Positions 1 to 64,000 of a DNA stretch of 64,000 nucleotides are shown here, piece after piece. Where the stretch lies: positions 76,931 through 140,930 of the forward strand of contig CAZCHF010000002.1 in assembly GCA_964498325.1 (NCBI GenBank), written 5' to 3'. Source of the DNA: an uncultured Candidatus Kuenenia sp. (GTDB lineage: Bacteria > Planctomycetota > Planctomycetia > Pirellulales > UBA1268). A program made the translations under genes and the position numbers. The notes below the pieces were generated by a model. The model saw only the letters and a program-made list of their open reading frames with translations. It did no database searches and had not been told where the DNA came from. Position 1 is the stretch's first letter. Each line of letters starts with the position of its first letter.

Positions 1-482
1 TGCCAGCGGTCCTCGCCCTGGTCGCCGGCGGCTTTCTGGTGGTCCAGGGGCTTCTCGCCACAGGCATCATCAAGAAGCGAGGCGTCAGTGGCGGCATGGC
101 CTGTCCAGGGGCATCCGCGTTCAAGGCTCTGCTCGGTGGTCGATCCACGACCGACGTGTTTCTCGCCGGGCTGTTCACGGGCCTTCTGCCGTGTGGCCTG
201 CTCTATGGCATGCTCGCGCTGGCTGGGAGCACGGGCGACGTCGTCACAGGCCTGGGCATCATGGCCGTCTTTGGTCTCGGAACGGTACCAGGGATGGTGG
301 CCACGGGCGTGGGAGGTTCGCTCGTCGGGCTGGCAGCGCGAAAGCGAATGCATTCAATCGCCGCCTGGTGCCTGGTCGTGACCGGCTGCGTGTCGATCGC
401 CCGCGGTGCAAGCGGCCTGTCGTTCTCGGAAAAACCCGCAGCCGGGTGCCCGTTCTGCGAGCCGGCTACACAGGTCCCTTGA
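1..482 (+). CDS. Integral membrane protein, DsbD_2 / TauE-SafE-like (3' part; 5' end lies off-window)
   Basis: Reading frame is open from the window edge (codons from nt 3). Translation is TM-rich (LFTGLLPCGLLYGMLALAGS...GLGTVPGM) and ends with a CPFC motif. Family assignment is from memory of similar proteins. Confidence 0.6.
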   Translation, partial: PAVLALVAGGFLVVQGLLATGIIKKRGVSGGMACPGASAFKALLGGRSTTDVFLAGLFTGLLPCGLLYGMLALAGSTGDVVTGLGIMAVFGLGTVPGMVATGVGGSLVGLAARKRMHSIAAWCLVVTGCVSIARGASGLSFSEKPAAGCPFCEPATQVP

Positions 483-870
483 TCGTGAGCACGGCCGCGG
501 CGAGTCCGCCGCCGACCGCGAGCAGAAGGCCGATCAAAAGACCGACGCCATAAATCGTCTGGAGGCCGTCATCGACGCGGGCACCACGCCCTCTGAGGCG
601 ACTGGCAATCACGTTACAGACCCACGACCAGTGCAGCATCACGTGGACGAGGATGCCAAGGGCCAGCACGGCGAGCAGGGCAAACTGAATACCTCCCCAC
701 GCGTCGTAATCCAGCCCCCAGAGCATCCAGCCGTCGGCTGCGGGGCCCGGCGGGAAGATGAATCGAACGACCACGGCGGCGAAGCAGAGAGCCGTGAATG
801 TGATCAAGAGGGCCGTGTCGAGGAGCAGGTTGATCCAGCTCCACGACCAGCCTTTCACACTTTCAGCCAT
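466..870 (-). CDS. Small polytopic membrane protein (DUF4405-like)
   Basis: Start trimmed to the internal ATG (MAESVKGW...) at 870, which overlaps the upstream gene's stop by 8 nt. Three to four hydrophobic helices and several conserved-looking His/Trp residues. Confidence 0.5.
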   Translation of the reverse strand: MAESVKGWSWSWINLLLDTALLITFTALCFAAVVVRFIFPPGPAADGWMLWGLDYDAWGGIQFALLAVLALGILVHVMLHWSWVCNVIASRLRGRGARVDDGLQTIYGVGLLIGLLLAVGGGLAAAVLTIKGPV

Positions 871-1306
871 ACCGCACCAGAAGCACTCCTCCGACGACGA
901 GCATCCCACCTGCGAGCCGTCCAAACGTCATGCCTTGCTGCGGCACGTTCATGAGCCCGTAGTTGTCGAGCAGGAGTGAGAACAGGACCTGCCCGCCAAT
1001 CACGGCCGTGATATAGGTCGCGGCGCCGAGCCGAGGGGTGAGAGCGGCGCCGGCCAGTACGAACAGTGCCCCGAGCGGTCCGCCGATCCACATCCACCAT
1101 GGGGCCGTGCGAACGGCGGCGATCGAGGGCATCACAGGCCGGATGGCAAGCATGAACAGCGTTGCCGTAAGCATGGTCCCGCAGATTGAGAAAAATGCGG
1201 CATAACGAGCATCACCGAGCTGGTGACGCAGGGCGCCGTTGGCGGCGGCTTGCAAGGCGATGCACCCGCCCGCAGCCGCGGCCAGAGCGAGCAAGGATGT
1301 ACTCAT
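863..1306 (-). CDS. DMT-superfamily membrane protein (DUF606 / YdcZ-like)
   Basis: Start trimmed to ATG at 1306 (MSTSLLALAAAAGG...). The track's N-terminal extension is non-hydrophobic and runs into an AT-rich promoter region. About 5 TM helices, Gly/Ala-rich, ends ...GGVLLVRYG. Confidence 0.6.
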   Translation of the reverse strand: MSTSLLALAAAAGGCIALQAAANGALRHQLGDARYAAFFSICGTMLTATLFMLAIRPVMPSIAAVRTAPWWMWIGGPLGALFVLAGAALTPRLGAATYITAVIGGQVLFSLLLDNYGLMNVPQQGMTFGRLAGGMLVVGGVLLVRYG

Positions 1307-1397
1307 GGATGAGATCGGCATGAACGAGAGGAACTCCCCCAAGGTGGGTATGTCACGAGTGACTTGTTCGCACGTGACACAAAATAAACGGTGTGGG

Positions 1398-1424
1398 TTG
1401 TGATGGTAACATGTCGTGTATAAT
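1398..1424 (+). promoter_or_regulatory. Candidate sigma70-like promoter (TTGTGA, ~15 nt spacer, TG-extended TATAAT)
   Basis: TTGTGA at 1398-1403 and TGTATAAT ending at 1424, inside a locally AT-rich stretch ~65 nt upstream of the 1489 ATG. An inverted repeat TGTCACG...CGTGACA lies just upstream (about 1350-1380). The spacer is short, so this is tentative. Confidence 0.3.
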
Positions 1425-1488
1425 CCATCGGTTGTTATAGGGTCGTGTTCCACACGCCATTCACCGTTTTCCTGGAGATTGATACCCG

Positions 1489-1869
1489 ATGGCCGAAACG
1501 AAGAGCTCGAAGGACGTGAACAAGTCGGATGAAATCCGCAAAGTAGCCACGACGATGAAGAACAAGGGCGAAAAGCCGCGCCCGGTCACGATCATCGAGG
1601 TCCTTCGCAAGCAGGGTGTCGAGGTCTCCTCGCCCCAGGTGAGCATGGTCCTCAAGAAGATGGGCTTCCGCCCGCGTCGCCGTCGCAAGACCGGTGGTGC
1701 CGAGAAGGCCGTTGCCAAGGGAGCTGCCAAGGCGGCCGTTCGCGTCAAGAAAGCGTCGAATATCACGCTCGAAGACCTCATGGAGGCCAAGAAGGTCGTC
1801 GGCAGCCTCGGCGGCGTCGACAAGGCCCTGGCCACCCTCGAGGCTCTCCGCAAGTTCGAAAATTCCTGA
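1489..1869 (+). CDS. Small lysine-rich basic protein, function unknown (possible DNA-binding / nucleoid-associated)
   Basis: 126 aa, very K/R-rich. Contains an RPRRRRK block and an H1-like AEKAVAKGAAKAAVRVKK stretch. Clear ATG, with the candidate promoter upstream. Confidence 0.6.
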   Translation: MAETKSSKDVNKSDEIRKVATTMKNKGEKPRPVTIIEVLRKQGVEVSSPQVSMVLKKMGFRPRRRRKTGGAEKAVAKGAAKAAVRVKKASNITLEDLMEAKKVVGSLGGVDKALATLEALRKFENS

Positions 1870-1952
1870 TCGATCGTTGCCTGGACGCCGACTGGCGGGC
1901 CGCCTAGCCTTTAAGGGCTGGTCGTACCGCCAGCCGGCCCAGGAGCGTCTCC

Positions 1953-3197
1953 ATGATTCGTCAGGCTGATCCAGATGTCGTCGTCATCGGTGGCGGACCC
2001 TCCGGAGCCACCGTTGCCACGCTTGTGGCCGAGCGCGGCCATTCGGTCACGTTGTTTGAGCGGGATCGGTTTCCGCGTTATCACGTGGGCGAGTCGCTCA
2101 TCCCCGAAACGTTCTGGGTTCTCGATCGTCTCGGCATCTTGCCAACCATGCGCGAGAGCCAGTTTGTCGAAAAGCACAGCGTTCAATTCGTGTCGGACGA
2201 AGGGAAGCTTTCGGCCCCCTTTTACTTCGCCGATTACAAGGACCACGAAAGTTCGCGCACCTGGCAGGTGACTCGTCAGGACTTCGATCAGCTCCTGCTC
2301 GACAATGCCCGATCGAAGGGAGTGCATGTCGAGGAAGGAGTGCGGGTTCTCGAAGTCTTGCTGAACGAGTCCGGCCGAGCGACCGGTGTACGGGTGGTCG
2401 ACGAATCAGGGATCGAACGAACGGTTCGGTGCAAGGTGGTCGTCGATGCCGCGGGCCAAAGTGGGCTGCTGCTCGATCGGCTGAAACTGCGGGCGTGGGA
2501 TCCCGACCTCAAGAAGGCGGCCATCTGGACCTACTGGAAGGGCGCGGCACGGGAATGCGGTCGTGATGCCGGTGCCACCCTCGTGCTCCAGACCGAAGGC
2601 AAGAAAGGCTGGTTTTGGTACATCCCCCTCGCGGACGACATCACGAGCATCGGCGTCGTGGCTGATTTCTCGCACCTCTTCCAGGGGCGCGAGTCGAAAG
2701 ATCCTGAGGTGATCTACGCGGAAGAAGTCGCGCGGTGCCCGGGACTCATCCCGCGGCTCGAGGGAGCGACGCGTGTCGAGCCGTTTCGGGTGGCGAAGGA
2801 ATATTCCTACCGATCCAAACAGGTCGCCGGTGACGGCTGGGTACTCGTGGGGGACGCGCTTGGGTTTCTCGATCCGCTCTACTCGTCGGGCATTCTGCTC
2901 GCGCTCAAGAGCGGTGCTCTCGCCGCGGATGCCATCGCCGACTCCCTGGATCAGGGAGACACGTCGGCTGCCGCGCTTGGCGCCTGGGGGCCTGGCTATC
3001 TCACCGGCATGGACCGAATGAAAAAGCTCGTGCGGGCGTTTTACGACGGCCTGAACTTCGGCAATGTGGTGCGGCGGCACGCCGAAGCCAAGTCGTTGAT
3101 TACCGACATCCTCATCGGCGACCTCTTCACCGACCGCATCGACACGCTCTGGCCGCTGTTGGCCGAGCCAGAGGGCGTGTCCGCGGCCCAGTCGTGA
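1953..3197 (+). CDS. FAD-dependent oxidoreductase, flavin-dependent-halogenase-like
   Basis: N-terminal GxGxxG (VVVIGGGPSGA), FPRYHVGESLIPE, and a W-x-W-x-I-P motif (GWFWYIPL, about nt 2607-2630). Confidence 0.8.
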   Translation: MIRQADPDVVVIGGGPSGATVATLVAERGHSVTLFERDRFPRYHVGESLIPETFWVLDRLGILPTMRESQFVEKHSVQFVSDEGKLSAPFYFADYKDHESSRTWQVTRQDFDQLLLDNARSKGVHVEEGVRVLEVLLNESGRATGVRVVDESGIERTVRCKVVVDAAGQSGLLLDRLKLRAWDPDLKKAAIWTYWKGAARECGRDAGATLVLQTEGKKGWFWYIPLADDITSIGVVADFSHLFQGRESKDPEVIYAEEVARCPGLIPRLEGATRVEPFRVAKEYSYRSKQVAGDGWVLVGDALGFLDPLYSSGILLALKSGALAADAIADSLDQGDTSAAALGAWGPGYLTGMDRMKKLVRAFYDGLNFGNVVRRHAEAKSLITDILIGDLFTDRIDTLWPLLAEPEGVSAAQS

Positions 3198-3237
3198 CCG
3201 TTCGCAACCCGTGGAACAACACCACGCGTGCCACATG

Positions 3238-3263
3238 GGAAATGGCCATGGATGGCATTTTCC
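3238..3263. terminator. Hairpin between convergent genes (possible bidirectional terminator)
   Basis: GGAAATGGCCA-tgga-TGGCATTTTCC: ~11-bp stem with one bulge, T-run on the + side. Lies between the stops at 3197 (+) and 3272 (-). Confidence 0.35.
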
Positions 3264-3271
3264 ATCGACAT

Positions 3272-4675
3272 TCAGCCCTTCCATTCGACGCCGAGGATCG
3301 TGATGTCGTCGAGCGGGCCGTTCGGTTGGCACCAGGTCTCGACCTCGTGCAGGAGCCCGGCCACGCTCGGGGCCAGCGGACCGCCACGGGTGCCGTCGAG
3401 GAGCGCCGCCATGCGCTCTTCACCGTAAGCCTCGCGGTCTTTGTCCATCGCTTCGGGCACGCCGTCGGAATACAAGTAAATCCGATCACCGGGCAGGAGC
3501 GTGAGTGAACGCTGTTCGTATTCGACTTCCGGCACGAACGCGATCGGAAACCCCTCCGCTCCATGAAACTCCGGCGGCCCCCCCGCTACGGGAATCCGCA
3601 CGAGGGCCGGATGGCCTCCTGAGACGTAGTCGAGCCGACCGCTTGGCACGTGGAGCACGCCGTAAAGAATCGTGAAGTAAAGCCCGGAGAACTCATCGGC
3701 TTGAAAGAGCCGATTGAGCTGCGTGGCGACCTCAGCCGGCGACGCCACAACCACGCGGCCATCCTGCCCTGGCCGAACGAGAATCGACGAGTCGGACACC
3801 TTCGGCGTCAGAAAGCGACCGACCGTCACCGCCATGAGTGATGATGGAACGCCGTGGCCGCTCACATCGACGACGAAAAGTCCGACGCGCTCCTCATCGA
3901 GTTGAAAAATGTTCAGAAAATCGCCGGCAAGCCCCTGGCAGGGGACGTACCGCCAGGCGATGTCAAGCGACGAAAGCGTCACGTCGTCGGCAGGAAGCAA
4001 CGATCGCTGCACCTTCGCCGCCGCCTCGAGATCGCGAACCATGTGGGCGTTGATCCGCGAGATCTCGGCGTTGAGCGTGACCAATTCCTTGTTGGATCGC
4101 TCGAGGCTGTCGCGGGCCACCGACAGCTCCTGGTTGGCGACCACAAGCTCCTTGTTTTTGGTGACGGCGTTTTCGAACGTCGAGACGAGGAGATTCAGGA
4201 CTTGCTGACGGCCAGCCTTGACCTTGAAGGTTTGCCCAGCGAGCGAGACCTCGAGCGTCGTGCTTGCCGACTCGTCTTCGTCGCCGAGGGGCGTGGCGAG
4301 CAGGGCGGCCATGCGGCCGAGAAGATAGTCAGGCTCGTAGGGCTTCGTGACGTAGTTGTCGGCGCCCGCGTCGAGACCGCGGATGATGTCGACGGGATCG
4401 GAGAGCGTGGAGAGCAGGATGAACGGCACGCTTCGAAGCGCCGGATCCGACTTCACCGCCTTGCAAAAATCGTAGCCCGTCGCCACCGGCATCTCGATAT
4501 CCGAGATGATGATGTCCGGCCGGCGCTCGCGGGCCATGTCGAGGGCGAGGGAACCGTTTTCCGCCCAGCGGACGGCGTGACCGGCGTCCGTAAGCCGCTT
4601 CTGCAGGATCTTCGCCTGCATCCGGCTGTCCTCAGCTATGAGGACATCGACGCCGCCGATCGCCGGGTCAGCCAC
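3272..4675 (-). CDS. Response-regulator receiver domain fused to PP2C/SpoIIE-type serine phosphatase (RsbU-like)
   Basis: N-terminal REC domain (DVLIAEDS...PDIIISDIEMP...K), a coiled-coil linker, and a C-terminal SpoIIE-like region (GDFLNIF...VVDVSGHGVPSSL...LYSDGVPEA...DDITILGV). Confidence 0.85.
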   Translation of the reverse strand: MADPAIGGVDVLIAEDSRMQAKILQKRLTDAGHAVRWAENGSLALDMARERRPDIIISDIEMPVATGYDFCKAVKSDPALRSVPFILLSTLSDPVDIIRGLDAGADNYVTKPYEPDYLLGRMAALLATPLGDEDESASTTLEVSLAGQTFKVKAGRQQVLNLLVSTFENAVTKNKELVVANQELSVARDSLERSNKELVTLNAEISRINAHMVRDLEAAAKVQRSLLPADDVTLSSLDIAWRYVPCQGLAGDFLNIFQLDEERVGLFVVDVSGHGVPSSLMAVTVGRFLTPKVSDSSILVRPGQDGRVVVASPAEVATQLNRLFQADEFSGLYFTILYGVLHVPSGRLDYVSGGHPALVRIPVAGGPPEFHGAEGFPIAFVPEVEYEQRSLTLLPGDRIYLYSDGVPEAMDKDREAYGEERMAALLDGTRGGPLAPSVAGLLHEVETWCQPNGPLDDITILGVEWKG

Positions 4676-4690
4676 GCGGGTGCCTCGCGA

Positions 4691-5047
4691 TCAGGTGAAC
4701 GTCGCCAGAGCGGCGGGCGCGTCTTTGTGGATGCTGAAGAGCTTGTCGAGGTTCGTCAGTTTGAAGACCTGGAAGATCGCCGGCTTGATGCCGCACATCC
4801 GCAGCCTGCCCTTCCCGCCGACGACCTTGCGGTGGAGCTGCCCCAACAGCCCGAGCATGGCACTCGACATGAAGTCGACCTCGGAGAAATCAAGCAGCAC
4901 GTCGGGGCCCGAGGCCTTCCCCAGGAACTGATTGACCTCGGACCGGATCTCGTCGAGCACCGTGTCGTCGAGGATCTTCTTGTCTTTGAAGAGGATCATG
5001 AAGATTTCCCCCTTCTTGCCGGTTTGGATCCTGCGAAACTGGTCCAT
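4691..5047 (-). CDS. STAS-domain protein (anti-sigma-factor antagonist-like)
   Basis: Start trimmed to MDQFRR at 5047. STAS-like pattern (LLDFSEVDFMSSAMLGLLGQL...LRMCGIKPAIFQVFKLTNLDKLF). Lies immediately upstream of the PP2C gene on the same strand. Confidence 0.75.
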   Translation of the reverse strand: MDQFRRIQTGKKGEIFMILFKDKKILDDTVLDEIRSEVNQFLGKASGPDVLLDFSEVDFMSSAMLGLLGQLHRKVVGGKGRLRMCGIKPAIFQVFKLTNLDKLFSIHKDAPAALATFT

Positions 5048-5328
5048 GGGTGTCCTCGGGAAGCGTGCAAGCGGCCGCCGGTTCTGCGGCACTTCGGAAA
5101 GTTTTCATGATCGTAACGGGTCTCCTATCCCCCCGCCACCGCCCTGAGGCCAGCCTCGTCAGGGCCGGATTTTCCCCCCGGTTTGCCCGGTTCATCGTGC
5201 GCCCCCGGGGAACCTAACGATTTTCATGATTCTCCCGAGATTCGCCGATGGTCTGATCGGAGGGGGCGTACCGGTTGTAGCGGTGCGACCTGGCGGCTCG
5301 GGGGCCGCAGTCAGGGGGGAGAGTCGCC

Positions 5329-6534
5329 ATGACCATTCGTTTGGGCCACGTCATGTTGCTGGTCGGTCTATTGGTGCTCCGGGGCGCCACGACCGTTCGC
5401 GCCGACAATGAGGCCGACGTCGAACTCCCAGAGATTGAAATTTTGAGCCCGGGCGACGCCACTCCCGAAGAAGTGGAGCCCGGGGAAGAACTGTCGGACG
5501 ATACGGCCTGGTCGGACGGACTGAGTCCTGATGGAGCGGTGTTCGCGGCGCCAAAGGCTTGCCGCCACGGGTGTCGGAAGCGGTGCCAGTGCTCGTCGGT
5601 GACAACGTTCGACCTGCTTTTTCTCGAGCGCACCAACGATACCAACGGCCAACCGGTCGTCCTCTACGGTCCTCTCGCGCCCACTCCGGGCAACACTGTC
5701 ATGACCACGCGGGGCATGGTGTTCGAAACGACGCCGGGCATGCGGCTTTTCCATTCCAAACGCGACTGTCACGGTGACGGTTGGGAGATCGGCTACTGGG
5801 GCGTTTTTGGGATGGACGCCGCGAACAGGGCCGACTTCGGCGACGGCCTGGCCGTTCCCGGCGATCTTGGTCTGGCTGTCCCCGGCTGGCAGACGGCCAA
5901 TGCAATCCAGGCCGGTTACACGTCCTCCGTAAACGTCGCCGAGATGAACTTCTTCTTGGCCGACTCGTGGTCGACCACGACCTGCAACCCCAAGGATCCG
6001 TGCCACCGGGTCCATCGCACGACCACCGTTGACTGGCTCGGCGGCCTCTTCTGGGCCGGCGTCGACGAGACGGCTTTCCTGCGCGTCACGACCGATCCGA
6101 GCGTGCCGACGACCGCCTACCGCACGGCAGCCAGCTCGAACATGCTTGGTGTGCAAACGGGCGTCCGTGCCCGCCGGCAGTGGGACGTCTGGGCACTCGA
6201 AGGATTCCTGAAGGTGGGCCTCGGCGGCTCCTGGCTCCACCAGTCGACAAGCCCGATCACGTCCGGCCTCGTGCCAGGTTTTGAATACCGAATGGGACGC
6301 GAGGCCGAAACCACCAACACCGGCTTCCTCTCGAGCATGAACGTCACGGCCGTACGGTCCTTCGGCGAGCACTGGTCGCTTCGTGTCGGTTACAACCTCG
6401 CCTGGCTCAGCGGCCTGGCCCTCGCCCCGAACCAGTTCGACTTCACCGATACCGCCACGAGCGGCACGGGCATCAACGGTGCCGGCAGCTTGTTCTTGTT
6501 TGGTGCGAACTTGGGTTTGGAACGCACGTGGTAG
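5329..6534 (+). CDS. Outer-membrane beta-barrel protein (BBP7-like)
   Basis: Signal peptide (LLVGLLVLRGATTVRA), alternating beta-strand-like segments, C-terminal ...GANLGLERTW with a terminal aromatic residue. GGGGAGAG lies ahead of the ATG. Confidence 0.65.
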   Translation: MTIRLGHVMLLVGLLVLRGATTVRADNEADVELPEIEILSPGDATPEEVEPGEELSDDTAWSDGLSPDGAVFAAPKACRHGCRKRCQCSSVTTFDLLFLERTNDTNGQPVVLYGPLAPTPGNTVMTTRGMVFETTPGMRLFHSKRDCHGDGWEIGYWGVFGMDAANRADFGDGLAVPGDLGLAVPGWQTANAIQAGYTSSVNVAEMNFFLADSWSTTTCNPKDPCHRVHRTTTVDWLGGLFWAGVDETAFLRVTTDPSVPTTAYRTAASSNMLGVQTGVRARRQWDVWALEGFLKVGLGGSWLHQSTSPITSGLVPGFEYRMGREAETTNTGFLSSMNVTAVRSFGEHWSLRVGYNLAWLSGLALAPNQFDFTDTATSGTGINGAGSLFLFGANLGLERTW

Positions 6535-6569
6535 CTCCGTGCTTCATGCTCTTGCGGCATGGAACGCGT

Positions 6570-6709
6570 GCTCCGGGCGACCCGTGTCATGTCGCGGGAC
6601 GCTTGCGGTGGCCATCGTGGCCACCGCTGCGCTCGGAGAAATCTTCGCTTCGCCCTCCAGGCTTCGCTCAGCTTTCTACGCCCGCTCCATGACACGGGTC
6701 GCCCGGAGC
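6570..6709 (+). repeat. Palindrome-ended intergenic repeat element, copy 1
   Basis: Perfect 22-bp terminal inverted repeats (GCTCCGGGCGACCCGTGTCATG / CATGACACGGGTCGCCCGGAGC). Inner hairpin GGTGGCCA-tcg-TGGCCACC. Conserved core ...CTCGGAGAAATCTTCGCTTCGCCCTCCAGGCTTCGCTC... Confidence 0.9.
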
Positions 6710-6777
6710 CTAGGGTTTGGCAGAGGATGTGAACCTGTCTACCTGTCTTCTGAATGACGAGGGGACTGCTCGGGGCT

Positions 6778-6908
6778 GTGGGTGTTGCTGAGCCGGCGTG
6801 GGAGACCAGCGCAGCCCGGAGGGCGGAGTGCCAGTCTCCCCCGAGTGAGCGAAGGCCATGGATGGCCGTAGCGAACGTCCGGCGAAGCGACACCCACAGC
6901 CCCGAGCC
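6778..6908 (-). repeat. Diverged member of the same repeat family, opposite orientation
   Basis: 18-bp perfect terminal inverted repeats (GCTCGGGGCTGTGGGTGT / ACACCCACAGCCCCGAGC). Inner hairpin GGCCAT-cc-ATGGCC. The reverse complement aligns by eye with the copy-1 core (...CGCCCTCC.GG.T.CGCT...). Confidence 0.7.
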
Positions 6909-6994
6909 TTCAGCGTGACAGCGTCACAAAACAGCGAGGGCCGGGTGATTGCTCACCCGGCCCTCGGTTTGAAACGCGTCAGAAGAAATGAAGC

Positions 6995-8269
6995 TTACTT
7001 GCAGCGACGGCAGCCACGCTTCTTGCAGCAGCTCGACTCGCAGCAGTCGCAGCAATCCGACTTGCAGCAGCAGTCAGCCTTGCAGCAGGGCTCCTCGACG
7101 GCCACGCACACGCACTTGGTGACGGCCACTTCCTTCTCGACCTGGACCGGAACGCAGACGTTGTAGGACACCTTCTTCTCTTCCGAGACGCACTCGTAGG
7201 AGCAAACGGTGTACTTCTCTTCCTTCTGCGTCGGGACCATCACCGTGTAGGTGACTTCCTTGGCGACCGTCTCGGGCACGCACTTCGTGACCGTGTACTC
7301 GCGGGTGCGAGTCTCGGGCTTGCACTTGGTGACCGTGACCTTGCGGGTCTTCTGCTCCGGCACGCACTTGGTGACGGTGTACTCACGGGTCCGCTCTTCT
7401 GGCACGCACTTCGTGACACAGTAGGTGCGGGTCCGCTCCTCTTCCTTGCACTTGGTGACACAGACCTTGCGGGTCCGCTCTTCGTCCCGGCACTTCGTGA
7501 CGGTGTAGGTGCAAGGAACTTCTTCGGTGACGCACTCGTAGGTCGTGCAGGTCACTTCCTTGTCCTCACACGTCGGAACCCAGACCTTCTTGCAGCAGGT
7601 CTTCGGAGGGCATGGGCAGCCGCAGGCGTCGGTCCCACCGGGGATCTCGACCATCTGCGTCTCCCAGTGACCACCACGGACCTTGACGGTCTTCTTGGTC
7701 TCGACCGGAACGCGCTTGGTCACCTTCCGGGTCGCCTTCACCTCTTCGGTGTAGGGAACCTTCACGGTGTACTTCTGCTCCACCTCTTCGGTGTAGGGAA
7801 CCATCACCTTGTAGGTGCAGGTCTTCTCTTCCTTCACCGGCACCATGACGGTGTAGGTGCAGGTCTTCTTCTCTTGGACCGGAACCATCACCGTGTAGGT
7901 CTGCTCGACCTCTTCGGTGTAAGGAACCATGACCGTGTACTCACAGGTCTTGGTCTCCGTGACGTTCTTGTTGACCGTGCAGTTGACGGTCTTCGTCTTC
8001 GTCTCGGGGACACAGACCGTGACCATCCGGGTCTTCTCTTCGGTCTTCGGAACACGCTTCATGACCGTGACGGTCTTCTCGCGGGTTTCCGTCTTGTATT
8101 CCGTGCACATGACCTTCTTCATCTCGGTCACGAGCTCTTTTTTGTAAACCGTGCGGGTGCCACAGCAGGCACTCGCATCACCGCAGGCGCAGTCGCCGGC
8201 CCATGTGCTTGAACACATGGCAACGACGGCGACGGCCGGCATCACGCAAGCCATAAGTTTTCGAATCAC
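6995..8269 (-). CDS. Secreted cysteine-rich YTV-repeat protein
   Basis: The track ORF begins with TTG at 8281. GGAGG at 8279-8275 followed by GTG at 8269 gives VIRKLMACVMPAVAVVAMCSSTWAG, a plausible signal peptide. The body is 14-aa repeats (TYTVMVPxxEExxx; TKCVPExxTRxYTV). The tail is CCKADCCCKSDCCDCCESSCCKKRGCRRCK. The start codon is uncertain. Confidence 0.8.
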   Translation of the reverse strand: MIRKLMACVMPAVAVVAMCSSTWAGDCACGDASACCGTRTVYKKELVTEMKKVMCTEYKTETREKTVTVMKRVPKTEEKTRMVTVCVPETKTKTVNCTVNKNVTETKTCEYTVMVPYTEEVEQTYTVMVPVQEKKTCTYTVMVPVKEEKTCTYKVMVPYTEEVEQKYTVKVPYTEEVKATRKVTKRVPVETKKTVKVRGGHWETQMVEIPGGTDACGCPCPPKTCCKKVWVPTCEDKEVTCTTYECVTEEVPCTYTVTKCRDEERTRKVCVTKCKEEERTRTYCVTKCVPEERTREYTVTKCVPEQKTRKVTVTKCKPETRTREYTVTKCVPETVAKEVTYTVMVPTQKEEKYTVCSYECVSEEKKVSYNVCVPVQVEKEVAVTKCVCVAVEEPCCKADCCCKSDCCDCCESSCCKKRGCRRCK

Positions 8270-8636
8270 GCCAACCTCCAAAAGTAAAGAACGAACGGGA
8301 AGGACCGAGCAGGTTTGCCTCGGGAACTCGCCTGACGCCGGCCGGTCGAAGGGACCAGATTTCTGCGACGACCGAACGCTCGGCCGCCTGATAAGATAGA
8401 TAGGTTACGTCGACAAATCCGGCGTTCAAGGGTCGGGCCAGGAAAATCCGGATGACTTTGACGGCCTGTACCAGGGTTTACCCTGAAGGCGGGGTCGTGG
8501 GCTCCAACATTGGGCCAAAACCTGGCGATTTCCCCGTCGCAAGGGTTGCGACCCACCTCTCGCGGACGCCATACTTTAAATCAGTGGGGAGTGTGTTTTG
8601 TTCGTGAGGGACGGGCACCCGGGGGAGGATTCTGCG

Positions 8637-9074
8637 ATGGACACCGTAGCTGATCTCTTGGCGGCGAAGCCGCGTCACATCGTTTCCACATCGCCAACGG
8701 CCACGGTCCGGCAGGCCACCTGGCTCATGAACGAGCATTCAATCGGGTCGCTCCTGGTGACGGCATCGGATCGCCTCGTCGGCATTTTCACGGAAAGGGA
8801 CGTGCTTCGGCGCGTGGTGGCCGAAGGACGATCGCCCGAGTCCACACCGGTGAGTGATGTCATGACCCGCGAGGTCGTTTGCTGCTCTCCCGACACCTCG
8901 ATCGAAGAAGTGGCCGATCTCATGCGGCGGCGTCGCATTCGCCATGTGCCGATTCTCAATCCCGACGAGTCGGTCGTGGGCGTCGTGTCGATCGGCGACA
9001 TCAACGCCCACCGCTTTGCGACATGCGCGACCGAACTGGTTCAGGTGCAGGCTTACATCATGGGCCGGGCCTGA
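8637..9074 (+). CDS. CBS-pair domain protein
   Basis: ATG at 8637 preceded by GGGGGAGGA. Two CBS-like halves (...IGSLLVTASDRLVGIFTERDVLRRV... and ...IRHVPILNPDESVVGVVSIGDI...). Confidence 0.8.
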   Translation: MDTVADLLAAKPRHIVSTSPTATVRQATWLMNEHSIGSLLVTASDRLVGIFTERDVLRRVVAEGRSPESTPVSDVMTREVVCCSPDTSIEEVADLMRRRRIRHVPILNPDESVVGVVSIGDINAHRFATCATELVQVQAYIMGRA

Positions 9075-9270
9075 CCGTCTGCCGGAGGCGAGTGACCCGT
9101 TCCAGCGAGGCTGTGCGGCCTTGGCGCCGTCGTGTAGGATCGTGGCTCTCCAGGTGCTTCGCCCGCGGAGGCCGGGTGGGGCATCTCGAGCGGTGACGCG
9201 CCAGTCGCCGTCGTCATTCCAACGGAGGGTTCGTTCTGTGCTGCATGATGCTGCTGGCGGTTGCCGCGTG

Positions 9271-10464
9271 ATGGTTTTGCTGCTCACCTGTGTCGCGATC
9301 ACAAGTGGTTGCTCCGACAGCCAAATCTCGCGACGGCCGAAGTTCGATGCCGTCGCCGCCGAGCCTGAACTTCCCGCCGCAGCGGCCCGTGGCCGAAGGC
9401 CCGTCCGGCTCGTCCCCAACGTGACAAGGCCAGCCGAGCCGTTTCGTGTCGGCAAGGCTGCCGTGCCGCCAGCGCGAGTCGCGCATGCCGGCGACGCGAT
9501 GCCCGCCATGATCGCGACCTCCGCAGGAAGCATGCTGCGACTGACTGCCGCTGCCGAAGAGCCGAGGCAGCTCGACACCACGGACACGGCCCAAGCTCCG
9601 TGCATTGCGGAGATCCGCGACATGTTCACGGGCTATCTCCGGGCCTTCAATCGGCATGATGCGGTCGCTGCCGCGGCCTGCTGGGCTCCGGCGGCCGAAA
9701 ACGTGAACCTCGACACCGGCGAAGTGACGAAAGGTCGCGAGGCCGTGCAGGCGGTGTTTACCGCCCTCTTCGATGTCGATCCTGCCGCCACGATCGACAT
9801 CGATGTCGCGTCCATCCGACCCCTCCACGAGGATGTCGCGGTGATCGACGGCGTGTCGCGTGTGGCGTACGAAGACGGAGACGTCATCGCCAGCCGGTTC
9901 TCCGCCGTGGCCGTGCGGCATGATGACGCCTGGCAACTTGCGAGCGTTCGCGAGGCGGGGGCGACCCATGCTGCGGCCAGCCCGAAACCACTTGACGACC
10001 TCGCCTGGCTCGTAGGCTCCTGGGAAAACGTCGGCCCAGGTGTCATCGCCGGTAGCCGCTGCGATTGGTGGGCCGGCGGAACCTACTTGGTCCGCCGTCA
10101 CTCCATCACGCCCGACAGTGGTTCTGGCCAGCCCCCGAAGCCGACTGACACGGCGATCCCGGCCCTCCTGCCGGCCGTCGGATCCGCATCGCACGAGGTC
10201 TGCGAGATCATCGCCTGGGACCCGGAACGCCAGGAGATCCGGTCCTGGATTTTTGGGAGCGACGGCCGCTTTGCTGAAGCCACGTGGCACCGTGACGGCG
10301 ATGCCTGGAGGATCGACGTGGAAGGACGCGGCCTCGACACGGGCCGCAGCGCGACCTGCACGATCCAGAGGGGCGGCGCCGATGCCATCGAGATCCGCTG
10401 TGAGGGCACGGGCCTCGAAGGCCTCGTGCCCCCATCGTGCGGATTTTCAAGAACAGGATCGTAG
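9271..10464 (+). CDS. Lipoprotein with SnoaL/NTF2-like (DUF4440-type) domains
   Basis: Start trimmed to MVLLLTCVAITSGC (lipobox-like ITSGC). The track's N-terminal extension overlaps the CBS gene. NTF2-like segment FTGYLRAFNRHDAVAAAACWAP...AVAVRHDDAWQLASV. Confidence 0.6.
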   Translation: MVLLLTCVAITSGCSDSQISRRPKFDAVAAEPELPAAAARGRRPVRLVPNVTRPAEPFRVGKAAVPPARVAHAGDAMPAMIATSAGSMLRLTAAAEEPRQLDTTDTAQAPCIAEIRDMFTGYLRAFNRHDAVAAAACWAPAAENVNLDTGEVTKGREAVQAVFTALFDVDPAATIDIDVASIRPLHEDVAVIDGVSRVAYEDGDVIASRFSAVAVRHDDAWQLASVREAGATHAAASPKPLDDLAWLVGSWENVGPGVIAGSRCDWWAGGTYLVRRHSITPDSGSGQPPKPTDTAIPALLPAVGSASHEVCEIIAWDPERQEIRSWIFGSDGRFAEATWHRDGDAWRIDVEGRGLDTGRSATCTIQRGGADAIEIRCEGTGLEGLVPPSCGFSRTGS

Positions 10465-10468
10465 GCGG

Positions 10469-11524
10469 CTACTTTTTCGTGGTCGGCTGGGCGGCCATCT
10501 GCTGCCGCTTCACGAAGAACACCTGCGGGTCGTCGATGACCCACGGCGTGCTCCACGTTTTGCCGTCGTCCTGCGTGCAGACGTTGAAGAAGAACGTCTT
10601 CACCCATTCGGTGCGGTAGGCATACGGATACTGCGAGGTCATGTGGTCCTCCGGCGTGAGGTCATCGACGCCGGGGCTCGCGAAGTAGTGGACGACGCCA
10701 TCGGGCGTGAACGACATGCCGAGCGTCCACCAGCCGAGTTGATCGATCCGCTTGCCCATGATCTCGCCGCCGTTGCGACCGCTCCGGATGCGGATGTAGG
10801 CGCCATCTTCCTTGAACTTGGGATCGCTGCTGCTCTCGAAACAGATGAACATGCCCGGCCAATATTCCTCGACGCCATACTTGCCTTTGTCGGGATGATC
10901 TTCGCCCGTGATGATCGCATGGGTGAAGCAGCCGGCACGAAACCCGAAGCTCGGCCCCGATCGCTTTTCCCACTGCTCATACGGCGGCAGGTACACCCGC
11001 ACGACGAAACTCGGGCTGTCACCCACCGACATGCCGCGGCCCCCGGTGAACTTGCCGAGGTTGTAGATCAGGTCGTCCTGCTGCATGGTGTAGGTGGTGC
11101 GGCCAGGAATGCCGGCGTGGAGCGTGGCCATGAGCATGCCATGGGTGCTGCCCTCGAGACCGGGAGCGGGGAGTTCCACCCGCTTGACGACGTCGGGGAT
11201 GCCCCGCTTCGGGCCCTCGAACCACCGGCCGTTGGTGCTCTTGGCGAGCGGCCCGCGCATCCGCTTGTCTTGTTCCTCGGAGCTCTTTGGGTGGTTGTAG
11301 TTCATCTTCCACTTCTCGTCCTCGAAGTCGTCGATGACGTTCTTGACGAGGGTGCCGGTGCCGGGGACGAGCGGCGGACGGTCGGGCACTGGCCCGCCGA
11401 CTTTGCCGGAAGGCTGATTCGCTCGCGTGAGCCCACCAAAGAAGCGGCCGGGCGCTGCATCGGCGATCGCAAGCCACCCACATGCCACGAGAACACCTGC
11501 CCCAACTGCACAACGAGCGAGCAT
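10469..11524 (-). CDS. Secreted hypothetical protein
   Basis: Start trimmed to MLARCAVGAGVLVACGWLAIADA (signal peptide). Long ORF with non-degenerate composition. No family recognised. Confidence 0.55.
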   Translation of the reverse strand: MLARCAVGAGVLVACGWLAIADAAPGRFFGGLTRANQPSGKVGGPVPDRPPLVPGTGTLVKNVIDDFEDEKWKMNYNHPKSSEEQDKRMRGPLAKSTNGRWFEGPKRGIPDVVKRVELPAPGLEGSTHGMLMATLHAGIPGRTTYTMQQDDLIYNLGKFTGGRGMSVGDSPSFVVRVYLPPYEQWEKRSGPSFGFRAGCFTHAIITGEDHPDKGKYGVEEYWPGMFICFESSSDPKFKEDGAYIRIRSGRNGGEIMGKRIDQLGWWTLGMSFTPDGVVHYFASPGVDDLTPEDHMTSQYPYAYRTEWVKTFFFNVCTQDDGKTWSTPWVIDDPQVFFVKRQQMAAQPTTKK

Positions 11525-11835
11525 GTCGCGTCTCCGTCTGTTCCGACACCCGACGAACAGAGGGCACCAGACCCTCCGACCTGTCCGTCGGTATCGACTC
11601 TGCCGATCAATCGTCACCACGGGGGACTGTTTCGGCCGTTCTTCTGCCCTGGCTTGTGCGGCCTGCCCCTGAACCGGGGGTTCCCAAATCTCCGCCGCCG
11701 CCGTTGCTTCTCCAAATTCCGCGCCCCCGAAAAATCTCGGAGGAATCCCCTGGCATAGACCGGAGAAAAACGTCACATACCCGTTCGGCGAGTGGACATG
11801 CTTCCGTGTGCTCGTCGACCCAGGACTCCCGTCAC

Positions 11836-12720
11836 ATGCCGATTGCGGAATCGATCATGACATCGCTTCGAGCTGTTGGTCTTCGCCGTCCATCTTGCTT
11901 TGCCATGCTGGCCACCGTGTGGTTGTCGCCGGTGGCGGTCGCCGCAGACGGGCCGCCTCCAAGCCGATCGCATCTCGTGCCGGTGTCCGAGGCCGCCAGG
12001 ACGCCCGCACCGGCGGCAGGCCTCGGCATGACGCTCTCGCGTGCGTCTCCGGTGCTCCGTCGGCAACTCGCGCTCACGCGGGGCGCCGGTCTCGTCGTCG
12101 ACTCGGTGACGCCTGGATCCGCGGCCGCTCGCGCAGGCTTCGAGCCCCATGACGTGGTGGTGCGGCTCGACGACCAGATCCTCGTCCTTCCAGAACAACT
12201 CGACGCCCTCCTGGAGTGGGCCGAACCGGAAGACCCGCTCGAATGCACCGTGCTTCGGGGGGGCCGCTCGGTTTCGATTTCGCTCGCGGGCAAGATCGCC
12301 CGGCAAACGCCGCAGGTCCGCGGCCTCCGACCGACGGCCTCATCACTGGCGCTAGTGAAACCCCCGAAGCCGAAGAGCGTTGCCCCTGAAGCGCAGCTTC
12401 GGCGTCTCTCAGACGAGACCCTGCTTCGCGAAGATGGCGACTATCGGATTCAGCTCACTCGCGGTGACGACACGCGGCTGACGGTGAGCGACCTTACGGG
12501 GCAGATCGTTTTCGACGGGGTAATCGACACCGCCGCGGCACAGGCACGGATTCCGACCGCCGTTCGGGGGCGCGTGGTTGCCATGATGCAGTCGCTCGAA
12601 CAGCGTCCCGCAGCCAATGGCCAGCTTGCCGGTGGAGTCCAGCCCGTATCGGCATCCCAGCCCGCCGGAAGCCACGAGCGAATCGGCCAACTCGATGTCC
12701 CTGCGATCGAGCTGCGGTAG
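11836..12720 (+). CDS. PDZ-domain secreted protein
   Basis: Start trimmed to the ATG at 11836. Signal-like segment (FAMLATVWLSPVAVAA). PDZ-like segment (GLGMTL...GAGLVVDSVTPGSAAARAGFEPHDVVVRLDDQ). Confidence 0.6.
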   Translation: MPIAESIMTSLRAVGLRRPSCFAMLATVWLSPVAVAADGPPPSRSHLVPVSEAARTPAPAAGLGMTLSRASPVLRRQLALTRGAGLVVDSVTPGSAAARAGFEPHDVVVRLDDQILVLPEQLDALLEWAEPEDPLECTVLRGGRSVSISLAGKIARQTPQVRGLRPTASSLALVKPPKPKSVAPEAQLRRLSDETLLREDGDYRIQLTRGDDTRLTVSDLTGQIVFDGVIDTAAAQARIPTAVRGRVVAMMQSLEQRPAANGQLAGGVQPVSASQPAGSHERIGQLDVPAIELR

Positions 12721-12732
12721 GCGACCAACGCA

Positions 12733-12862
12733 GGGCCGCCCGGGTCATGTCGCCGGACGTTTGCGACGGGCGTCGGGCCCGTCGCTGCACTCGAAGAAAT
12801 CCTCGCTTCGCCCTCCAGGCTTCGCTCGGCTTTCTACGCCGGCTCCATGACCCGGGCGACCC
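12733..12862 (+). repeat. Palindrome-ended intergenic repeat element, copy 2
   Basis: Termini GGGCCGCCCGGGTCATG / CATGACCCGGGCGACCC. Inner hairpin GCGACGGGC-gtcgg-GCCCGTCGC. Same conserved core as copy 1. Lies between convergent genes. Confidence 0.85.
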
Positions 12863-12881
12863 TGCTCCCGGCGCGCTTGAG

Positions 12882-15446
12882 CTACCAGCGACCCGTGGCG
12901 ATGTCGCGGGTCCAGCCGCTTCCCGATGAGTCGCTCGAGGGTGGTGGGGTGACCGTACGTGATGATGATCCGCTCGACCGCCATGGGCTTGGACCTGAGA
13001 GCGGCCCGGTCGGAAGGTTGATGACCCAGGGGCCGGCGCCACGGCTCGTGCGCTGAAACGCTTCTTCCATCTGCTGCCGGCGCTGCGCCGCCTCGCGCCG
13101 CTGCCGACGACGCTCCGCTTCCGCGGTGGCCGTCGCATAGGCGAGCCGCGCCAGTTGTGAGGCCTCGGCCGCGGCGCGGATGGCGTCTTCATATCGCTGC
13201 TGGTCGAGCAGCCGTTCGGCCGAGTCGCGGGCAGCCTTGGCAGGGAGAATGTCGACCCGCACACCCTCCGCATACCAGGCTCGGGCTCGACGGATCGCGG
13301 CATCTGCCTCGTCGAGGTCAGCCCGCGCCTGCCGGGACAGTCGCTCGTCTTCCGCGGCCAGTTCCTCGCCGCGAGCCACGGCCGTATCGACCGCATCGAT
13401 GACGCGGGCGATCTGCCGTGGGTCGGGGCGAGGCTCGCGCATCAGGTCGCTGGCAACCTCCACAAGCCGTTCGGCCTCCCGGCGCCGCTCAGCGGCCCGT
13501 GCCCGGTCCGTCCGTTGCCGATCGAGGGCGATGGCTAGCGCCCCAGTCGCGGTCCGGCTCGCCTGCAAGCGCGCGGGCAACGACGCCGCAAGGCGATCGA
13601 GGTCCTGACGGCGCTCGGCGACCGCCGCGACAAGCGACTCGGACCACGCTGCCTGACGTTCCGCTTCTTCAAGCTCCGCCACGGCGCGAAAGTAGTGTTG
13701 GGTCTCCGGCGCAGCCGCGACGGTGGCCTCGCCGAGCAACTGCCGCGCATGGGTCAGCGCCTCATCGGCCTCGAGCAGGTTGTCAGCGACGTCGCTCCAG
13801 GCCGTGTGGGCATACCGCTCACCGAGATGCAGGCGGTCCGTCTCGGCCCGCGACCGCGCGGCGATGAGCTTGTCGAGCCGGGCTGCCAACCCGGGCATGA
13901 GCTGCTCGGCCCGGGTGCGCGCTGCGGCGACGCTTTCGAGCAGCTTCGCCGCAGCGGCGACCGCCTCGTCGGCAAGACCCAAACGTTGCCTCACATGCTC
14001 GAGGTCGGCCGAGTCGAGGAGGCGAGCTGCGAGGTCGGCTTCGGCGACGCCCTGGTCGAGCAAGGTTTCCGGATCAGCGCCAGGCTCCACAAGCAACCAG
14101 CCCTCCGCCCGCCGCGCCGAGGCCCGGGCCCGCACGTCGTTGATGCGTTCCACCAGATCCCGTCGGCGATCATCCGCCGCCTCGATCGCTTCCACAGCTT
14201 CGATCATCGAATCGATCTTGGTTCGGGCTGCTTCGAGTCGACCGCGTGCGGCGACGGGATCGGGCTCGACTTCCGCCGATGCAAGCGTCTGGGCCCTCCT
14301 CGCCTCGGCGACCGTCGCGTCGAAAGGAGCCGACGATCGCCCCCGATGGGAGAGGCTGTCGAGGCGCAGGGAAGCGGATGCGAGATCCGCATCGAGCGCC
14401 TCGGCCAAGGCGCGTGCCGTTTCGTGGGCACTTTCCAGGGCATCGAGCGGCGACTGGCATGCCCCTCGCACCTCGTCGAGCGGCGGCCTCGCCTCGGCCG
14501 TGGCGAGCATCGCGATCACGTCGTCGCTCGCCTCGGTGCCCAAAAGCCACTCCTGGTCCAGCCGCTGCTGTGCCTTGTCCCACGTCTCCATGAGCGACAG
14601 CCACCGTTCGCGATACCGCCGAATGGCATCCTGCACCGCGTCGTAGGCATCGCGAGTCATGCCGCGCATCGGCGTGCGAAAATCGGGGTCTGAATGAGGC
14701 AGCATTCGATGCCGCTCCTGGGAGGCATCGAGGAGATCGGAAAGGGCGACCACATCCCCTTTGAAGCGTGCGAGTGCCTCGCGGGCCTTGTTCATCCGTG
14801 CCACCGCCCGCCACCGCACGAGTGCGAACGCGGCGAGGATGCCAGTGGCCGCAATCGCACCCACCGCAGTGGGGAGCGTGCGCGTCCGAAAGATTCTGGC
14901 GTGCTCGGCTCGGCGGATGCGATCTGCTATCCCGCCGGTCAGTGCCTGGTCGATTGCAGCGACGAGCGAGGCAAGCCCATCGGCGTAGCGCATGTCCTTG
15001 GCCTTCGGGACAAACGCCTTCGCGATGACCGTGCGTTCAATCGCCCGCATGTCGAGGCCGGCGGCGCTTGCGAGGGACGGCGGGATGTCGATCGCCACCG
15101 AACGGTCACCGAGATCGACGACGACCGTGATGTCGGCCCCGGGGTCAAAACGGGTGGCATCACGAGCCTCCCACCAGCGGTCGACGATTCGTGGAAGCAG
15201 CGCGGCAGCGCCTCCCGTCGCCCCGTCAGACTTCGTCACCACCGCGCGGTAGCGGCGACCGCTGGCAGCTTTCGCCGCGTCGATGGCCTTGCGGGCAATG
15301 TCAAAATCGTCCTTGATGCCAGGCTCGACGAAGACCGTCGTCGCGCCGTCGACTGCCGGGAGAAACTCTTCGGCCGGTGCTGGGACGGCGGAGCCCAGAG
15401 CCAGGGCGATCAGCAGAAGCCACCCGGAGCTCGTTCGTTCGTGCAT
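12882..15446 (-). CDS. TPM-domain membrane protein with very long Ala/Arg/Glu-rich helical C-terminal region
   Basis: Start set at MHERTSSGWLLLIALALGSAVPAPA (signal peptide; the alternative ATG is at 15473). TPM/TLP18.3-like domain (about nt 14900-15360). One TM helix (about 14811-14879). About 600 aa of helical low-complexity sequence, then a Ser/Gly/Pro tail ending in W. Confidence 0.7.
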   Translation of the reverse strand: MHERTSSGWLLLIALALGSAVPAPAEEFLPAVDGATTVFVEPGIKDDFDIARKAIDAAKAASGRRYRAVVTKSDGATGGAAALLPRIVDRWWEARDATRFDPGADITVVVDLGDRSVAIDIPPSLASAAGLDMRAIERTVIAKAFVPKAKDMRYADGLASLVAAIDQALTGGIADRIRRAEHARIFRTRTLPTAVGAIAATGILAAFALVRWRAVARMNKAREALARFKGDVVALSDLLDASQERHRMLPHSDPDFRTPMRGMTRDAYDAVQDAIRRYRERWLSLMETWDKAQQRLDQEWLLGTEASDDVIAMLATAEARPPLDEVRGACQSPLDALESAHETARALAEALDADLASASLRLDSLSHRGRSSAPFDATVAEARRAQTLASAEVEPDPVAARGRLEAARTKIDSMIEAVEAIEAADDRRRDLVERINDVRARASARRAEGWLLVEPGADPETLLDQGVAEADLAARLLDSADLEHVRQRLGLADEAVAAAAKLLESVAAARTRAEQLMPGLAARLDKLIAARSRAETDRLHLGERYAHTAWSDVADNLLEADEALTHARQLLGEATVAAAPETQHYFRAVAELEEAERQAAWSESLVAAVAERRQDLDRLAASLPARLQASRTATGALAIALDRQRTDRARAAERRREAERLVEVASDLMREPRPDPRQIARVIDAVDTAVARGEELAAEDERLSRQARADLDEADAAIRRARAWYAEGVRVDILPAKAARDSAERLLDQQRYEDAIRAAAEASQLARLAYATATAEAERRRQRREAAQRRQQMEEAFQRTSRGAGPWVINLPTGPLSGPSPWRSSGSSSRTVTPPPSSDSSGSGWTRDIATGRW

Positions 15447-15453
15447 GGCAGCG

Positions 15454-15759
15454 TTATGGTTCGGTTCCATCATTCAAGATGCCTTCACTCGAGACAAGAA
15501 TTCCGAGTTCGCTCGCTGCTGCTTCCGCGAGTGCCCAGGTAGTGGGGTCGCCGGCCGAGATGATGGCGACCGCACCAAGGGCCTTCGCTTCATTCACGAT
15601 CGCTTCCACCGTCGACGGTCCGGCGAGGCGCACCCGGTAGAGACGGTGGGCCGCCTGGAAGCGACGGGCCCAGTTCGGTCCGCCGGAGGCGATCGCACCG
15701 TTGTCGGCCACGACGAGGATCGGTCCTGGTGGCAGATGCTCGAGCGACGTGGCGTTCAC
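15454..15759 (-). CDS. Small hypothetical protein (101 aa)
   Basis: GTG start overlaps the upstream stop (GTGA). High third-position GC. The opposite-strand ORF is Arg-rich junk. No family recognised. Confidence 0.45.
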   Translation of the reverse strand: MNATSLEHLPPGPILVVADNGAIASGGPNWARRFQAAHRLYRVRLAGPSTVEAIVNEAKALGAVAIISAGDPTTWALAEAAASELGILVSSEGILNDGTEP

Positions 15760-16652
15760 GGGCCGTAGCCGCCGATGTCTTCAGCGGTGACTCGCGGAGG
15801 AGAAAACGTCGGCGGCCGCGGAGCCGAAGGAGCAAGCGGCGTCTGCGTTGTCTGACGCGGAGTCGTTTGGCCCGGCAGGATGAGGGCTCCAGTCTGACCA
15901 GGCTTTCTCAACGTGGGCAGGAGGCCCCCGCCAGTGGTCGGAGTTTTGGCTGTGGTGGCAGGGGACCTTTCAGCTTCATGCTGCTGTGCCCGAAACCGTC
16001 CGGCGTTGAGGTCGGACCACGCGTTCGATCCGTACCCCGAGACAGCCGGTGGGGCGCCGGCCCGCGGGCCACCGAGGCCGGCAGTGCCCGTTTTCGTCGG
16101 CGGAAGCCAGGAGGCGCGACTCGAGCGTTCGACGGGGGACGGTAGCGGACTGTCGCTCGGCTTGCTGGAAAGGTTCGGCATGCGTGGCAAGCCCGGCACC
16201 GGGTCTTTGGTGGTGATCGGTGCAAGCAACTCAGCCATCGGTTTGGGGCGGGTGCTCTTCGGTTTCCCGACTCCCTCCTTGTCGCCAGGCTCTTCGGGCG
16301 GTGGCGACGGGATCTCGGGGGGAAGCTGATACGGCGGCGGCTCATCGCCCCCCGCGCGCGATGGTGATTCGCCACGGGGAAGACCGGTCACGGGGTCGAT
16401 GCCGGATTCGAGTTGCATCTCGTTTCGTTGCCGACGCATCCGCGCCCGGGCGATGTCGGCCTCCGACTTGCTGATCGTGCCATCGCCGTCGAGATCCCAA
16501 CGGCGCACGAGTTCCTCGCGGGTCAGCCCCGTTGTCGGCGAAGTGCCCAGGCCATTGCTCCCTGTCGGAACCTGGGCCATGGCAGACGGCATGGCGAGCA
16601 GGGCCACGGCGAACCCGAGTGTCGATGCGCGCAGGGACGGCAATTTCCACAT
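15756..16652 (-). CDS. Secreted EF-hand-motif, proline-rich protein
   Basis: Signal peptide MWKLPSLRASTLGFAVALLAMPSAMA. Canonical EF-hand loop DLDGDGTISKSE. The remainder is Pro/Thr/Ser/Gly-rich. Confidence 0.65.
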   Translation of the reverse strand: MWKLPSLRASTLGFAVALLAMPSAMAQVPTGSNGLGTSPTTGLTREELVRRWDLDGDGTISKSEADIARARMRRQRNEMQLESGIDPVTGLPRGESPSRAGGDEPPPYQLPPEIPSPPPEEPGDKEGVGKPKSTRPKPMAELLAPITTKDPVPGLPRMPNLSSKPSDSPLPSPVERSSRASWLPPTKTGTAGLGGPRAGAPPAVSGYGSNAWSDLNAGRFRAQQHEAERSPATTAKTPTTGGGLLPTLRKPGQTGALILPGQTTPRQTTQTPLAPSAPRPPTFSPPRVTAEDIGGYGP

Positions 16653-16695
16653 GCAAACGAGTGTACCGGCGCTGGCAAGCCATTATCCAATGGCT

Positions 16696-17742
16696 TTACG
16701 GCTCGACGACCGCAAGGGCTTGGGCGATGCGCTGGGCGGCTTGCGCGACGTCACCCTGGGCCAGTTCCCTGGCCGCGACGTGACAATGGACGACGTGCTC
16801 GCCGATGTGCGTGGCTGGAGGATCTTTGTCCCGGCAGATCGTTTCGACCAGAGGGCAGCGGGGATGGAACCGGCATCCGCTCGGCGGATTGGCCGGACTC
16901 GGCACGTCACCCGGCAGCACGATGCGACCGCGACGCCGAGCCGGATCGACACGCGGCACCGCGGAAAACAGAGCGTGGGTGTATGGGTGGAGGGGCGCCG
17001 CGTAGAGCGCGGCGGCAGGCGCCTTCTCCACGAGCCTTCCCAGATACATGACCGCCACGTCATCGGAGATGTATTCCACGACCGAGAGATCGTGCGAGAT
17101 GAAGAGGTAGGTGAGCCCCAACTCCTTCCGAAGTTCCACGAGCAGGTTCACGACCTGGGCCTGGATCGACACGTCGAGGGCCGAAACTGGCTCGTCGAGG
17201 ACGATGAACTCGGGCTCGAGCACGAGCGCCCGGGCGATCGCGATCCGCTGCCGCTGGCCCCCCGAAAACTCGTGCGGATAACGGGCCAGCGCGGCAGTCG
17301 GCATGCCCGTGCGGTCGAGTGCCGCGGCCATCCGGCGCTGCCGTTCGGTGCGGTCGCCCAGGCCGTGGATCAAGAGCCCTTCTTCCAGTATGGCACGGAC
17401 CGTCATCCGTGGATTGAGCGAGCCGTAGGGATCTTGAAAGACGATCTGCATGCGACGCCTGAGCAGTCGCAAGTCGTGATGCGAAAGCTTGCGAAGCTCG
17501 CGGCCGGCGAACGTCACGGTACCGGCGGTCGGCTCGATGAGCCGGAGGATGCTGCGGCCCACGGTCGTCTTGCCGCAGCCGCTTTCGCCCACGAGCCCGA
17601 GCGTGCGGCCCCGATCGACGGCGAACGACACGCCATCCACCGCCCGCACGGCGCCGACCGTCCGGCGGAGAACCCCCCGTCGAATCGGAAAGTGCGTCTC
17701 GAGGTTGGTGACGGCAAGCATCGAGCCGTGGGGTTCACTCAT
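16696..17742 (-). CDS. Oligopeptide/dipeptide ABC transporter ATP-binding protein (OppF/DppF-like)
   Basis: Walker [18 protein letters not shown] signature, and the C-terminal Cys-containing oligopeptide-ABC extension ([10 protein letters not shown]). Confidence 0.9.
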
Positions 17743-18752
17743 GCGTCACCCACCTCCGGACGAGGGGCGCCAAGGTCACCGGCATGGTGGCACCGAACGA
17801 GGTGCTCGGTCGAAAACTCGCGAAGCGCAGGCATGTCGGTCACGCAGTCGGTCTCGCGGGCATACACGCACCGCGGATGAAACCGACAGCCCGCAGGAAA
17901 ATTCGCAGGCGCCGGCACCATGCCCGGAATCGCCGCGAGCGGCTTTCCAGTGCCAGTCGTGTGCTCGGGCCGCGCGGCGAGAAGACCGATGGTGTACGGA
18001 TGCAGCGGCTTGGCAAAAAGCTTTGGTGCTGGGGCTCGCTCGACGATTTTTCCGGCGTACATGACGGCGACCTCGTCGCACGTCTCGGCGACGACGCCAA
18101 GGTCGTGCGTGATCAGGAGAATCGCCATGCCGAGGCGCGTTCGCAGATCGGCGAGTAGTTCCAGGATCTGGGCCTGGATCGTGACGTCGAGGGCCGTGGT
18201 CGGCTCATCGGCGATCAAGAGATCGGGCTCACAGGCAAGGGCCATCGCGATCATCGCTCGCTGCCGCATGCCACCGGAAAGCTGATGGGGATACTCGTCG
18301 ACGCGACGTTCTGGGTCGGCGATCCGAACGAGTTTCAAGAGCTCGAGGGCCCGAGCCCGAGCCGCGGTCCGCGTGGCTTTGCGATGCAGCCGCACAGCCT
18401 CGGCGATCTGGCTGCCGATCGTGAAAACGGGATTCAAGCTCGTCATCGGCTCTTGGAAGATCATGCCGACTTTTGCCCCGCGAATCTGCCGGAGCTTCGC
18501 GTCGCCGAGGCCGACAAGATCAACCGACCTCCCTTCCATCTGCAAAAGAATCTTTCCGGCCTCGATCCGTCCGGGCGAGGCCACGAGCCCGAGCACGCTC
18601 ATCGCCGTCACACTCTTGCCGCAGCCGCTTTCCCCGACGAGCCCGAGTGCCTTGCCGCGCTCGAGCGACAGCGACACGCCGTCCACGGCGGGCACACGGC
18701 CAGCGGCAGTGTGAAAGGCAGTCACGAGATCGCAGATTTCAAGCAAAGGCAT
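17739..18752 (-). CDS. Oligopeptide/dipeptide ABC transporter ATP-binding protein (OppD/DppD-like)
   Basis: Start trimmed to MPLLEICDL at 18752, because the track's 92-aa N-terminal extension is a translation of the repeat element. Walker [18 protein letters not shown]. 4-nt overlap with the downstream ATPase gene. Confidence 0.9.
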
Positions 18753-18790
18753 CACAACTTCCTCGGCAGCATCGGTCGACGAGGCTCTGG

Positions 18791-18917
18791 GTGGCCCGTG
18801 CCGGAGGCGACGGCGTAGAAAGCCGAGCGAAGCCTGGAGGGCGAAGCGAGGATTTCTCCGAGTGCAGCGACGGGCACGATGCCCGTCGCAAACGTCCGGC
18901 GCCCCGGCACGGGCCAC
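18791..18917 (-). repeat. Palindrome-ended repeat element, copy 3 (intercistronic in the opp operon)
   Basis: Termini GTGGCCCGTGCCGG / CCGGCACGGGCCAC. Inner hairpin GCGACGGGC-(5 nt)-GCCCGTCGC. Core in reverse orientation (GAGCGAAGCCTGGAGGGCGAAGCGAGGATTTCTCCGAG). Confidence 0.85.
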
Positions 18918-18972
18918 GCAGAGCCGGGACTTCGTGCTCGGCGTTGCGCAAGTGACATGCTTCCACCGCGTC

Positions 18973-20067
18973 TCATTTTTTCGCCTCGCGCAGCCTCGGG
19001 TCGGTCGCCTTCTGGAGTCCTTCGCCAACGAGATTGAAGGCCAACACCGTGAGGAAGATCGCTGTGCCGGGGAACAACACGAGCCACCACATCGTGAGGT
19101 TCGATCGCGCGTCGTTGAGGAGCGAGCCCCAGCTGGCCGATGGCGGCGGCTGGCCGAAGCCGAGAAACGACAGGCCGCTTTCGGTCAGGATGGCGGCGGC
19201 GATCCCGAACGTGATCGGCACCATCACCGGGGCCAGGGCGTTGGGAAGGATATGCCGGAGGATGATCCTCGATGGACCAGCGCCGAGGGCCCGTGCGGCT
19301 GTCACGAATTCCGACGACCCAAGTCTCAAAAACTCCGCCCGCATGAGGCGCGAGATGCCCGTCCAGCCGGTGAGTCCGAGGACGGCCATCATCTTCCAAA
19401 TCGTGGGTTTCTCGACGACGGCCAAGAGCGCGAGGATGAGCACCAGCGTCGGGATGCACATGACGACCTCGGTCACACGGCTCACGACCATGTCGACCAC
19501 TCCGCCGAAATACCCGGCGATCGCGCCGACGGTGATGCCGATCGCCCCGGCAATGCCCATCGAGACGAAGCCGACCAGGAGGGCCACGAGCGTGCCATGA
19601 ACCATCTTCGCGAAGACGTCCACACCGGCCTGGTTGGTGCCGAAGAGGTTGCGGGCATCCGGCCGGCCACTGGCGCGATCTGGGTTCGCAGGCAGCCCCG
19701 GCCACTCGTCCTTGCGGACAGCGCGGTAGGGATCCTGGAAGACCAGCGGCCAGATCGCCCAGCTCTCGGGGTCCTTCGTTTTCAGGTTCTGTGGATACTC
19801 ACCGCGGAACTTGTCGGTGGCGAAAATCACAGGTTCCCAGCCGCGATTGTAGTAGGCCAGGCAGGGAAAGTAGATCGAGCCCTTGTAGCGGCAGACGACG
19901 GGTTTTGTTCCGGCGATCGCAGGCGCCATGATCGCGACGGCCGCCAGAAAGCCCACGAAGACGAGGCCTGCCATCGCCAGTGGCATTCTCCTGAAGCGAC
20001 TCCAGGCCTCGGCCCAAAAGCCGCGAGGAGGCTTGTCCGCGGCGATAGTGAGGCCGTCGGCTTTCAT
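18973..20067 (-). CDS. ABC peptide transporter permease (OppC/DppC-like)
   Basis: Start trimmed to MKADGL at 20067 (ATGA overlap with the upstream stop). Typical BPD-transporter permease sequence (...[16 protein letters not shown]...[19 protein letters not shown]...). Confidence 0.9.
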
Positions 20068-21056
20068 CACTCGAGGCTCACACGAGGATCGACGAGGGCG
20101 TACAGGATGTCGGCCAGGAGTTGGCCGGCAAGCGTGAGCAGGCTGAACATGAGGGTGAGGCCCATGATCGTGGGGTAGTCCCGTTCCCGCAGGCTCTCGA
20201 AGAACAATCGCCCCATCCCAGGCCAGGTGAAAATCTGCTCGATGATCACGGATCCACCGAGGAGCGCCGGCAGCGAAAGGCCGAGCAGCGTGACGAGAGG
20301 AATGAGGGTGTTGCGGAAAGCGTGGTGCACGAGCACGCGAACCGGTCCGGCGCCCTTCGCCCGCGCGGTACGGATGAAATCCTGTCTGAGCACCTCTTGA
20401 AGGTTCGTGTTGATGAACCGGGAATACCAGGCGAGGCTCACGTACGTCATGCAGACGAGCGGCAGGATCGCGTGTCGAGCCACGTCGGCAAGCCATGCGG
20501 CTGTCGAGGCGTGTTTCACGCCGCTGGTCATGCCGAAGAGCGGCAGCTCCCAGGGGGTGCCCTCGGCATGGATCGCGAACGTGACCTGCAGCGCGAGCGC
20601 CGCGACGAAGGTGGGCACCGAGTAGAGCATGTAGAGCACCAGGCTCACGCCCCGCTCGTCGGGCTTGCCACTGCGGGCCGCCGTGTAGAGGCCCAGCGGA
20701 ATCGAGAGCGCCCAGGTGAGCAGGAGGCTCGAGCCCGAGAGGGCGAAGGTCGGTCCGGCGCGCTCGCCGATGAGCTGCGTCACGGGGGCCTTGCGGGAAA
20801 TACTCCGGCCCAGATCACCCTGGAGGACATTGGTCAACCAGACGAAATAGGCCTGATACCACGGTTTGTCGAGTCCATAGGCCGCGTTCATCCGCTCGAG
20901 GTCAGCCGGGTCGAGCCGCCGGCTCGGGTCGGTCTGGGCCACGACGGCCGTCAGTGGCGTGCCCGGGATCGCCCGAATGAGGGCATACACCAGAAAGGAG
21001 ATGAGGATGAGCGTCACCAGCCCCAGCGCCAGGCGACGCAGGAGGTAGTGGATCAT
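20067..21056 (-). CDS. ABC peptide transporter permease (OppB/DppB-like)
   Basis: Start at MIHYLLRRLALGLV (21056), 4-nt overlap with the SBP gene's stop. Motif ...FIRTARAKGAGPVRVLVHHAFRN... Confidence 0.9.
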   Translation of the reverse strand: MIHYLLRRLALGLVTLILISFLVYALIRAIPGTPLTAVVAQTDPSRRLDPADLERMNAAYGLDKPWYQAYFVWLTNVLQGDLGRSISRKAPVTQLIGERAGPTFALSGSSLLLTWALSIPLGLYTAARSGKPDERGVSLVLYMLYSVPTFVAALALQVTFAIHAEGTPWELPLFGMTSGVKHASTAAWLADVARHAILPLVCMTYVSLAWYSRFINTNLQEVLRQDFIRTARAKGAGPVRVLVHHAFRNTLIPLVTLLGLSLPALLGGSVIIEQIFTWPGMGRLFFESLRERDYPTIMGLTLMFSLLTLAGQLLADILYALVDPRVSLE

Positions 21057-23056
21057 GGTGCTGATCGCTCGAGGGGTTTCCACAGGCTCCCGAAGCCGGG
21101 CGAGTAGTGAAAGGGCCCGCGGGGGCTGAACACGTAGCCACGGAGATCCTTCGAAAACCCGTAGAACGAGTTGCGCCAGTAGAGCCAGGTGTAGGGTTGG
21201 TCTTCCCAGAGCAGTTCGTGGATCCGTGCATACTTCTCGGCCCGACGGGAGCGGTCGAGCTCGGTGCGGGCTTCCGCAAAGAGCCGATCGACTTCGGGAT
21301 TGGAGTAGCTCCCGAAGTTGCGCCCTTCGCCGGTGGCCCAGATGTTCGACGACGTGTCGGGATCGGCGCCGGTGCCCCAGCCTCCGAAGGCGGCGTCGAA
21401 TTTCTTGTCGAGCAGGAGTTGTTGGAGCACGGTGAACTCGGTCGGCTTGACGTTCACGCGAACGCCGATGCGGTCGAGGCTCTGCTGCAAAAGTGCACAG
21501 ATCTCCAGCGCGAGCGGTTGCTGACTGCAGAGCACCGTGAACTCGAACGGCACGGTCCGTCCGTCGATCTCACGATCACGAATCCCGTCGTTGTCGCGGT
21601 CGACCCAGCCGGCTTCATCGAGGAGGGCCTCGGCCCGGTCGAGATCCTGCCGATATGGCTCGATCGGTTTCTTCGTGGCCATCCACGAAGTGGGATGAAA
21701 GTTGCCGGTGCAGGGCGAGTAGAGACCGTGGCAGGTGGTCTCGAGCATCCGCTCGTGGTCGAAGGCGTAGCTCATCGCCCGGCGGACGCGGCGATCGGAG
21801 AAGAACGGGCCCTTGGTGTTCCACGCGAAGTGAAAGGAGACCCATTCCAGGTCGGTGGCCTTCGTGTTGCGGTCGTAGTAGTCGGAACCGCTCGTTTGCG
21901 TGGTCCACTGTTCGGGCGAGAGTTGCAGCTCGTCGATCTCTCCCTTCTTGAGGGCCAAGAGCGCGGTGTTCGGGTCCTCGATGATCCGGAAGCGGATCTC
22001 CTTGAAGAACGGCTTCGCTCGGACCTGCTTGCCGCCGACGGTATGCCACGACTCCCTGGCCCGCAGCAGAATCTCTTGGCCTCGCTCGCGTTTGACGATC
22101 TCGTAGGGGCCGCCGCAGATCGGTTTGGCTTCGAGCGCGACGTGCTGCGGCGAGTCCTTGAGCGTGGGGTCGTCTTCCCAAGTCTCGCCGTAGACATGCT
22201 TGGGGATCACGGGAAAATTCACGTTCCAGACATTCGTCGCGAGCGGGGCCTTGTGGAAGAACACGACCGTGCGGTCGTCGTAGGCATGGACACCGCGAAG
22301 CTGATCGGTGCCACTGCGAACGGCCGGAACCGGCACCCGAGGATCCATGATGACCGCAAAACTGAAGGCGATATCGTGGGCCGTGATGGGCGTGCCATCG
22401 CTCCAGACGAGATCGTCTCGGAGCACGATCTTGTCGAGCGTGCCATCGACACTGGTTTGCCATGAGGTCACCGTTTCCGCCGCGGCGAAGGCCTCGAGGT
22501 GACGGTCGAATGAAAAAATCCCGAAACCGGTCAGGCCAAGGACATCTTGCTCGGCGGCTGAGCTGGTCAGGATCGGATTGGAACTGTTGAGGTCGACGGC
22601 GAGATGCCGGTTCACGCGGGCATCGAAGTCAGCCTCACCGTCTCCTGGCTGCCGGCCGAGGGCGGAGAGAATCTTGGCGTTGTTATCAGCCGAGGTGTTT
22701 TCCAAGGCGAGTGCCTCGGTCGGGGTCGCGAGCTGCGGCTGCTTGGACAGTTCCGAGGCGAGTTCGGCAAGTGCGTCGCGGACCGGCCGGTCGATCCACT
22801 TGGCATCGCGGTCCAGATCGGCGAGGGGCGGCGCTTCAAAAGGTGACTCGGGCTGTTTGGCAGGCGGCTCGAGTGCGGTCCGGGAGCCTGGGTCACCCGG
22901 GGTCGTCGGCTGCGGCTGGTCCGGAGGCGTGAGCACAGGCTCCGGCTTGAGCGGTGGTTCCGTGCCCTTGCCTCCACATCCCGCGAGCCATCCGAGGGCC
23001 ACGCCTACGATCAGGCACGAGGACAGGCGGACGGACGAGCGCGGGCGTGCCGGCAT
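21053..23056 (-). CDS. ABC transporter substrate-binding lipoprotein, family 5 (OppA/DppA-like)
   Basis: Lipobox-like LAGCGG after a signal peptide. SBP_bac_5-like body of 667 aa. First gene of the five-gene operon. Confidence 0.85.
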   Translation of the reverse strand: MPARPRSSVRLSSCLIVGVALGWLAGCGGKGTEPPLKPEPVLTPPDQPQPTTPGDPGSRTALEPPAKQPESPFEAPPLADLDRDAKWIDRPVRDALAELASELSKQPQLATPTEALALENTSADNNAKILSALGRQPGDGEADFDARVNRHLAVDLNSSNPILTSSAAEQDVLGLTGFGIFSFDRHLEAFAAAETVTSWQTSVDGTLDKIVLRDDLVWSDGTPITAHDIAFSFAVIMDPRVPVPAVRSGTDQLRGVHAYDDRTVVFFHKAPLATNVWNVNFPVIPKHVYGETWEDDPTLKDSPQHVALEAKPICGGPYEIVKRERGQEILLRARESWHTVGGKQVRAKPFFKEIRFRIIEDPNTALLALKKGEIDELQLSPEQWTTQTSGSDYYDRNTKATDLEWVSFHFAWNTKGPFFSDRRVRRAMSYAFDHERMLETTCHGLYSPCTGNFHPTSWMATKKPIEPYRQDLDRAEALLDEAGWVDRDNDGIRDREIDGRTVPFEFTVLCSQQPLALEICALLQQSLDRIGVRVNVKPTEFTVLQQLLLDKKFDAAFGGWGTGADPDTSSNIWATGEGRNFGSYSNPEVDRLFAEARTELDRSRRAEKYARIHELLWEDQPYTWLYWRNSFYGFSKDLRGYVFSPRGPFHYSPGFGSLWKPLERSAP

Positions 23057-23149
23057 GTCTGGTTCCCAAGGGCGTTGCGTAGCGATTTCAGGCCGGAAGA
23101 ACCGGGATGCTACGGCCGCGACGGTCGGTGGGTCAACCGCGGACGAGGC

Positions 23150-24361
23150 TCAGGATGCCGGAAACCGATGCCCGAGTTTTTCACGCTTGGTCGCCAGATA
23201 CTTCTCGTTGTGCTCGTTGACCGGTGGCAAGATCGGCACCTGATCGACCACTTCGAGATCAAAGCCACCGTAAATGAATGCGTCGGTCTTCTTGGGATTG
23301 TTCGTCAGCAGGCGAACCTTCGTGAGACCGAGGTCTTTCAAGAGCTGAATGCCCACGCCGTAGTCGCGAGCATCGGCCTTGAACCCGAGGGCGAGGTTGG
23401 CCTCGACGGTGTCGAGGCCTTGGTCTTGAAGGGCATAGGCCCGGAGTTTCTCCATGAGGCCGATCCCACGGCCCTCCTGCGGCAGATAGACGAGCACGCC
23501 GGCGCCCTCACGACTGATCATGTCGAGGGCCATGTGGAGTTGGTCGCCGCAATCGCACCGCAGGCTGTCGAGCAGGTCGCCGGTGAAGCACGATGAATGG
23601 AGCCGCACGAGCGGCGCCGCCACCTTCGCCAGATCTCCGTGAACGAGCACGATCGGCTGCTGGCTTTCGAACTTCACGCCGTAGCCGATGATCCGGAACT
23701 GGCCGTACTTGGTCGGCAGATTGGCCTCGGCAATCCGCTCGACGAGTTTCTCGCGCGTGCGGCGGTAGCGGATGAGCTCCTCGATCGAGATGATCTCGAG
23801 GTGATGCTCGCGGGCCAACGCAAAAAGCGTGGCGCGGTCGGCACGGTTGCCTTCCGAATCGAGTATCTCGCAGAGCACCCCGGCTGGAGTTCGACCTGCA
23901 AGCCGGGCGAGATCGACGGTCGCCTCGGTGTGACCGGCACGCCTCAGCACGCCTCCCTCCTTCGCCACGAGCGGAAAGAGGTGGCCTGGCCGCAGGAAAT
24001 CGGTCGGCTTGCTTTCGGGATCGAGGATCGCGGCGATCGTGGTCGCGCGCTCGCCTGCGGTGATCCCCGTCTTCGAGGTCTTGTGGTCGACCGGAACGGT
24101 AAAGGCCGTACCGAGCGGCGTCGAGTTCACGTCGCACATCATCGGCAGTTCGAGCCGGTCCGCCACGTCGGGGAGGATCGACATGCAGAGCTGACCGCGA
24201 CCCTGGCTGATCATGAAGTTCACGATTCCGGGCGTCGCAGCGTCGGCGGCGCAGACAAAGTCCCCTTCGTTCTCACGGTCTTCGGCATCGACCACGATCA
24301 CGACCTTGCCGTCGGCGATGGCCGAGACGGCGGCGTCGATCGTCGAAAAACGGGTCGTCAT
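23150..24361 (-). CDS. ribBA: Bifunctional 3,4-dihydroxy-2-butanone-4-phosphate synthase / GTP cyclohydrolase II
   Basis: Start trimmed to MTTRFSTIDAAV. DHBP synthase motifs (DAEDRENEGDF, HTEATVDLARLAG) and GCH-II motifs (RLHSSCFTGDLLDSLRCDCG, YLPQEGRGIG). Confidence 0.95.
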   Translation of the reverse strand: MTTRFSTIDAAVSAIADGKVVIVVDAEDRENEGDFVCAADAATPGIVNFMISQGRGQLCMSILPDVADRLELPMMCDVNSTPLGTAFTVPVDHKTSKTGITAGERATTIAAILDPESKPTDFLRPGHLFPLVAKEGGVLRRAGHTEATVDLARLAGRTPAGVLCEILDSEGNRADRATLFALAREHHLEIISIEELIRYRRTREKLVERIAEANLPTKYGQFRIIGYGVKFESQQPIVLVHGDLAKVAAPLVRLHSSCFTGDLLDSLRCDCGDQLHMALDMISREGAGVLVYLPQEGRGIGLMEKLRAYALQDQGLDTVEANLALGFKADARDYGVGIQLLKDLGLTKVRLLTNNPKKTDAFIYGGFDLEVVDQVPILPPVNEHNEKYLATKREKLGHRFPAS

Positions 24362-24497
24362 CACGGGCTCGGGGGAGAGGGTTTGAAGGGAACAGGCGGA
24401 GGCATTGCTGCCAGCCGGAGCCTTCTGATTATAGGATGGCGAACCAGGCCGCCGATCGACCGACTCCCTTTTGGCCCGGCTGCTGCCGGCAGATTTC

Positions 24498-25352
24498 ATG
24501 CTCGACCGCGAGGAATACATCGAACAGGCCTATCTGTTCCGGTCGTTCGGGGAGCGGGTGACGGCAGGCATCGCCGCCCAGGAAGCCCTCGCGGCGATCG
24601 GCCAGGAAGTGCTGGCCACCTCGAAACTGCCGCTGGCCATCGGCTACTTGGTGAGTGAGCTGAAACTGGTGGGAACCCTGTCGACGGCACTCGCGCGACT
24701 CCCGCATTACTTCACCGCGTTCCAGACCTTCGTTTTCGCCGCCGCGGAAGACGAAGGGGGGCGGTTCGACATTCGCACGGCGCTGGCCATGCTCGAACGC
24801 GAGGCGACGTACCGCGCCGAAGGGGCCACGCCGCAAGGGCTGTTCTTCTATCGGTTCGAGTGCCTCTCGCGGAATCGGCTCGACTACGGTCACGGCCTGG
24901 CGGCCGTGGCTGACGACGACATTTTTGACGCCGACTGGAAATCATGGATCGAGATGGTGTCGAGGCAGGTGGGGCTCATTGATCTCGCCGACCTCGTGTT
25001 CGTGCGCAGCCCCGAGTATTGGCGGCTCGAGAAACGCGAGGCCCTCCTCGCCGGCAAACAAGAACCCGAGCCTGATCGACGGATCCTCTTCGGCGAAAAG
25101 GAGGGGCGCATCGCGCGGGCGAATCGAGGCAAGGATCCGCTTTTTTTCTTTGCTGCCCTTCAGCGTCAACTCGGCTATCCATCCATTCCACGGGTCAAGC
25201 CCGCCGCGCCCTCGGAGGAGTCGCCCGCCATGCTCGCCCGTCGGCTCGAGCGCCTCGAGATGCGAGTGAAGCTCCTCGAAGAAGAGGGCCGTGGCGGCAT
25301 CGACCTTTCCAAGTTCGACCCGAAGAATTTTCAGGTAGGACGGGACCGGTGA
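24498..25352 (+). CDS. Conserved-looking hypothetical protein
   Basis: The track ORF starts at TTG 24471; the first ATG is at 24498 (MLDREEYIEQAYLF...). Ordinary amino-acid composition. Divergent from ribBA. No family recognised. Confidence 0.55.
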   Translation: MLDREEYIEQAYLFRSFGERVTAGIAAQEALAAIGQEVLATSKLPLAIGYLVSELKLVGTLSTALARLPHYFTAFQTFVFAAAEDEGGRFDIRTALAMLEREATYRAEGATPQGLFFYRFECLSRNRLDYGHGLAAVADDDIFDADWKSWIEMVSRQVGLIDLADLVFVRSPEYWRLEKREALLAGKQEPEPDRRILFGEKEGRIARANRGKDPLFFFAALQRQLGYPSIPRVKPAAPSEESPAMLARRLERLEMRVKLLEEEGRGGIDLSKFDPKNFQVGRDR

Positions 25353-25398
25353 CGGTGTAGGGCGGGCCCCGGCTTCGACGAACCGGGCTACGGCTAGC

Positions 25399-26781
25399 TC
25401 ACCGGGATTTCTTCGTCTCGGATTTGTCCGACGAGCGCTTGCCTTGCACGGGCCAATTCGGATCCTCGACGTGCGCCTCGTTCATGATCTTCTCGGCCTG
25501 GGCGACGAGCTCGGGGCGATCCTTCGCGAGGTCGTTCGTCTCGGCGACGTCCTTGCTCAGGTCATAGATCTCGATGGCAGCGCTCGGGCCATTGCGGACA
25601 GCCTTGATGTCGCCAAACCGGGCGGCCTGAATCATTTGGCCTTCGTGCAGTTCCCAGTAGAAGAAGTCTCGCTTCGGGGCGGTCCCCCCTTCGAGCAGCG
25701 GGAGGATCGAGACGCCGTCGGTGGTGACTCCGTCGGGGAGCTTCGTAGCGAGAATCTCCGCACAGGTCGGAAGAAAATCCCAGAACGCCCAGGGATCGTC
25801 GCAGACCTTGCCTGCTGGGATGACACCGGGCCAGCGGGCGATGCAGGCCTGGCGGAGGGCACCTTCGTACATCCCGCGTTTGAAGCCACGCAGTTTCCCG
25901 CCCATGGCCTGGTCGAAGAGCGTGCCGATCTCGGAATGAGGGGGAAACGATGAGCCGTTGTCGCCCGACATGATGACGAGCGTCTTGTCGTCGAGGCCGA
26001 GGGTCTCGAGCGTATCGAGGATGCGACCGATGTCGGAGTCGAGCCGCGTGACCTGGGCGGCATAGTTTTTCTGGAGCGGCGTCCAGTCCTTGTCGGCATA
26101 GATCCCCTGGCTATCGATCTCGTGCCTGCCGTGCGGCAGCGTGATGGCGTAGTACAGAAAGAAGGGCTTGTCCTTGTTGGCGGTGATCCACTTCACGGTG
26201 TCGGCGGCGATCAATTCCTGGGCGTAGGTCTTGCCCACGCCCTTGCCGTTGTTGCCAGGGAGCTCGAACCGACGATCATCGTCGTAGAGATACGCAGGAA
26301 AGTAGCTGTGGGCGTGTCGCTGGCAGTTGTAGCCGTAGAAATGATCGAACCCGACCCCGAGCGGACTGCCGGTGGTGTCGAACATGCCCATGCCCCACTT
26401 GCCGATGGCGGCGGTGGCGTAACCCTGGCTTTTGAATAGGTGAGCGACGGTGTAGGTGCCCTTCGGCAGGGGGAACTGACCCTCGGGTTTGATCTCGCGG
26501 TTGGCCCGCACGGGGCTGTGCCCCATGTGCTTGCCGATCACGAGCGAGGTTCGCGACGGGGCGCAGACGCTGGTGCCGCAGTAGGCCTGCGTGAACCGCA
26601 TGCCTTCCCTCGCCATGCGATCGAGGACGGGCGTCTGGATGAGCTTCTGGCCGTAGGCTCCGACATCGCCCTGCGCCAGGTCATCGGAGAGGATGAAGAT
26701 GACATTGGGCTTGTCCGGCCGTGCGGCCACGGCCTGTGTCATCGCCAGGAACGTCACGACCAAGGCCATCGTCCATCGCAT
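25399..26781 (-). CDS. Arylsulfatase-family (formylglycine-dependent) sulfatase, secreted
   Basis: Start trimmed to [30 protein letters not shown] and the C-x-P-x-R-type motif [10 protein letters not shown]. Confidence 0.9.
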
Positions 26782-27035
26782 GGTGAATCTCCAAAAACTG
26801 ACAGCTTCCAGGCTCGTGGGCTCAACCGCACGTGTGCTCGCGAGGCTTTGGAGTCTACAGGGGCCTTCGTTGGAACTCCTGGCTACGGTAGCCACTCCTC
26901 GGTTGGCACACAATCGTTTCGGTGTTGTATTTCGCTGCACGCGCGTGCGAATGACCGACGTTCTGCTCGTGCGTCGTTGGTTGTGAGGCGCCGTTTCAGG
27001 ATGTACGCTTCGATCAACCTTGGGAAAGATTCAAC

Positions 27036-30000
27036 ATGGCTCTCGCGCGGCGACTTCAGAAGCTCCTGGGGCATCATTCGCGCAGGCGCCGGATGCGGGC
27101 ATTTCGGCCGACGATCGAGCGGCTTGAGGGTCGCCTGACGTTGGCTGGCGACAGTTTCGTCGAGCCGCCGGTCATCACGAGCAACCCCATCACGCGTGTC
27201 CTGACGGCAAAACTGACCATGGCGGTCACGCCTGCCAAGGTCGGCGATTCCACGGTGACCAACGCCTGGACCTACAACGGCAGTTACGTCGGCCCCACGC
27301 TCAAAGCCCAGCCGGGCGACCTCCTTGATCTGGAAGTGGTCAACCGCCTGCCCAGCGGTCAGATCACGAATTTCCACACCCACGGACTGCACGTGTCGCC
27401 GCTCGGCAATGGAGACAACGTCCTTTTGGAGATCCAGCCGGGCGCGTCGAACCGGTACCAGATCAGGATCCCAGCAGACCACCCCAGCGGCCTTTACTGG
27501 TACCACCCGCACCACCACACCCGGGTGTACGACCAGATCAGCAAGGGGCTGTCCGGTCTTCTGGTCATCGGTGATGCCGACGGCGGGGCGACCCAGCTCG
27601 ACAGCTACACATCGCACCTGCTCGCGCTCAAAAACGCGCTCGTGACTGGGAGCACGATCCAGATTCCGCCCAGCTCATCCATGCCGAGTAATCCGATCCA
27701 GACGTTCACTGTCAACGGCCAGCTCAACCCGGTCCTCAAGGTGCCGCAAGGCCAGGGGCAGGTGTTCAACGTGGCCAACATGGGCGCCAACGCCTTTTAC
27801 AGTTTGCAGCTCAACACCGCGGCCGACGGCTCGGGCACGAGCATTCCCCTCATCCTCGTGGGGCAGGATGGCAACCCACTCTATACGGCACGCGCGAACC
27901 CGGGCGGGCCCCTCGGCGCCCTCGGGTTGCCACCCGGCCGCCGCTGGTCGTTCACCTATGACCTGAGTCAGAACACGTCGCTGCTGGAAGCGGGCGACAC
28001 GCTGTATCTCATCGGACTTTCCAACTCCGGCCAGTCCGGCACGAACCTCTGGGATGTGTGGCCGAACACGTCCACGAAGCCTTCGACAACTGTTGACGTC
28101 GGCACGCTGAACGCCGGCATCAATGCCAAGCAAACGCGAATCTCCGTCCGGAGCAGTAGTCAGCTACCGATCGTCAATGGATTCACCATCACGATTGGTG
28201 GCGAGAAGATGCGGGTCACCGCCGGCGCGGGCACGAGTACCGCGGGCGTCACCACCTGGACCGTGCAACGTGGCGTCGGCGGAACGACGCGAACGAGCCA
28301 CGCGAATGGCGCCATCGTCGCACTGGATCAAGGCTCGACGGGCACGCCCTTGATGACCATCCAGTTCACGTCCCCGGTGGGGCCGTCCGATCCCCCTGTG
28401 CATGCCAATGATCCGTTGACGTATACGAGTGGTCCCACGGCCTTCGAAGACTACGCCGCGCAAACCACGCTCACTGCGGCGATCGATGCGACGCAAACCA
28501 CGATCACCGTGGCGTCCGCCACCGGCTTCCCGACGACGAATGGGTACGGGATCACCATCGGCTCGGAGAACATGCTGGTCACCGGCGGCGCGGGCACGAC
28601 CACTTGGACGGTCACGCGCGGAACAGACGGCAGCACGGCCGCGGCCCAAGCCAATGCGGCTCCCGTGAAGGTGCAGATTGCCGCCTTTCGAAAGGTGGTC
28701 TTCGGCAAGCAGGGGTCGGAAAACATCCTCAATGGCGCCCAGTTCGGCCACAACCCGATCTTCCAACCCAGGCTCGGCACGGTCGAAGAATGGACGCTTC
28801 TGAACCCGACGACGCAGTCGCACCCCTTCCACCTTCACACCAATCCGCAGCAGGTGATTGGGGGCTCGCAGGGACCTGGCCAGCCGAAGAATTATCAGGA
28901 CGTCATCAACGTGCCTTTCGCGAAGGCGACGACGCTCGCGAGCGGGATCAGTGCGTCACAAACGACGATCACCGTCGACCCGGCGACTGCGGGCAATTTT
29001 CCGACGACGTTCCCGTTCACGGTTCTCGTCGGCAACGAATACATGACGGTCACCGCGGCGGCTGCCAACGTTTGGACGGTGACTCGCGGGGCGGAGGGCA
29101 GCACGCCCGCGAGTCACAACCATGGCGATTCGGTCATCCTTCCCGGTAGCGTCACCATTCGGATCAAGTTCACCGACTACCTCGGCACGATCGTCTTTCA
29201 CTGCCACCGCGTCGATCACGAAGACACGGGGATGATGGTGGCGGTCAAGATGATCCCAAACGCGCCGTTGTATGCCATCGGCCATAACCCTGGATACCAC
29301 GCCGTGGTGGATGTCTTTGATTCGATGACCCAAGCCACGAGCACCCAGGTTCCACCTCCCCAAGCCGGGAAGTTCCGGGCCTTTCCTTCCAATACCAGTG
29401 GCGTGAACGTGGCGGTCGGGGATGTCAACGGCGACGGCGTGGATGACATCATCGCCGGCATGGCGAGCCAAGGCTCGCTGGTCAAAGTGATCGACGGCAC
29501 CAAGATGGACCAGGTCGACCCGGTCACGCTCGACATCCTGCCCTCGGCGTTGCTCGGGATGTTCACTCCCTTCGGCCCGAACGTTCGCGGCGTGTTCGTC
29601 GCTGCTGGCGACATCAACAACGACGGCCTTTCCGATGTCATCGTGGGCACTGGCGCCGTCACCCATCCTTCCACGCCGACACTGCTCGTCGTCAATGCGG
29701 CGCAGCTTCCTCAAGGAGGCAGCGTGCCGGCGGGTGCGGTCCTGGCGCGGCGCACGCTATCGGCCATCTACCGTGGTGGCGTGCGCGTGGCGGCTGGCGA
29801 CATCGTCGGCAACGGGCGGACCCAGATCGTCGTCGGTGCAGGCGCAGGAAATCTTCCGCAAGTCCTGGTGTTGAGCCAGAAGTTGAACGTGATCGCGTCG
29901 TTCCTCGCATTCGAGCGGAGATTCCGTGGCGGAGTGTTCGTGGCCACCGGCAATACCAAGGGTTGTGGTTTTGACGACATCATCGTCGGCCAAGGTCCTG

Positions 30001-30323
30001 GCGGCAGTCCGCGCGTCAAGATTTACAGTGACGACCATGCCACGAAGGGGCTGGTGCTGAAGCAGACGCGGAGTTTTCTGGCCTACGCCGCGAGTACCAC
30101 CAGCGGTGTTCGCGTCAGTTCGCGTCGCACCATCCCTTCGTCGCCCACTCCGACCGGCTTCAACAAGAAGACCGTCAGCGGGCCGTATGGCGGCAACTGG
30201 GATGACGTGGTGACGGTGCAGGCAACCGGTCTGGATCACGAAGCCCACTACTTCGATGTCCAGGGTTGTGATGCAGGTCAAAGTCCCTCACCCGGCGGCG
30301 GCGGTGGGCACGGAGGCCACTAA
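27036..30323 (+). CDS. Giant secreted multicopper oxidase with three inserted ~65-aa modules and C-terminal FG-GAP/VCBS-like repeats
   Basis: Four Cu-ligand motifs: HTHGLH, WYHPHHH, HPFHLH, HCHRVDHEDTGMM. Repeat modules at about 28107-28325, 28470-28675 and 28932-29145. GDVNGDGVDDIIAG-type repeats at about 29400-30020. N-terminal RLEGRLTLAG motif. Confidence 0.85.
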   Translation: MALARRLQKLLGHHSRRRRMRAFRPTIERLEGRLTLAGDSFVEPPVITSNPITRVLTAKLTMAVTPAKVGDSTVTNAWTYNGSYVGPTLKAQPGDLLDLEVVNRLPSGQITNFHTHGLHVSPLGNGDNVLLEIQPGASNRYQIRIPADHPSGLYWYHPHHHTRVYDQISKGLSGLLVIGDADGGATQLDSYTSHLLALKNALVTGSTIQIPPSSSMPSNPIQTFTVNGQLNPVLKVPQGQGQVFNVANMGANAFYSLQLNTAADGSGTSIPLILVGQDGNPLYTARANPGGPLGALGLPPGRRWSFTYDLSQNTSLLEAGDTLYLIGLSNSGQSGTNLWDVWPNTSTKPSTTVDVGTLNAGINAKQTRISVRSSSQLPIVNGFTITIGGEKMRVTAGAGTSTAGVTTWTVQRGVGGTTRTSHANGAIVALDQGSTGTPLMTIQFTSPVGPSDPPVHANDPLTYTSGPTAFEDYAAQTTLTAAIDATQTTITVASATGFPTTNGYGITIGSENMLVTGGAGTTTWTVTRGTDGSTAAAQANAAPVKVQIAAFRKVVFGKQGSENILNGAQFGHNPIFQPRLGTVEEWTLLNPTTQSHPFHLHTNPQQVIGGSQGPGQPKNYQDVINVPFAKATTLASGISASQTTITVDPATAGNFPTTFPFTVLVGNEYMTVTAAAANVWTVTRGAEGSTPASHNHGDSVILPGSVTIRIKFTDYLGTIVFHCHRVDHEDTGMMVAVKMIPNAPLYAIGHNPGYHAVVDVFDSMTQATSTQVPPPQAGKFRAFPSNTSGVNVAVGDVNGDGVDDIIAGMASQGSLVKVIDGTKMDQVDPVTLDILPSALLGMFTPFGPNVRGVFVAAGDINNDGLSDVIVGTGAVTHPSTPTLLVVNAAQLPQGGSVPAGAVLARRTLSAIYRGGVRVAAGDIVGNGRTQIVVGAGAGNLPQVLVLSQKLNVIASFLAFERRFRGGVFVATGNTKGCGFDDIIVGQGPGGSPRVKIYSDDHATKGLVLKQTRSFLAYAASTTSGVRVSSRRTIPSSPTPTGFNKKTVSGPYGGNWDDVVTVQATGLDHEAHYFDVQGCDAGQSPSPGGGGGHGGH

Positions 30324-31120
30324 CGGTCCGTGGACAAGTCATCCAGGAACGCCCGGAGTTTGTCGGGCCAGTCCTGCACGTCGGCGGGCAGTTTCACTTT
30401 GAGTCCGAATCCGTGCCCGCCACGATCCGTCTTGGTGAACGTGCAAGGCACCCCAGCCTTCTGGCACGCCGTCGCGTAGGCATCAGAGCTCGGCGCGTAC
30501 TTGTCATCGGCGGCGACGTAGACGAACGCGGGCGTCTTCACGGGTGCCACCTCGTCGGTCACCGTGCCGTCCTTTTCGAGGTAGGCCGGATACATCAGGA
30601 CGGCGAAGTCGGGCGGATTGGCCGCCGCCGTCGCCCGGGTCAGCCGCGCCGCGAGGTGGCCCCCTGCCGAGAACCCCATCGCGCCGATGGATTTCGTGCT
30701 GAGCCCGAGCTCATCCCCGCGCTCCTGCAGCAAGCTGAGGGCCTGCTTCGCGTCGGCAATCGCCAACTCCCGCGTGTCGTCTCCGGCATTCACGTGGTAG
30801 ATCAAGATTGCGACGTCGTACCCGATCTCATTGAGCATCTTGGCGACGGCGTAGCCTTCGTGGTGGATCGCCAGGATCCGGTAGCCACCGCCCGGGCAAA
30901 GGAGGATCGTGCCTTTGGCAGGGCGCTGCGCTGCGACAAAGATTTCCAGGCACGGCGTCTCGACCTTTTGAATGCGATCGATGCCATCCTTCCCAGGCGA
31001 TGCCACGGGCGCCGGCGCCCCATCGCGGCCGTCGAGTGTGATGCGGCGCATGTCAGCGGCGCCCGCTGTGCCAAGCCATGCCGCGACCAGTGCCGCAAGG
31101 ACCCACAAGGTGTGTTTCAT
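30320..31120 (-). CDS. Secreted alpha/beta-hydrolase (esterase/lipase-like)
   Basis: Start trimmed to MKHTLWVLAALVAAWLGTAGA. HGGG-like LCPGGGY and nucleophile elbow GFSAGG. Confidence 0.75.
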   Translation of the reverse strand: MKHTLWVLAALVAAWLGTAGAADMRRITLDGRDGAPAPVASPGKDGIDRIQKVETPCLEIFVAAQRPAKGTILLCPGGGYRILAIHHEGYAVAKMLNEIGYDVAILIYHVNAGDDTRELAIADAKQALSLLQERGDELGLSTKSIGAMGFSAGGHLAARLTRATAAANPPDFAVLMYPAYLEKDGTVTDEVAPVKTPAFVYVAADDKYAPSSDAYATACQKAGVPCTFTKTDRGGHGFGLKVKLPADVQDWPDKLRAFLDDLSTDR

Positions 31121-31143
31121 GCTTGCGCTCCTGAGTCGGAGAC

Positions 31144-32526
31144 CTATCCCATCAACTGCCTGATCGGGCCCGTTTGATCGAGCTTCTTGCGGGCCATCTC
31201 GAGATCGAGATCGCCGTAGTGCTCGATCGGATTGCCGTGGGCGTTCAAGAGGGTGGTGTACCAGTTGCCGAGCGTCTTGTGGCCCTCCGCGCCCAAGAAT
31301 GGCAGGCGGATGTAGCGCCCCGCGATATCGAGGGCGCAGTTCTTGCCAGACATGATCACGAACGGTGATTCCAGGCCGATGCCGTGATGCGTCTCGCCGT
31401 TCTCTGGAAAATACATGACCATCGTGTTGTCGAACATCGTGCCGTTGCCCTCGGGCACCGCCTTGAGCCGTTCGACGATCGTCTTGATCTGATTGACGTG
31501 GCTGATCCGGATCTGCTCCCGTGTTTTCCACGCGGGCACGCCCCCGAACGATTCGTCGTGCCCCAGGGGGTGGATCCCGACGCGATCGGTTTCGTTGCCG
31601 GGCAGGCCGGTGATGGGCGTGCCAAGGTCGTCGATCGTGTAGGTGACGACGTTCGTCAAGCCGGCGACGAGCGCCGCGACCAGCACGTCGGTCATGGCCG
31701 CCTGTTTTTCAGGTGTGCTCGCGTCCGGCCCGCCATTGGCGTGCACCGGTGCGATCTCGGGAAGATGCTTCGCAAGCGACCCGGAAATCTCGATGAGCTT
31801 CTTGTTCCGCTCGCGGATGGCATCGATCGATTCGATCTGCGCCGCCTGCCGCCGCCGTTCATGGCCCGTGATCCCGCTTGCTTTCAAGCCTTCTTTGGTT
31901 TGCAGAAACGACAGCATGTCGTTGTCTGAGTTCACCGCCTCGGGATTGAGAACCGACTTGAAGAGCTCGGTGCGGGCAGTGTCGGGATCCGCATAGCAGT
32001 AGTTCCGGGTTTGTGGGGCCGGTGCGGAATACCCCGACACGATGCCCGTGCGGCCGGCGGCAAAGGACAATTCGACATGGCCGAAGGGCGACGGAAACAG
32101 TCTGGCCAGTTCGAAATCGACCGTCGTGCGTTTGATCGCGCTCAGGGTGTTGCGGTTCGACTTGAAGCACCCCATCACCGATGAGAACGAGTAGTGGACG
32201 TTCTCGCTCATCTTGGCCGAGAGCCCCTGCAGGATCGTCATGTTGTCCTTGTGGGCATCCAGGCCCCGCAGCCAGACGGGCAGCTCGTAGGCATGCAGGT
32301 CGGCCACGAAGGGCAGCTTCTTCTCGTCGAGGGCCTTGTCCTTGGCTGAAAAATTGACGGGGCAGGTTTCGAGGGGGCGCAGGCCGCTCGATTTGCGGAT
32401 GAACACGAATCGCTTGGGGATACCCGCGGCATGGGGAGCGGCAAACACCTGATTGAACGACGGCGCCAGGGTCATGGCGCCGGCCCCCAGGACCGATGCC
32501 TGCAAAAACTCTCGTCGATTGTTCAT
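31144..32526 (-). CDS. DUF1552-like protein with Tat signal
   Basis: Start trimmed to MNNRREFLQASVLGAGAMTLAP (twin-Arg). Lies immediately downstream of the cytochrome-c-motif giant protein, which is the typical planctomycete pairing. DUF1552 versus DUF1501 was judged from sequence feel only. Confidence 0.65.
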   Translation of the reverse strand: MNNRREFLQASVLGAGAMTLAPSFNQVFAAPHAAGIPKRFVFIRKSSGLRPLETCPVNFSAKDKALDEKKLPFVADLHAYELPVWLRGLDAHKDNMTILQGLSAKMSENVHYSFSSVMGCFKSNRNTLSAIKRTTVDFELARLFPSPFGHVELSFAAGRTGIVSGYSAPAPQTRNYCYADPDTARTELFKSVLNPEAVNSDNDMLSFLQTKEGLKASGITGHERRRQAAQIESIDAIRERNKKLIEISGSLAKHLPEIAPVHANGGPDASTPEKQAAMTDVLVAALVAGLTNVVTYTIDDLGTPITGLPGNETDRVGIHPLGHDESFGGVPAWKTREQIRISHVNQIKTIVERLKAVPEGNGTMFDNTMVMYFPENGETHHGIGLESPFVIMSGKNCALDIAGRYIRLPFLGAEGHKTLGNWYTTLLNAHGNPIEHYGDLDLEMARKKLDQTGPIRQLMG

Positions 32527-32530
32527 AGCC

Positions 32531-35500
32531 TCAGTCCTCGAGGGGTTTGCGATAGATGAAGGAATCGGACGAAAGAAGCGAAACGATGACGGCGTCAAAA
32601 CTGCCGCCGCTGCCGACATAGGCCTGCTCGGCATCGATCAGGGTCTTCGAGTCGGAAAGGGTCTCGTTGCGACCCATGAAGTATCGGAAGCCGTAGCGGA
32701 GAATGGATTGGCGCACCCGCCGCGATCGGCCGAGCCGGTCGGCGAGGTCGATCGCATTCGTGACCTCCCCGTCGAGCGAAACGTCGCCGGTGCCACGGAG
32801 GTAGCCCCTCGCGTTGACCGGCAGCGTCTTGTAGAGGTCGCGCGTGTCTGTCAGCAGCGTCCATGTGTCGGGACGCTTGGTGGCGAGCATGTCGGGATAC
32901 TCGAGCGCCTCCTCGGTTCGGAAGCGGCCAAAGTCGTCGTAGCACTCGAAGGCGTAGCCGAGCGGATTCATCTGCTCGTGGCACTTCCAGCAGTAGGCCG
33001 TCTCGGTCGCTTCCGCCAGGCGCTCGCGGAGGGTTCGGTGGTGATCCTCCGGAATCGAGGCATCGACCGAGATCGGCACGTCGGGGATGGTTCCGGCGAG
33101 CAATTTTTCCCGGACCCACTTGCCCCGCTGCACGGGGTCGTTCTCGGTGTTCTTGGCGTGGGCGATCAGCCAGGACGGGTGCGAGAGGAGGCCTTTCCGG
33201 TTGGGAACAGGAGCTGGCTGGATCGTGGCATAGTCCCAATCGTCGAGCGCGATGTCATAAAACTTCGCGACGTTGTATCCGACCATGAAGTCGTAGCCGT
33301 ACCCACGGTAGAGGTCGAACGGCGCCGCCTCCTTCTGCCCCTTGGCCAGGCGAGCCGTGATGCTTTCCATCGAGAGCTTGAAGAGCTGGAGCGCCGTGCC
33401 CTGCCGATTCCTCGCCGCGAGGTTGTCTGGGTCGACCATCCGCATCTTCACGTCGCGGAGAAAATCCGCGTGCTCGAGGAGGTCTTCGTTCTTGAAATTC
33501 TTCCAGTCGAGATCCTTGAAATACTCGTAGATGCGTTTGATGCGGTCGGAGGCGGCCTGCATCCGTTCGTTGTCGCCGTCGTGGTAGAGGTAGAACTTAT
33601 CGGTGGTGAGCAGTTCCTCGAACACGTTGCGATCCTCGTTCAGGATGTGCTCCACGAGCCGGTCGGTCTCGTTGACCAGTCGCGCCGTCGCGTCCGCGAG
33701 GCGGTCGGCACCGAACCGCTTTTCGTCCTTGAAGATCGAGAGCGCGGCCGGATAGCCGAAGAACTCGCGGAAGAATCGCAGCTTCCGGATGGGGATCGTG
33801 GTCGTGTTGTCGTTGTAGTGCGCGTCGGCCAGGAAGGGGTCGATGATGGACACGATGTCGCGCCGTGCGAGCATCCGGAGAACCTCGCGTCGATAATCCT
33901 CGCGGGTCTCGAGCCGCCCGCTCGCAGCCGCGAGAGCCAATTCCGCATCAGGGCTTTGATCGGTGAGGGCATAGGCGATCGCGTAGCTGGCATCCCGGGG
34001 CGACAGCATTCGTCGGCCATGTTCGTCGGCTTTTCCGGAACCGAATTCCTGGCGGTAGGCAAAGTCGCTCGACAAGATGAAAGTTTGGATGAGCTTTTGG
34101 ACGGCTTTGAGCTTGCCGAGTTTCGTCACATAGGACTTGGCCAGTTCGAGGTATTCAGCAGATTCTGCCTCCGTGGGAGGGCGTTCCAGGATCTGCACGG
34201 AGAGTTGGTCGATCAGGTCCGCGAGGAGCTTGTCGGCCGGCGGGCCTGCGGCAACGCGATCTGCCTCGAACTCCCGTTCCCAGCTCGCCATACAGCGTTC
34301 GATGATCTCTCGGTAAAAGTCACCCTTCTGGCGGTGCTGCTTGATGGATGCCCGCAGGACTTCCATTTCCGCGTCGGGGAGCGGCTTGCATTCGAGCGGC
34401 TTCACCTTGCCCGAATTTTTGGCCACATGGTCGCGGAACTCGGGCAGGTAATCGCGAAGCAGCGTCATGCGGCCTTGGATGGTCCGCTCGTGATCGCCGA
34501 AGTAGAACCAGGTTCGCTCACAGAGTTCGCGGAAGGCGTCGTCCGACAAACTTGCGGTGTCAGGATCGAGCAGAAGGCGGTAGACCAAGGGCTCGCCGTC
34601 GAGATCCTTCAGCATGTTCTGGGCGACATGGATCGGCGCCTTCTTGTATTTCTCGCCCTTGGCGAGCGGCTTTTCCGCGTTGAGGACGACGGGTGTGAAC
34701 GGGGGGAGGAGCGACTCGTTGTCGCGGCCATAGATCTCGTCGCAGAGCTTGGCGATGAAGCTTTCCAGATACGCGCGGCGGGCGGCAAGGGTCGCCTGGT
34801 GCTTGTCCTCCAAGGCCATGATCGCGGTGATGGCCGGAAGGTATTTGCCGTTCTTCCGCTTGACGAGGTCGTTCGTGATGTACTCAGACGTTTTCTGGGC
34901 ATTGGTCAGCATGCTCGACAGGTGGCCGCCCGTGAGATCCTCGTTGGCGTAGTACCGAACGCCCGACACGTTCGGGAGGAGAAACGGGTTCGAGAGGCTG
35001 AGGTTCGGAATGCTGTTGCCGCCCACGACCGTCATGGGCTTTCCGTTGCGCTTCACGGTCGTGGTGTTCATCAGCATCCGCTGGAACTTGGCATTGAAGA
35101 TGAACTCGCTGATCAGCCAACGCCGGTCATACGTGAATCCAGGATGGTGCTTGTATTCCCCTGAGAACAGCTTTTCGTGATCGACATAGTTGCCGTACTC
35201 CGGCTTCTTGAGCTTCTGCTCGAGGGTCGAGGCACCGTGCTTGTGAAGCTCGTGCGAAACCCACTCTGTCAGGCGCGATCGCTCGGCCGCCGTCGGCTGC
35301 TCCGCGTCTTTGGGGGGCATGTGTTTCAAGAACAACTGTTCCTGAACTCTGTTGAGCAGCGACAGTCTCGCTTCGATGTCGAGTTCGGCGAGGTCGTCAA
35401 ACCGCACGTCGCCTTCGGCCGAGTCCGCACCGTGGCAATCAATGCACCGCTCGTTGAGAACCGCGAGCACGTCGGGCGGCAGGGCCAGGCGATCACCTGA

Positions 35501-35566
35501 CATCGCCAGACCGGGCGATGCGAGCAGAATTCCCGCCAAGAACATCGTGGTCGCGATGGTTCGCAT
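32531..35566 (-). CDS. Large secreted protein with N-terminal heme-binding-type CxxCH motif (DUF1592/1595/1587/1588/1585-family-like)
   Basis: Signal peptide. CIDCHG motif near the N-terminus and a second CWKCHEQMNPLGYAFE motif near the C-terminus. 1011 aa. Confidence 0.7.
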   Translation of the reverse strand: MRTIATTMFLAGILLASPGLAMSGDRLALPPDVLAVLNERCIDCHGADSAEGDVRFDDLAELDIEARLSLLNRVQEQLFLKHMPPKDAEQPTAAERSRLTEWVSHELHKHGASTLEQKLKKPEYGNYVDHEKLFSGEYKHHPGFTYDRRWLISEFIFNAKFQRMLMNTTTVKRNGKPMTVVGGNSIPNLSLSNPFLLPNVSGVRYYANEDLTGGHLSSMLTNAQKTSEYITNDLVKRKNGKYLPAITAIMALEDKHQATLAARRAYLESFIAKLCDEIYGRDNESLLPPFTPVVLNAEKPLAKGEKYKKAPIHVAQNMLKDLDGEPLVYRLLLDPDTASLSDDAFRELCERTWFYFGDHERTIQGRMTLLRDYLPEFRDHVAKNSGKVKPLECKPLPDAEMEVLRASIKQHRQKGDFYREIIERCMASWEREFEADRVAAGPPADKLLADLIDQLSVQILERPPTEAESAEYLELAKSYVTKLGKLKAVQKLIQTFILSSDFAYRQEFGSGKADEHGRRMLSPRDASYAIAYALTDQSPDAELALAAASGRLETREDYRREVLRMLARRDIVSIIDPFLADAHYNDNTTTIPIRKLRFFREFFGYPAALSIFKDEKRFGADRLADATARLVNETDRLVEHILNEDRNVFEELLTTDKFYLYHDGDNERMQAASDRIKRIYEYFKDLDWKNFKNEDLLEHADFLRDVKMRMVDPDNLAARNRQGTALQLFKLSMESITARLAKGQKEAAPFDLYRGYGYDFMVGYNVAKFYDIALDDWDYATIQPAPVPNRKGLLSHPSWLIAHAKNTENDPVQRGKWVREKLLAGTIPDVPISVDASIPEDHHRTLRERLAEATETAYCWKCHEQMNPLGYAFECYDDFGRFRTEEALEYPDMLATKRPDTWTLLTDTRDLYKTLPVNARGYLRGTGDVSLDGEVTNAIDLADRLGRSRRVRQSILRYGFRYFMGRNETLSDSKTLIDAEQAYVGSGGSFDAVIVSLLSSDSFIYRKPLED

Positions 35567-35752
35567 GCGGTCAGGACCGGCGAATGGCGAGGAGCGGGCG
35601 CGAGAAAGCTCGCTTCAGCATAATTGATTCCGGGCGATGGTTCTCGAGGGCCAAAAAAAAGGTGTACGGTGGATTGATCGGGCCACCTGGAGCCCGGTCG
35701 CCCCCGTGACCCGGACGGTGTATCGACTGAATGTGGAGAGAATTGGCCGACG

Positions 35753-37162
35753 ATGTTCATGCTTCGCAACCACATCCAAAGCATCGTCGAGGCAGCGGTG
35801 CAGTCCGTTGATCCTGCGAGGCTGGTGCGACGGCGGGTGTCGGTGGTTGGTCGCGAGATCCTTCTCGACGGCGCGCCGCTCGCCGAGCCGATTCGCCTGA
35901 GCGACCGGGGACGCATCGTCGTGGTCGGCGGCGGCAAGGCTGCGGCGGGCATGGCGAGGGGGCTTGCCGATGTGTTTGATCACGGGGGCCTTCGCGTAGC
36001 AGGGCTTGTGAGCGTGCCGGAAGGCTGCGCCCGGCACGTTGCAGGCATTGAGACTCGCGAGACGAGGCCCGCCACTGAGAACGTTCCCACGGCTGCGGCC
36101 GTGCGTGCCACGCGCGAGATGCTCGGCATGATGGGATCGCTCGGGGCAGACGATGTCGTCGTGGCCTTGATCAGTGGCGGAGGCTCGGCCCTGCTGGCGG
36201 CACCTCGGGACGGAGTGCCGCTGGAAGAAAAGGTGGGGATCGCGCGCTTTCTCGCCGCGCGGGGAGCGCCGATCACCGAGATCAACACGGTTCGACAGGC
36301 GGCCAGCGACGTGAAGGGGGGCCGTCTCGCCAGGGAGTGTTCGGCCGGAAGGATGCTCGTGCTCGTCCTCTCGGACGTGATCGGTGACCCACTCGACGCG
36401 ATCGCCTCCGGGCCCTGTATGCCGGTCGAAGTCGATGCGAATCAGGCGCTCGACGTGCTCGAACGGTACGGTGCCATCAAGGCCGGTATTGCCCCCAGGC
36501 TCATCTCGATCTTGCGTGCCGATGCCGCCGGACCTCGGCCCCCATCGCTCCGCACGATCCATGGCCACGGCTCCTGGACGACGCCCCGCGGGTGCCGAGT
36601 CGACCATGTCCTCCTCGGAAGCAATGCGACGGCCGTCAACGCCGCGGCCGAGGCTGCCCTTGGCCTCGGCTACGACGTGACCGTCTGTCATGCGAATCCG
36701 AATGCCACGGAGACTGCGGATGATGTCGGCCGCTGTCTCGCACGCGAGGGTGCTGCTCTTGCCCATGCCGTCGCTGCGGACGGGCGACCACGCGCGCTCA
36801 TCGAAGGGGGCGAAGCGGTGGTGCGACTCCCTGCCGATCACGGTGTCGGTGGCCGCAATCAGCAGACGGTCGCGGCAGCACTCGTCGTCATGTGCGGAGG
36901 TGGCCAACCGTGGCCTGAAGGGCTCGTCGTCGCGAGCTTCGGCACCGATGGCGAAGATGGCCCGACCCACGCCGCCGGTGGAGTCATGGACACCCTTGTC
37001 GCCGGAAGAATCGCGTCGCGCAGGCTCGATGCTTGTGCCGCCGTCGCCCGGTGCGACGTGCTCCCGCTGCTCGAGGCGGCGGATGGCCTCATTGTCACTG
37101 GCCCTACCGGCACGAATGTCGCCGACGTGCGGATACTCCTCGCCGCACCGGCTGGACGCTGA
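35753..37162 (+). CDS. Glycerate 2-kinase / hydroxypyruvate reductase, MOFRL family (DUF4147+MOFRL)
   Basis: GGGKAAAGMA, LISGGGSALL, LSDVIGDPLDAIASGP, GGEAVVRL...GGRNQQ, GTDGEDGPTHAAGG. Confidence 0.85.
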   Translation: MFMLRNHIQSIVEAAVQSVDPARLVRRRVSVVGREILLDGAPLAEPIRLSDRGRIVVVGGGKAAAGMARGLADVFDHGGLRVAGLVSVPEGCARHVAGIETRETRPATENVPTAAAVRATREMLGMMGSLGADDVVVALISGGGSALLAAPRDGVPLEEKVGIARFLAARGAPITEINTVRQAASDVKGGRLARECSAGRMLVLVLSDVIGDPLDAIASGPCMPVEVDANQALDVLERYGAIKAGIAPRLISILRADAAGPRPPSLRTIHGHGSWTTPRGCRVDHVLLGSNATAVNAAAEAALGLGYDVTVCHANPNATETADDVGRCLAREGAALAHAVAADGRPRALIEGGEAVVRLPADHGVGGRNQQTVAAALVVMCGGGQPWPEGLVVASFGTDGEDGPTHAAGGVMDTLVAGRIASRRLDACAAVARCDVLPLLEAADGLIVTGPTGTNVADVRILLAAPAGR

Positions 37163-37240
37163 GTAGACTGCCTTCGAAGTGAACACCATGAACATCGGTG
37201 GCATGCGTCAAAGACGCCTCGCGCTTCGGAGAGAAGAGTC

Positions 37241-38152
37241 ATGATTCGAACGCTGTTGCTCCTGGTCGTTGCGATCGCCCTCCTGATGCCGCGGGGCGGC
37301 ATTCGGGCCGATGACGAGCCGAAGAAAGACTCGCTGACGAACCGCGACTATTTTCTGTACACGCCGTCCAAGACCGATCCGGCGAAGACCTACTGGCTCG
37401 TCGTCGGCGTGCACGGTGCCAAGGGCAACGGCAAGGGAGCCGGTGGCCTCGCGAACTGGGCCGACAAGCACGACTGCATCGTGGTCGGTCCTTCGTTTCC
37501 CCACGACGGATACCAGGGTCTCGCGTTTCAAAGCGACGAGCAGCTCATCGCCATCGCCAAGGATGTGGGCAAGACCTACAAGCTTCACCCGAAACTCTTC
37601 GTCGCCGGGTTTTCGGGCGGGTCGCAGTATGCCCACCGCTTCATGCTCAAGCACCCGCAGCTCGTCGTCGGATGCGCCGCCCACTCCGGAGGCACATGGG
37701 AGACGGGTGGCGTCAATCCCGCCGCCAAAGCGATCCCGTTCGTGATGTCGTGTGGCGAGAAAGACACCGGAAAAAGTTTCCCCGAGGCGACCTACGGGCG
37801 GCTCGAGTGGGCGAAACTCTTCGAGGCCGAGGCCCAGAAAGCCGGGTTCTTCATGGACTCGAAGTTTTTTCCGAACGTCGGGCATTCCCAGTGCAAGGAA
37901 GCCAGCGCCATGACGGAAGAGTGTTTCGTCGTGGCCACCGACATGATTCCGTATTTTCAGGGCGTGCTCGACGAGGTGCCGAAGCTCGAGAAGCGGCGGA
38001 AGAAGCCCGAGGCTCTCGCGCTGGCCAAGGAGGCCCGCGCACGTGAACCGCTCAGCGAAGACGGTCTCTCGGCCAAGGTTGTTACCAGGGCCCGTGAGAA
38101 GCTCGATCCGATCATCGCACGGCTCGAAAAGGCGCAGCAGCGAGCGAAGTAG
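37241..38152 (+). CDS. Secreted alpha/beta-hydrolase (esterase / PHB-depolymerase-like)
   Basis: Signal peptide MIRTLLLLVVAIALLMP. G-x-S-x-G elbow GFSGGS. GGAGAGAAGAG lies ahead of the ATG. Confidence 0.7.
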   Translation: MIRTLLLLVVAIALLMPRGGIRADDEPKKDSLTNRDYFLYTPSKTDPAKTYWLVVGVHGAKGNGKGAGGLANWADKHDCIVVGPSFPHDGYQGLAFQSDEQLIAIAKDVGKTYKLHPKLFVAGFSGGSQYAHRFMLKHPQLVVGCAAHSGGTWETGGVNPAAKAIPFVMSCGEKDTGKSFPEATYGRLEWAKLFEAEAQKAGFFMDSKFFPNVGHSQCKEASAMTEECFVVATDMIPYFQGVLDEVPKLEKRRKKPEALALAKEARAREPLSEDGLSAKVVTRAREKLDPIIARLEKAQQRAK

Positions 38153-38257
38153 ACGGCGCCCACCTTGGCTCCCGACGTGCGAGATTCGCTCCAATCTTGC
38201 GAAAGTGCAAATGAACGTCCTATTCTGTTCAATGATGGAACCGTTTCGGGGACAGGA

Positions 38258-38494
38258 ATGATGCCGATGCAAACCAGCCATTACATCGATCAGATCGATC
38301 GACACATGGCGCGCGTTCTTGCCTGCACGAGTGAATGTGCGCGGCTTCAAGCTGGTTTTCGGATGTGGACTGCGGCGCGCTCCGTGATCCGGGCCGCGGT
38401 TCTCGCCGATCATGGCGATTGGTCGAGAGAACGCGTCGATCGCGAGGTGGCCGTCCGGCTGAGCAAGGGACTGGTCGCCCGTGTCGTCAACTGA
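38258..38494 (+). CDS. Small protein, partner of the downstream nucleotidyltransferase-fold gene
   Basis: ATGs at 38258, 38261 and 38267 follow AGGA. 14-nt overlap with the downstream gene. Helical sequence ...ARLQAGFRMWTAARSVIRAAVLADHGDWSRERVDREVAVRLSKG. Confidence 0.45.
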   Translation: MMPMQTSHYIDQIDRHMARVLACTSECARLQAGFRMWTAARSVIRAAVLADHGDWSRERVDREVAVRLSKGLVARVVN

Positions 38495-39056
38495 ACTCAA
38501 CCCTGCTGAGTTGATGCAGCGGATGGCCGTCTTCTTGGAGAGCAAGGCCATTCCGTACAGGGTGGTCGGCTCGTTGGCCAGCATGGCCTACGGGGAGCCA
38601 CGTTTCACGAACGACATCGACATTCTTGCCGATGTGCGGCAGGAACACGTAGCGGCTTTGATCGAAGCGTTTCCCGCACCGGAACACTACCTCTCGGAGG
38701 CGGCGATGCGAGCAGCGATTGCGCAGCCGGGACAGTTCAACATCATCCACATCCCGTCCGGGCTCAAACTTGACATGATCGTGCTCGGAACTGACGACTA
38801 CGCACGGACCGAGATCCGACGAGGCCGGCGACTGACGAGCCCGGGCGAGTTCGATGTCTGGTTTGCGGCTCCCGAGGATGTCATTCTCAACAAGCTCATC
38901 TACTACCGCGAGGGCCATTCGGATAAGCACCTTCGCGACATCAGCTCCATGCTCGTCATTCAGCGGGATGCGATCGACCGCGCCTACATCGACTCGTGGG
39001 CCGCGCGCCTTGGTGTGCTCTCCGAATGGCAGACGGTGCTTTCCGGCCTGGAATGA
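38481..39056 (+). CDS. Nucleotidyltransferase-fold protein (MNT/AbiEii-like minimal NTase)
   Basis: NTase signature G-S-x(9)-R-x-T-x-D-I-D (VVGSLASMAYGEPRFTNDIDIL). 191 aa. Confidence 0.65.
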   Translation: MSSTELNPAELMQRMAVFLESKAIPYRVVGSLASMAYGEPRFTNDIDILADVRQEHVAALIEAFPAPEHYLSEAAMRAAIAQPGQFNIIHIPSGLKLDMIVLGTDDYARTEIRRGRRLTSPGEFDVWFAAPEDVILNKLIYYREGHSDKHLRDISSMLVIQRDAIDRAYIDSWAARLGVLSEWQTVLSGLE

Positions 39057-39233
39057 TCGACGCTCATTCCTGCATCGCCGACAACGGCAGTCTATAGATG
39101 TTGGCGAATGAGCCACAATTTGGCTCGATCTGATCACTGCGATCCGTCGATGCTCAGGGCCCCATCGCGATCATGGCGACGGCGTTGTGTTCATGATGAA
39201 AACCGCCTTCGATCCTTTGCGGGCTAAGGGGCT

Positions 39234-39557
39234 TCAGATGTCATATTCCCGCCGGTAGTAGATCAGCAAATCCAAGGGATCCAATTCGTTGAGCGGGTGA
39301 GTTGAATATTCGCATTCTTCTTTCGCGCTGCGAATGTCTTCGCTACTGGAGGTCTGATCAATTACAGAATCCATAACACAACCAAGACTCTCGCGATCGA
39401 GCTCCGTCGGCTCCCGGTCCAAGTACTAACGAATTCGGAGCTCCTTGTCGCTCGAGAACGAAACCGCGATAGCTCGAATGTTCGGATAAATCTCCCCCAA
39501 GAGTGCGTTCCACACCCATAGAAAGAGCCAATCTGGTACGCGCTGTTGAGAGCGCAT
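39234..39557 (-). pseudogene. Decayed ORF interrupted by an in-frame TAG, in a low-GC patch
   Basis: Minus-strand frame reads MRSQQRVPDWLFLWVWNALLGEIYPNIRAIAVSFSSDKELRIR-TAG(39428-39426)-YLDREPTELDRESLGC...LLIYYRREYDI. Both halves are in the same frame. GC here is visibly lower than in the flanks. Confidence 0.45.
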
Positions 39558-39672
39558 CTTTAGTAGTCCTGAACGGGATAGGCTGTCGGCGGTAGCCCAC
39601 GACTTCCAGACTGCGGGGCGGCCTCCTGCGTCATCGAGCGAATCAAAGCTCGGCCTTGAGTTTCAAGTCGCC

Positions 39673-40602
39673 TCAGACGTCACAGAGCGTGACGGCTTCT
39701 TTCAGCCCCGCGAGGGGATCGCGGGTCGGGATGAACTCCTGGCCCACGTAGCCCTGGTAGCCGATCTCCACGAGCTTCCGCATGATCGGCGCGTAGTGGA
39801 TCTCCTGCGTGTCGTCGAGCTCGCAGCGGCCCGGATTGCCCGCGGTGTGGATGTGCCCGATGACGTCTTTGCACTGCTCGATCCGGCGGATCACGTCGCC
39901 GTTCATGATCTGCACGTGGTAGATGTCGAAGAGCACCTTGGCCCGATCGCTGCCGACCCGCCGCACGATGTTCGCGACATAGTCGATGTCGTCACCCTGA
40001 TAACCCGGATGGCCCTTGAAGGGATGCGAATCGTCGCGGGTGTTCAGGTGCTCGATGCAGATCGTGACACCCTTCTTCTCCCCGAGCGCGCAGAGCTGCT
40101 TCAGTCCCTTCACGCAGTTGTCGGCCCCCTCTTCGAGCGAGATCTCGCCGCTCTTCGGATCCTCGGCATCGCGCCACTTGAACCCGGTGAAGGCGATCAC
40201 GCTTGGAAACCCGGCCTCCGCGGCCTTCTCGATCATCTCGCTCGTGCGGGTGATCACTTCCTCGTGATACTTCGGGTTGTTGAGCCCCTTCATGAACGGT
40301 GCCCCTGGCATGCCATTCGGCGCGATCGCGCAGGTGAGCCCATGTTTCTTGATCGTGGCCCAGGCCTCGGGCGGAGCCAGTTCCACCGATACGCAGCCAA
40401 GGTCTTTGGCCACCTGACAGATCTTGTCCATGCTCCACTTCTCGCCAAAAAGCTCGAAGCACCAGGCGACGACCGACTGCTTGATGCGGCCCTTGTGGGC
40501 GCGATCAGGGACCGCGGCCAGAGCGGAAGTCAGCGGGGAAGCGGCTCCGAAGGTGGCGGCTGCAGCGGCAAGGGCGGTACGACGATTCATGGGCATCGGC
40601 AT
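39673..40602 (-). CDS. Sugar phosphate isomerase/epimerase (xylose-isomerase-like TIM barrel; hydroxypyruvate-isomerase-like) with Tat signal
   Basis: MNRRTALAAAAATFGAASPLTSALA. AP-endonuclease-2/TIM-barrel-like body (...CIEHLNTRDD...HIHTAGNPGRCELDD...). Confidence 0.8.
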   Translation of the reverse strand: MPMPMNRRTALAAAAATFGAASPLTSALAAVPDRAHKGRIKQSVVAWCFELFGEKWSMDKICQVAKDLGCVSVELAPPEAWATIKKHGLTCAIAPNGMPGAPFMKGLNNPKYHEEVITRTSEMIEKAAEAGFPSVIAFTGFKWRDAEDPKSGEISLEEGADNCVKGLKQLCALGEKKGVTICIEHLNTRDDSHPFKGHPGYQGDDIDYVANIVRRVGSDRAKVLFDIYHVQIMNGDVIRRIEQCKDVIGHIHTAGNPGRCELDDTQEIHYAPIMRKLVEIGYQGYVGQEFIPTRDPLAGLKEAVTLCDV

Positions 40603-40669
40603 GGCAGAATCCCCGAGGGCGTGAACGTGAATCCGATTACACTACCACGCGTCCACACCAGGAAAAACC

Positions 40670-41644
40670 ATGCCCAGCATCAAGCGCATTCTCGTCACCG
40701 GCGGGGCCGGATTTTTGGGGAGCCACCTGTGCGAGCGGCTCGTCACCGATGGCCACGACGTCATCTGCGTCGACAACTTTTTCACGAGCCAGAAGTCGAA
40801 CGTGGCCCATCTCCTCGGGCTACCCAACTTCGAGCTCATCCGCCACGACATCATCCAGCCGCTCTTCCTCGAAGTGGACGAGATCTACAACCTCGCCTGC
40901 CCGGCCGCCCCCGGCCATTACCAGTACAACCCCATCAAGACGATGAAGACTTCCGTGATGGGGGCCATCAATCTCCTGGGCATGGCCCGCCGCTGCAGGG
41001 CCAAGATCCTGCAAGCTTCGACGAGCGAGGTCTACGGCGACCCGGAGGTGCACCCGCAGCCCGAGACCTATCGCGGGGCGGTGAATCCCATCGGGCCTCG
41101 GGCCTGCTACGACGAGGGCAAGCGTGCGGCTGAGACCCTGTTCATGGACTATCACCGGCACAACAAGGTGAATGTCCGCATCGTGCGGATCTTCAACACG
41201 TACGGTCCGCGGATGCACCCCTTCGACGGCCGCGTCGTGTCGAACTTCATCCGCCAGGCACTCTCCGGCGAGCCCGTCACGATTTTTGGAAGCGGCAACC
41301 AGACGCGCAGCTTTTGTTATCGCGACGACCTCGTGGAGGGGATCATCCGGATGATGAACGGTCCCGACGACTTCACGGGGCCGGTGAACATCGGCAATCC
41401 CGGCGAGTTCACGATCCGTCAGCTCGCCGAGCTCACGCTCGAACTCACCGGCTCCAAGGCTCCGCTCATCCAAAAGCCTTTGCCCGTGGACGATCCTGAG
41501 CGTCGCAAACCCGACATCACGCTCGCCAAGGAAAAGCTCCAGTGGGAGCCGAAGGTGCCGCTTCGGGAGGGACTCGCCAAGACGATCGCGTGGTTTCGCT
41601 CGGTGAAGCTCGACGAGTTTCGGGCCCCGACGCCCAATTACTGA
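40670..41644 (+). CDS. uxs: UDP-glucuronate decarboxylase (UDP-xylose synthase)
   Basis: Extended SDR: [14 protein letters not shown], ...STSEVYGDP...YDEGKR...[10 protein letters not shown]. Very close to the UXS consensus throughout. Confidence 0.9.
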
Positions 41645-42057
41645 GGCTGGCCAGGCGACCTGCCGAGCAGGCGGCAGGTGATGGCCACCATCGCAATGCC
41701 GCCGATGATGCCGATGACGTCAAAGACCCAATCAAGGGCTTCGGCAGCACGCCCGAAGAGCGGCTGCGTCGATTCATCCACGACCGCCGCCAGAGCGAGG
41801 GCGATGGCCAGGACAATCGCGTTTCGGCGTGACCAGTATCGCGAGGCCGCGAGCGTGGCCGCCATGAGCAAACCGAGAAGACCATAGGCGATGAAGTGGA
41901 GCGCCTTGTCGGACGGTGGGTTCGGTCCGAGGATGTCTTCTGGCTTCGGGTAGTGCGTCGCCCAGACCAGGATCAAGCTGTAGCACGCCGTCAATGCAAA
42001 GCAGGGCCAGAACAACCGCCGCAAGGAAAACGGTTGGGCGGCAGGCATCAGGGGCAA
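41638..42057 (-). CDS. VanZ-like membrane protein
   Basis: Four TM helices. [12 protein letters not shown] and DESTQ motifs typical of the VanZ-like family. Confidence 0.7.
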
Positions 42058-42208
42058 GGTCCGGGGGAGGGGCGGGCGGTGCAGTCTGGAAAAACCCCAT
42101 AATAGCCTCGGTTTTTGATATTCGCCTGCGAGGCCTCAGTCGGTACTTTCCTGCCTTCCGCGGCGGCCTGAGATGACCCGCCCACATGCCCGAGGAGAGT
42201 GCCTACCC

Positions 42209-42475
42209 ATGAACCGTCAGGAACTGTCGGCCGTCGTTCTCAAACTGCTCGAAAAGGAGACCGGCGAGACCTACCCCGATCTCGAAGAGAAGACCACGCT
42301 TCGCGAAGGCTTGAATCTCGACTCGCTCGATATGGCCGGCCTCGTGCTGCACATGGAGAGCCATTTCCAAATCAAGATCGAGACCGAGCTGCTCGAATCG
42401 ATCAACACCGTCGGGAACATGCTCGACGTGCTTGAAGAGAAGCTGGCCGCCAAGGAAGGCCGGAAGGCTGCCTAG
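42209..42475 (+). CDS. Acyl carrier protein
   Basis: Start trimmed to MNRQEL (GAGGAGAG lies ~9 nt upstream). 88 aa, acidic. Phosphopantetheine-attachment motif GLNLDSLDM. Confidence 0.85.
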   Translation: MNRQELSAVVLKLLEKETGETYPDLEEKTTLREGLNLDSLDMAGLVLHMESHFQIKIETELLESINTVGNMLDVLEEKLAAKEGRKAA

Positions 42476-42535
42476 AGTCGGCGGCGATCGTCACACGTCT
42501 GGGGCACGGCCACGGTGCCTGAAGGGGGAGCGAGC

Positions 42536-43375
42536 ATGAAAGACCTGTCACCATCGGCTTTCACGGCCGGATGTCGGATCACCACCCACGCGCTTGTCAA
42601 AGCGCGTCTCTCCGACATGGGGACGCTTCGCAACCGCCCGGCTCCCGAGGGCGTGCCTCCGCTCCCACCGCGGTTCCTGCGGCACTCCGACGAGCACACC
42701 GTCATCGGCATGCATGCGGTGCTGACGGCGCTTGCCGAGGTGCGGGCTCATGACGCCATCCCGCCGCTTGCACGGCATGCCGTGATCGCGGCGCCCTGCC
42801 AGGCCGGGCGGATTGCCACGGCCCAGGCCCTCGCCGGCCTCGACACGTCAGGCCCGAGCGCGATCAAGCCCCACATCGTGCCCCAGTGCTCCATGCATTC
42901 GGTGGCAGGCGCGGTGAGCGTGGCCCTCGGCACGCACGGGCCCCATCTCGGCGTCGGCGGCGGGCCAGATGCGCTCTCCGAGGGGTTCCTGGTGGTGACG
43001 TCACTCTTGGCCAGCGGCGGCGACCCACAGTGTGAAGCAGCCTGGTTGATTGCGACCGAGTGGGACGTCGAGCCGGCGCTCGACTCCAAGGGCATCCCGA
43101 CCGACGATCCTTCCTGCCGCGCGATCGCCATGTTGCTCGAGCCGGCGACCAAGATTGCCGACGGTGATCAAACCGGATCGCTCACGGTCGCCGTCCGCCG
43201 ATCGCGCCAGCGACCGAAAGGGATACGTCCACTGGCCACGCCCTGCACGCTTGCCAACCTGGCTGGTGTCCTCGGCGGGGGAAGTGACGGTCCCGTCACC
43301 CTGCTTGGCTTGGGTGGATTCGAGGTGGAAGTGACGCGGCATGGCCACGAGCAGGTTCTCCGGGAGGCAGCATGA
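42536..43375 (+). CDS. Beta-ketoacyl synthase N-terminal-like protein (Ketoacyl-synt_2 / ApeC-CLF-like, no recognisable C-H-H triad)
   Basis: ATG at 42536 preceded by AAGGGGGAG (the track start is GTG 42515). Segment SMHSVAGAVSVALGTHGPHLGVGGGPDALSEGFLVVTSLL...AAWLIATEWDVEP resembles the thiolase-fold N-terminal half. No downstream His-His region. Stop overlaps the KS start (ATGA). Confidence 0.65.
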   Translation: MKDLSPSAFTAGCRITTHALVKARLSDMGTLRNRPAPEGVPPLPPRFLRHSDEHTVIGMHAVLTALAEVRAHDAIPPLARHAVIAAPCQAGRIATAQALAGLDTSGPSAIKPHIVPQCSMHSVAGAVSVALGTHGPHLGVGGGPDALSEGFLVVTSLLASGGDPQCEAAWLIATEWDVEPALDSKGIPTDDPSCRAIAMLLEPATKIADGDQTGSLTVAVRRSRQRPKGIRPLATPCTLANLAGVLGGGSDGPVTLLGLGGFEVEVTRHGHEQVLREAA

Positions 43376-44607
43376 TCAAGCAGGGGATGAGTCGACGAGA
43401 TACCTGTGAGCCTGTTGTGATCACCGGGGTGGCGGCAGTGACGCCGCTCGGCTGTGATGCCGAGACGATCTTCGGCAACCTTTTTGCCGGTCAATCGGGT
43501 GTCCGCGAGATCGACATCGATCCGCGAGTTCGGACCGACTCGCGGTTCGCCGCGCCGGTGCTCGACATTCCGGTGCCCACGGGCATGGATCCTGACGAGT
43601 TTCGGCGGCTCGGCCGGCTCGAACAACTCTGCCTTCCGTCGGTCGTGGCCACGCTTGCCGACGCGGGCCTCGGATATCCGCAGGCTGCCCCTCGGATCGG
43701 ACTCGTGCTCGGTGTCGGTGGCGAGCACTTCAAAACCTGGGAAGAGGATTTCTTGAGCGGCGGAAGCTTCGTCTTTGAATCCCGCCGCGATCCGACGCTC
43801 GATCAACGGCTGGCCGCCCGCGCCGGCATTGCCGGCCCAACCGTCGCCGTGGCCGCAGCGTGTGCCTCGAGTGGCTACGCCCTGGGGTTGGCTCGAACCT
43901 GGCTCGATGCCGGCTGGGTCGACATCTGCGTCGCCGGTGGGTGCGACGTGTTGGGGCCGACGGCGATTGCAGCCTTCTACAACCTCCGTGCCCTCTCGCG
44001 CCGCAGCGACGACCCCGTAAAAGCCTCGCGGCCTTTCGATCGGGATCGCGATGGCTTTGTGATGGGGGAAGGCGGGGCCTTCTTCGTGCTCGAACGACAG
44101 TCGGATGCCCGTCGCCGTTCGGCGCGGATCCGCTGTGAGCTGGCCGGTATCGGCATGTCGAGTGACGGCGTGCACATGGTGGCGCCCAGCACCGATCCGA
44201 CCCAGGCGGCCCGCGCGATCACCGCGGCACTGGCCGATGCCCAGGTGGAGCCATCAGAAGTCGACTACTTCAATGCCCATGCCGCCGGCACACCGGTCGG
44301 TGACGTGGCCGAGGCTGGCGCGATCCGGATGGCCTGTGGCGATGCGACCGATGCCATTCCGGTGAGCTCGACCAAGAGCATGTCGGGCCATCTCGTGAGC
44401 GGCGCCGCGTCGTTCGAGGCACTGGCTTGTCTGGGCGCGATCGAAAGGCAACAGGTGCCTCCGACGGTAAACCTCGACAACCCCGATCCCGAGTGTCGCC
44501 TCTGCCATGTCCCGCACGTGGCCAAAGCTCATCCCGTGCGCGTCGCCGCCAGCAACTCTTTTGGTTTCGGCGGATCCAATCTTTGTCTTGTCCTTCGCGC
44601 CGCGTGA
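43372..44607 (+). CDS. Beta-ketoacyl-ACP synthase (KAS I/II-type elongating KS)
   Basis: Active-site Cys (VAAACASSGYAL) and two His (FNAHAAGTPVGD; KSMSGHLVSGA). C-terminal NSFGFGGSN. GGGAGG lies ahead of the ATG. Confidence 0.9.
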   Translation: MIKQGMSRRDTCEPVVITGVAAVTPLGCDAETIFGNLFAGQSGVREIDIDPRVRTDSRFAAPVLDIPVPTGMDPDEFRRLGRLEQLCLPSVVATLADAGLGYPQAAPRIGLVLGVGGEHFKTWEEDFLSGGSFVFESRRDPTLDQRLAARAGIAGPTVAVAAACASSGYALGLARTWLDAGWVDICVAGGCDVLGPTAIAAFYNLRALSRRSDDPVKASRPFDRDRDGFVMGEGGAFFVLERQSDARRRSARIRCELAGIGMSSDGVHMVAPSTDPTQAARAITAALADAQVEPSEVDYFNAHAAGTPVGDVAEAGAIRMACGDATDAIPVSSTKSMSGHLVSGAASFEALACLGAIERQQVPPTVNLDNPDPECRLCHVPHVAKAHPVRVAASNSFGFGGSNLCLVLRAA

Positions 44608-44652
44608 CCGGCCGTTTGCCAGCGGACGCTTGTTTCTTTCAGGAGCTCTTCG

Positions 44653-45282
44653 ATGACCTCGACGCACCCGCATCACCCGCCCGTCGCCACGGCCGATCTC
44701 GACGCGCTGCTCTGTGATCTCGTGGCCCGTTGGCATGTCGTCGAGCCCGCCCATGCCGAGGGAGGCCTGCGTGGAAAAGTCTGTGACCTGCATCGATTCA
44801 ACTTTCTCCTCTGGCACGAGGAAGACATCGCCCGCTCGCCCGACGTCACCGACGCGAAGATCGCCCAGGTGAAGCGAGCCATCGACCGCTACAACCAGGC
44901 CCGCAACGACGCGATCGAGAAAGTCGACGACTGGCTCATCGCCGAGCTTTCTGCCCGCGGCATTGCCGCTTCCCAGGGTGCCCCGGCCGCGACCGAAACG
45001 CCGGGCGCCGCCATCGATCGCCTCTCGATCCTCGAGCTTCGCCGCTACCACATGCGGGAGCAGGTGGACCGTGCCGACGCGACGCCAGAGCATCGCGAGA
45101 AGGCCGCCGAGAAACTCGTCGTCCTCGACGCCCAGCGGGATCATCTCGTCGCCGCGATCGACCGGCTCATGTCGGAGATCTTCTCCGGCAAGCGACCGCT
45201 CCGTGTCTTCCGTCAGATGAAGATGTACAACGACCCGACCATGAATCCGTATCTGTACAAGTCGGGCGCCAAGGCCGCATGA
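44653..45282 (+). CDS. DUF4254-like protein
   Basis: 209 aa. ...CDLHRFNFLLWHEEDIAR...IDRLSILELRRYHM...VFRQMKMYNDP. Family name recalled from memory. GGAG lies 7 nt ahead of the ATG. Confidence 0.6.
   Translation: MTSTHPHHPPVATADLDALLCDLVARWHVVEPAHAEGGLRGKVCDLHRFNFLLWHEEDIARSPDVTDAKIAQVKRAIDRYNQARNDAIEKVDDWLIAELSARGIAASQGAPAATETPGAAIDRLSILELRRYHMREQVDRADATPEHREKAAEKLVVLDAQRDHLVAAIDRLMSEIFSGKRPLRVFRQMKMYNDPTMNPYLYKSGAKAA
45129..45282 (+). repeat. Left ~154-bp direct repeat (3' end of the intact DUF4254-like gene)
   Basis: Aligns by eye with 48186-48339. I count about 7 mismatches in the first ~133 nt, with perfect runs of ~50 and ~38 nt. Confidence 0.9.
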
Positions 45283-45353
45283 GGCCACTCCGTGACCGTG
45301 CATGCGTCTCCCGTCGCTGGTTCCTGAACCCGGCTTGGCTCACTGTGGCGTGC

Positions 45354-46040
45354 CTATTCAGCCATTCGACGACGAATTGCATCGGCGACCTGCTTGGCGA
45401 GGAGGCCGCAGCCTTTTCCGGAGAAGTGGACATCGCCCGGCTTCGAGAAGCAGTCGGGCGTGAATTCGGCTGAGAGACTGTGAAGGTCGTTGAACGGTAT
45501 GCCGTGCCGCTCCATGACCTTCAGGGCGACGGCGTTGTATTTCAGCTCATCGCCAGCGTGTCTGCCCGGCTCCCCTTCGGGCACGACCGTCGTCGTCGCG
45601 AAGATGAGCTTCGCGCCGGTCTTTTCGAGCCGCGCCACCAACGCTTCGAGATTCTTCTCGTACTCGTCAAGCGGCACGGAGATGGCTCCGCGAACCTTGT
45701 CGCGGTTCCCCATTTCCTTCGACTCTGGGTGCCGATGGCAGAGATCGTGGAGACCCCAGTTGAAATGGATGACGTCCCACTTCGTGTCACCGAGCCATTC
45801 GTCGAGTCGCTTGAGACCGTTCCGCGTGTCGCCGGCATTGCCTGGGTGGCGCACGACGTTGGCTTCCTTGGCGAGCTCTTTTTGCACGCCCTTGAAATAG
45901 CCCCCCATGATCGAGTCGCCGATCAGCAAGACGTTTATTTCGCCTCCCTGCGCGGCCCCGGCCGCCATCAGCCACGCAGCAAGGCACCAAGCCACGATTT
46001 GCTTCGGCTGCATGACGGATCCGAAAAAGGTGTCAGCCAT
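45354..46040 (-). CDS. SGNH/GDSL-family hydrolase, secreted
   Basis: Signal peptide. Block I LLIGDSIMGG, FNWGLHDL, and C-terminal GDVHFSGKG (D-x-x-H). Confidence 0.8.
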   Translation of the reverse strand: MADTFFGSVMQPKQIVAWCLAAWLMAAGAAQGGEINVLLIGDSIMGGYFKGVQKELAKEANVVRHPGNAGDTRNGLKRLDEWLGDTKWDVIHFNWGLHDLCHRHPESKEMGNRDKVRGAISVPLDEYEKNLEALVARLEKTGAKLIFATTTVVPEGEPGRHAGDELKYNAVALKVMERHGIPFNDLHSLSAEFTPDCFSKPGDVHFSGKGCGLLAKQVADAIRRRMAE

Positions 46041-46815
46041 TCACCTGGCGACGACGAACAACCCGGTGGAGCCCTGCCACCAGGCCGATGGCCGCGGCCG
46101 CGAGGGCAAGCGTCGATGGCTCGGGCACGGCAACGAGTTCAAACGACTGGAGCCCAGCGCTACTGGTCAGCGTCGTGAAACCGACACTGTTGATGCCGTT
46201 GAGGAGGCTCGAGTTCAACGTCCCAGATGTATAGCTGGTCCAGTCAGAAGCGGAAGGGTTCTTGTACAGCGCGGAGAACGTATTGGCCGGCAGGTCGAGC
46301 ACGACTCGCAGGTCGAGCACGTTGCTTTCTCCAGGGATGAAGACCCCAGTGGCACCAGAGGATCCCGAAGCTCCAGTCCCCTGGAAGAAACGGATTTCAT
46401 TGTCACCCCGCCAGAGCATCCAGTAGGTGCCGGTCCCTGCGACATTCCACGCATTGGTGTTTGTCGTTTGGGTCGTCCACCCGATGCCTACCCAATTCGT
46501 GCCAGTCGTGTTGTTGAACACGCGGGCCGTGAGGGTGTAGACCAGGTTTGAGTCAAACGTGGAATACGCCAAATTTGCCGAGCCGCTGCCGCTGCTGTTC
46601 ACGACTCCGGCTGTTGTATCTTTCGTGTAGACGCCAGCGGCTCTCCAGGTCTCTGTACCAGGCCGAACCTGTGGGGCTTGGCCGTTCAAGCCACCATTGG
46701 TGCCACTGGTGAAGTCGTCTGAAAAAATGACCGTCGCCTCGGCGGTACGAGCGCCGGTCAGGGCGGCCAATATCAAGAAGGCCAGGCTTGCAGAGGTCAT
46801 CGAGCGAAGGTTCAT
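46033..46815 (-). CDS. PEP-CTERM-anchored secreted protein (lectin/LamG-like body)
   Basis: Start trimmed to MNLRSMTSASLAFLILAAL (AGGAAGG upstream). C-terminal VPEPSTLALAAAAIGLVAGLHRVVRRRQ sorting signal. Ser/Thr/Gly/Asn-rich, with lower GC than the neighbours. Confidence 0.8.
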   Translation of the reverse strand: MNLRSMTSASLAFLILAALTGARTAEATVIFSDDFTSGTNGGLNGQAPQVRPGTETWRAAGVYTKDTTAGVVNSSGSGSANLAYSTFDSNLVYTLTARVFNNTTGTNWVGIGWTTQTTNTNAWNVAGTGTYWMLWRGDNEIRFFQGTGASGSSGATGVFIPGESNVLDLRVVLDLPANTFSALYKNPSASDWTSYTSGTLNSSLLNGINSVGFTTLTSSAGLQSFELVAVPEPSTLALAAAAIGLVAGLHRVVRRRQVNG

Positions 46816-46987
46816 GTTCCGCCTTCCTTGAGAAACTGCCCGTGAACAAGGCGTTCGCCGCGGGCATTGAATAGGCATTGGCCGAAACGATGTGCACGTC
46901 GGACACTTTTCTTCCGATGATCCGAATACTATCCTCAAGCGGCGGCACAATCTGTTGCTGGCGAGGCAGGATTTGGCATAATCCTGC

Positions 46988-48277
46988 ATGGGTCTCCTGG
47001 GGCAAGCGATGGGCGACGTGAAACGAATCGGCGTGCGGATGGAGCTCGACAAGCCGTTCAAACGGCATGTGGCCTTGTTCGGCGGGATTCGCGAATACGC
47101 CGAGCGTCACCCCGATTGGCAGCTCGTGGTGGACGAGTGGGTCGACCACTCGCTGCCTGCCAGAAGGGGCATAACCGTTCCCTACGACGGCATCATTGGC
47201 CGGCTCACGCCGCTGGCCGCCGAGCGTGCCAAACGCCATGATCTGCCGGCGGTGAACATCTGGCTGTCGTCGCCGGCCAAGGGTTTGCCGGGCGTGTATT
47301 CCGACGCGACCGCCAGCGGCAAACTCGTGGCGGAACATCTCCTGAACCGCGGGTTTCGGTATCTCGCCGCGCTTCTGCAAGATGACGACATCGGCACCGA
47401 CCTCCAGGCCAAAGCCATGAAGGCGTATGCCGAGGAGTTTGGGTACGAGGGGTGGCTCGGCACGGTGTCGCTTGCCGAGTGCACGACCCATGCCGAATGG
47501 CAGCTCCTGCTCGACACAGTCAAACGGTGGATGGATTCATGGAAACTACCGCTCGGGTTACTCATCCGTGATCCTTCATGGGCCCGGGCGATCGTCGAAC
47601 TGGCGAAGCAACGTGGATGGAACGTGCCCGAACAAATCGCGATCGTGGCCACCCACAACGACGAGATCCACTGCGAGTACCCCGAGCCCGGCCTGACGGC
47701 CGTCGAATTCGCCGAGAAGCAGCAAGGCTATGACGCGGCGAAAATGCTCGATGAACTCATCGAAGCCAAGCGCAAGGGAGCCTCGCCGTTTGCCGATCCG
47801 AAGAACGTCTATGTGCCACCCGTCGGCCTTGTGGCACGGCATTCGACTGATTTTTTCGCCGTGAGTGACCCGCTGGTAGGACAGGCGCTTCGCTTCATCG
47901 CCGCCCAGCTCCACAAGCCCTTGAGCGCGCCGAAAGTGGCCCGTGCCTTGGGCGTGGCCCGCCGCACGCTCGACGCCTGGTTTCAGAAATCACTCGGCCT
48001 GACCGTGGCCGACGAGATCAACCGCCTCCGCATCGAACGCGTGAAGCGCGAACTGATGGCGAGCCAAGACTCGATTGCCGTCATCGCCAAGCGCACCGGC
48101 TTCGCGAGCCTTCGCACACTCCGCGATCAGTTTCAGCGTAGCGTCGGCATGTCGCCCACGGCGTTTCGCGAGCAAGCCGTCGCGACGCCCGGCGCGATCA
48201 TCTCGTCGCCGCGACCGACCAACTCATGTCGGAGATCTTCTCCGGCAAGCGACCGCTCCGTGTCTTCCGTCACATGA
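46988..48277 (+). CDS. XylR-like regulator (periplasmic-binding-protein-like sensor + AraC-type HTH)
   Basis: KRIGVRMELDKPFKRH... sugar-binding-like N-terminal region. C-terminal AraC HTH (...IAVIAKRTGFASLRTLRDQFQRSVGMSPTAFRE). An alternative start is at 47009. The last ~29 codons are read from the right direct repeat in a shifted frame. Confidence 0.8.
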   Translation: MGLLGQAMGDVKRIGVRMELDKPFKRHVALFGGIREYAERHPDWQLVVDEWVDHSLPARRGITVPYDGIIGRLTPLAAERAKRHDLPAVNIWLSSPAKGLPGVYSDATASGKLVAEHLLNRGFRYLAALLQDDDIGTDLQAKAMKAYAEEFGYEGWLGTVSLAECTTHAEWQLLLDTVKRWMDSWKLPLGLLIRDPSWARAIVELAKQRGWNVPEQIAIVATHNDEIHCEYPEPGLTAVEFAEKQQGYDAAKMLDELIEAKRKGASPFADPKNVYVPPVGLVARHSTDFFAVSDPLVGQALRFIAAQLHKPLSAPKVARALGVARRTLDAWFQKSLGLTVADEINRLRIERVKRELMASQDSIAVIAKRTGFASLRTLRDQFQRSVGMSPTAFREQAVATPGAIISSPRPTNSCRRSSPASDRSVSSVT

Positions 48278-48339
48278 AGATGTACAACGACCCGACCATG
48301 AATCCGTATCTCTACAAGGCCGCGTCGAAGGCTGCCTAA
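48186..48339 (+). pseudogene. Right direct repeat: orphan 3' fragment of a DUF4254-like gene
   Basis: In its own frame it encodes RDHLVAATDQLMSEIFSGKRPLRVFRHMKMYNDPTMNPYLYKAASKAA-stop. The intact gene has RDHLVAAIDRLMSEIFSGKRPLRVFRQMKMYNDPTMNPYLYKSGAKAA-stop. The frame has an upstream stop at 48139-48141 and no start codon. Confidence 0.8.
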
Positions 48340-48379
48340 GCCTGGATCGAGCGAGCGTGTCACATCGGCGCGAGCCCAC

Positions 48380-49516
48380 TCAGTCCTTCAGTTCTTTGAC
48401 GGCTGACGTTGGAACCCACTCGTCCCACTCCGTCGAGTAGCCGTCGTAGTGAACCTTGTGCATCCCGAACTGGGAAGCAAGGACCGTGCCGCGATACCAC
48501 GTCTTGTCCTTGGGCCACAGCACGTTCACGCGCGTGCCATTGGCAAACGTTGTGACGCGCGGCTTGCGGAGTCGATCTTCGCCGACCCATTCGTTCCACG
48601 TGTCGTCGTAGCCAAGGTAATGGACCTGTGACGAGCCGCCGTCAACGTCGATCACCTGGGCCGGGTACCACGAACCTTTCCACTCGACCTCGACCCGGCG
48701 TCCAAGGCCGTCTTCCGGTTCGCCGTCGGTGTCCGCAATTGCCATGTCCGCGTCAAAATCATCGGTGGCGATGAACATGGCCTTTTGGTGCTCGACGTAG
48801 GCCATCGCTTCTTCGGTGTAGGTCGCGAGCTCGCGAAGCTCTACTTCGCCGTCAGCGTCGGTGTCCACCAAGGGGCTGCCCTGAAATCCGGCGATGAGCG
48901 ACTCGGTGAACGTCCAGTTGCCGGTCGACGAGTTGTGGGAATACGAGCTCGTCAGGCACGCGCATGCTAGGTCGTCGCGATGCTTCGCTGCTTCATCATG
49001 GAGTGCGCCCGAGTGGCAGCAATCCGCCATGAAGATCACCTCGTCGCCACTGAAGCGGTCCAGGACCGTGGAGAATATCTCCTTCACCGGCCAGTGGCTC
49101 GCGTAGCTTTCGCCCGCGTCGTAGTTGGCGAAGTAGGTCTGGCCTGTCTTTCGATCACGGCTGCCGTGGCCGGCGAAATAAACGATGAGAAGATCGCCCT
49201 TGTCGGTGCGGTCGAGTTGGCGCTTGAACCGTTGACGGATCGAGGCGAGTGTCGCTTCTTCGTCGGCGAGAAACACGACGTGATCGTCGGGCACACCGGC
49301 GGCCTCGAGCACCTTGACGAGACGCCGATCCGCGCGATTCGGCATGGCGTCAGGAAACGAGGCATAGATCTCTTCGTGTTCCCACTCGAGAATGCCGACG
49401 GCAAACACCCACGTACGCTCCGGATCCCAGCCGATCTCGGCGTGGGCTGCGGCCGAGAGAAGCACGAACAGGGCGACACTCGAGAACGAAATCCTCCACG
49501 TGACCATACGAGACAT
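48380..49516 (-). CDS. Secreted caspase-fold (peptidase C14-like) protein with two C-terminal Tudor/Agenet-like domains
   Basis: Start trimmed to MSRMVTWRISFSSVALFVLLSAAAHA. His-Cys dyad context YFAGHGS and FMADCCHSG. Two ~45-aa repeats (VEVEWKGSWYPAQVIDVD...VHYLGYDDTWNEWV; VNVLWPKDKTWYRGTVLAS...VHYDGYSTEWDEWV). Confidence 0.75.
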   Translation of the reverse strand: MSRMVTWRISFSSVALFVLLSAAAHAEIGWDPERTWVFAVGILEWEHEEIYASFPDAMPNRADRRLVKVLEAAGVPDDHVVFLADEEATLASIRQRFKRQLDRTDKGDLLIVYFAGHGSRDRKTGQTYFANYDAGESYASHWPVKEIFSTVLDRFSGDEVIFMADCCHSGALHDEAAKHRDDLACACLTSSYSHNSSTGNWTFTESLIAGFQGSPLVDTDADGEVELRELATYTEEAMAYVEHQKAMFIATDDFDADMAIADTDGEPEDGLGRRVEVEWKGSWYPAQVIDVDGGSSQVHYLGYDDTWNEWVGEDRLRKPRVTTFANGTRVNVLWPKDKTWYRGTVLASQFGMHKVHYDGYSTEWDEWVPTSAVKELKD

Positions 49517-49555
49517 GCCCGTTGCCTCCGCGACCAGCACGCTGGGATCGGTGAG

Positions 49556-50653
49556 TCACTCAATACAGTTGGCGAGCGCCAACAGGGCGTACGAGGTCAC
49601 GAGGACCGGCTCACCTTCGAGCCAGCGCTCGTTGGGGTTCGTCCACGAGCCATCCGGCTTCTGCCGCGAGACGATGGCCGTCGTGAGCTCGTCTCGCCAC
49701 ACATGCTTCTTGCCGTCGGCGTCGGTAAAGGTGTCTTCACCGAGTACGGCAAGTGCCTTCGAGGCCGTGTGATAGAAGTAGTAAAGGCCTGCCTGGCCCA
49801 TGCCGGGGTTTTCGTCGAACGAATAGTTCTTGCCCAGCCATTCGATGGCGGCCTTCACCCGCGGATCTTCTTTCGTCAGCCCGGCGAAGATCATGCTCTT
49901 GAGGCCGGCATAAGTCATCGAGGCATAGCTGCGCAGTCCGCCGTTTTCGGTCGTCCCAGCCTGGCTCTCGCCTCCGGCCGCAGGCGTGTAGTAAAAGCCG
50001 CCGTCCGGGTTCTTCTCAGGAAACGGAAGCGGGTTGTGAGGCCCAGGCAGATTCTGGGTTCGCGATACGAACTCGAGCGCCTTCTGGATCGCCGGATCGT
50101 TTTCACTTTCGCCGACGGTGCGCAGGGCCTCGATCATGAACTGGGTGTTCGAAAGATCGGGCCGCGACTTCTTGCCGTAGCCGGCGCCGCCGTAGGCCGG
50201 GTCGTTCTTGTCCTTGCCCTCGTCTTCGTCCCACTGGAGTTTCTTGACGAACGCCGTCGCTCCCTTGATCTCCTTGTCGAGTGAGCCGTTTTTGTTACAG
50301 GCCGCGAGAGCGAGCATGGCGATCGACGTCTCGTAATTGGCCACCGGCGACCCGGGCGAATAGATTCCGCCGTCAGGCTGACGGAACGTCATGAGATACT
50401 CGAGCCCCTTCTTCACGACGGGGGCATCGGCCGGTGTTCCGCTTCGCACGATCGCCGTGAGCGTCAGCGCCGTGACGGCGGGGCCCAACTCATTCTTGAA
50501 GCTGCCGTTCTCTTGCTGACAGCCTTCGAGGAATTTCGTGGCCTTCGCGATGGCCTCCTGCACCTTCTCCTTGTCGGCGGCATGGCTCGTGAGGGCCATG
50601 GCCAGCATGGCGGTCGAAACAGCAACGGCGAGGGCGACGCGAAGGAGTTTCAT
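49556..50653 (-). CDS. Secreted prenyltransferase/squalene-oxidase-repeat (alpha-alpha toroid) protein
   Basis: Signal peptide. Repeated QxxDGGW/F-type motifs (RQPDGGIYS, NPDGGFYY, QKPDGSWTN). Confidence 0.7.
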   Translation of the reverse strand: MKLLRVALAVAVSTAMLAMALTSHAADKEKVQEAIAKATKFLEGCQQENGSFKNELGPAVTALTLTAIVRSGTPADAPVVKKGLEYLMTFRQPDGGIYSPGSPVANYETSIAMLALAACNKNGSLDKEIKGATAFVKKLQWDEDEGKDKNDPAYGGAGYGKKSRPDLSNTQFMIEALRTVGESENDPAIQKALEFVSRTQNLPGPHNPLPFPEKNPDGGFYYTPAAGGESQAGTTENGGLRSYASMTYAGLKSMIFAGLTKEDPRVKAAIEWLGKNYSFDENPGMGQAGLYYFYHTASKALAVLGEDTFTDADGKKHVWRDELTTAIVSRQKPDGSWTNPNERWLEGEPVLVTSYALLALANCIE

Positions 50654-50791
50654 GGTGGCAATCCAAGGTGCTGGGGAGCGGATTCGATCCCCTAAGAATA
50701 CGCAGGCTCCGGCGTCGTGTGGACGAATGACCCTGGGTGAAATTTCCCCGCGCCGGCGACCCCTTCGCCACGGAAATCACAAACGCCGCGA

Positions 50792-50931
50792 GCTCAGGGC
50801 CGCCCGTGTCATGTCGCGGGACGTTTGCGGTGGCCATCGTGGCCACCGCTGCACTCGGAGAAATCCTCGCTTCGCCCTCCAGGCTTCGCTCAGCTTTCTA
50901 CGCCCGCTCCATGACACGGGCGGCCCTGAGC
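50792..50931 (+). repeat. Palindrome-ended intergenic repeat element, copy 4
   Basis: 22-bp termini GCTCAGGGCCGCCCGTGTCATG / CATGACACGGGCGGCCCTGAGC. Inner hairpin GGTGGCCA-tcg-TGGCCACC. The core is nearly identical to copy 1. Confidence 0.9.
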
Positions 50932-50972
50932 GGGCCATGCCGTTTCACCTTCACGTACGTAGAAAGCGCTGT

Positions 50973-51563
50973 TCACGCGTCGGCGACGGGCATCGCGCGG
51001 GGGTGGGCTGGGATGCGGCGCGGGGGCGGTTCACGCCCCTCTTCGAGGCGCCACTCCTCACGCTCTTCGTCGCTGGCGTAGTACGTAAGCCACACCGAGG
51101 CATCGCCGTCGAGCGTGGCGCTACAATCCCAATGAACAAAATTGTCAGGCAGGTCGACCTTCTTGAGCACCGCCGGAAGGATGTCGCGGCGGATGAGTGA
51201 ATACAGTTCGCGATCCGAGAGGTGGTCGGTGAAGTCGAGCACGATGCGCTTGTCGTGAAGCTGCTCGATCACGTCCCAGAGCCGCTCGCGAACTTGGTCG
51301 TCATCGAGCGTGCACACCGGCTGCATCGCCAACGGCGGATCGAACCAGCGGGCCACCGGCGCCATCGGCGCGAGCTCCCAGGCGAGCATCGACTCGAGGA
51401 AGCGGTTCTCGGCCTCGGTGGGCAGGTGACGGAAGTCGATCTCGTAGACGGCCTCGTCGAGGTACGGCTCAATCGCCGTACGGAGCTCACCGTTGCGAAT
51501 GAGGCAATCGATCTCTTCCGGATCAGGGTGGCGGGCGAGAGGCATACCGGATGGCATCCACAT
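50973..51563 (-). CDS. Hypothetical protein
   Basis: Start trimmed to MWMPSGMPLARHP (GGAGGATGG upstream). Acidic, ordinary composition. No family recognised. Confidence 0.5.
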   Translation of the reverse strand: MWMPSGMPLARHPDPEEIDCLIRNGELRTAIEPYLDEAVYEIDFRHLPTEAENRFLESMLAWELAPMAPVARWFDPPLAMQPVCTLDDDQVRERLWDVIEQLHDKRIVLDFTDHLSDRELYSLIRRDILPAVLKKVDLPDNFVHWDCSATLDGDASVWLTYYASDEEREEWRLEEGREPPPRRIPAHPRAMPVADA

Positions 51564-51749
51564 GAATCGGCCGCCATCCTCCGGCACCCGCCGGGATCGA
51601 CGACGACATGCCTCCGACGATACCTCCACGATACGGCCGTTCAACGCCGTAACGCACGAATTTGCCCCGGTTTCCTGTCAAGAAGACAGCACGATCGCTA
51701 CGAGCGGACGACTCTTCGCGGACTCCCTCGTCCTACGCAGCTTGCCGCG

Positions 51750-52220
51750 TCAGGCCGACTCGGCAGGTTTGCCGTCCTCACATGCCGGCTCGAGCGCCGT
51801 GATCTTGCTGACCCGGCGGGCATGGCGGCCACCCTCGAAGGGGGTTTCGAGCCACGTCCGGATGATTTTCTCCTGCATTTCCTGTCCGATCATCTCGGCC
51901 GACAGGCAGAGGACGTTCAAGTCGTTGTGCCGACGGCTCATCTCGGCCGTCACCACGTCGTGGCACGTGGCGGCCCGGATGCCCGGCACCTTGTTGGCCG
52001 CGATGGCCATGCCCACGCCGGAAAAACAGAGGAGGATGCCACGGTCGGCGCGGCCGTCAGAGACGCGACGAGCCACATCCGCGGCGATGTCCGGGTAGTC
52101 CACCGACTCCTCACCAAACGAGCCGCAGTCGACGACGTCGTTGCCGAGCCGCTCCAAAAGGCCGATGAGCCGGTGTCGCGATTGAACACCGCGATGGTCG
52201 CTCCCGATCGCTATCCGCAT
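51750..52220 (-). CDS. rpiB: Ribose-5-phosphate isomerase B
   Basis: MRIAIGSDHRG...GILLCFSGVGMAIAANK...RHNDLNVLCL: RpiB/LacAB family consensus. Confidence 0.9.
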   Translation of the reverse strand: MRIAIGSDHRGVQSRHRLIGLLERLGNDVVDCGSFGEESVDYPDIAADVARRVSDGRADRGILLCFSGVGMAIAANKVPGIRAATCHDVVTAEMSRRHNDLNVLCLSAEMIGQEMQEKIIRTWLETPFEGGRHARRVSKITALEPACEDGKPAESA

Positions 52221-52226
52221 GGATCT

Positions 52227-53396
52227 TTACGTGCTCCCTGGTAGGTCCCCCGCGGGGCCAGGCTGGCCCCGCGAAGGAAGCCCCAGTGTATCCAGTCGAG
52301 CGGCCAAATGCTCACGGATCTGGCCGGCGCATTTTCGGTAGGTTTCGAGGCTTCCGCCGATGGGGTCGATCACGTCGCGGCGATCCGGCGACAGGAGCGC
52401 GACGCGGCCCCCTGCCTCGGGAAACTGCGCCAGAAGCGCGGCTCGGTGCGAAGCAGTCATGGTGAGAATCACATCGGCCTGGCGCACGAGCGACTCGGTC
52501 AGCGGCTGGCTTTCATGGTTGCGGAGGTCGGCCCCTTCCTCGGCCACGATCTCCACGGCATGGCCGCTCGCAGGGCCGCCGGCCCAGGCCGCCAACCCGG
52601 CACTGGCGACCACGACACCATGCTGGTCGATCTCGTCGGGTTGGCAGCCGAGTCGCTTGGCCACGAGCACGCGAAAGAGCGCTTCGGCCATCGGGCTTCG
52701 GCAGGTGTTCCCCGTGCAGACAAAAAGCACCATGAGACTCGCGAGCCGCCGGAGTGTGTCGTCGGTGACGATGCCTGGTCGCACCACACGAAATCCCTGT
52801 CCGACCAGTTCGATCGTCGACACCGGCTGAGCATAACGAGCCCGACCGTCATCGAGCACCAGCGCCAACCGATCACCGGCGACGGCGGCTACTTCCTCGG
52901 CGGTGACCACCGAACCACCGGGCCCGTTCGGCTCGGCGAGCATGACGGGGCCGGCGAGCATTCGCATGCAGTCGGCGAGCATGGGATGACCGGGGATGCG
53001 CAGCCGCAGCCGTCCTCGTCCCACCAAGGCCTCGCGCGCCACCGCCGGCAGTCGTTGCACGAGGCTCTCGGGATGGTCGTCAGGCACGATGATCGCGACG
53101 GGGCCGGGCCAACAGCGCCGCGCGATCCGCCGGCCGACCGGCGTGATGGCCGGCGCCCAGTCGAGCGCCTCATCGGCGCTTTTGAGAGCGAGCGTGAGAA
53201 GGGGCTCGTCGCCGCGCTCGGTCGCCAGCGAGAGAAGTGTTTCGGTGGCCGCGGCCTGCCTCGCGGCCGTGGCAACCACGTAGTCGGTTTCCGTCGGAAA
53301 CGCGACAGCCTGCCCCTCGGCGAGCGCCTGCACGGCCCGGTGGACCACATCCCGCGCGTCTTCGGTGCGACGCAGGTCAATGATCATGGGAGGCAT
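52227..53396 (-). CDS. Fusion of a YrdC/Sua5-like domain and an LMW phosphatase (YwlE-like)
   Basis: Start trimmed to MPPMIIDL at 53396; the track's extension runs antisense into the bamA 5' region. YrdC-like VAFPTETDYVV...RIPGHPM. Then the LMW-PTP P-loop VCTGNTCRSPMAE and DPIGG. Confidence 0.8.
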   Translation of the reverse strand: MPPMIIDLRRTEDARDVVHRAVQALAEGQAVAFPTETDYVVATAARQAAATETLLSLATERGDEPLLTLALKSADEALDWAPAITPVGRRIARRCWPGPVAIIVPDDHPESLVQRLPAVAREALVGRGRLRLRIPGHPMLADCMRMLAGPVMLAEPNGPGGSVVTAEEVAAVAGDRLALVLDDGRARYAQPVSTIELVGQGFRVVRPGIVTDDTLRRLASLMVLFVCTGNTCRSPMAEALFRVLVAKRLGCQPDEIDQHGVVVASAGLAAWAGGPASGHAVEIVAEEGADLRNHESQPLTESLVRQADVILTMTASHRAALLAQFPEAGGRVALLSPDRRDVIDPIGGSLETYRKCAGQIREHLAARLDTLGLPSRGQPGPAGDLPGST

Positions 53397-53586
53397 GGCG
53401 TGCCCGGAAAACCATGAAACTACCGCCGTTTCCGGGGACCAGTCAAGGATCAGAAACTGGGTAAGGACCGTTGCGGCGAAACCCGTCCTCCCTGTGGCGG
53501 TGGACAGTTTTCGCCTTGTGGGGGGCGGGGGTCGTCGTCTATTCCTCCGAGGCTTTCGCCGAAAACCTCCTCCCGGCAGCGATCCT

Positions 53587-56500
53587 TTGCCTGCACCTGT
53601 CACATACCGCAGTCTGCTCGCCACCTGTCGGTTCGTCGCATGGGTGGCGGTCTGTCTCGTGACCGCCCAGGCGGCGTCGGCCCAGACGCCTCCCGGCATC
53701 ATGCCGCTGCCACCGGTCGATGAGACGAAAGCTGCCCCGGCGAAGCCTTCAGACCTCGTCGTCGAGGTTCGCATCGAAGGCAACGAGACCGTCGAAGTCT
53801 CGAAGTTGCCGAAGCTGATCACCCGTGCCGGCCAGGTATTCGACCCGCAGTCGATCGAAGAAGACGTGCGTTCGCTCCATCGCTCGCGGAAGTTCGTGGA
53901 CGTGCTTCCGAAGTACGTGCGTGTGAGCGACGGGATCGTCGTCATCTTCCAGGTGGTGGAGCGGCCCACGATCCGCTACGTGAAGTATGTCGGCAACAAC
54001 AAATACACCGCCCGCACGCTTCGCAAGAAAGCGGAGATCGAAGTGGGCGAGGCGATGGACCCTTACGTCATCGAGGAGGCTCGCCGGCGAATCGAGAGCT
54101 TCTACCACGAGAAGGGGTATGAATCGGCCCGCGTGACGACGGTCGAAGGAAGCAAGCCGGGCGACAAGGGGGCGGTGTTCCTCATCGACGAGGGGCAGGC
54201 GAAGAAAGCTCTCTGGACGAGCTTTGTCGGCAACACGATCGCCAGCGACGCCCGACTCCTGACGCAGATCAAGACGAAGCCAGGCGTTCTCTGGGTGTTC
54301 GGCGGCGATATCGATCGCGAGAAGATTGATGCCGATATCGAAGCGCTCACCGCCTACTACCGGAGCTTGGGGTTCTTCCAGGCGCGGGTGGGCCGCGAGG
54401 TCTCTGTCGTTCACGAGGGAATGCGCGACTGGACGCATCTCACCTACGTGATCAGCGAAGGGCCTCGCTACAACGTCCGCAACGTGTCGTTCGTGGGCAA
54501 CTCGAAGTTCAAGACCGAGTTCCTCGAGCGTGAACTGAAGCTCAAGGGGGGCGAGCCGTTCAACCAGTCGAAGATGGATGCGGATCTGAACCTGATCCGC
54601 GACATCTACGGCGGTCGCGGCTACGTTTTCGCCGACATCCGGGCCGATCCCCGGTTCCTCGAAGAGCCGGGCCAACTCGATCTGGTCTACAACGTCACCG
54701 AGGGGCAGCGGTATCGCGTCGGCAAGATCAACGTGAAGATCAAGGGCGAGCATCCGCACACGCGGCACAGCGTCGTGCTCAATCGGCTTTCGCTGCGCCC
54801 CGGCGACATCCTCGACATCCGCAAGCTTCGTGACGACGAGCGGCGCATCAAGTCGAGCGGCCTCTTCGCGGCCGACGCGGCCAAGGGAGAGGGACCGAAG
54901 ATCACGTTCGCCAAGCCCGAGGAAACCGATATTCAAGTCGCGGGGCGCCCGGGCTTCCGCGGGCAAAGCCCCGACGGGGAAGACGACGTCGTCATCGACG
55001 TGATTTTTGAGGAGCCCGAGCCGACGGAGCCGTCGGCTCCGAACCCGGCCACCCTCGAGCCGCAGCCGACACTGGCGCCGGCGACCATCGCCCAAGAGCC
55101 CGTGTGGCGCGGGCAGAGCCCTGGATACCCGCAACCTCAGTGGCCACAGCAGCCGGCGTATGCCCAGCCGCAGCCGGCCGCACCGCAGTACGCCCAGCCG
55201 CAGTATCAGCCGCCGCAATTCGCCCAGCCCGCTCCGCAGCCGCCTGGGGCCTGGCAGCCGGTGCCAACGCAGGCAGTTCCTGTGCAGCCGGTCCAACAAC
55301 CTCAGCCTTTCGCCGGTCAGCAACCGCTCATGCAGCCTGCCGTTCAGCAGCAGCCGGCGCCGAGCCCGTGGGGTGGCCAGCCGCTGGCACCTGCCGGACC
55401 CGAAGGCCTCGGCTTCGCCCGCATGACCGCGCCTCCGCCGCCGGTCTACACCGTGCAGCAACCGGTCGCTGGTGGCCAAGGCCTTCCTGGCCTTCAGGGT
55501 GACCCCAACCAGCCACCAACGTTCCAGCCCCAGGCGCTGCCTGACTTCGCGGGTGGCAGTGCCAACGTGTTTCCGGGCAACGAGCCCTTCGTGATGCTCG
55601 ATGTCGAAGCCGAGGAGACGCAGACCGGGCGACTCATGATCGGTGCCGGCGTCAATTCCAATGCCGGCCTCGTGGGCAACATCGTCATCGACGAGCAGAA
55701 CTTCGACATCCTCCGCTTGCCGCGAAGTTGGGACGACATCAAAAACGGCGTGGCCTTCCGCGGCGCCGGCCAGAGGTTCCGTCTCGAAGCCTCGCCCGGT
55801 ACGCAGTTGCAGCGTTACATGGCCACCTTCCAAGAGCCGTACCTTTTCGACACCCGCATCGGCATGACGCTCTCGGCGAGCTACTACACACGGTTCTTCT
55901 TTGACTGGGCCGAAGCCCGCACCGGTGGCCGGATCGGTCTTGGGTACCAGTTTCAGTTCGCCCCCGACCTCTCGGTGAATGCCGGCTTCCGCGGCGAGAG
56001 CGTCGACGTGTTCAACCCGCGGGTGCTCGCGCCTGACATCGTCGCCATGCAAGGCACCAACGGCGTCTACGGCTTCTCGGCCGGCATCATTCACGACACC
56101 CGCGACAGCCCGTTCCTGCCTACCCAGGGGCACCTCGCGACCTTTGAGTTCGAGCAGGTGATCGGCACGTACATGTACCCGCGTGGCATCCTGGAAGGGC
56201 GTCAGTATTTCCTGATGCGGGAGCGGCCCGACGGCTCCGGTCGCCATGTGCTTTCGGTCGGTTCGGTGCTCGGCATGAGCGGTCCCGACACGCCCGCCTA
56301 CGACAACTTCTTCGCTGGTGGCTACAACACCCTCCGCGGCTTCACGTTCCGTGGTGCGAGCCCCCGGCAGGCCGGCCCCAACGGCCAACTCGCGATCGTC
56401 GGTGGTCCGTTCCAGTGGCTCAACACGGTCGAGTATCTCTTTCCGATCACCGCCGACGATTCGCTCCGCGGCGTCGTCTTCACCGACTTCGGTACCGTCG

Positions 56501-56670
56501 AGAGCAACGTCTCGATCAACAACATGCGCGTGGCCCCGGGCTTCGGGCTTCGCATCACGCTCCCGGCGATGGGCCCGGCCCCGATCGCCCTCGACTTCGC
56601 CGTCCCGGTCGTGGCCGCGCCGTTCGACAGCGAACAGCTCTTCAGCTTCTTCGTGGGCTTCGCGAGGTAG
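53587..56670 (+). CDS. bamA: Outer-membrane protein assembly factor BamA (POTRA repeats + Omp85 barrel) with a long Pro/Gln-rich insertion
   Basis: POTRA-like repeats (EVRIEGNETV..., YVKYVGNNKY..., VSFVGNSKF..., KINVKIKGE...). Omp85 barrel ending ...FSFFVGFAR. The start is uncertain. TTG at 53587 gives MPAPVTYRSLLATCRFVAWVAVCLVTAQAASA-Q. In-frame GTG at 53494 and ATG at 53395 are alternatives. Confidence 0.85.
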   Translation: MPAPVTYRSLLATCRFVAWVAVCLVTAQAASAQTPPGIMPLPPVDETKAAPAKPSDLVVEVRIEGNETVEVSKLPKLITRAGQVFDPQSIEEDVRSLHRSRKFVDVLPKYVRVSDGIVVIFQVVERPTIRYVKYVGNNKYTARTLRKKAEIEVGEAMDPYVIEEARRRIESFYHEKGYESARVTTVEGSKPGDKGAVFLIDEGQAKKALWTSFVGNTIASDARLLTQIKTKPGVLWVFGGDIDREKIDADIEALTAYYRSLGFFQARVGREVSVVHEGMRDWTHLTYVISEGPRYNVRNVSFVGNSKFKTEFLERELKLKGGEPFNQSKMDADLNLIRDIYGGRGYVFADIRADPRFLEEPGQLDLVYNVTEGQRYRVGKINVKIKGEHPHTRHSVVLNRLSLRPGDILDIRKLRDDERRIKSSGLFAADAAKGEGPKITFAKPEETDIQVAGRPGFRGQSPDGEDDVVIDVIFEEPEPTEPSAPNPATLEPQPTLAPATIAQEPVWRGQSPGYPQPQWPQQPAYAQPQPAAPQYAQPQYQPPQFAQPAPQPPGAWQPVPTQAVPVQPVQQPQPFAGQQPLMQPAVQQQPAPSPWGGQPLAPAGPEGLGFARMTAPPPPVYTVQQPVAGGQGLPGLQGDPNQPPTFQPQALPDFAGGSANVFPGNEPFVMLDVEAEETQTGRLMIGAGVNSNAGLVGNIVIDEQNFDILRLPRSWDDIKNGVAFRGAGQRFRLEASPGTQLQRYMATFQEPYLFDTRIGMTLSASYYTRFFFDWAEARTGGRIGLGYQFQFAPDLSVNAGFRGESVDVFNPRVLAPDIVAMQGTNGVYGFSAGIIHDTRDSPFLPTQGHLATFEFEQVIGTYMYPRGILEGRQYFLMRERPDGSGRHVLSVGSVLGMSGPDTPAYDNFFAGGYNTLRGFTFRGASPRQAGPNGQLAIVGGPFQWLNTVEYLFPITADDSLRGVVFTDFGTVESNVSINNMRVAPGFGLRITLPAMGPAPIALDFAVPVVAAPFDSEQLFSFFVGFAR

Positions 56671-56675
56671 GTGCC

Positions 56676-57944
56676 ATGGACGGCTTTGACCACGGCGAAT
56701 CGCAGCGGATCCTGGTCATCTGCACGAAGTACATCGGCGACACGGTCCTCGCGATTCCGTTCCTGCGCAATCTCCGCCGAGCGTTTCCGGAAGCTGCCAT
56801 CGACGTGTGCGCCGAAGGGGGCGCCCGGCAGGTGCTCGCCGAGTGCCCGTATGTCGACCGATTCGTGACCTGGCAGCGGCCTGCGGGCAAGCGATCGCTC
56901 GCTTCGTCGCTCGCCTCGATTCGCAGCCAGGCCGCGTGGCTCGCCAGCCGCCGGTACTCACGCGTCTATCTCCTCAAGCGCTCGCTCTCGGCCGGCTTGA
57001 TGGCGGTCCTGGCCGGCATCCCCAAGCGCATCGGCCTGGCCGGTGATGGGCGGTTCTTCCACACGCATACGGTGAAGGTGCCCCAAGGCCGTCACCAAGC
57101 CTCGCGCTATCTTGACCTGCTGCGAGTCGAAGGCATTTCGGTTGACGATGGTCGCGCCGAGAACTGGACGTCGCCCGACGCCCGGATGCATGTGGCCTCG
57201 CTGCTCGACAGGCTGCCTGTCGGGCGGCTTCGGGTCTTCATCGCGATACGCAGCACCGCCCCGGAAAAACACTGGCCTGCCGACCGCTGGGCCGCACTCG
57301 TCGAATGGCTGGTGGAGCGGCAGGGCTCGGAAGTGATTCTCTGCGGTGGCCGCGGCGACATCCCGCATCACGACGCGCTGCGGGCGGCTGTCGGCCCTGA
57401 CGTGGCGGCGCATGTCCACGACTTCACCCAGGATCTGTCGTTGCGAGAGGCCGGGGCGCTCGTGGCGTCGATGGATGCCTGCGTGGGCGTGGACACCGGC
57501 CTTGTCCACATGGCGGCGTCGTTCGGCGTGCCGGTGGCCGTCCTGTTCGGGCCGACCGATCCCAATCAATGGTCGCCGTGGAGCCCGCGCGCTGTCGTCA
57601 TTCGGAGCAGCAGCGTGAGGCAGACGTTTGTCGGCCGCCTGGTCACCCGCAACCTCACGCGTCCTTTGGCCTGGCCACTGGGTGAGGCATCCATGAACGA
57701 TATCGGCGTGGAAGACGTCGTCGCAGCTGTGTCGACGATCCTGCCTGAACCAAAGGTCGCCCCAGCACCGGTCTCGGTGCCAGAGGCCAAGCCCGTGCCA
57801 CGCCCCGCTCCTCAGGTGCCAACCCTTCGCACCCTCGATCTCCGCGAGGGCTCGTTTCGCTACGAGGTCGTCGCGATGGACGCGGCAGCGGCTGCACGCC
57901 CCGCCGCCGAGCCGGCGACAAAGCCGCTCGCCCAGGCCCACTGA
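56676..57944 (+). CDS. Glycosyltransferase family 9 (heptosyltransferase-like)
   Basis: ATG 6 nt after the bamA stop. RILVICTKYIGDTVLAIPFLRNLR..., ...GVDTGLVHMAASFGVPVAVLFGPTDP. Pro/Ala-rich C-terminal tail of ~55 aa. Confidence 0.85.
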   Translation: MDGFDHGESQRILVICTKYIGDTVLAIPFLRNLRRAFPEAAIDVCAEGGARQVLAECPYVDRFVTWQRPAGKRSLASSLASIRSQAAWLASRRYSRVYLLKRSLSAGLMAVLAGIPKRIGLAGDGRFFHTHTVKVPQGRHQASRYLDLLRVEGISVDDGRAENWTSPDARMHVASLLDRLPVGRLRVFIAIRSTAPEKHWPADRWAALVEWLVERQGSEVILCGGRGDIPHHDALRAAVGPDVAAHVHDFTQDLSLREAGALVASMDACVGVDTGLVHMAASFGVPVAVLFGPTDPNQWSPWSPRAVVIRSSSVRQTFVGRLVTRNLTRPLAWPLGEASMNDIGVEDVVAAVSTILPEPKVAPAPVSVPEAKPVPRPAPQVPTLRTLDLREGSFRYEVVAMDAAAAARPAAEPATKPLAQAH

Positions 57945-59143
57945 AAATTGAAGCCGCCGATACGGCCGTCGACATCGAGCACCTCGCCTGCGAGATACAG
58001 CCCGGGGCAGACGCGACTCTCCATCGTTTCGAGTTTGACTTCGGCGAGCGGTACGCCGCCTGCAGTCGCCTCGGCCACCGAAAACCCACGGTCACCGGTG
58101 ATCGGCAGTGGCGTGGCCACGACGATCGCCACGAGCTTGCGCCTGGCATCGCGCGGAAGATCGCCGGTCGTCGGCGCACCGGCTTGTTCGCAGAGGCTTC
58201 TTGCCAGTCGGTCGGGCAGACGTTCGCGCAGGATTGCCAAGGCTCCGCGCCCTTGCCGTTCGACAAAGACCCGGTCGAGTGATTCTTCCCGCTCACCCGG
58301 CAGCCAGTTGAGCGACAGCGACACCTCAGGATCGGCCGCCTTCGCCATGAGCCAGTGACGGCTCACGTCGAGGATCGCGGGCCCCGAGAGGCCCACGTGG
58401 GTGCAGAGCGTGCTGCCGGTCGTCTGAAAAAGCTTCTTGCTGCTGGCGGCATGAAGCGTCACTTGGGTGTCCAGGGTGAGACCGGAGAGCGACGTGATCC
58501 AGTGGCCGGTTGGTACGACCAGAGGCACGAGCGCCGGCACGATCGGGCTCGTCAGCGAGTGGCCGAGACTCCTGGCGAGTTCGAACCCGGAACCGTCGGA
58601 GCCACTCTTCGGGAGCGACTTGCCACCCGTGCAGAGAATGACGCGGCGGGTCAGGAACGTCGCCGCGTCGGTCGTGACGGCAAAGCCGGCATCCGTTTTC
58701 GCGACCGCAGTCACTTTCGCGGGGTGCACCAGGTTCACGCCGGCCCGCGTTGCCTCCTTCACAAGGGCCTCGAGCACCGTGCGCGCCGAGTCAGTGACCG
58801 GGAACAGCTTGCCGGTCTCTTCCCTCTTGAAGAACACGCCGGCCTCCCCGAAGAAGCGGACACACTCGTCGACGCCGAACCTCCGGAGCACCTTGCGAAT
58901 GGCCGCGGGCGTGCTGCCGGCGTAGTCGGCCTCGCTGACGGTCTCGTGGGTCACGTTGCAGCGGCCCCCACCTGCCACGAGGATCTTGGCGCCGAGCTTG
59001 CGGGCCGAATCCAGCGCGGAGATGGACAGTTGCTTGCCTGCGGCCACGGCCGAGCGGCCGGCCCAGGTGGCCGCGAACAGACCCGCCGCACCCGCGCCGA
59101 CCACGAGAATGTCGTTTCCTTCGGGATGGGGTGCGGTGAGCAT
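57860..59143 (-). CDS. HI0933/YhiN-like flavoprotein (NAD(P)/FAD-dependent oxidoreductase)
   Basis: DILVVGAGAAGLFAA, GGGRCNVTH, C-terminal GGFNFQWAWASGFVAG. Its 3' end overlaps the convergent GT9 ORF tail by ~85 nt. Confidence 0.85.
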   Translation of the reverse strand: MLTAPHPEGNDILVVGAGAAGLFAATWAGRSAVAAGKQLSISALDSARKLGAKILVAGGGRCNVTHETVSEADYAGSTPAAIRKVLRRFGVDECVRFFGEAGVFFKREETGKLFPVTDSARTVLEALVKEATRAGVNLVHPAKVTAVAKTDAGFAVTTDAATFLTRRVILCTGGKSLPKSGSDGSGFELARSLGHSLTSPIVPALVPLVVPTGHWITSLSGLTLDTQVTLHAASSKKLFQTTGSTLCTHVGLSGPAILDVSRHWLMAKAADPEVSLSLNWLPGEREESLDRVFVERQGRGALAILRERLPDRLARSLCEQAGAPTTGDLPRDARRKLVAIVVATPLPITGDRGFSVAEATAGGVPLAEVKLETMESRVCPGLYLAGEVLDVDGRIGGFNFQWAWASGFVAGSAAGRAAAAASIATTS

Positions 59144-59201
59144 CTGCTTTCTTTACCATAGAGGGGTTTTTTAATGATACGGCGACCACCGAGAGAACGA
59201 C

Positions 59202-61042
<1,841 letters not shown>

Positions 61043-61043
<1 letters not shown>

Positions 61044-62770
61044 TGCCCATGCGGCACGAACTTCGCGGCCGCATCGGGATGTTCGTGGGCCACGGCGCCC
61101 GGCTCGCGCTGGTGGCCGCGATCGCGTGGATGGTGCATGCGACGCATGAGCGTCGCGTCTCGCGTGCCCAGGCTTTCGATCTTGCGACCGTGTCGCTCGA
61201 ACTGATCCGGCGGCATCTCCCGGAGGCGGCGACGATCGGTGGATCGTCTTTCAGTGTCGGCGGCGGCATCGATCTGCTGGGCTCCGAGGGCGATCGTGTC
61301 GGCACGATCCTCCGCACGAGCCCCGCAGGCGACTCGTGCATCGGGTTTTCAGGCCCGACCGATCTCCTTATCGTCTGTGACGCGGACCTCCGCGTCGCGG
61401 GCGTCGAAATCCTGTCGAGCCGCGACACCCGTGACCACGTCCGGGCGATCGAACGCGACCCGGCTTTTCTCGCGGGTCTCGCTGGTCGGCCGCTTGGCGA
61501 CTTTGCTCACGCGTGCCCACGCGGCATCGATGCCGTCTCCGGTTCCACGCTCACGAGCATGGCGATCGTCGATGCGCTCATGCTCCGCCTCGGCGGCTCG
61601 GCGGCCGCACGGTTCACCAAAGAGCCCACGCTCGATGACGTGAAGCTGATTTTTCCGACGGCCAGCACCGTCGAGCCCGAACGTGGCAACCCGTCGGTCT
61701 TGCATGTCCGCCACGCCGACGGCGGAGTCGCCGGCTGGTGTCTTCGTACGAGCCCCGCCGCCGACCGCGTCATCGGGTACCAGGGCCCGACCGACGCCCT
61801 CATCGGTATTGACGCCGAGGACCGCATCGTCGGCGTCGCCGTCCTCGCCTCCTTCGACAATGAGCCATACGTGGGCTATGTCCGCGATGACGAGGCGTTC
61901 CGCGGCCTCTGGCGCGGCATGCGGATCGCCGAACTTGCCGGCCTCGATCCTGCCGCGCACGGTGTTGACGGAGTCAGCGGCGCCACGATGACGAGTCAGG
62001 CGGTCGCCGAAGGCATCATCCGTGCAGCCCACGACTGGAAGGATGCTCCGCGGCCCGACCGAAGTCCTGCCGCGGTCATCTTGAAATGGTTCGCGGGCAT
62101 AGAGCCACCGCAGTGGGTGGCCATCGCGATCATGCTTCTGGGACTGGCCATCGCATTCACGCGGGCGCGTGGCACATGGATCGGGAGAGTTGCCCTGCCC
62201 GTGGCGGTGTTCCTCTATCTCGGCTTCGGTGCCGGCGCCTTGGTCTCGCTCGCTCAGGTGCTCGGCTGGTCGCAGGCGGGCATTCCTGCGGAGGCCGCCG
62301 TCCTCTTGGTGCTCACGTTGATCGCGATCGCCACGCCGGCCACCGCAAGGCGGAACGTTTACTGTTCGCACCTCTGCGCCCACGGCGCCGCACAGCAGTT
62401 GATTCTTCGAGTGGCAAAGCCGAAGGGCCACGTCCCTCACAAGCTCCGCTCCTGGCTCATCGCGCTTCCGTGGGCGCTCCTCGCACTCGCGATTCTCGCC
62501 GTCGTGATTCCGCTGCCGATTGCCGTCGTCGATCTCGAGCCGTTTGACGCGTATCTACCGCTGATCGCCGGCATCCCGGCGCTTGTGATCTTCGCGGTGA
62601 GTCTCGTGGCCAGCCTGCGGTATCCGATGGCCTACTGCCGTTATGGTTGCCCCACCGGCGCGCTGCTGGACCACCTGCGGCTCAACCGCAAAAGCGGCAT
62701 CTTCAACTGGCGCGACGGAGTTCTCCTGGCTAGCTTCGCCACCGCGGCGGTCGCGTATCTGACGCTGTGA
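61043..62770 (+). CDS. NosR/NapH-like membrane protein: two FMN-bind domains + polytopic region with CxxxC/CxxGCP motifs
   Basis: The ATG overlaps the upstream TGA (TGATG); the track start is GTG at 61040. FMN_bind-like motifs IDAVSGSTLTS and VDGVSGATMTS. C-terminal TM helices with CSHLCAHG and CRYGCPTG. Confidence 0.75.
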
Positions 62771-62882
62771 ACGAGGTGACAACGGAGCTCGGAAGCGATC
62801 CCATTCCGGCATGACGAGCCACGGGATTTCGAGAGGCGCCTGTCTGTTGCGGGAGTTCCCTCAGCGGTTTTATTCTGGTTTC

Positions 62883-64000
62883 ATGCAGGGAGCACGATTC
62901 AAGCCATGTGCCGCGTGGGTGCTGGTGGCGGCCGCCGCGATCGTTGGGCCGCTCCGAGCTGCCGAGCCGCCCTTGCCTGTTTATGTTCCTGTGGAGTTGC
63001 CGGCAAACTTGGCAGCAACCCTTGCCGATCGACTTGCCACGCGCGCGAGTTATGACGCCAAGGATCAGCAAGCGTTTTGGGAAGCTCTGCTCCCCGAGCA
63101 GCGTCAGGCCGTTGTATGGCAACTGCTGGCCGAGGATCCACGCGACACGCTTCAGGATGTGTCGCTCCTGATCCGACGAGGGCCGCACGAAGCCAACGCC
63201 GAGATGGTGCCCGTATTGCTCGCCGCGCTCGACGATGCCCAATCGTTCGAGACACGTTTCCGCGCGTATACGCTGGCAGGCAGCATGGGTTTCAACGAGC
63301 AGGGGCCATACGCGATGGACCCGAAGATGGTCATCCTGCTCGACCTGCTCGTGACCAAGGCCCTCCGGGCTGAGGGTGACGCGGAGCGGGGCGCAGCGCT
63401 CGAGGCCATCGCCCAGTTTCATGCCCACCCGGCGCCGTGGGTCCACCGCATCGCGACGCTTCTTGACCACGCGTCACCGGCGGTGCGGCGGCAGGCTGCC
63501 CGGACGCTTTCCCACACCGGGCCGATCGCGGTCGTGTACATCGACACGATGCTGCGGCAATACAACATGAACGATCGTTCGGAGGCGAGGGCCGCAGCGT
63601 GGGTGATGGCCGAAATAGGGTGGACGCCTGACGGTGTGGGCCCGAGTCTCGTGGCTCACATTCGCGCGGCCGACGACCCCGGAAGCGTGTCGCCGTTCAA
63701 TTATCCGATCGGCCGCCTGCCCGCCTCAAAGGATATGGCCGACGCGCTCCTGACACTCGCCCCGCCGCAGTTGTGTCATCATGAGATCTGCTCTTGGATC
63801 GAGACCCACGCGGCCGGCGATCGTCGTTTCATCGACCCGCTGCTCGCGGCCTTGCGGCACGACTGGACGCCGTCGGAGATCGGCCGAGAAGCCAGCTGCT
63901 TTGATACGCCTGTATTGTTGCGAGCACTCGTCGCCGTGGGCCGTGGCGACAAGAATCTTTCGGCGGCACTCACGGCCATGCTCGATGAGCCGATTCCGGT
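62883..64000 (+). CDS. Secreted HEAT/ARM-like repeat protein (5' part; continues past the window end)
   Basis: Absent from the ORF track because there is no stop. My manual translation from ATG 62883 is open to nt 64000 (MQGARFKPCAAWVLVAAAAIVGPLRAAEPP...). Helical repeats with ...SPAVRRQAARTLSHTG...-type HEAT signatures. Confidence 0.6.
   Translation, partial: MQGARFKPCAAWVLVAAAAIVGPLRAAEPPLPVYVPVELPANLAATLADRLATRASYDAKDQQAFWEALLPEQRQAVVWQLLAEDPRDTLQDVSLLIRRGPHEANAEMVPVLLAALDDAQSFETRFRAYTLAGSMGFNEQGPYAMDPKMVILLDLLVTKALRAEGDAERGAALEAIAQFHAHPAPWVHRIATLLDHASPAVRRQAARTLSHTGPIAVVYIDTMLRQYNMNDRSEARAAAWVMAEIGWTPDGVGPSLVAHIRAADDPGSVSPFNYPIGRLPASKDMADALLTLAPPQLCHHEICSWIETHAAGDRRFIDPLLAALRHDWTPSEIGREASCFDTPVLLRALVAVGRGDKNLSAALTAMLDEPIP

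Follow-up and report, generated by a model that had tools for sequence, protein, structure and literature searches.

The window (the whole 64-kb stretch of DNA analyzed) contains exactly five copies of a ~140-nt intergenic element, here named R1, which belongs to a family of 92 copies from about 40–42 Planctomycetia MAG species. R1 is most likely a variant of the REP/REPIN class, not a new kind of RNA gene, since its inner hairpin matches the REP hairpins located beside RayT genes. It is probably an elaborated form of such non-coding palindromic DNA, ~140 bp long, that acts as folded single strands. REPs and REPINs are well studied in Proteobacteria, although their recognition rules and host roles are still debated; R1 would add a far more elaborate version, of ancient origin, that occurs throughout the class Planctomycetia.

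All five copies had been picked out by eye in the original prediction, and a covariance model (CM) built from 56 members returned them at 125–147 bits (E-values of 9e-26 to 9e-22), with no other match in the window. The predicted boundaries hold for copies 1 and 5; copy 2 starts at 6768 and not at 6778 (the stem quoted for it, GCTCGGGGCTGTGGGTGT, itself begins at 6768), and copies 3 and 4 are corrected to the spans given below. The strand listed is the one bearing the CTTCGCCCTCC core, its complement being the better-folding strand.

6570–6709, + strand: copy 1 of R1 (CM match 6567–6720, + strand, 146.5 bits, E = 9e-26; also supported by the fold z-score)
6768–6908, − strand: copy 2 of R1, a diverged copy in the orientation opposite to that of copy 1 (CM match 6757–6910, − strand, 138 bits)
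12730–12865, + strand: copy 3 of R1 (CM match 12725–12878, + strand, 130 bits)
18784–18924, − strand: copy 4 of R1 (CM match 18773–18927, − strand, 125 bits)
50792–50931, + strand: copy 5 of R1 (CM match 50789–50942, + strand, 145 bits)

Copy 1 is located 36 nt past the stop codon of a BBP7-family gene (5329–6534), and copy 2 lies downstream of a YTV-repeat gene (6995–8281, − strand) and its terminator hairpin; as originally predicted, the two are paired between convergent genes, forming an inverted pair 58 bp apart. Copy 3 follows the stop codon (TAG, 12718–12720) of a PDZ-domain gene (identified by ORF and Pfam) by 10 nt and is 17 nt from the stop of a convergent 863-aa gene; the orthologous site in the sister species L095 holds a different subfamily. 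Copy 4 lies inside an operon for an oligopeptide ABC transporter (assigned by Pfam and translation), where it separates the end of the permease gene (stop at ~18973) from the beginning of the ATPase gene (start at 18755). Copy 5 is flanked by two − strand genes (49556–50653 and 50973–51644), and its core-bearing strand is therefore antisense to both. Neither a transposase nor a RAYT gene is present in the window, as had been noticed from the sequence and as was found here with Pfam (~50 predicted proteins) and with tblastn using Y1 transposases. A transposase between close copies was also considered and rejected, the intervening genes being housekeeping ones (MiaB-, HemN-, transketolase-, and FumC-like by eye). 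Another repeat of the window, D4 (45126–45283 and 48183–48340), was discarded as a non-coding repeat, being a shared coding C-terminus.

R1 folds into a 22-bp terminal stem (P1) and a 5-bp stem (P2) that enclose hairpins A and B; hairpin B has a near-invariant apex of 23 nt. The fold of copy 1 is far more stable than that of shuffled sequence on either strand (z = −10.2 for the + strand and −12.3 for the − strand), and its parts are as follows.

6570–6591, + strand: P1 5′ arm, pairing with 6688–6709 over 22 bp (minimum free energy (MFE) fold)
6688–6709, + strand: P1 3′ arm (MFE fold and covariation)
6594–6598, + strand: P2 5′ arm (GCGGG), pairing with 6681–6685 (MFE fold)
6600–6631, + strand: hairpin A, with a stem variable in sequence between copies and complementarity kept
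6634–6680, + strand: hairpin B, the REP-like unit, in which the apex is conserved while the stem varies
6645–6669, + strand: conserved core, exact in four window copies

P2 is paired in 92–94% across the family alignments, and its 5′ arm is followed by a near-invariant GGACG (CGTCC on the complement). The 25-nt core TCGCTTCGCCCTCCAGGCTTCGCTC, whose exact occurrence in four window copies compares with none expected from shuffles, had been described as looking single-stranded; it is so only in part, since its flanks pair with each other as the hairpin B stem, which covaries, and sequence conservation is confined to the ~23-nt apex. On the complement, hairpin B reads GTAG-stem-GAGCGAAGCCTGGAGGGCGAAGCGA-stem, and the core contains two GCGAAGC heptamers (6647–6653 and 6661–6667) separated by 7 nt (6654–6660). 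Both GCGNAGC heptamers are retained in 82 of the 92 family members, with the N positions as the sole variable positions of the core. Mini-hairpins of d(GCGNAGC) have a stability far above that of their RNA versions (PMC13037366). The GTAG 5′ of the hairpin B stem occurs in 23 of 56 copies (41%) and is partly base-paired in the model; other subfamilies have CTAT, CTCC, GTGA, and others at this position.

The two strands are not equivalent. The complement folds ~9 kcal/mol better than the core-bearing strand in 73 of 76 copies, a difference that shrinks to 0.5–5 kcal/mol with DNA energy parameters. About half of the copies have a TC/TC mismatch in P1, which corresponds to tandem G·A on the complement. 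The asymmetry between G·U and A·C mispairs was also tried as an indicator of the folded strand and found uninformative, with disagreement between the helices.

The original prediction had reported stem differences that stay complementary between copies, and these are real: hairpin A of copies 1 and 5 differs from that of copies 3 and 4 at three pairs, all compensated, the arms of the window copies being GCGGTGGCCA/TGGCCACCGC versus GCGACGGGCA/TGCCCGTCGC. With 56 copies aligned by MAFFT without regard to structure, paired cells make up 83%, as compared with 70.6% in shuffled and 36–46% in slid controls, and 40 of the 53 pairs show two-sided changes, a number reached by none of 500 shuffles. The CM alignment gives 86% paired cells and 47 of 53 covarying pairs. 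Every pair of P1 covaries within the family. Covariation is also seen at a single locus, among five syntenic orthologs of copy 1 from five genomes. Selection on the R1 structure, as had been argued from the window copies, is strongly supported by this family-wide covariation together with the five-genome comparison.

It is scarcely credible that R1 is a functionless palindrome whose structure is unselected and whose arms stay complementary because intrastrand, hairpin-templated repair or gene conversion matches them to each other. Templated repair can homogenize arms, and the mismatches in P1 are mostly transitions, as this explanation would have it; however, the most conserved parts of R1 across ~40 species are the unpaired loops and junctions, which arm-to-arm conversion cannot conserve. 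Moreover, the L095 orthologs of copies 1 and 2 are 91.5% and 85% identical, respectively, against 43% for the flanking spacers, an unusually clear constraint on parked copies. Among the copies sampled within a genome, nearest neighbors are 80–94% identical and no dispersed copies are identical, indicating that the copies are old, with no sign of current mobility.

In the loci seen, the density of R1 is ~1 copy per 10–15 kb. The copies are found in convergent gaps (22), in co-directional gaps (17 + 12 in the two orientations), and seldom in divergent gaps (2), at a median distance of ~33 nt from the upstream stop codon. Inverted pairs occur in the window and in loci L027, L049, L065, L095, and L099. 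A crude 51:27 excess of the ‘sense’ orientation, first taken as a bias, arose from the enrichment in convergent and depletion in divergent gaps, and was gone once the contexts had been separated with a Markov strand caller, which was correct for all 37 called genes used to validate it. The only case of presence/absence (L095 20227–20380 versus window ~15460) has flanks too diverged to align for defining the exact ends from an empty site.

Bacterial MITEs such as Correia/NEMIS, ERIC, RUP, and Nezha are dispersed intergenic elements of 100–200 bp with terminal inverted repeats, target-site duplications, and ends matching those of DDE-type IS elements. R1 resembles them in size, terminal inverted repeats, and intergenic spread, and could in principle be a classical MITE. 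In that case, a DDE transposase encoded at another site would bind the double-stranded form of P1 as terminal inverted repeats, and P1 would covary through the co-evolution of both ends with this protein. The long inverted repeats, the dispersed copies, the contig breaks at copies, and a second repeat family nested in an R1 remnant would all suit such an element. Nevertheless, we regard it as very improbable: in none of the five window copies do the flanks share a direct repeat that would point to a target-site duplication; IS-matched ends are not seen; covariation is as strong in hairpins A and B, inside the element, as in P1; P1 varies within one genome, a misfit with one sequence-specific transposase; and neither a longer element with the same ends nor a transposase was found in any locus. 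Integron attC sites, which are imperfect palindromes of 60–140 nt recognized as folded single strands and conserved in structure above sequence, are arrayed in a single orientation together with gene cassettes beside intI and possess R′/R′′ core sites. Unlike them, R1 copies are scattered among housekeeping genes in either orientation and have a long conserved apex; no integrase was found among the predicted proteins of the window.

The original prediction had proposed two candidates, a structured RNA and a REP/MITE-like DNA hairpin, of which REP-like DNA is the better supported. In the former case, R1 would be mainly a cis-acting element of 3′ UTRs and operon spacers (protecting mRNA 3′ ends, stalling ribosomes, causing attenuation, or binding a protein through its three-way junction), with the RNA fold under selection. 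The positions of the copies, 0–60 nt after stop codons and in one case in an operon, and the strong covariation with conserved loops would fit this role, as would the conservation of the resident copies, whose 85–91% identity is like that of the neighboring terminator hairpin (89%). E. coli REPs also act on mRNA, and both R1 copies of the marine MAG L019 are followed by runs of 7–8 T. Of 84 copies, however, just 7 are followed by a run of at least 4 T on one strand, and a single copy on the other; a function as an intrinsic terminator was rejected because of this rarity. Furthermore, the co-directional split of 17:12 means that either R1 strand would be transcribed, whereas the tandem G·A and the GCGNAGC apex are the same in all copies regardless; G·U mispairs (113) are about as frequent as A·C mispairs (103); and the apex motif is common to DNA hairpins flanking a transposase gene. 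The whole window gave no Rfam match at the gathering threshold, an E-value search of 6500–7000 returned just chance miRNA/lncRNA models far below the cut-offs, and 17 loci from other phyla gave a 5S rRNA only, with no match to their related hairpins. Consequently, a primarily RNA-level element appears rather unlikely, although R1 may have a secondary role as RNA. The REP-like DNA reading is preferred on four grounds: a REP-like distribution, no visible target-site duplication, structural signals that are strand-specific and yet do not depend on which way the neighboring genes are transcribed, and the homology of hairpin B to RayT-flanking REP hairpins.

As judged by sequence comparison, this homology concerns both design and apex. 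At locus L029, a gene for a PF01797 protein (E = 5e-26) is flanked by GTAG-CCACGGGT...ACCCGTGG REPs, one of which holds the R1 core and lies 68 nt from the gene. A set of 35 RayT loci holds 70 GTAG-type REPs, inverted as is typical of REP-flanked RayT genes (‘REPtrons’); 51 of the 70 have G[AG]AGCG at the beginning of the loop, 31 contain GCGNAGC (~1.7 expected), and five have the identical split R1-type module AGCGNAGCC...GGCGRAGCG. The RayT-flanking unit, composed of xTAG, a variable stem, and a G[AG]AGCG...GCGNAGCG apex, is arranged in inverted pairs around very conserved 150-aa RayT-like Y1 (HUH) genes in Phycisphaerae and other phyla. When a second model (R2) was built from hairpin B alone, it gave four matches in 409 kb (E = 2e-5, 0.02, 0.02, and 0.7), all of which are REPs that follow the stop codon of a RayT gene at a distance of 65–68 nt. 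A more distant RayT subfamily (47–54% identity) is flanked by multi-hairpin palindromic composites of 100–200 nt. The GCGNAGC DNA mini-hairpin apex offers a testable recognition motif common to R1 and to RayT-flanking REPs elsewhere.

No Y1/RayT gene was found by tblastn in ~0.6 Mb of R1-bearing contigs, a weak RayT-like match in L012 being spurious (it falls in the fumarase gene), nor were CCACGGGT REPs found in R1-bearing loci. Full R1 was not found at the RayT loci examined (80 metagenome-scan loci, L029, and L184–L186), so that the link between enzyme and element rests on the homology of one hairpin. Because tblastn found no Planctomycetia marker proteins at the RayT metagenome loci, none of these could be tied to R1-bearing lineages. 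In viral contigs, no RayT was found, and the single core match is not a full element.

On the basis of the fold and the hairpin B likeness, R1 may operate as follows. The active strand would be the complement of the core-bearing strand, and the folded molecule is presumed to be DNA. It forms a three-way junction composed of P1, P2 next to the invariant CGTCC, and hairpins A and B, in which P1 contains a conserved tandem G·A mismatch (5′-CGAG/3′-GAGC) and hairpin B would serve as the REP unit, with a free stem and a fixed apex of two GCGNAGC heptamers. A RayT-type enzyme, or a similarly specific host protein, would recognize the shape and the apex, so that the stems could drift through compensated changes only. 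It is plausible that RayT acts, or once acted, on R1 and that the copies spread without target-site duplication and persisted at gene 3′ ends, with no promoter broken; those now resident may have been kept through a host-level benefit or conversion.

The conservation of resident orthologs, far above that of neutral DNA, is not predicted for a purely selfish element and speaks against the REP interpretation, as does a three-way junction of ~140 nt, far outside the 20–40 nt of classical REPs. The age of the copies, the presence of GTAG in less than half of them, and the small difference between the strands under DNA energy parameters also count against it. R1 might, though we hold this to be a minority possibility, have been domesticated, being no longer mobile and selected by the host across Planctomycetia as a three-way junction (single-stranded DNA, cruciform, or RNA) at gene 3′ ends, with the GCGNAGC mini-hairpin apex as the recognition determinant that it has in common with RayT-type REPs of several phyla. 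If true, domestication would explain both the several-fold slower evolution of the resident copies than of neutral sites and the absence of RayT seen near R1 copies.

Apart from domestication, the interpretation of R1 as an elaborated REP/REPIN element can be judged against the described families. Compared with REPs and REPINs associated with RAYT (RayT, TnpA-REP), such as E. coli REP/BIME, Pseudomonas REPINs, and the GTAG-REPs of Di Nocera et al. 2013 (PMC3733652), R1 is likewise an extragenic, high-copy, imperfect palindrome, located in convergent or co-directional gaps near stop codons and rarely in divergent ones, often in inverted pairs, without target-site duplication, and with stems that vary while the fold is kept. 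The hairpin B apex is also that of RayT-flanking REPs, and 41% of the copies have the tetranucleotide GTAG 5′ of the hairpin. Unlike a REP (20–40 nt) or a REPIN (two inverted REPs, ~100 nt), R1 is ~140 nt long and buries one REP-like and a second hairpin inside a 22-bp plus 5-bp stem; furthermore, a cognate RayT was not found beside it, GTAG is not universal, and its copies are old and positionally conserved. Hairpin B shares its design and apex with the GTAG-CCACGGGT REPs of the 150-aa RayT-like Y1 proteins (PF01797), which have xTAG, a stem, G[AG]AGCG-(N)AGC(C...G)GCG(R)AGCG, and the stem partner. These REPs are stand-alone hairpins of 29–51 nt (8-bp stems and 12–37-nt loops) with the nearly fixed stem CCACGGGT and adjoin the gene, whereas the hairpin B stems of R1 are diverse and embedded in a larger scaffold. 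TIRtrons, in which RAYT-like TIRYT genes lie in long inverted repeats (PMC3733652), are Y1-related, and their repeats are partly self-complementary, moderately abundant, and often dimeric; R1 (GGGGTTGC and GGGGCTGC) does not fit GGGGWSAS, the motif published for TIRs, and was not seen flanking any gene. No paper describing R1 was found in the literature on REPs, MITEs, REPINs, or structured RNAs of Planctomycetes, the only relevant source being the general REP survey, which for R. baltica gives RAYTs and short REPs of the GTAG type but not R1 (PMC3733652). As a practical matter, many contigs terminate within R1 copies; R1 breaks Planctomycetes metagenome assemblies, and the R1 and R2 models are usable for their annotation.

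All five window copies of R1, the ~140-nt intergenic palindromic element, lie where the original prediction had placed them, with the boundaries of copies 2 (now starting at 6768), 3, and 4 slightly corrected:

6570-6709, + strand: copy 1, forming an inverted pair with copy 2
6768-6908, - strand: copy 2
12730-12865: copy 3
18784-18924: copy 4, in the interior of an ABC-transporter operon
50792-50931, + strand: copy 5

A 25-nt core is exact in four of these copies (zero predicted by shuffles), and the folding z-scores of the two strands of copy 1 are -10 and -12. When applied to the 64-kb window, a covariance model (also named R1) trained on 56 family members gave exactly five matches, the five copies (E, 9e-26 to 9e-22). 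The element is a three-way junction composed of the terminal stem P1 (~22 bp), the 5-bp stem P2, which adjoins an invariant GGACG, the inner hairpin A, and hairpin B, whose stem is variable among copies and whose 23-nt apex, CGCTYCGCCCTCCRGGCTKCGCT, is almost invariant. The top strand is defined by the presence of CTTCGCCCTCC; hairpin B of the bottom strand has the order GTAG-stem-GAGCGCAGCC-TGGAG-GGCGAAGCGA-stem, with GTAG found on hairpin B in 23 of 56 copies. One subfamily, from the MAG JBGTKO01 (L002 3792-3969, L020 7014-7191, L032 5144-5319, and L056 7106-7284), has an extra ~25-nt nested hairpin, GGCCGCAnGCGGCC, within the loop of hairpin A, indicating that the scaffold tolerates helix insertions.

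An exact-pattern scan with one genome per species found more than 94 stretches among the matches listed, most of them in MAGs bearing the label Pirellulales, Planctomycetia, or Planctomycetota. In the loci from these matches and the window, model R1 recognized at least 92 non-redundant copies (source, about 42 species-level assemblies among the matches listed), and numerous contigs break off within a copy, as would be predicted of a dispersed repeat. Several contigs with full R1 and a GC content of ~0.67-0.77 (L015, L016, L021, L055, L060, and L075) are binned as 'Candidatus Kuenenia' or Chitinophagaceae MAGs and are probably mis-binned Planctomycetia contigs. For the covariation test, a structure-blind MAFFT alignment was scored against the hand-drawn structure: 83% of cells were paired (shuffled, 70.6%; slid controls, 36-46%), and 40 of 53 pairs showed two-sided changes (shuffled, 27.4 ± 2.0; slid controls, 19-26). 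These values were reached by none of 500 shuffles, a statistic that overstates independence because the copies are phylogenetically related; this effect of kinship is lessened by the slid controls and by the orthologs of a single locus described below. With the alignment fitted by the model, paired cells amount to 86% and covarying pairs to 47 of 53. The central claim of the original prediction, that the stems co-vary between copies, therefore holds in a much larger sample.

The two strands differ considerably in predicted stability. Folded as RNA, 73 of 76 copies favour the bottom strand by ~9 kcal/mol; DNA parameters give a smaller gap. The cause lies in the conserved TC/TC double mismatch of P1, which corresponds on the bottom strand to tandem G·A in the context 5'-CGAG/3'-GAGC, a stable sheared motif in RNA and DNA alike. 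In hairpin A and in the apex, the internal loops correspond on this strand to GNA/GNA purine loops. The bottom-strand apex is GCGNAGC-CYGGAGG-GCGNAGC, with both heptamers present in 82 of 92 copies (loci from the matches listed and the window) and their N positions coinciding exactly with the variable positions of the core. The oligonucleotides d(GCGNAGC) form very stable DNA mini-hairpins, the RNA versions being much weaker (PMC13037366). Since the strand-specific features are identical for either direction of neighbouring transcription, a fold at the DNA level would account for them more simply than an RNA fold. A primary role of R1 as a 3'-UTR RNA element, which may coexist with a REP/REPIN reading and would sit well with copies usually starting about 0-60 nt from a stop codon, is considered unlikely.

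Flanking coding strands were called with a 3-periodic Markov model that reproduced 37 of 37 gene calls. By these calls, 22 copies lie in convergent, 29 in co-directional (orientation, 17 versus 12), and two in divergent gaps, and the copies are not truly biased in orientation with respect to transcription. Inverted pairs resembling 6570-6908 recur in other genomes, and a T-run after a copy is rare. Both copies in a marine Pirellulales MAG (L019 2256-2414 and 4283-4440) are located 2-5 nt past a stop codon and followed by T7-T8 runs; they resemble intrinsic terminators, which almost no other copies do. The window copies show no target-site duplication. This overall genomic distribution is that described for REPs (PMC3733652). 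It is quite improbable that R1 is a DDE-type MITE.

A tblastn search with IS200 TnpA as the probe matched one locus, L029 of a Phycisphaerales MAG, included in the data set solely through its 21-nt core match. Its ORF encodes a 150-aa PF01797 Y1 transposase (E = 5e-26) of the RayT-like kind. The gene has GTAG-CCACGGGT-loop-ACCCGTGG hairpins on both sides, and the loop of the one 68 nt from the stop codon, GGAGCGCAGCCCGGAGGGCGGAGCGGA, is the R1 apex. The protein family comprises 5899 clusters at E ≤ 1e-10, for which 'REP element-mobilizing transposase RayT' is a frequent JGI name; the best 120 of the 5899 are 73-83% identical to the query and include, as named organisms, Phycisphaerae, a Pyrinomonadaceae (Acidobacteria) MAG, and a 'Planctomycetes' MAG. 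Among these best hits, this 150-aa RayT-like family (RayT loci, L104-L186) is very conserved. The RayT loci surveyed were L029, 80 from metagenomes, and two from genomes; 35 of them have 70 GTAG-CCACGGGT-type REPs, inverted as typical for REP-flanked RayT genes. The loop starts with G[AG]AGCG in 51 of the 70, contains GCGNAGC in 31 (~1.7 expected; about 18-fold enrichment), and carries the R1-like split module AGCGNAGCC...GGCGRAGCG in five. Around more distant RayT genes, the REPs differ in their stems, share the apex, and form part of multi-hairpin composites. Model R2, built from hairpin B only, gave four matches on 409 kb of RayT loci, all being full-length and in a REP 65-68 nt downstream of the RayT stop codon. 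No RayT gene was found by tblastn in ~0.6 Mb of R1-bearing DNA, no full R1 at the RayT loci examined, and no CCACGGGT REPs at R1-bearing loci; the literature searched contained no statement linking GCGNAGC to RayT-flanking REPs.

Short hairpins whose stems are quite unlike those of R1, e.g., GATCCTTCG-core-CAGGATGAC (L005, L007, L024, L026, L053, L072, L086, and L090 among the matches listed), also carry the 21-nt core at their apex, in Bacteroidota, Acidobacteriota, Lachnospiraceae, Bifidobacterium, and Pseudolabrys. These hairpins matched no Rfam family and could represent REP families that belong to related RayT enzymes. A different ~100-nt repeat in Eremiobacterota and 'Candidatus Cybelea' MAGs (L004 4846-4866 and 5241-5261; also L011, L048, L050, L064, and L084) places two core-like modules in tandem, CGCTCCGCCCTCCGGGCTGCGCTCC and CTCCCGCCATCCTGGCTTCGTTCG, within a longer stem.

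We favour, with moderate confidence, the reading that R1 works like the REP/REPIN elements on which RayT-type Y1 transposases act, and probably descends from them. R1 would be one REP hairpin built into a larger palindromic scaffold, and its stems would covary because the shape and apex, not the stem sequence, are read. By its size and architecture, R1 falls outside the strict REP definition; it matches no Rfam family, and no description of it was found in the literature searched.

In the syntenic contig of a sister species (L095), the inverted pair and copy 3 are at the same places, together with one extra copy absent from the window. Identity between the two is 91.5% for copy 1 and 85% for copy 2, compared with 49-65% at four-fold degenerate sites of most genes and 43% in intergenic spacers. 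The internal yardstick of constraint was a GC-rich hairpin with a T-run at 6932-6975 (- strand, downstream of the YTV gene), which appears to be a genuine intrinsic terminator, with 89% identity in L095. Five syntenic orthologs of copy 1 show compensated differences in P1 and hairpins A and B within unalignable flanks. The PDZ-gene site is occupied by different R1 subfamilies in the two species and, in a third genome, by a re-arranged variant with the same ends. In another genome, the R1 interior is replaced by a second intergenic repeat, unrelated to R1 and absent from the window, which contains AAAGTCGCTCGCTGCGCGAGTCCTTCGGATTGTCGC (L095 17490-17660 and L102 7360-7550) and in one genome is the neighbour of an R1 copy. 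Subfamilies are common to several species, and nearest-neighbour identity among sampled copies within a genome is only 80-94%. Therefore, the family is old, with slow turnover and constrained parked copies. It is most improbable that R1 copies are functionless self-repairing palindromes. Given how strongly parked copies are conserved, and with no enzyme apparent nearby, R1 could instead be a domesticated element that serves the host, a tentative and somewhat doubtful reading.

The window genes assigned by Pfam comprise Planctomycete-specific families (BBP7, YTV, PSCyt/PSD, and HXXSHH) and housekeeping functions, with no transposase or integrase among them, in agreement with the original prediction of a transposase-free window. 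A 428-aa gene (- strand) contains 42-nt tandem repeats at 7230-7507 and 7713-7998, its DNA being rich in TGC/GCA runs and its protein having Pfam YTV repeats. A stretch of ~158 nt (45126-45283 and 48183-48340; 90% identical) is common to two otherwise different proteins, one DUF4254 and the other a regulator carrying periplasmic-binding and AraC-type HTH domains, near the annotated 3' ends and partly beyond the second ORF as called. In the protein predicted at 48380-49540 (- strand), a caspase (Peptidase_C14) domain is accompanied by Tudor-knot, Agenet, and chromo-like domains, an architecture unusual for a bacterium.

Follow-up and report, generated by a model that had tools for sequence, protein, structure and literature searches.

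Cysteine-rich YTV proteins of planctomycetes probably fold as one very long two-stranded beta-hairpin with arms matched in 14-residue units

Which fold is adopted by a planctomycete protein that is both very rich in cysteine and periodic at 14 residues, and what do its cysteines do? The question is raised by the gene at 6995..8269 (-), for which a sequence-only reading had proposed a disulfide-stapled beta-solenoid or a metal-binding fibre with a metallothionein-like tail. The coding sequence specifies 424 aa, from a GTG start at 8269 to the stop codon at 6995-6997, and has a GC3 of 0.84. In the list of open reading frames it appears as 6995..8281 (-), i.e., as 428 aa read from the upstream TTG at 8281. 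The GTG is the better start, because a Shine-Dalgarno-like GGAGG, read directly from the DNA at 8275..8279 (-), is located 5 nt upstream of it and because the N-termini of the orthologs begin at the same position (VIRK...). An intrinsic-terminator-like hairpin (6935..6966 (-); 14-bp stem with 11 G-C pairs, 4-nt loop, T-rich tail) begins 29 nt past the stop codon; short hits of this type are about equally frequent in shuffled sequence, yet the stem here is unusually long.

The gene product matches the Pfam YTV profile (PF07639) in 6 stretches (E = 2e-20; 73 bits vs a cutoff of 21), which confirms its previous description as a YTV-type protein. An NCBIfam profile search with the protein gave no match, and a PDB sequence-profile search found nothing (best E = 0.74). 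PF07639 is present in nearly all of the best 120 of the 347 homologs found. The closest relatives, with 77-85% identity, are encoded by Pirellulales MAGs; the maximum identity to any sequence found is 85%, and the best match in the protein database shares 52%. All informative relatives belong to the Pirellulales, Lacipirellulaceae, Pirellulaceae or other Planctomycetota and, together with the domains encoded in the window (the whole 64-kb stretch of DNA that was analysed), they agree with a restriction of the YTV family to the Planctomycetia. The taxon labels of a few MAGs disagree with Planctomycetota and look mis-binned. No second YTV gene was found in the 64-kb window. When the chain is read as 428 aa, its 47 Cys amount to 11.0%, just as had been estimated (~47; ~11%); the family median is 6.95% and the 95th percentile 11.1% among the best 120 of the 347 homologs. 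Across the YTV family, Cys content spans 1.3% to 12.8%, and a Cys-poor subfamily exists. A common layout is shared with 61 aligned relatives: an N-terminal Cys cluster, repeats, a central GHW...VWVP turn, repeats, and a Cys-rich basic tail. Judged from its sequence, the gene is an ordinary, if extreme, member of the already known family of Cys-rich YTV cell-wall proteins.

Proteins of this family have been documented in cell-wall preparations (PMC12673574, PMC8567305, PMC5287468). They are major constituents of the SDS-boiled walls of Gemmata (PMC5287468) and top hits in wall preparations of Tuwongella, in the SDS fraction only (PMC8567305). In P. limnophila, an essential YTV protein is known (PMC10632474). 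The protein studied here resembles the YTV wall proteins of Rhodopirellula baltica, Gemmata obscuriglobus and Tuwongella immobilis in its Pfam match, signal peptide, high Cys content and planctomycete host.

The 14-residue period is pronounced. Lag-14 identity is 0.356, compared with 0.104 +/- 0.015 for plain shuffles (z = 17) and 0.151 +/- 0.016 for parity-preserving shuffles (z = 12.7; maximum of 5000, 0.215). At the DNA level, TRF detected arrays of 42/84/126 bp at 7270-7512 and 7738-7998. Two repeat blocks had been delimited from the sequence only, and both are where they had been placed (block 1 at nt 7733-7942, block 2 at about nt 7247-7498). Within block 1, however, the first unit reads EYTVMVPYTEEVEQ and not TYTV..., and the period, although real, extends beyond the two blocks and along both arms of the protein, residues 38-209 and 223-393. 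The consensus of the N-arm unit is YTVMVPYTEE.. and that of the C-arm unit is YTVTKCVPEERTR.

Along the chain, the putative signal peptide comes first (residues 1-24, MIRKLMACVMPAVAVVAMCSSTWA; 8198..8269 (-)). It was assigned by inspection: a hydrophobic core of 15 residues follows a basic n-region, and the segment closes with a cleavage-type TWA. It is conserved in orthologs and was modelled by AF2 as a helix at residues 2-19. The view of a secreted, Cys-rich, beta-strand-periodic YTV-type protein of a Pirellulales planctomycete is borne out. The N-terminal Cys cluster which follows (residues 25-37, GDCACGDASACCG; 8159..8197 (-)) is of low complexity with pLDDT < 50; conservation is at least 90% at C27 and C36, and ortholog indels here reach ~20 aa. 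The N-arm (residues 38-209; 7643..8158 (-)), a predicted continuous beta-strand, has an anchor-to-anchor distance of 154, equal to 11 units of 14 aa, and holds block 1 as well as the conserved GHW motif, in which G200 is invariant and W202 (nt 7664-7666) is at least 90% conserved. The central Cys-rich turn loop (residues 210-222, PGGTDACGCPCPP; 7604..7642 (-)) corresponds to the break between the two AF2 strands. Conservation is at least 90% at C213 and C216, and the two Trp residues on either side of the turn are 23 to 81 aa apart across the YTV family. The Cys clusters previously noted at the N-terminus (DCACGDASACC) and in the centre (DACGCPCPPKTCC) are both present. The C-arm (residues 223-393; 7091..7603 (-)) is predicted to be a second continuous strand, antiparallel to the first; it holds the invariant W230 (nt 7580-7582), block 2 and a Cys ladder at positions 260/274/288/302/316/330, and its anchor distance of 148 matches the N-arm. 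The chain ends with a poly-Cys basic tail (residues 394-424, PCCKADCCCKSDCCDCCESSCCKKRGCRRCK; 6998..7090 (-)), which contains 13 Cys and has pLDDT < 50.

The two arms proved to be of matched length across the family. Arm anchors were placed with four small HMMs in 133 family members; cruder measures, based on Cys-cluster boundaries or regex motifs, pointed to the same trend but misplaced some anchors and left out many sequences. The two arms have exactly the same length in 119 of the 133 members (r = 0.979), a count that comes from phylogenetically related sequences and so overstates the number of independent events (10 length classes were seen). Exact equality was also found in 53 of 57 representatives sharing less than 50% identity with each other (permutation mean 21%, maximum 39%) and at 33 of 34 genome loci. 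Arm length is quantised with a period of 14 on both sides (Rayleigh R 0.92 and 0.94) and ranges in the family from 7 to 16 units in steps of 14 residues only, with 11 units in the present protein. Indels in the ortholog alignment are paired (+28/+28, +42/+42, +70/+70). Exceptions make up ~7-11% of the family and include L026 (+42), P0104 (+14) and P0047 (-14), along with L005 and L010, in which +42 is confined to the C-arm. Variation in repeat number had been considered possible among strains; it does occur, but only at deeper divergence and in both arms together, the number being constant at 77-85% identity. Pairing of an N-arm with the C-arm of another molecule would also fit equal arms.

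The charge pattern singles out one register between the arms. In the protein studied here, no like-charge cross-strand pairs occur at i+j = 432, compared with 2-17 at the other 32 registers, and aromatic-cation pairs reach their peak (14 pairs) at this same register. Over 87 relatives, the fraction of like-charge pairs is at its lowest (0.010) in the Trp-anchored register, which no register betters in 47 of them. Cys-Cys pairs are depleted at the Trp-anchored register. Cross-strand Cys-Cys pairs number 0 in the present protein and 2 in ~16,000 pairs across 119 relatives, and the intramolecular disulfide stapling that had been envisaged is thus not borne out; since the cysteines almost never face each other, the ladder does not staple the arms within one molecule.

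Structure prediction led to the same arrangement. The AF2 model consists of strands E39-209 and E223-393, 171 residues each (mean pLDDT 72.5), and that of P0073, a relative of another arm-length class with ~44% identity, of strands E44-150 and E190-296, 107 residues each, with 170 residues at pLDDT >= 90 and a register sum of 340, which equals W154 + W186; both are monomer predictions, with the register taken from DSSP boundaries. In the first model, pLDDT is low in two stretches, 111-140 and 291-320, which pair with each other. The pTM values are low (0.26 and 0.32), as expected for a rod. The arms are poor in turn formers, with 2 Gly, 4 Asn and 2 Asp in 342 residues. Based on the two models and the equal-arm rule, a single, very long beta-hairpin of two strands, with arms equal in 14-residue units, is the probable fold of the YTV family. 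Such a hairpin may already be visible in public AlphaFold DB models of YTV proteins. In the searchable literature we found no account of a hairpin, equal-arm or quantised architecture, or of a YTV fold or mechanism; an earlier description of the layout in Hieu 2008 or Mahajan 2020 is possible.

We propose that, after removal of the signal peptide, residues 38-209 make the outward strand and residues 223-393 the return strand of a single antiparallel ribbon. The arms would lie in register with W202 opposite W230, each N-arm unit against one C-arm unit, and an extended rod would measure ~55 nm (171 residues x 0.33 nm). Both faces of the ribbon would be exposed to solvent, one composed of Val/Tyr and Lys/Glu/Arg and the other of Thr/Glu/Cys/Pro/Met, a make-up expected of a free-standing single-layer beta-sheet. 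A known analogy is the single-layer sheet of Borrelia OspA, both faces of which are solvent-exposed and dominated by Val/Thr/Lys/Glu, with cross-strand pairs instead of a hydrophobic core. The OspA sheet, however, consists of a few short strands between globular domains, while the predicted YTV ribbon has two strands of ~170 residues and makes up the whole protein. Three disordered, length-variable Cys-rich segments would occupy the tips, the N-cluster and poly-Cys tail at the open end and the CxxC loop at the closed end, and the arm Cys would recur at one set phase of the unit, each facing Pro and never another Cys. We infer that tips and ladder form intermolecular disulfides, either from rod to rod or with other envelope proteins, giving an SDS-resistant wall. 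Such cross-linking would not be universal in the family, given the existence of the Cys-poor subfamily. An analogous role is played in the PVC superphylum by chlamydial OmcA/OmcB, exported Cys-rich proteins that confer rigidity on the envelope via intermolecular disulfides. The analogy is functional, and these proteins are not known to share sequence or repeat similarity with YTV proteins, or their hairpin or 14-residue architecture. Taken as a whole, the picture of YTV proteins as Sec-exported wall proteins, each a giant hairpin rod cross-linked by disulfides into the protein wall, seems to us likely, with some reserve.

The hairpin might instead be a protomer only, many of which would associate edge-to-edge into a beta-barrel tube or extended sheet as the functional wall element. 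A PDB structure search returned nothing but partial matches to long hairpins (TM <= 0.15), all of which sit in oligomeric barrels: the tail knobs of phi29 (6qz9) and Andhra (8egr), lysenin (5ec5), aerolysin (9fm6), and the stems of anthrax PA (3j9c), CDTb (6uwr) and iota. We found no solved precedent for a free two-stranded ribbon of such length, which would leave many edge hydrogen bonds unsatisfied, and the strict two-residue alternation creates two chemically distinct faces. The toxin and tail-knob hairpins share with the YTV arms an extended antiparallel form and alternating residue patterns. They have, however, only 5-15% identity to them and no homology, occur only within oligomeric barrels and with a hydrophobic face, and extend for a few tens of residues per strand, vs the 107-171 predicted for YTV proteins. 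In the protein studied here, neither face is hydrophobic, let alone uniformly so as in the stem of a beta-pore-forming toxin; Lys/Glu/Arg account for 42% of the Val/Tyr face, which leaves no membrane-facing or buried surface, and protomer folds are not similar. Moreover, regularly spaced Pro in both arms removes edge NH donors. Assembly of this kind is, in our estimation, unlikely.

A different role for the Cys clusters, and chiefly for the poly-Cys tail, would be the binding of metal, either metallothionein-like or in Zn or Fe-S knuckles, so that metals are sequestered or stabilise the protein in place of cross-linking. The tail had been singled out from the sequence, and it is real: it is the densest seen, its last 30 residues holding 13 Cys and 6 CC doublets, and in this the protein differs from other YTV proteins (homolog maxima, 11 and 5). 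Dense CC and CxxC motifs in the tail, the conserved CxxC pairs at the C-terminus (C420 and C423, at least 90% conserved) and in the centre (C213/C216), and the N-terminal pair would all suit metal binding, and a homolog (P0050) has been named 'ferredoxin' by NCBI, presumably from its Cys pattern. As regards conservation of the tail, its Cys-rich basic character is kept in the family, with at least 4 Cys in the last 30 residues in 67% of the best 120 of the 347 homologs, but its length and sequence are not; it is hypervariable among orthologs between the conserved boundaries VAVEVPC and RGCRRC[KR], and it is coded by short DNA tandem repeats (TRF periods 24 and 18 at 7025-7088). Tail length, Cys number and Cys spacing differ even among close orthologs, in contrast to the conserved spacing of a metallothionein; the N-cluster is likewise hypervariable, with Cys numbers of 4-13 over these segments, and such extreme variability argues against a defined metal site. 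Export to an oxidising compartment, the absence of a metal-domain match in Pfam or NCBIfam, and the literature linking the family to SDS-resistant walls also speak against metal binding, which we regard as improbable, though it and the hairpin are not mutually exclusive. The tail seems rather to be the high end of a family-wide, fast-evolving feature than a distinct metallothionein module.

Finally, the beta-solenoid, with one 14-residue coil per repeat and an internal staple of the Cys ladder, would suit the exact 14-residue period and the recurrence of Cys at one phase in 45% of C-arm units, after the manner of insect antifreeze proteins (short disulfide-bonded solenoids with 12-residue coils), but is hardly tenable, as both AF2 models give continuous strands and no coils; a turn every 14 residues is unsupported by arms almost without turn-forming residues, which do not recur in every unit; repeat number is not free nor are the halves unpaired, the equal-arm rule, which a solenoid does not require, holding in 89-93% of the family; this rule and the conserved central Trp/Trp turn would lack a rationale; Cys is sparse in the N-arm (mean ~4 vs 9.4 in the C-arm); and the range of family Cys content indicates that a Cys core is not conserved.

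The equal-arm, quantised hairpin provides a concrete and falsifiable structural model for YTV proteins, which predicts that length scales with unit number, that each N-arm residue has a specific C-arm partner, and that arm Cys are free for intermolecular bonds. The make-up and cohesion of the planctomycete protein wall, of which YTV proteins are signature components, have been debated since the 1980s. Tentatively, and at somewhat less than even confidence, we suggest that these wall proteins constitute an undescribed fold class: a free-standing hairpin of 100-230 residues per strand, with 7-16 quanta of 14 residues per arm, matched indels in array regions ~600 bp apart, and unpaired Cys serving as cross-link points at fixed phases and at the tips. 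If this is true, YTV hairpins would be the longest two-stranded beta-ribbons known, and the family would serve the wall as molecular rulers or struts, setting its mesh or thickness. How two separate repeat arrays keep a matched copy number is an evolutionary puzzle raised by the equal-arm rule.

With regard to the surroundings of the gene, an operon or a functional tie to its neighbours, which encode a BBP7-like barrel, a CBS protein and a response-regulator phosphatase, was considered and rejected, the gene having its own Shine-Dalgarno sequence and putative terminator. Synteny around it is kept in close relatives only and is lost in Aeoliella and Botrimarina; we therefore treat it as shared descent and not as functional evidence. 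Planctomycete-specific PSCyt/PSD and BBP7 domains are present in the window.

The Cys-rich protein is encoded on the minus strand by an open reading frame (6995..8281; 428 aa from a TTG) which the sequence-only reading had described accurately. Its coordinates and quoted repeat units are right save for one residue, the high Cys content is borne out (47 Cys, or 11.0% of the 428-aa reading, 13 of them within the last 30 residues), and its observation of the sequence is confirmed overall. Translation more probably begins at the GTG at 8269 (424 aa), since a GGAGG can be read ahead of it with a spacer of 5 nt and the N-termini of the orthologs start at the matching residue. A terminator-like hairpin, with a 14-bp stem containing 11 G-C pairs and a T-rich tail, lies 29 nt past the stop codon, and thus the gene looks monocistronic.

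The product matches the Pfam YTV model (PF07639) with 73 bits (cutoff 21), so that the proposed YTV assignment is supported; an NCBIfam search returned no model for it. In a database clustered at 90% identity, 347 homologs were found at E <= 1e-3, the closest 52% identical, and a profile search of 50%-identity representatives gave 1,791 clusters (368 at E <= 1e-30). The nearest relatives among genomes are uncultured Pirellulales MAGs (77–85% identity); the orthologs of cultured Aeoliella and Botrimarina share ~52–55%. The suggested envelope role is supported by data from relatives. Wall preparations of R. baltica, Gemmata and Tuwongella contain Cys-rich YTV proteins, the motif being confined to Planctomycetia (PMC12673574); these proteins make up a major part of the wall material obtained with boiling 10% SDS (PMC5287468) and have been recovered from the SDS fraction only (PMC8567305). 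The essential genes of P. limnophila include one for a YTV protein (PMC10632474). The present gene is an ordinary, though extreme, member of an already known family, and the main interest lies in the family-wide architecture it brought out rather than in the gene itself.

The 14-residue period noted from the sequence is upheld: the lag-14 identity is 0.356, compared with 0.104 in plain shuffles (z = 17) and 0.151 in shuffles preserving the even/odd alternation (z = 12.7), and TRF detected 42/84/126-bp DNA arrays matching the protein repeats. The units form an N-arm (residues 38–209) and a C-arm (223–393), with the conserved motifs GHW (W202) and VWVP (W230) flanking a central Cys-rich turn loop. 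Using anchors set by four small HMMs (N-arm start, GHW, VWVP and C-arm end), the arm-length relation was identical to that of the query in 119 of 133 family members and within +/-2 in 125 (r = 0.979). It was exact in 53 of 57 representatives sharing < 50% mutual identity (permutation mean 21%, maximum 39%), and at 33 of 34 genome loci. Repeat number, which the sequence-only reading had suggested comparing, does differ across the family, though not among close relatives (77–85% identity): N-arm anchor distances are 98, 112, 126, ... 224, corresponding to 7–16 units of 14 residues (query 11), and a period of 14 gives a Rayleigh R of 0.94 (N-arm) and 0.92 (C-arm), neighbouring periods reaching at most 0.66. 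The ortholog alignment contains matched arm indels (+28/+28, +42/+42 and +70/+70).

The exceptions, namely the locus L026 (8004-9614; +42), the homologs P0104 (+14), P0047 (-14) and P0112, and a few others, depart by whole units (+/-14 or +/-42). In the loci L005 (3084-4562) and L010 (7761-9227), which also break the equal-arm rule by whole units, the +42 is confined to the C-arm and corresponds to a single additional 126-bp super-repeat. Such members may be evolutionary intermediates, or artefacts of short-read assemblies in which repeats have collapsed. Two genomes each carry two YTV paralogs (L011 and L014 in MAG CAZPEM01; L009 and L021 in MAG DHLZ01) that differ in their arms, 154/148 vs 140/134, or 11 vs 10 units; thus, one cell may make rods of two lengths.

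The AlphaFold2 model of the query, computed with a 62-sequence alignment, comprises a signal-peptide helix (residues 2–19) and two unbroken strands of 171 residues each, E39-209 and E223-393, the Cys clusters being disordered (mean pLDDT 72.5). Because the strands are equally long, they imply one predicted hairpin in which residue i of the N-arm faces residue j of the C-arm with i+j = 432. In that register the conserved W202 faces the invariant W230. A second target, P0073, a 314-aa homolog whose arms fall in another length class and which shares ~44% identity with the query, gave a more confident model (170 residues with pLDDT >= 90). Its architecture is the same, with strands E44-150 and E190-296, and its register sum, 340, matches W154 + W186. 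The beta-solenoid envisaged earlier is not supported, as both models have two continuous strands; moreover, the 342 arm residues of the query include only 2 Gly, 4 Asn, 2 Asp and 3 Ser, and this scarcity of turn-formers argues against one coil per 14 residues. The pLDDT dips of the query (111–140 and 291–320) are each other's hairpin partners and coincide with the units of most perfect repetition, in which a one-unit slip is the hardest to rule out.

Charge pairing agrees with the Trp-anchored register. In the query, like-charge cross-strand pairs number 0 at i+j = 432 and 2–17 at the other 32 registers, and aromatic-cation pairs are highest there (14). Across 87 relatives the like-charge fraction is lowest, 0.010, at the Trp-anchored register, and in 47 of them none of 61 registers beats it. 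Two AlphaFold predictions and these independent sequence statistics are the basis on which we propose that the hairpin would be family-wide. It was not found in the part of the literature that could be searched. Foldseek against the PDB matched nothing beyond pieces of toxin stems and phage tail knobs, which contain the longest hairpins known (TM <= 0.15), and a sequence-profile search of the PDB found nothing.

The predicted ribbon of the query has an even-numbered face of Thr/Glu/Cys/Lys/Pro/Met and an odd-numbered face of Val/Lys/Glu/Tyr/Arg. Among 119 relatives, Cys occupies phase 8 in 45% and phase 6 in 22% of C-arm units, and phase 8 in 19% of N-arm units; with the arms paired as in the hairpin, these Cys all lie across from a Pro of the other arm. 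Directly opposite Cys-Cys occurs in 2 of ~16,000 pairs, and diagonal Cys-Cys (offset -2) is ~20-fold under the expectation from phase occupancies. The Cys ladder noted earlier is thus genuine and family-wide, yet it does not staple the molecule internally; within a molecule, the thiols appear to be held away from one another. Combined with published reports of SDS-resistant, cystine-rich walls, this suggests disulfides between molecules. Cross-linking through Cys cannot be universal in the family, since a Cys-poor subfamily exists (P0006-P0013 and P0017; 1.3–2.3% Cys), whose C-termini lack cysteines and end in ...HSKKAA, and which still scores <= 1e-60 against the query.

In the hairpin model the three low-complexity segments rich in Cys would sit at the tips of the rod, the N-cluster and tail together at the open end and the Cys loop at the closed end. 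These segments may pair mutually, clasping the open end, or with other rods, or with metals, although putative metal binding is disfavoured. Among the best 120 of 347 homologs, 67% carry >= 4 Cys within the last 30 residues, and in 86 at least one of the final three residues is a Cys; C420 and C423 are conserved >= 90% in the 62-sequence alignment. The boundaries VAVEVPC and (K/R)RGCRRC(K/R) are kept in orthologs and the interval between them varies freely in length and content, with CGDAGA-type repeats in some and CC doublets in the closest clade; thus, the tail is conserved in kind and fast-evolving in detail. The N-terminal cluster behaves likewise. The query tail, encoded by 18-bp and 24-bp tandem repeats (TRF, window), is extreme, with 13 Cys vs a maximum of 11 in homologs.

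The neighbours of the gene encode a Trp-halogenase-like flavoprotein, a response-regulator PP2C phosphatase, a convergent BBP7-like barrel, and CBS-pair, SnoaL-like and PDZ proteins. They are syntenic in close relatives only, and no functional linkage is therefore claimed. The barrel gene (5329-6534, plus; 401 aa with a signal peptide) matches BBP7, a putative planctomycete beta-barrel porin, at a borderline 24.4 bits (cutoff 26), and has its own Cys/basic patch, CRHGCRKRCQC. Its synteny extends to the related loci L001, L003, L004 and L025, and less strongly to L015, L016 and L019. Two conserved proteins with no Pfam match (10469-11776, minus, 435 aa; 12882-15473, minus, 863 aa) are syntenic across many related loci at 61–83% and 49–65% identity, respectively. 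The remainder of the window is typical planctomycete content. Also encoded are a 1,095-aa protein with multicopper-oxidase domains and FG-GAP repeats (27036-30323, plus) and an unusually long Omp85/BamA homolog with several POTRA domains (53365-56670, plus; 1,101 aa), which is consistent with a Gram-negative-type outer membrane in the source organism. A 386-aa protein (48380-49540, minus) has a caspase domain (Peptidase_C14) and, after it, Tudor-knot, Agenet and chromo-like domains, a combination unusual for a bacterium.

Among the homologs, P0036 (744 aa, tail with 11 Cys; seemingly fused to an Fpg/Nei glycosylase) and P0026 (seemingly fused to PII) are probably gene-calling run-ons and not true fusions. 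Orthologs 60–81% identical (L002, L011, L012, L014 and L019) lie on contigs labelled uncultured Candidatus Kuenenia or Chitinophagaceae, and the source given for P0062 is a Calditrichaeota MAG; these labels look like mis-binning. L002 and L012 also have planctomycete-type synteny (CBS, SnoaL, orf10469 and PDZ).

Follow-up and report, generated by a model that had tools for sequence, protein, structure and literature searches.

A duplicated DUF4254 gene end around a three-gene insert, a probable scar of insertion-duplication at a cargo-swapping site

In the 64-kb stretch of DNA analysed here (the window), an intact DUF4254 gene closes a conserved ACP/KS-like/KS/DUF4254 cluster and is followed by an SGNH esterase gene, a PEP-CTERM gene, a XylR-type regulator gene and a caspase-Tudor gene before an SQHop-like gene is reached (Table 1). 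The DUF4254 locus, which is syntenic in L001-L019, L082-L086 and L170-L172, forms the left conserved flank of this interval; synteny with relatives picks up again at the SQHop-like gene and extends to ~56670 (tblastn, tblastx).

Table 1. Features of the DUF4254/SQHop-like interval, in window coordinates.
Feature	Position	Strand	Basis
Intact DUF4254 gene, 209 aa	44653..45282	+	Pfam PF14063, E = 7.5e-52; synteny
Left repeat copy, working DUF4254 3′ end (codons 158-209 and stop)	45126..45283	+	Repeat search, alignment
Near-identical segment of left copy	45127-45261	+	In-frame comparison
SGAKAA tail allele of left copy	45262-45282	+	Tail comparison with L085
Inserted cargo: 70-nt spacer, SGNH/GDSL gene, PEP-CTERM gene, divergent promoter region of ~170-190 nt, conserved body of regulator	45284..48182		Pfam; comparison with relatives
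SGNH/GDSL hydrolase gene	45354-46040	-	Pfam
PEP-CTERM secreted-protein gene	46033-46815	-	Pfam
XylR/AraC-type regulator (Peripla_BP_3 and HTH_18)	46988..48277	+	Pfam; NCBI start at 47009
Right repeat copy, displaced original DUF4254 3′ end with AASKAA tail	48183..48340	+	Collinearity with L082
Caspase (Peptidase_C14) and Tudor/Agenet gene, older resident hotspot cargo	48380..49540	-	Pfam; comparison with L082
SQHop-like gene (squalene-hopene-cyclase-like/prenyltransferase-fold), right conserved hotspot flank	49556..50653	-	Pfam; synteny

The first-pass annotation of this DNA had reported that the 3′ end of the DUF4254 gene recurs downstream, and a repeat search, with which pairwise alignment concurs, recovered it as a 158-nt direct repeat of 90% identity with a spacing of 3,057 nt. 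It is the one direct-repeat family found here, and has two copies only. A 50-nt core that is the same in both has no further occurrence in the window (0 matches expected from 100 shuffles), which disposes of the dispersed common repeat that had been named as a refuting alternative. In-frame comparison of 45127-45282 with 48184-48339 gave 16 mismatches in 156 nt, 7 of them in the first 135 nt (the annotation had counted ~7 in the first ~133 nt); the other 9 crowd into the final 21 nt, with a Fisher p of 1.6e-5 against the first 135. The repeat is a mosaic of 135 nearly identical nucleotides and a final 21 that represent two distinct natural tail alleles. Over codons 1-45, 41 of 45 third positions are identical between the copies, vs. 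27-32 of 45 to any relative, and the copies also have in common states missing from L082 and L083; across these codons they are sisters. Perfect identity extends over two blocks of 50 and 38 nt, which coincide with the most conserved codons of DUF4254 and are identical in other species too, so that no att explanation is needed for them. The tails differ in their affinities. The left-copy tail, SGAKAA, shares 20 of 21 nt with the TGAKAA of L085, and this tail type is that of the closest relatives P0100, P0101, and P0103. The right-copy tail, AASKAA, encodes the same protein as L170/P0109 with synonymous differences only, and occurs in a more distant 84% group. Each tail matches one conserved at the protein level in other lineages. 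Because the last seven codons are two distinct alleles (9 of 21 nt differ), two alleles of the site would have been joined, rather than one sequence duplicated.

The two copies have had different fates. The left copy retains all residues that are invariant in 19 orthologues, and the DUF4254 gene, with its 3′ end duplicated, is intact. The right copy, which encodes ...RDHLVAATDQLMSEIFSGKRPLRVFRHMKMYNDPTMNPYLYKAASKAA, terminates at a TAA of its own (48337-48339). Its frame is already closed by another stop 15 codons before the repeat begins, and an ORF scan from any start codon found no ORF of at least 60 aa that covers it; it is therefore an orphan fragment, in agreement with the annotation, which had described a second copy with a stop of its own and no start. 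Its substitutions Q3R, R13Q (2 nt), and Q30H affect residues present in 18-19 of the 19 orthologues, and it is a decaying pseudogene fragment with three substitutions at invariant or near-invariant residues. One collinear BLAST alignment, of window positions 48183-49460 with 4197-5441 of L082, takes in both the right copy and the caspase-Tudor gene. This identifies the right copy as the original gene end, still in its ancestral surroundings, and it follows that the working terminus, in the left copy, either came in with the insert or was formed along with it, as had been proposed when the intact end was considered possibly element-supplied.

L082 is the closest relative found (DUF4254 89% identical), and there the caspase-like gene begins 8 nt after the DUF4254 gene. 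This is the empty-site arrangement that the annotation had proposed to look for, and it upholds the part of its claim that placed an insertion in the DUF4254 3′ end. Window positions 40925-45293 and 48183-49460 align to one continuous stretch of L082 and overlap there at 4197-4365, and L082 provides both an unoccupied site and the ancestral context of the displaced copy. Its caspase-Tudor gene, in the same position and orientation, is 75-76% identical to that of the window, against 88-94% identity in the flanking genes. Which of the two cargos came first is read from this one relative. The caspase-Tudor gene is missing in six empty-site species, against which the extra DNA of the window is 45283-49555, the caspase-Tudor gene included; the right repeat thus lies inside the variable region and not at its outer edge. 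The DUF4254/SQHop-like gap is empty in L002, L005, L007, L008, L011, L017, and L171, and holds the caspase-Tudor gene and three ORFs in L082, a 468-aa ORF in L083, a PATR/PEP-CTERM protein in L085/L086, AbiEii/AbiEi in L170, and a TPR-like ORF in L173. This amounts to seven occupancy states, the empty one included, with at least six alternative contents in relatives, and no second DUF4254 end was seen in any relative examined at this site. These comparisons show that, in this clade of freshwater Pirellulales, the interval separating the convergent DUF4254 and SQHop-like genes is a hotspot for the swapping of small, unrelated cargos.

The inserted DNA amounts to 3,057 bp and comprises the left copy, the SGNH esterase gene, the PEP-CTERM gene, and the XylR-type regulator. 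Pfam bore out the SGNH and regulator assignments of the first reading and its PEP-CTERM motif, the sole Pfam match of that protein, whose lectin-like label found no Pfam support; the lower GC ascribed to the PEP-CTERM gene holds, in mild form (0.598, GC3 z = -2.1). The composition of the cargo is host-like. The cargo had no match at this site in 80 DUF4254 loci, nor in L082-L086 or L170-L173, and the cassette was not found at other loci in the genome, metagenome, or protein collections searched. The nearest XylR is 79% identical and stands in a different context with no DUF4254-like sequence there; the nearest SGNH is 66% identical, and none of 80 SGNH loci examined has DUF4254 or XylR.

At its right end the insert runs through the regulator. 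The conserved part of this protein ends at about residue 396 and the repeat begins at residue 399, three codons past the last conserved motif and inside the reading frame; DNA homology to the closest relative here (L081) stops at 48169. The last 31 codons (48183-48277) are the right repeat read in a shifted frame, as had been claimed, with a length slightly above the ~29 codons given. Beyond the FRE motif, members of the regulator family have another 4-25 aa, which are not conserved. Non-homologous junctions of the homology-facilitated illegitimate type are marked by 3-10 bp of microhomology; very near the junction there is a CGTCG/TCG match (3-5 nt) whose length is indistinguishable from chance in 63% GC DNA. 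The right junction is not a clean element end.

No mobility functions accompany this structure. A Pfam scan of ~50 ORFs across the 64 kb, several of them without a Pfam match, found no integrase, excisionase, resolvase, or transposase, and the window yielded neither tRNA nor Rfam RNA; the annotation had likewise noted no integrase, excisionase, or tRNA. Insertion sequences and transposons are characterized by a transposase, terminal inverted repeats, and a target-site duplication of 2-14 bp. Such an insertion was rejected here: there is no transposase, the duplication is 158 bp and not short, and the only inverted repeat touching the insert ends is 27 nt long with 74% complementarity. An orphan module array of the Rhs/CDI/T6SS type was also rejected, as the variable part of DUF4254 is ~6 residues and what lies downstream is an esterase, a PEP-CTERM protein, a regulator, and the caspase-Tudor gene.

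The explanation we favor, with a probability of roughly 0.6, is that a recombinase-independent insertion-duplication stacked two hotspot alleles, leaving the scar of one recombination event and no working device. The donor and the exact pathway are parts of this model that we infer. In the ancestor of the window, an AASKAA-tailed DUF4254 gene would have stood before the caspase-Tudor gene, an order kept in L082. The incoming DNA, from a close relative, would have had the other allele, in which a DUF4254 end with the SGAKAA tail preceded the SGNH esterase, PEP-CTERM, and XylR genes, and the ~135 conserved nucleotides at the end of DUF4254 would have been the place of recombination. This could have occurred by a RecA-type single crossover with a circularized fragment (Campbell-type insertion-duplication), or by a homologous crossover at one end combined with an illegitimate join of the regulator 3′ tail to codon ~158 of DUF4254 at the other. 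Either route would stack the new allele before the old, inserting 3,057 bp with a 158-bp direct duplication. DUF4254 would be kept intact by the left copy, the right copy would be orphaned and then gain inactivating substitutions, and the regulator would lose its own stop and borrow 31 out-of-frame codons. In experiments with circular molecules, single crossovers left inserts flanked by 109-950-bp duplications of the homologous locus, a range within which 158 bp falls, and outnumbered true homology-facilitated illegitimate recombination (HFIR) events (PMC3240628). Some observations weigh against the model. For near-identity over 135 nt to occur beside strongly diverged tails, the model must further assume that the donor was conspecific or that gene conversion followed. 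The donor arrangement (DUF4254, then SGNH, PEP-CTERM, and XylR, without the relic) was found in none of the genome, metagenome, and protein collections searched; the donor may merely be unsampled. A frame-restoring gene-end duplication is, moreover, also classic for site-specific integration, as with e14 in icd (PMC13626634).

Site-specific integration in trans, which we consider doubtful, would involve a small integrative cassette whose attP carries a copy of the DUF4254 3′ end, an attB in DUF4254, and a recombinase of the tyrosine or serine type whose gene lies in another part of the genome; the repeats would then be attL and attR, and the new gene end would come from the element, as in e14/phage 21 integration at icd. 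The architecture fits, since gene-end repeats bracket the insert, DUF4254 is made whole again, and its former end persists as a pseudogene, comparable to icd/icdC around e14 (PMC13626634), and the perfectly identical blocks, the existence of an empty site, and the use of the same gene end by other cargos are also consistent with it. However, neither the insert nor the 64 kb holds a recombinase, excisionase, or tRNA, the gene end is not duplicated with other cargos, the cassette was not encountered elsewhere in the collections searched, the cargo consists of ordinary regulon genes of host-like composition, and the identical blocks fall in codons shared with other species. The passage of the right junction through the regulator ORF and a mosaic repeat that is unlike an att core with a diverged arm speak further against the attL/attR reading that the annotation had attached to the insertion; the cassette mobilized in trans that it also listed is a possible reading without positive support. 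In a second scenario, which appears improbable, the order of events is reversed: the SGNH/PEP-CTERM/XylR block and the SGAKAA-tailed DUF4254 gene would be resident, and the caspase-Tudor gene would be the newcomer, derived from an L082-like donor. Homology in the SQHop-like gene would have anchored the incoming DNA, an illegitimate join would have tied it to the regulator tail, and 158 bp of the donor DUF4254 end would have been carried in with it. The tails of the closest relatives, the occurrence of AASKAA in the more distant group, and the lower identity of the caspase-Tudor gene (75%) relative to its flanks would all be explained. It nonetheless demands a near-identical passenger of 135 nt (41 of 45 synonymous sites), which a donor distant enough to account for the tail and caspase-gene divergence would not supply, and the adjacency of the DUF4254 end to the caspase gene, common to the window and its closest relative, is more simply ancestral.

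Two further accounts have little to recommend them. An assembly artefact, in which a metagenome assembler concatenated two strain variants via their shared DUF4254 end, deserves mention given that nearly all the relatives are metagenome-assembled genomes, that the site is polymorphic between lineages, and that a collection of species-representative genomes did not contain the genome of the window itself. It is very improbable: the XylR/repeat junction shares only 3-5 nt, far less than any assembly k-mer, and the functional allele of a second strain would not be expected to carry substitutions at residues kept in nearly all orthologues. A history in which the DUF4254 region was tandemly duplicated in situ and then lost DNA by deletion is scarcely credible. 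It would account for copies that are each other's closest relatives over 135 nt, but not for nine differences in the last 21 nt that correspond to two natural tail alleles, which also contradict the duplication-plus-deletion product entertained in the annotation, nor for 3 kb of intervening DNA that is missing from all relatives and so did not come from duplicated local sequence.

Insertion-duplication stacking of two alleles has parallels in several known systems. Campbell-type and HFIR events likewise place foreign DNA of ~1-3 kb between direct duplications of a short recipient stretch, require no dedicated recombinase, and combine one homologous junction with another that joins unrelated sequence with little or no microhomology. 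They differ in being laboratory events with known donors, whereas here the pathway is read from the scar; in classical HFIR, recipient DNA is usually lost and not duplicated, and the diverged tails call for a donor with another allele of the same locus. Integration of e14 and phage 21 at E. coli icd resembles the present case in targeting the 3′ end of a protein-coding gene with an insert that brings a replacement end, while the original end persists as a C-terminal pseudogene (icdC) at its far side (PMC13626634). In contrast, the e14 prophage spans 15 kb, encodes both integrase and excisionase, and has a defined att core; the insert in the window consists of 3 kb of regulon genes, the 64 kb contain no recombinase, and one junction also cuts the reading frame of a gene. 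In Rhs, CDI, and T6SS arrays, a conserved upstream coding segment serves as homology anchor, an incoming module brings its own variable 3′ end, and the old 3′ end is pushed back with its downstream gene, the orphan keeping some conserved sequence; displacement of the HFIR type that leaves 3′ ends orphaned has been put forward for T6SS and Rhs arrays (PMC5361080). The variable DUF4254 tail, of ~6 residues, is not a toxin domain, the genes downstream are not immunity genes, and this is a single stacking event in a site where the relatives have replaced contents and no arrays. Flexible genomic islets of the replacement type likewise carry unrelated cargos between conserved convergent genes in close lineages, with no mobility genes. 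Their ordinary replacement, by double crossover in the flanks, leaves no duplication, and the window is the exception, with two alleles in tandem.

At icd, recombination between the two copies restores a chimeric gene (PMC13626634). Loss of the cargo by recombination between the DUF4254 copies, whose identical blocks measure 50 and 38 nt, may still be possible. The stacking itself would be an event of an ordinary kind, and its interest is modest.

The 3′ end of the DUF4254 gene occurs twice in the window, as a direct repeat of 158 nt (90% identity, spacing 3,057 nt) that was the sole family linking the two places in a repeat search. Pairwise alignment agreed with this repeat, with similarity ending a few bases from both stop codons, and the two copies share identically a 50-nt core that has no other occurrence in the window and 0 expected occurrences in shuffled sequence. 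The right copy ends in a TAA stop of its own, is preceded by an in-frame stop 15 codons upstream, and is spanned by no ORF of at least 60 aa. The first-pass annotation, which had described a duplicated gene end of ~154 nt and an orphan second copy with its own stop, was borne out on both counts. A dispersed repeat was ruled out, since the window contains just two copies and each of 80 + 10 related loci a single one, and an assembly chimera was judged unlikely.

Features of the DUF4254 locus and its surroundings (window positions)
Feature	Positions	Strand	Basis or remark
DUF6036/AbiEii-like nucleotidyltransferase ORF	38481-39056	+	6 kb upstream of the locus
Conserved cluster ending in DUF4254	40670-45282		
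Intact DUF4254 gene	44653-45282	+	Pfam, E = 7.5e-52; left copy is its last 52 codons
Left copy of repeat	45126-45283		
GDSL/SGNH hydrolase gene	45354-46040	-	Pfam
PEP-CTERM protein gene	46033-46815	-	Pfam
Peripla_BP_3 + HTH_18 regulator gene (XylR-type)	46988-48277	+	Pfam
Right copy of repeat	48183-48340		
Caspase-Tudor gene	48380-49540	-	
Squalene-hopene-cyclase-like (SQHop-like) gene	49556-50653	-	right conserved flank

Species-representative genomes yielded 80 DUF4254 loci on scanning; those closest to the window are in freshwater Pirellulales MAGs (~76-84% protein identity). In six loci of these MAGs, genes for a UDP-xylose-synthase-like protein, VanZ, ACP, a KS-like protein, KS and DUF4254 are followed directly by the convergent SQHop-like gene, beyond which synteny with the window runs to ~56670. 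Relative to these empty sites the window has an extra 4.3 kb (45283-49555), the caspase-Tudor gene included. Closer relatives were drawn from a protein database. In the closest, L082, DUF4254 is 89% identical and a caspase-Tudor gene lies 8 nt downstream on the opposite strand, which is the empty site that the first-pass annotation had proposed looking for. By BLASTN, window 40925-45293 corresponds to L082 1-4365, and window 48183-49460 to L082 4197-5441 as a single collinear block. This collinearity of the right copy and the caspase-Tudor gene with L082 shows that the right copy is in its ancestral context and is the original gene end, now displaced; the insert therefore amounts to 3,057 bp. 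That the segment is an insertion, as first proposed, is thus confirmed by an empty site.

Codon-by-codon comparison of both copies with 19 orthologues revealed the substitutions Q3R, I11T, R13Q (two nucleotide changes) and Q30H in the right copy; residues Q3 and Q30 are shared by all 19 orthologues and R13 by 18 of them. Every conserved residue is kept in the left copy. The losses indicate that the right copy is no longer under selection as DUF4254. Over codons 1-45, third positions are the same in 41/45 cases between the copies, versus 27-32/45 to the nearest relatives, and both copies have states in common that L082 and another relative, L083, lack; judged by these sites, the copies are sister sequences over a 135-nt segment. 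In the last seven codons, however, 9 of 21 nt differ, compared with 7 of the preceding 135 (Fisher p = 1.6e-5). The left tail, SGAKAA, is the same at 20 of 21 nt as the TGAKAA tail of L085, and the tail of L082 is also TGAKAA, differing from L085 at synonymous positions only. The right tail, AASKAA, matches the peptide of L170/P0109 (P0109 being a DUF4254 homologue), again with synonymous differences only. The presence of two natural tail alleles means that the repeat was not copied from one sequence but arose from the meeting of two allelic gene ends, and on these grounds the duplication-plus-deletion origin offered earlier was rejected. The near-identity over 135 nt reflects either near-identical (conspecific) parents or later gene conversion. 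Decay of the right copy is ~4% over 135 nt, versus ~30% third-position divergence from L082, from which we would roughly date the insertion to well after the split from L082.

More generally, the six-residue C-terminal tail of DUF4254 has at least two alleles, T/S-GAKAA and A/T-ASKAA (window 45262-45282 and 48319-48339; L082, L085, L170, L171), each conserved at the protein level despite saturated synonymous sites. The distribution of these alleles conflicts with the phylogeny of the remainder of the gene, suggesting that recombination has had breakpoints where the conserved coding region ends.

As the simplest account, we propose that a resident DUF4254-AASKAA allele with its caspase-Tudor gene would have met DNA carrying DUF4254-SGAKAA followed by the SGNH, PEP-CTERM and XylR genes, and that exchange within the conserved gene end would have inserted the newcomer upstream of the resident allele. 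Either a single crossover integrated a circularised fragment, or one-ended homologous exchange was combined with an illegitimate join of the regulator's 3′ tail to DUF4254 codon ~158; both routes would leave a 158-bp insertion-duplication. In E. coli offered one-ended homology, single crossovers of circular molecules made up most of the recombinants and duplicated 109-950 bp of the homologous locus, while true junctions of homology-facilitated illegitimate recombination (HFIR) had 3-10 bp of microhomology (PMC3240628). These experiments support the proposed account of the insertion. Microhomology at the XylR/repeat junction is 3-5 nt, a length that cannot be told from chance in DNA this rich in GC. 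For T6SS and Rhs arrays, HFIR has been proposed as the way in which incoming modules push aside old 3′ ends (PMC5361080). Just before the repeat boundary, the 'FREQAV' codons of XylR resemble the 'HREKAA' codons of DUF4254 at ~13-14 of 16-18 nt (48163-48182 and 45093-45111, respectively). This resemblance was rejected as part of the repeat, 'FREQ' being native to the XylR family; it is probably a coincidence, but may have helped the illegitimate join.

The copies had initially been interpreted as attL and attR, and site-specific integration is a less likely possibility that would need a recombinase encoded beyond the window and working in trans. The insertion of e14 into icd has the same architecture as the window insert; however, e14 integration is integrase-driven (PMC13626634), and no integrase, resolvase or transposase was found among ~50 ORFs scanned over the window's 64 kb. 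Scans for tRNA/tmRNA and Rfam families were also empty, as in the early remark that integrase and tRNA are lacking. There are no notable terminal inverted repeats, and terminator/promoter, Rfam and tRNA scans of the junctions gave nothing relevant. The attL/attR reading has no positive evidence in its favour. It is also conceivable, if improbable, that the DUF4254 3′ end serves as attachment site for an unrecognised class of small recombinase-less cassettes that use a gene-end copy as a handle and are moved in trans, in which case the window would contain a tandem pair of cassettes whose att duplication can still be seen. Such a class would account for the location of at least six unrelated cargos (caspase-Tudor, AbiE, PEP-CTERM, hypothetical proteins) at precisely the same position in related Pirellulales.

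The convergent DUF4254 and SQHop-like genes enclose a gap that is a recombination hotspot. This gap is without cargo in seven species (L002, L005, L007, L008, L011, L017 and L171), and contains the caspase-Tudor gene with three small ORFs in L082, a 468-aa ORF in L083, a PATR/PEP-CTERM protein in L085 and L086, an AbiEii/AbiEi toxin-antitoxin pair in L170, and a TPR-like ORF in L173. No second DUF4254 end was found in these loci, and the relatives' gap cargos contain no mobility genes. Replacement without duplication is the rule at this hotspot, and the window is the exception. We read the locus as the scar of an insertion-duplication at an islet of the replacement type, an ordinary event of a known kind that reveals no new mechanism or system. 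Synteny also breaks just past the SQHop-like gene in some relatives (L002 downstream; L171 7438-13901, which holds T2SSE ATPase, TPR, AAA and radical-SAM genes), suggesting a second variable spot on its far side. The nucleotidyltransferase ORF upstream of the locus belongs to a type IV toxin-antitoxin toxin family.

For the cargo, the label 'lectin-like' first given to the PEP-CTERM protein was not confirmed. In an alignment of 20 homologues, the regulator family ends 4-25 residues past a conserved FRE motif, with unconserved tails. The repeat begins 3 codons past this motif in the window's regulator, so that its last 31 codons, initially put at ~29, come from the repeat, read in another frame. 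All family-invariant residues are kept, and the regulator is probably functional with its foreign tail. Composition was uninformative as a test of foreign origin: cargo genes are within ~1.5 sd of window genes and host-like, apart from the PEP-CTERM gene, whose GC3 is modestly low.

The nearest relative of the regulator (79% identity, in another genome) adjoins SASA/GDSL esterase and PSCyt2/DUF1501 genes, and more distant ones likewise adjoin SASA esterases and PEP-CTERM/LamG proteins, an association that points to a functional rather than a mobile module. Regulator contexts in L081, L087 and L089 contain neither the same cassette nor DUF4254 sequence. Peripla_BP_3 + HTH_18 regulators in these three loci are repeatedly found beside SASA/GDSL-type esterases, PEP-CTERM or Laminin_G_3 proteins, and sulfatases; these recurrent neighbours suggest a regulon for glycan deacetylation or processing. 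An SGNH protein scan of metagenome contigs (80 loci, ≤66% identity) did not recover the donor arrangement, and none of these loci adjoins DUF4254, XylR or PEP-CTERM homologues. Conspecific filled, empty or donor sites, sought in metagenome contigs with a degenerate DNA pattern for the lineage-specific block MSEIFSGK...VFR, gave 0 matches. The window's own DUF4254 and XylR proteins had no exact-sequence match on record. Across these contexts and scans the cargo is not a recurring cassette.

DUF4254 is always last in its conserved cluster (L001-L019, L082-L086, L170-L172), after a UDP-xylose-synthase-like epimerase, VanZ (opposite strand), an acyl carrier protein, a KS-like protein with no Pfam match and a beta-ketoacyl synthase. 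This position hints that the uncharacterised DUF4254 protein acts with an ACP/KS lipid or polyketide pathway, and the JGI label 'cell division protein FtsB' on some members looks like a mis-annotation. The accessory caspase-Tudor gene encodes a secreted-looking protein, in which a caspase (Peptidase_C14) domain is fused to two Tudor-knot/Agenet-type domains; it has >460 homologues at E ≤ 1e-30, mostly in Planctomycetota.

The DUF4254 gene is intact after the insertion, and perfectly identical blocks of 50 and 38 nt remain between the copies, so homologous deletion of the cargo would still be possible. For annotators, 48183-48340 should be treated as a pseudogene relic, the final 31 residues of the regulator as non-native, and the caspase-Tudor gene as accessory in its own right. 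The locus is a clean natural case of gene-content change without mobile-element machinery, in which a small module of regulon genes became stacked in a recombination hotspot and the displaced gene end, the relative's empty site and the regulator's new out-of-frame tail are still readable. Genetic exchange in Planctomycetota is poorly documented, and the locus adds evidence that inter-lineage homologous recombination shuffles small islets beside conserved genes.
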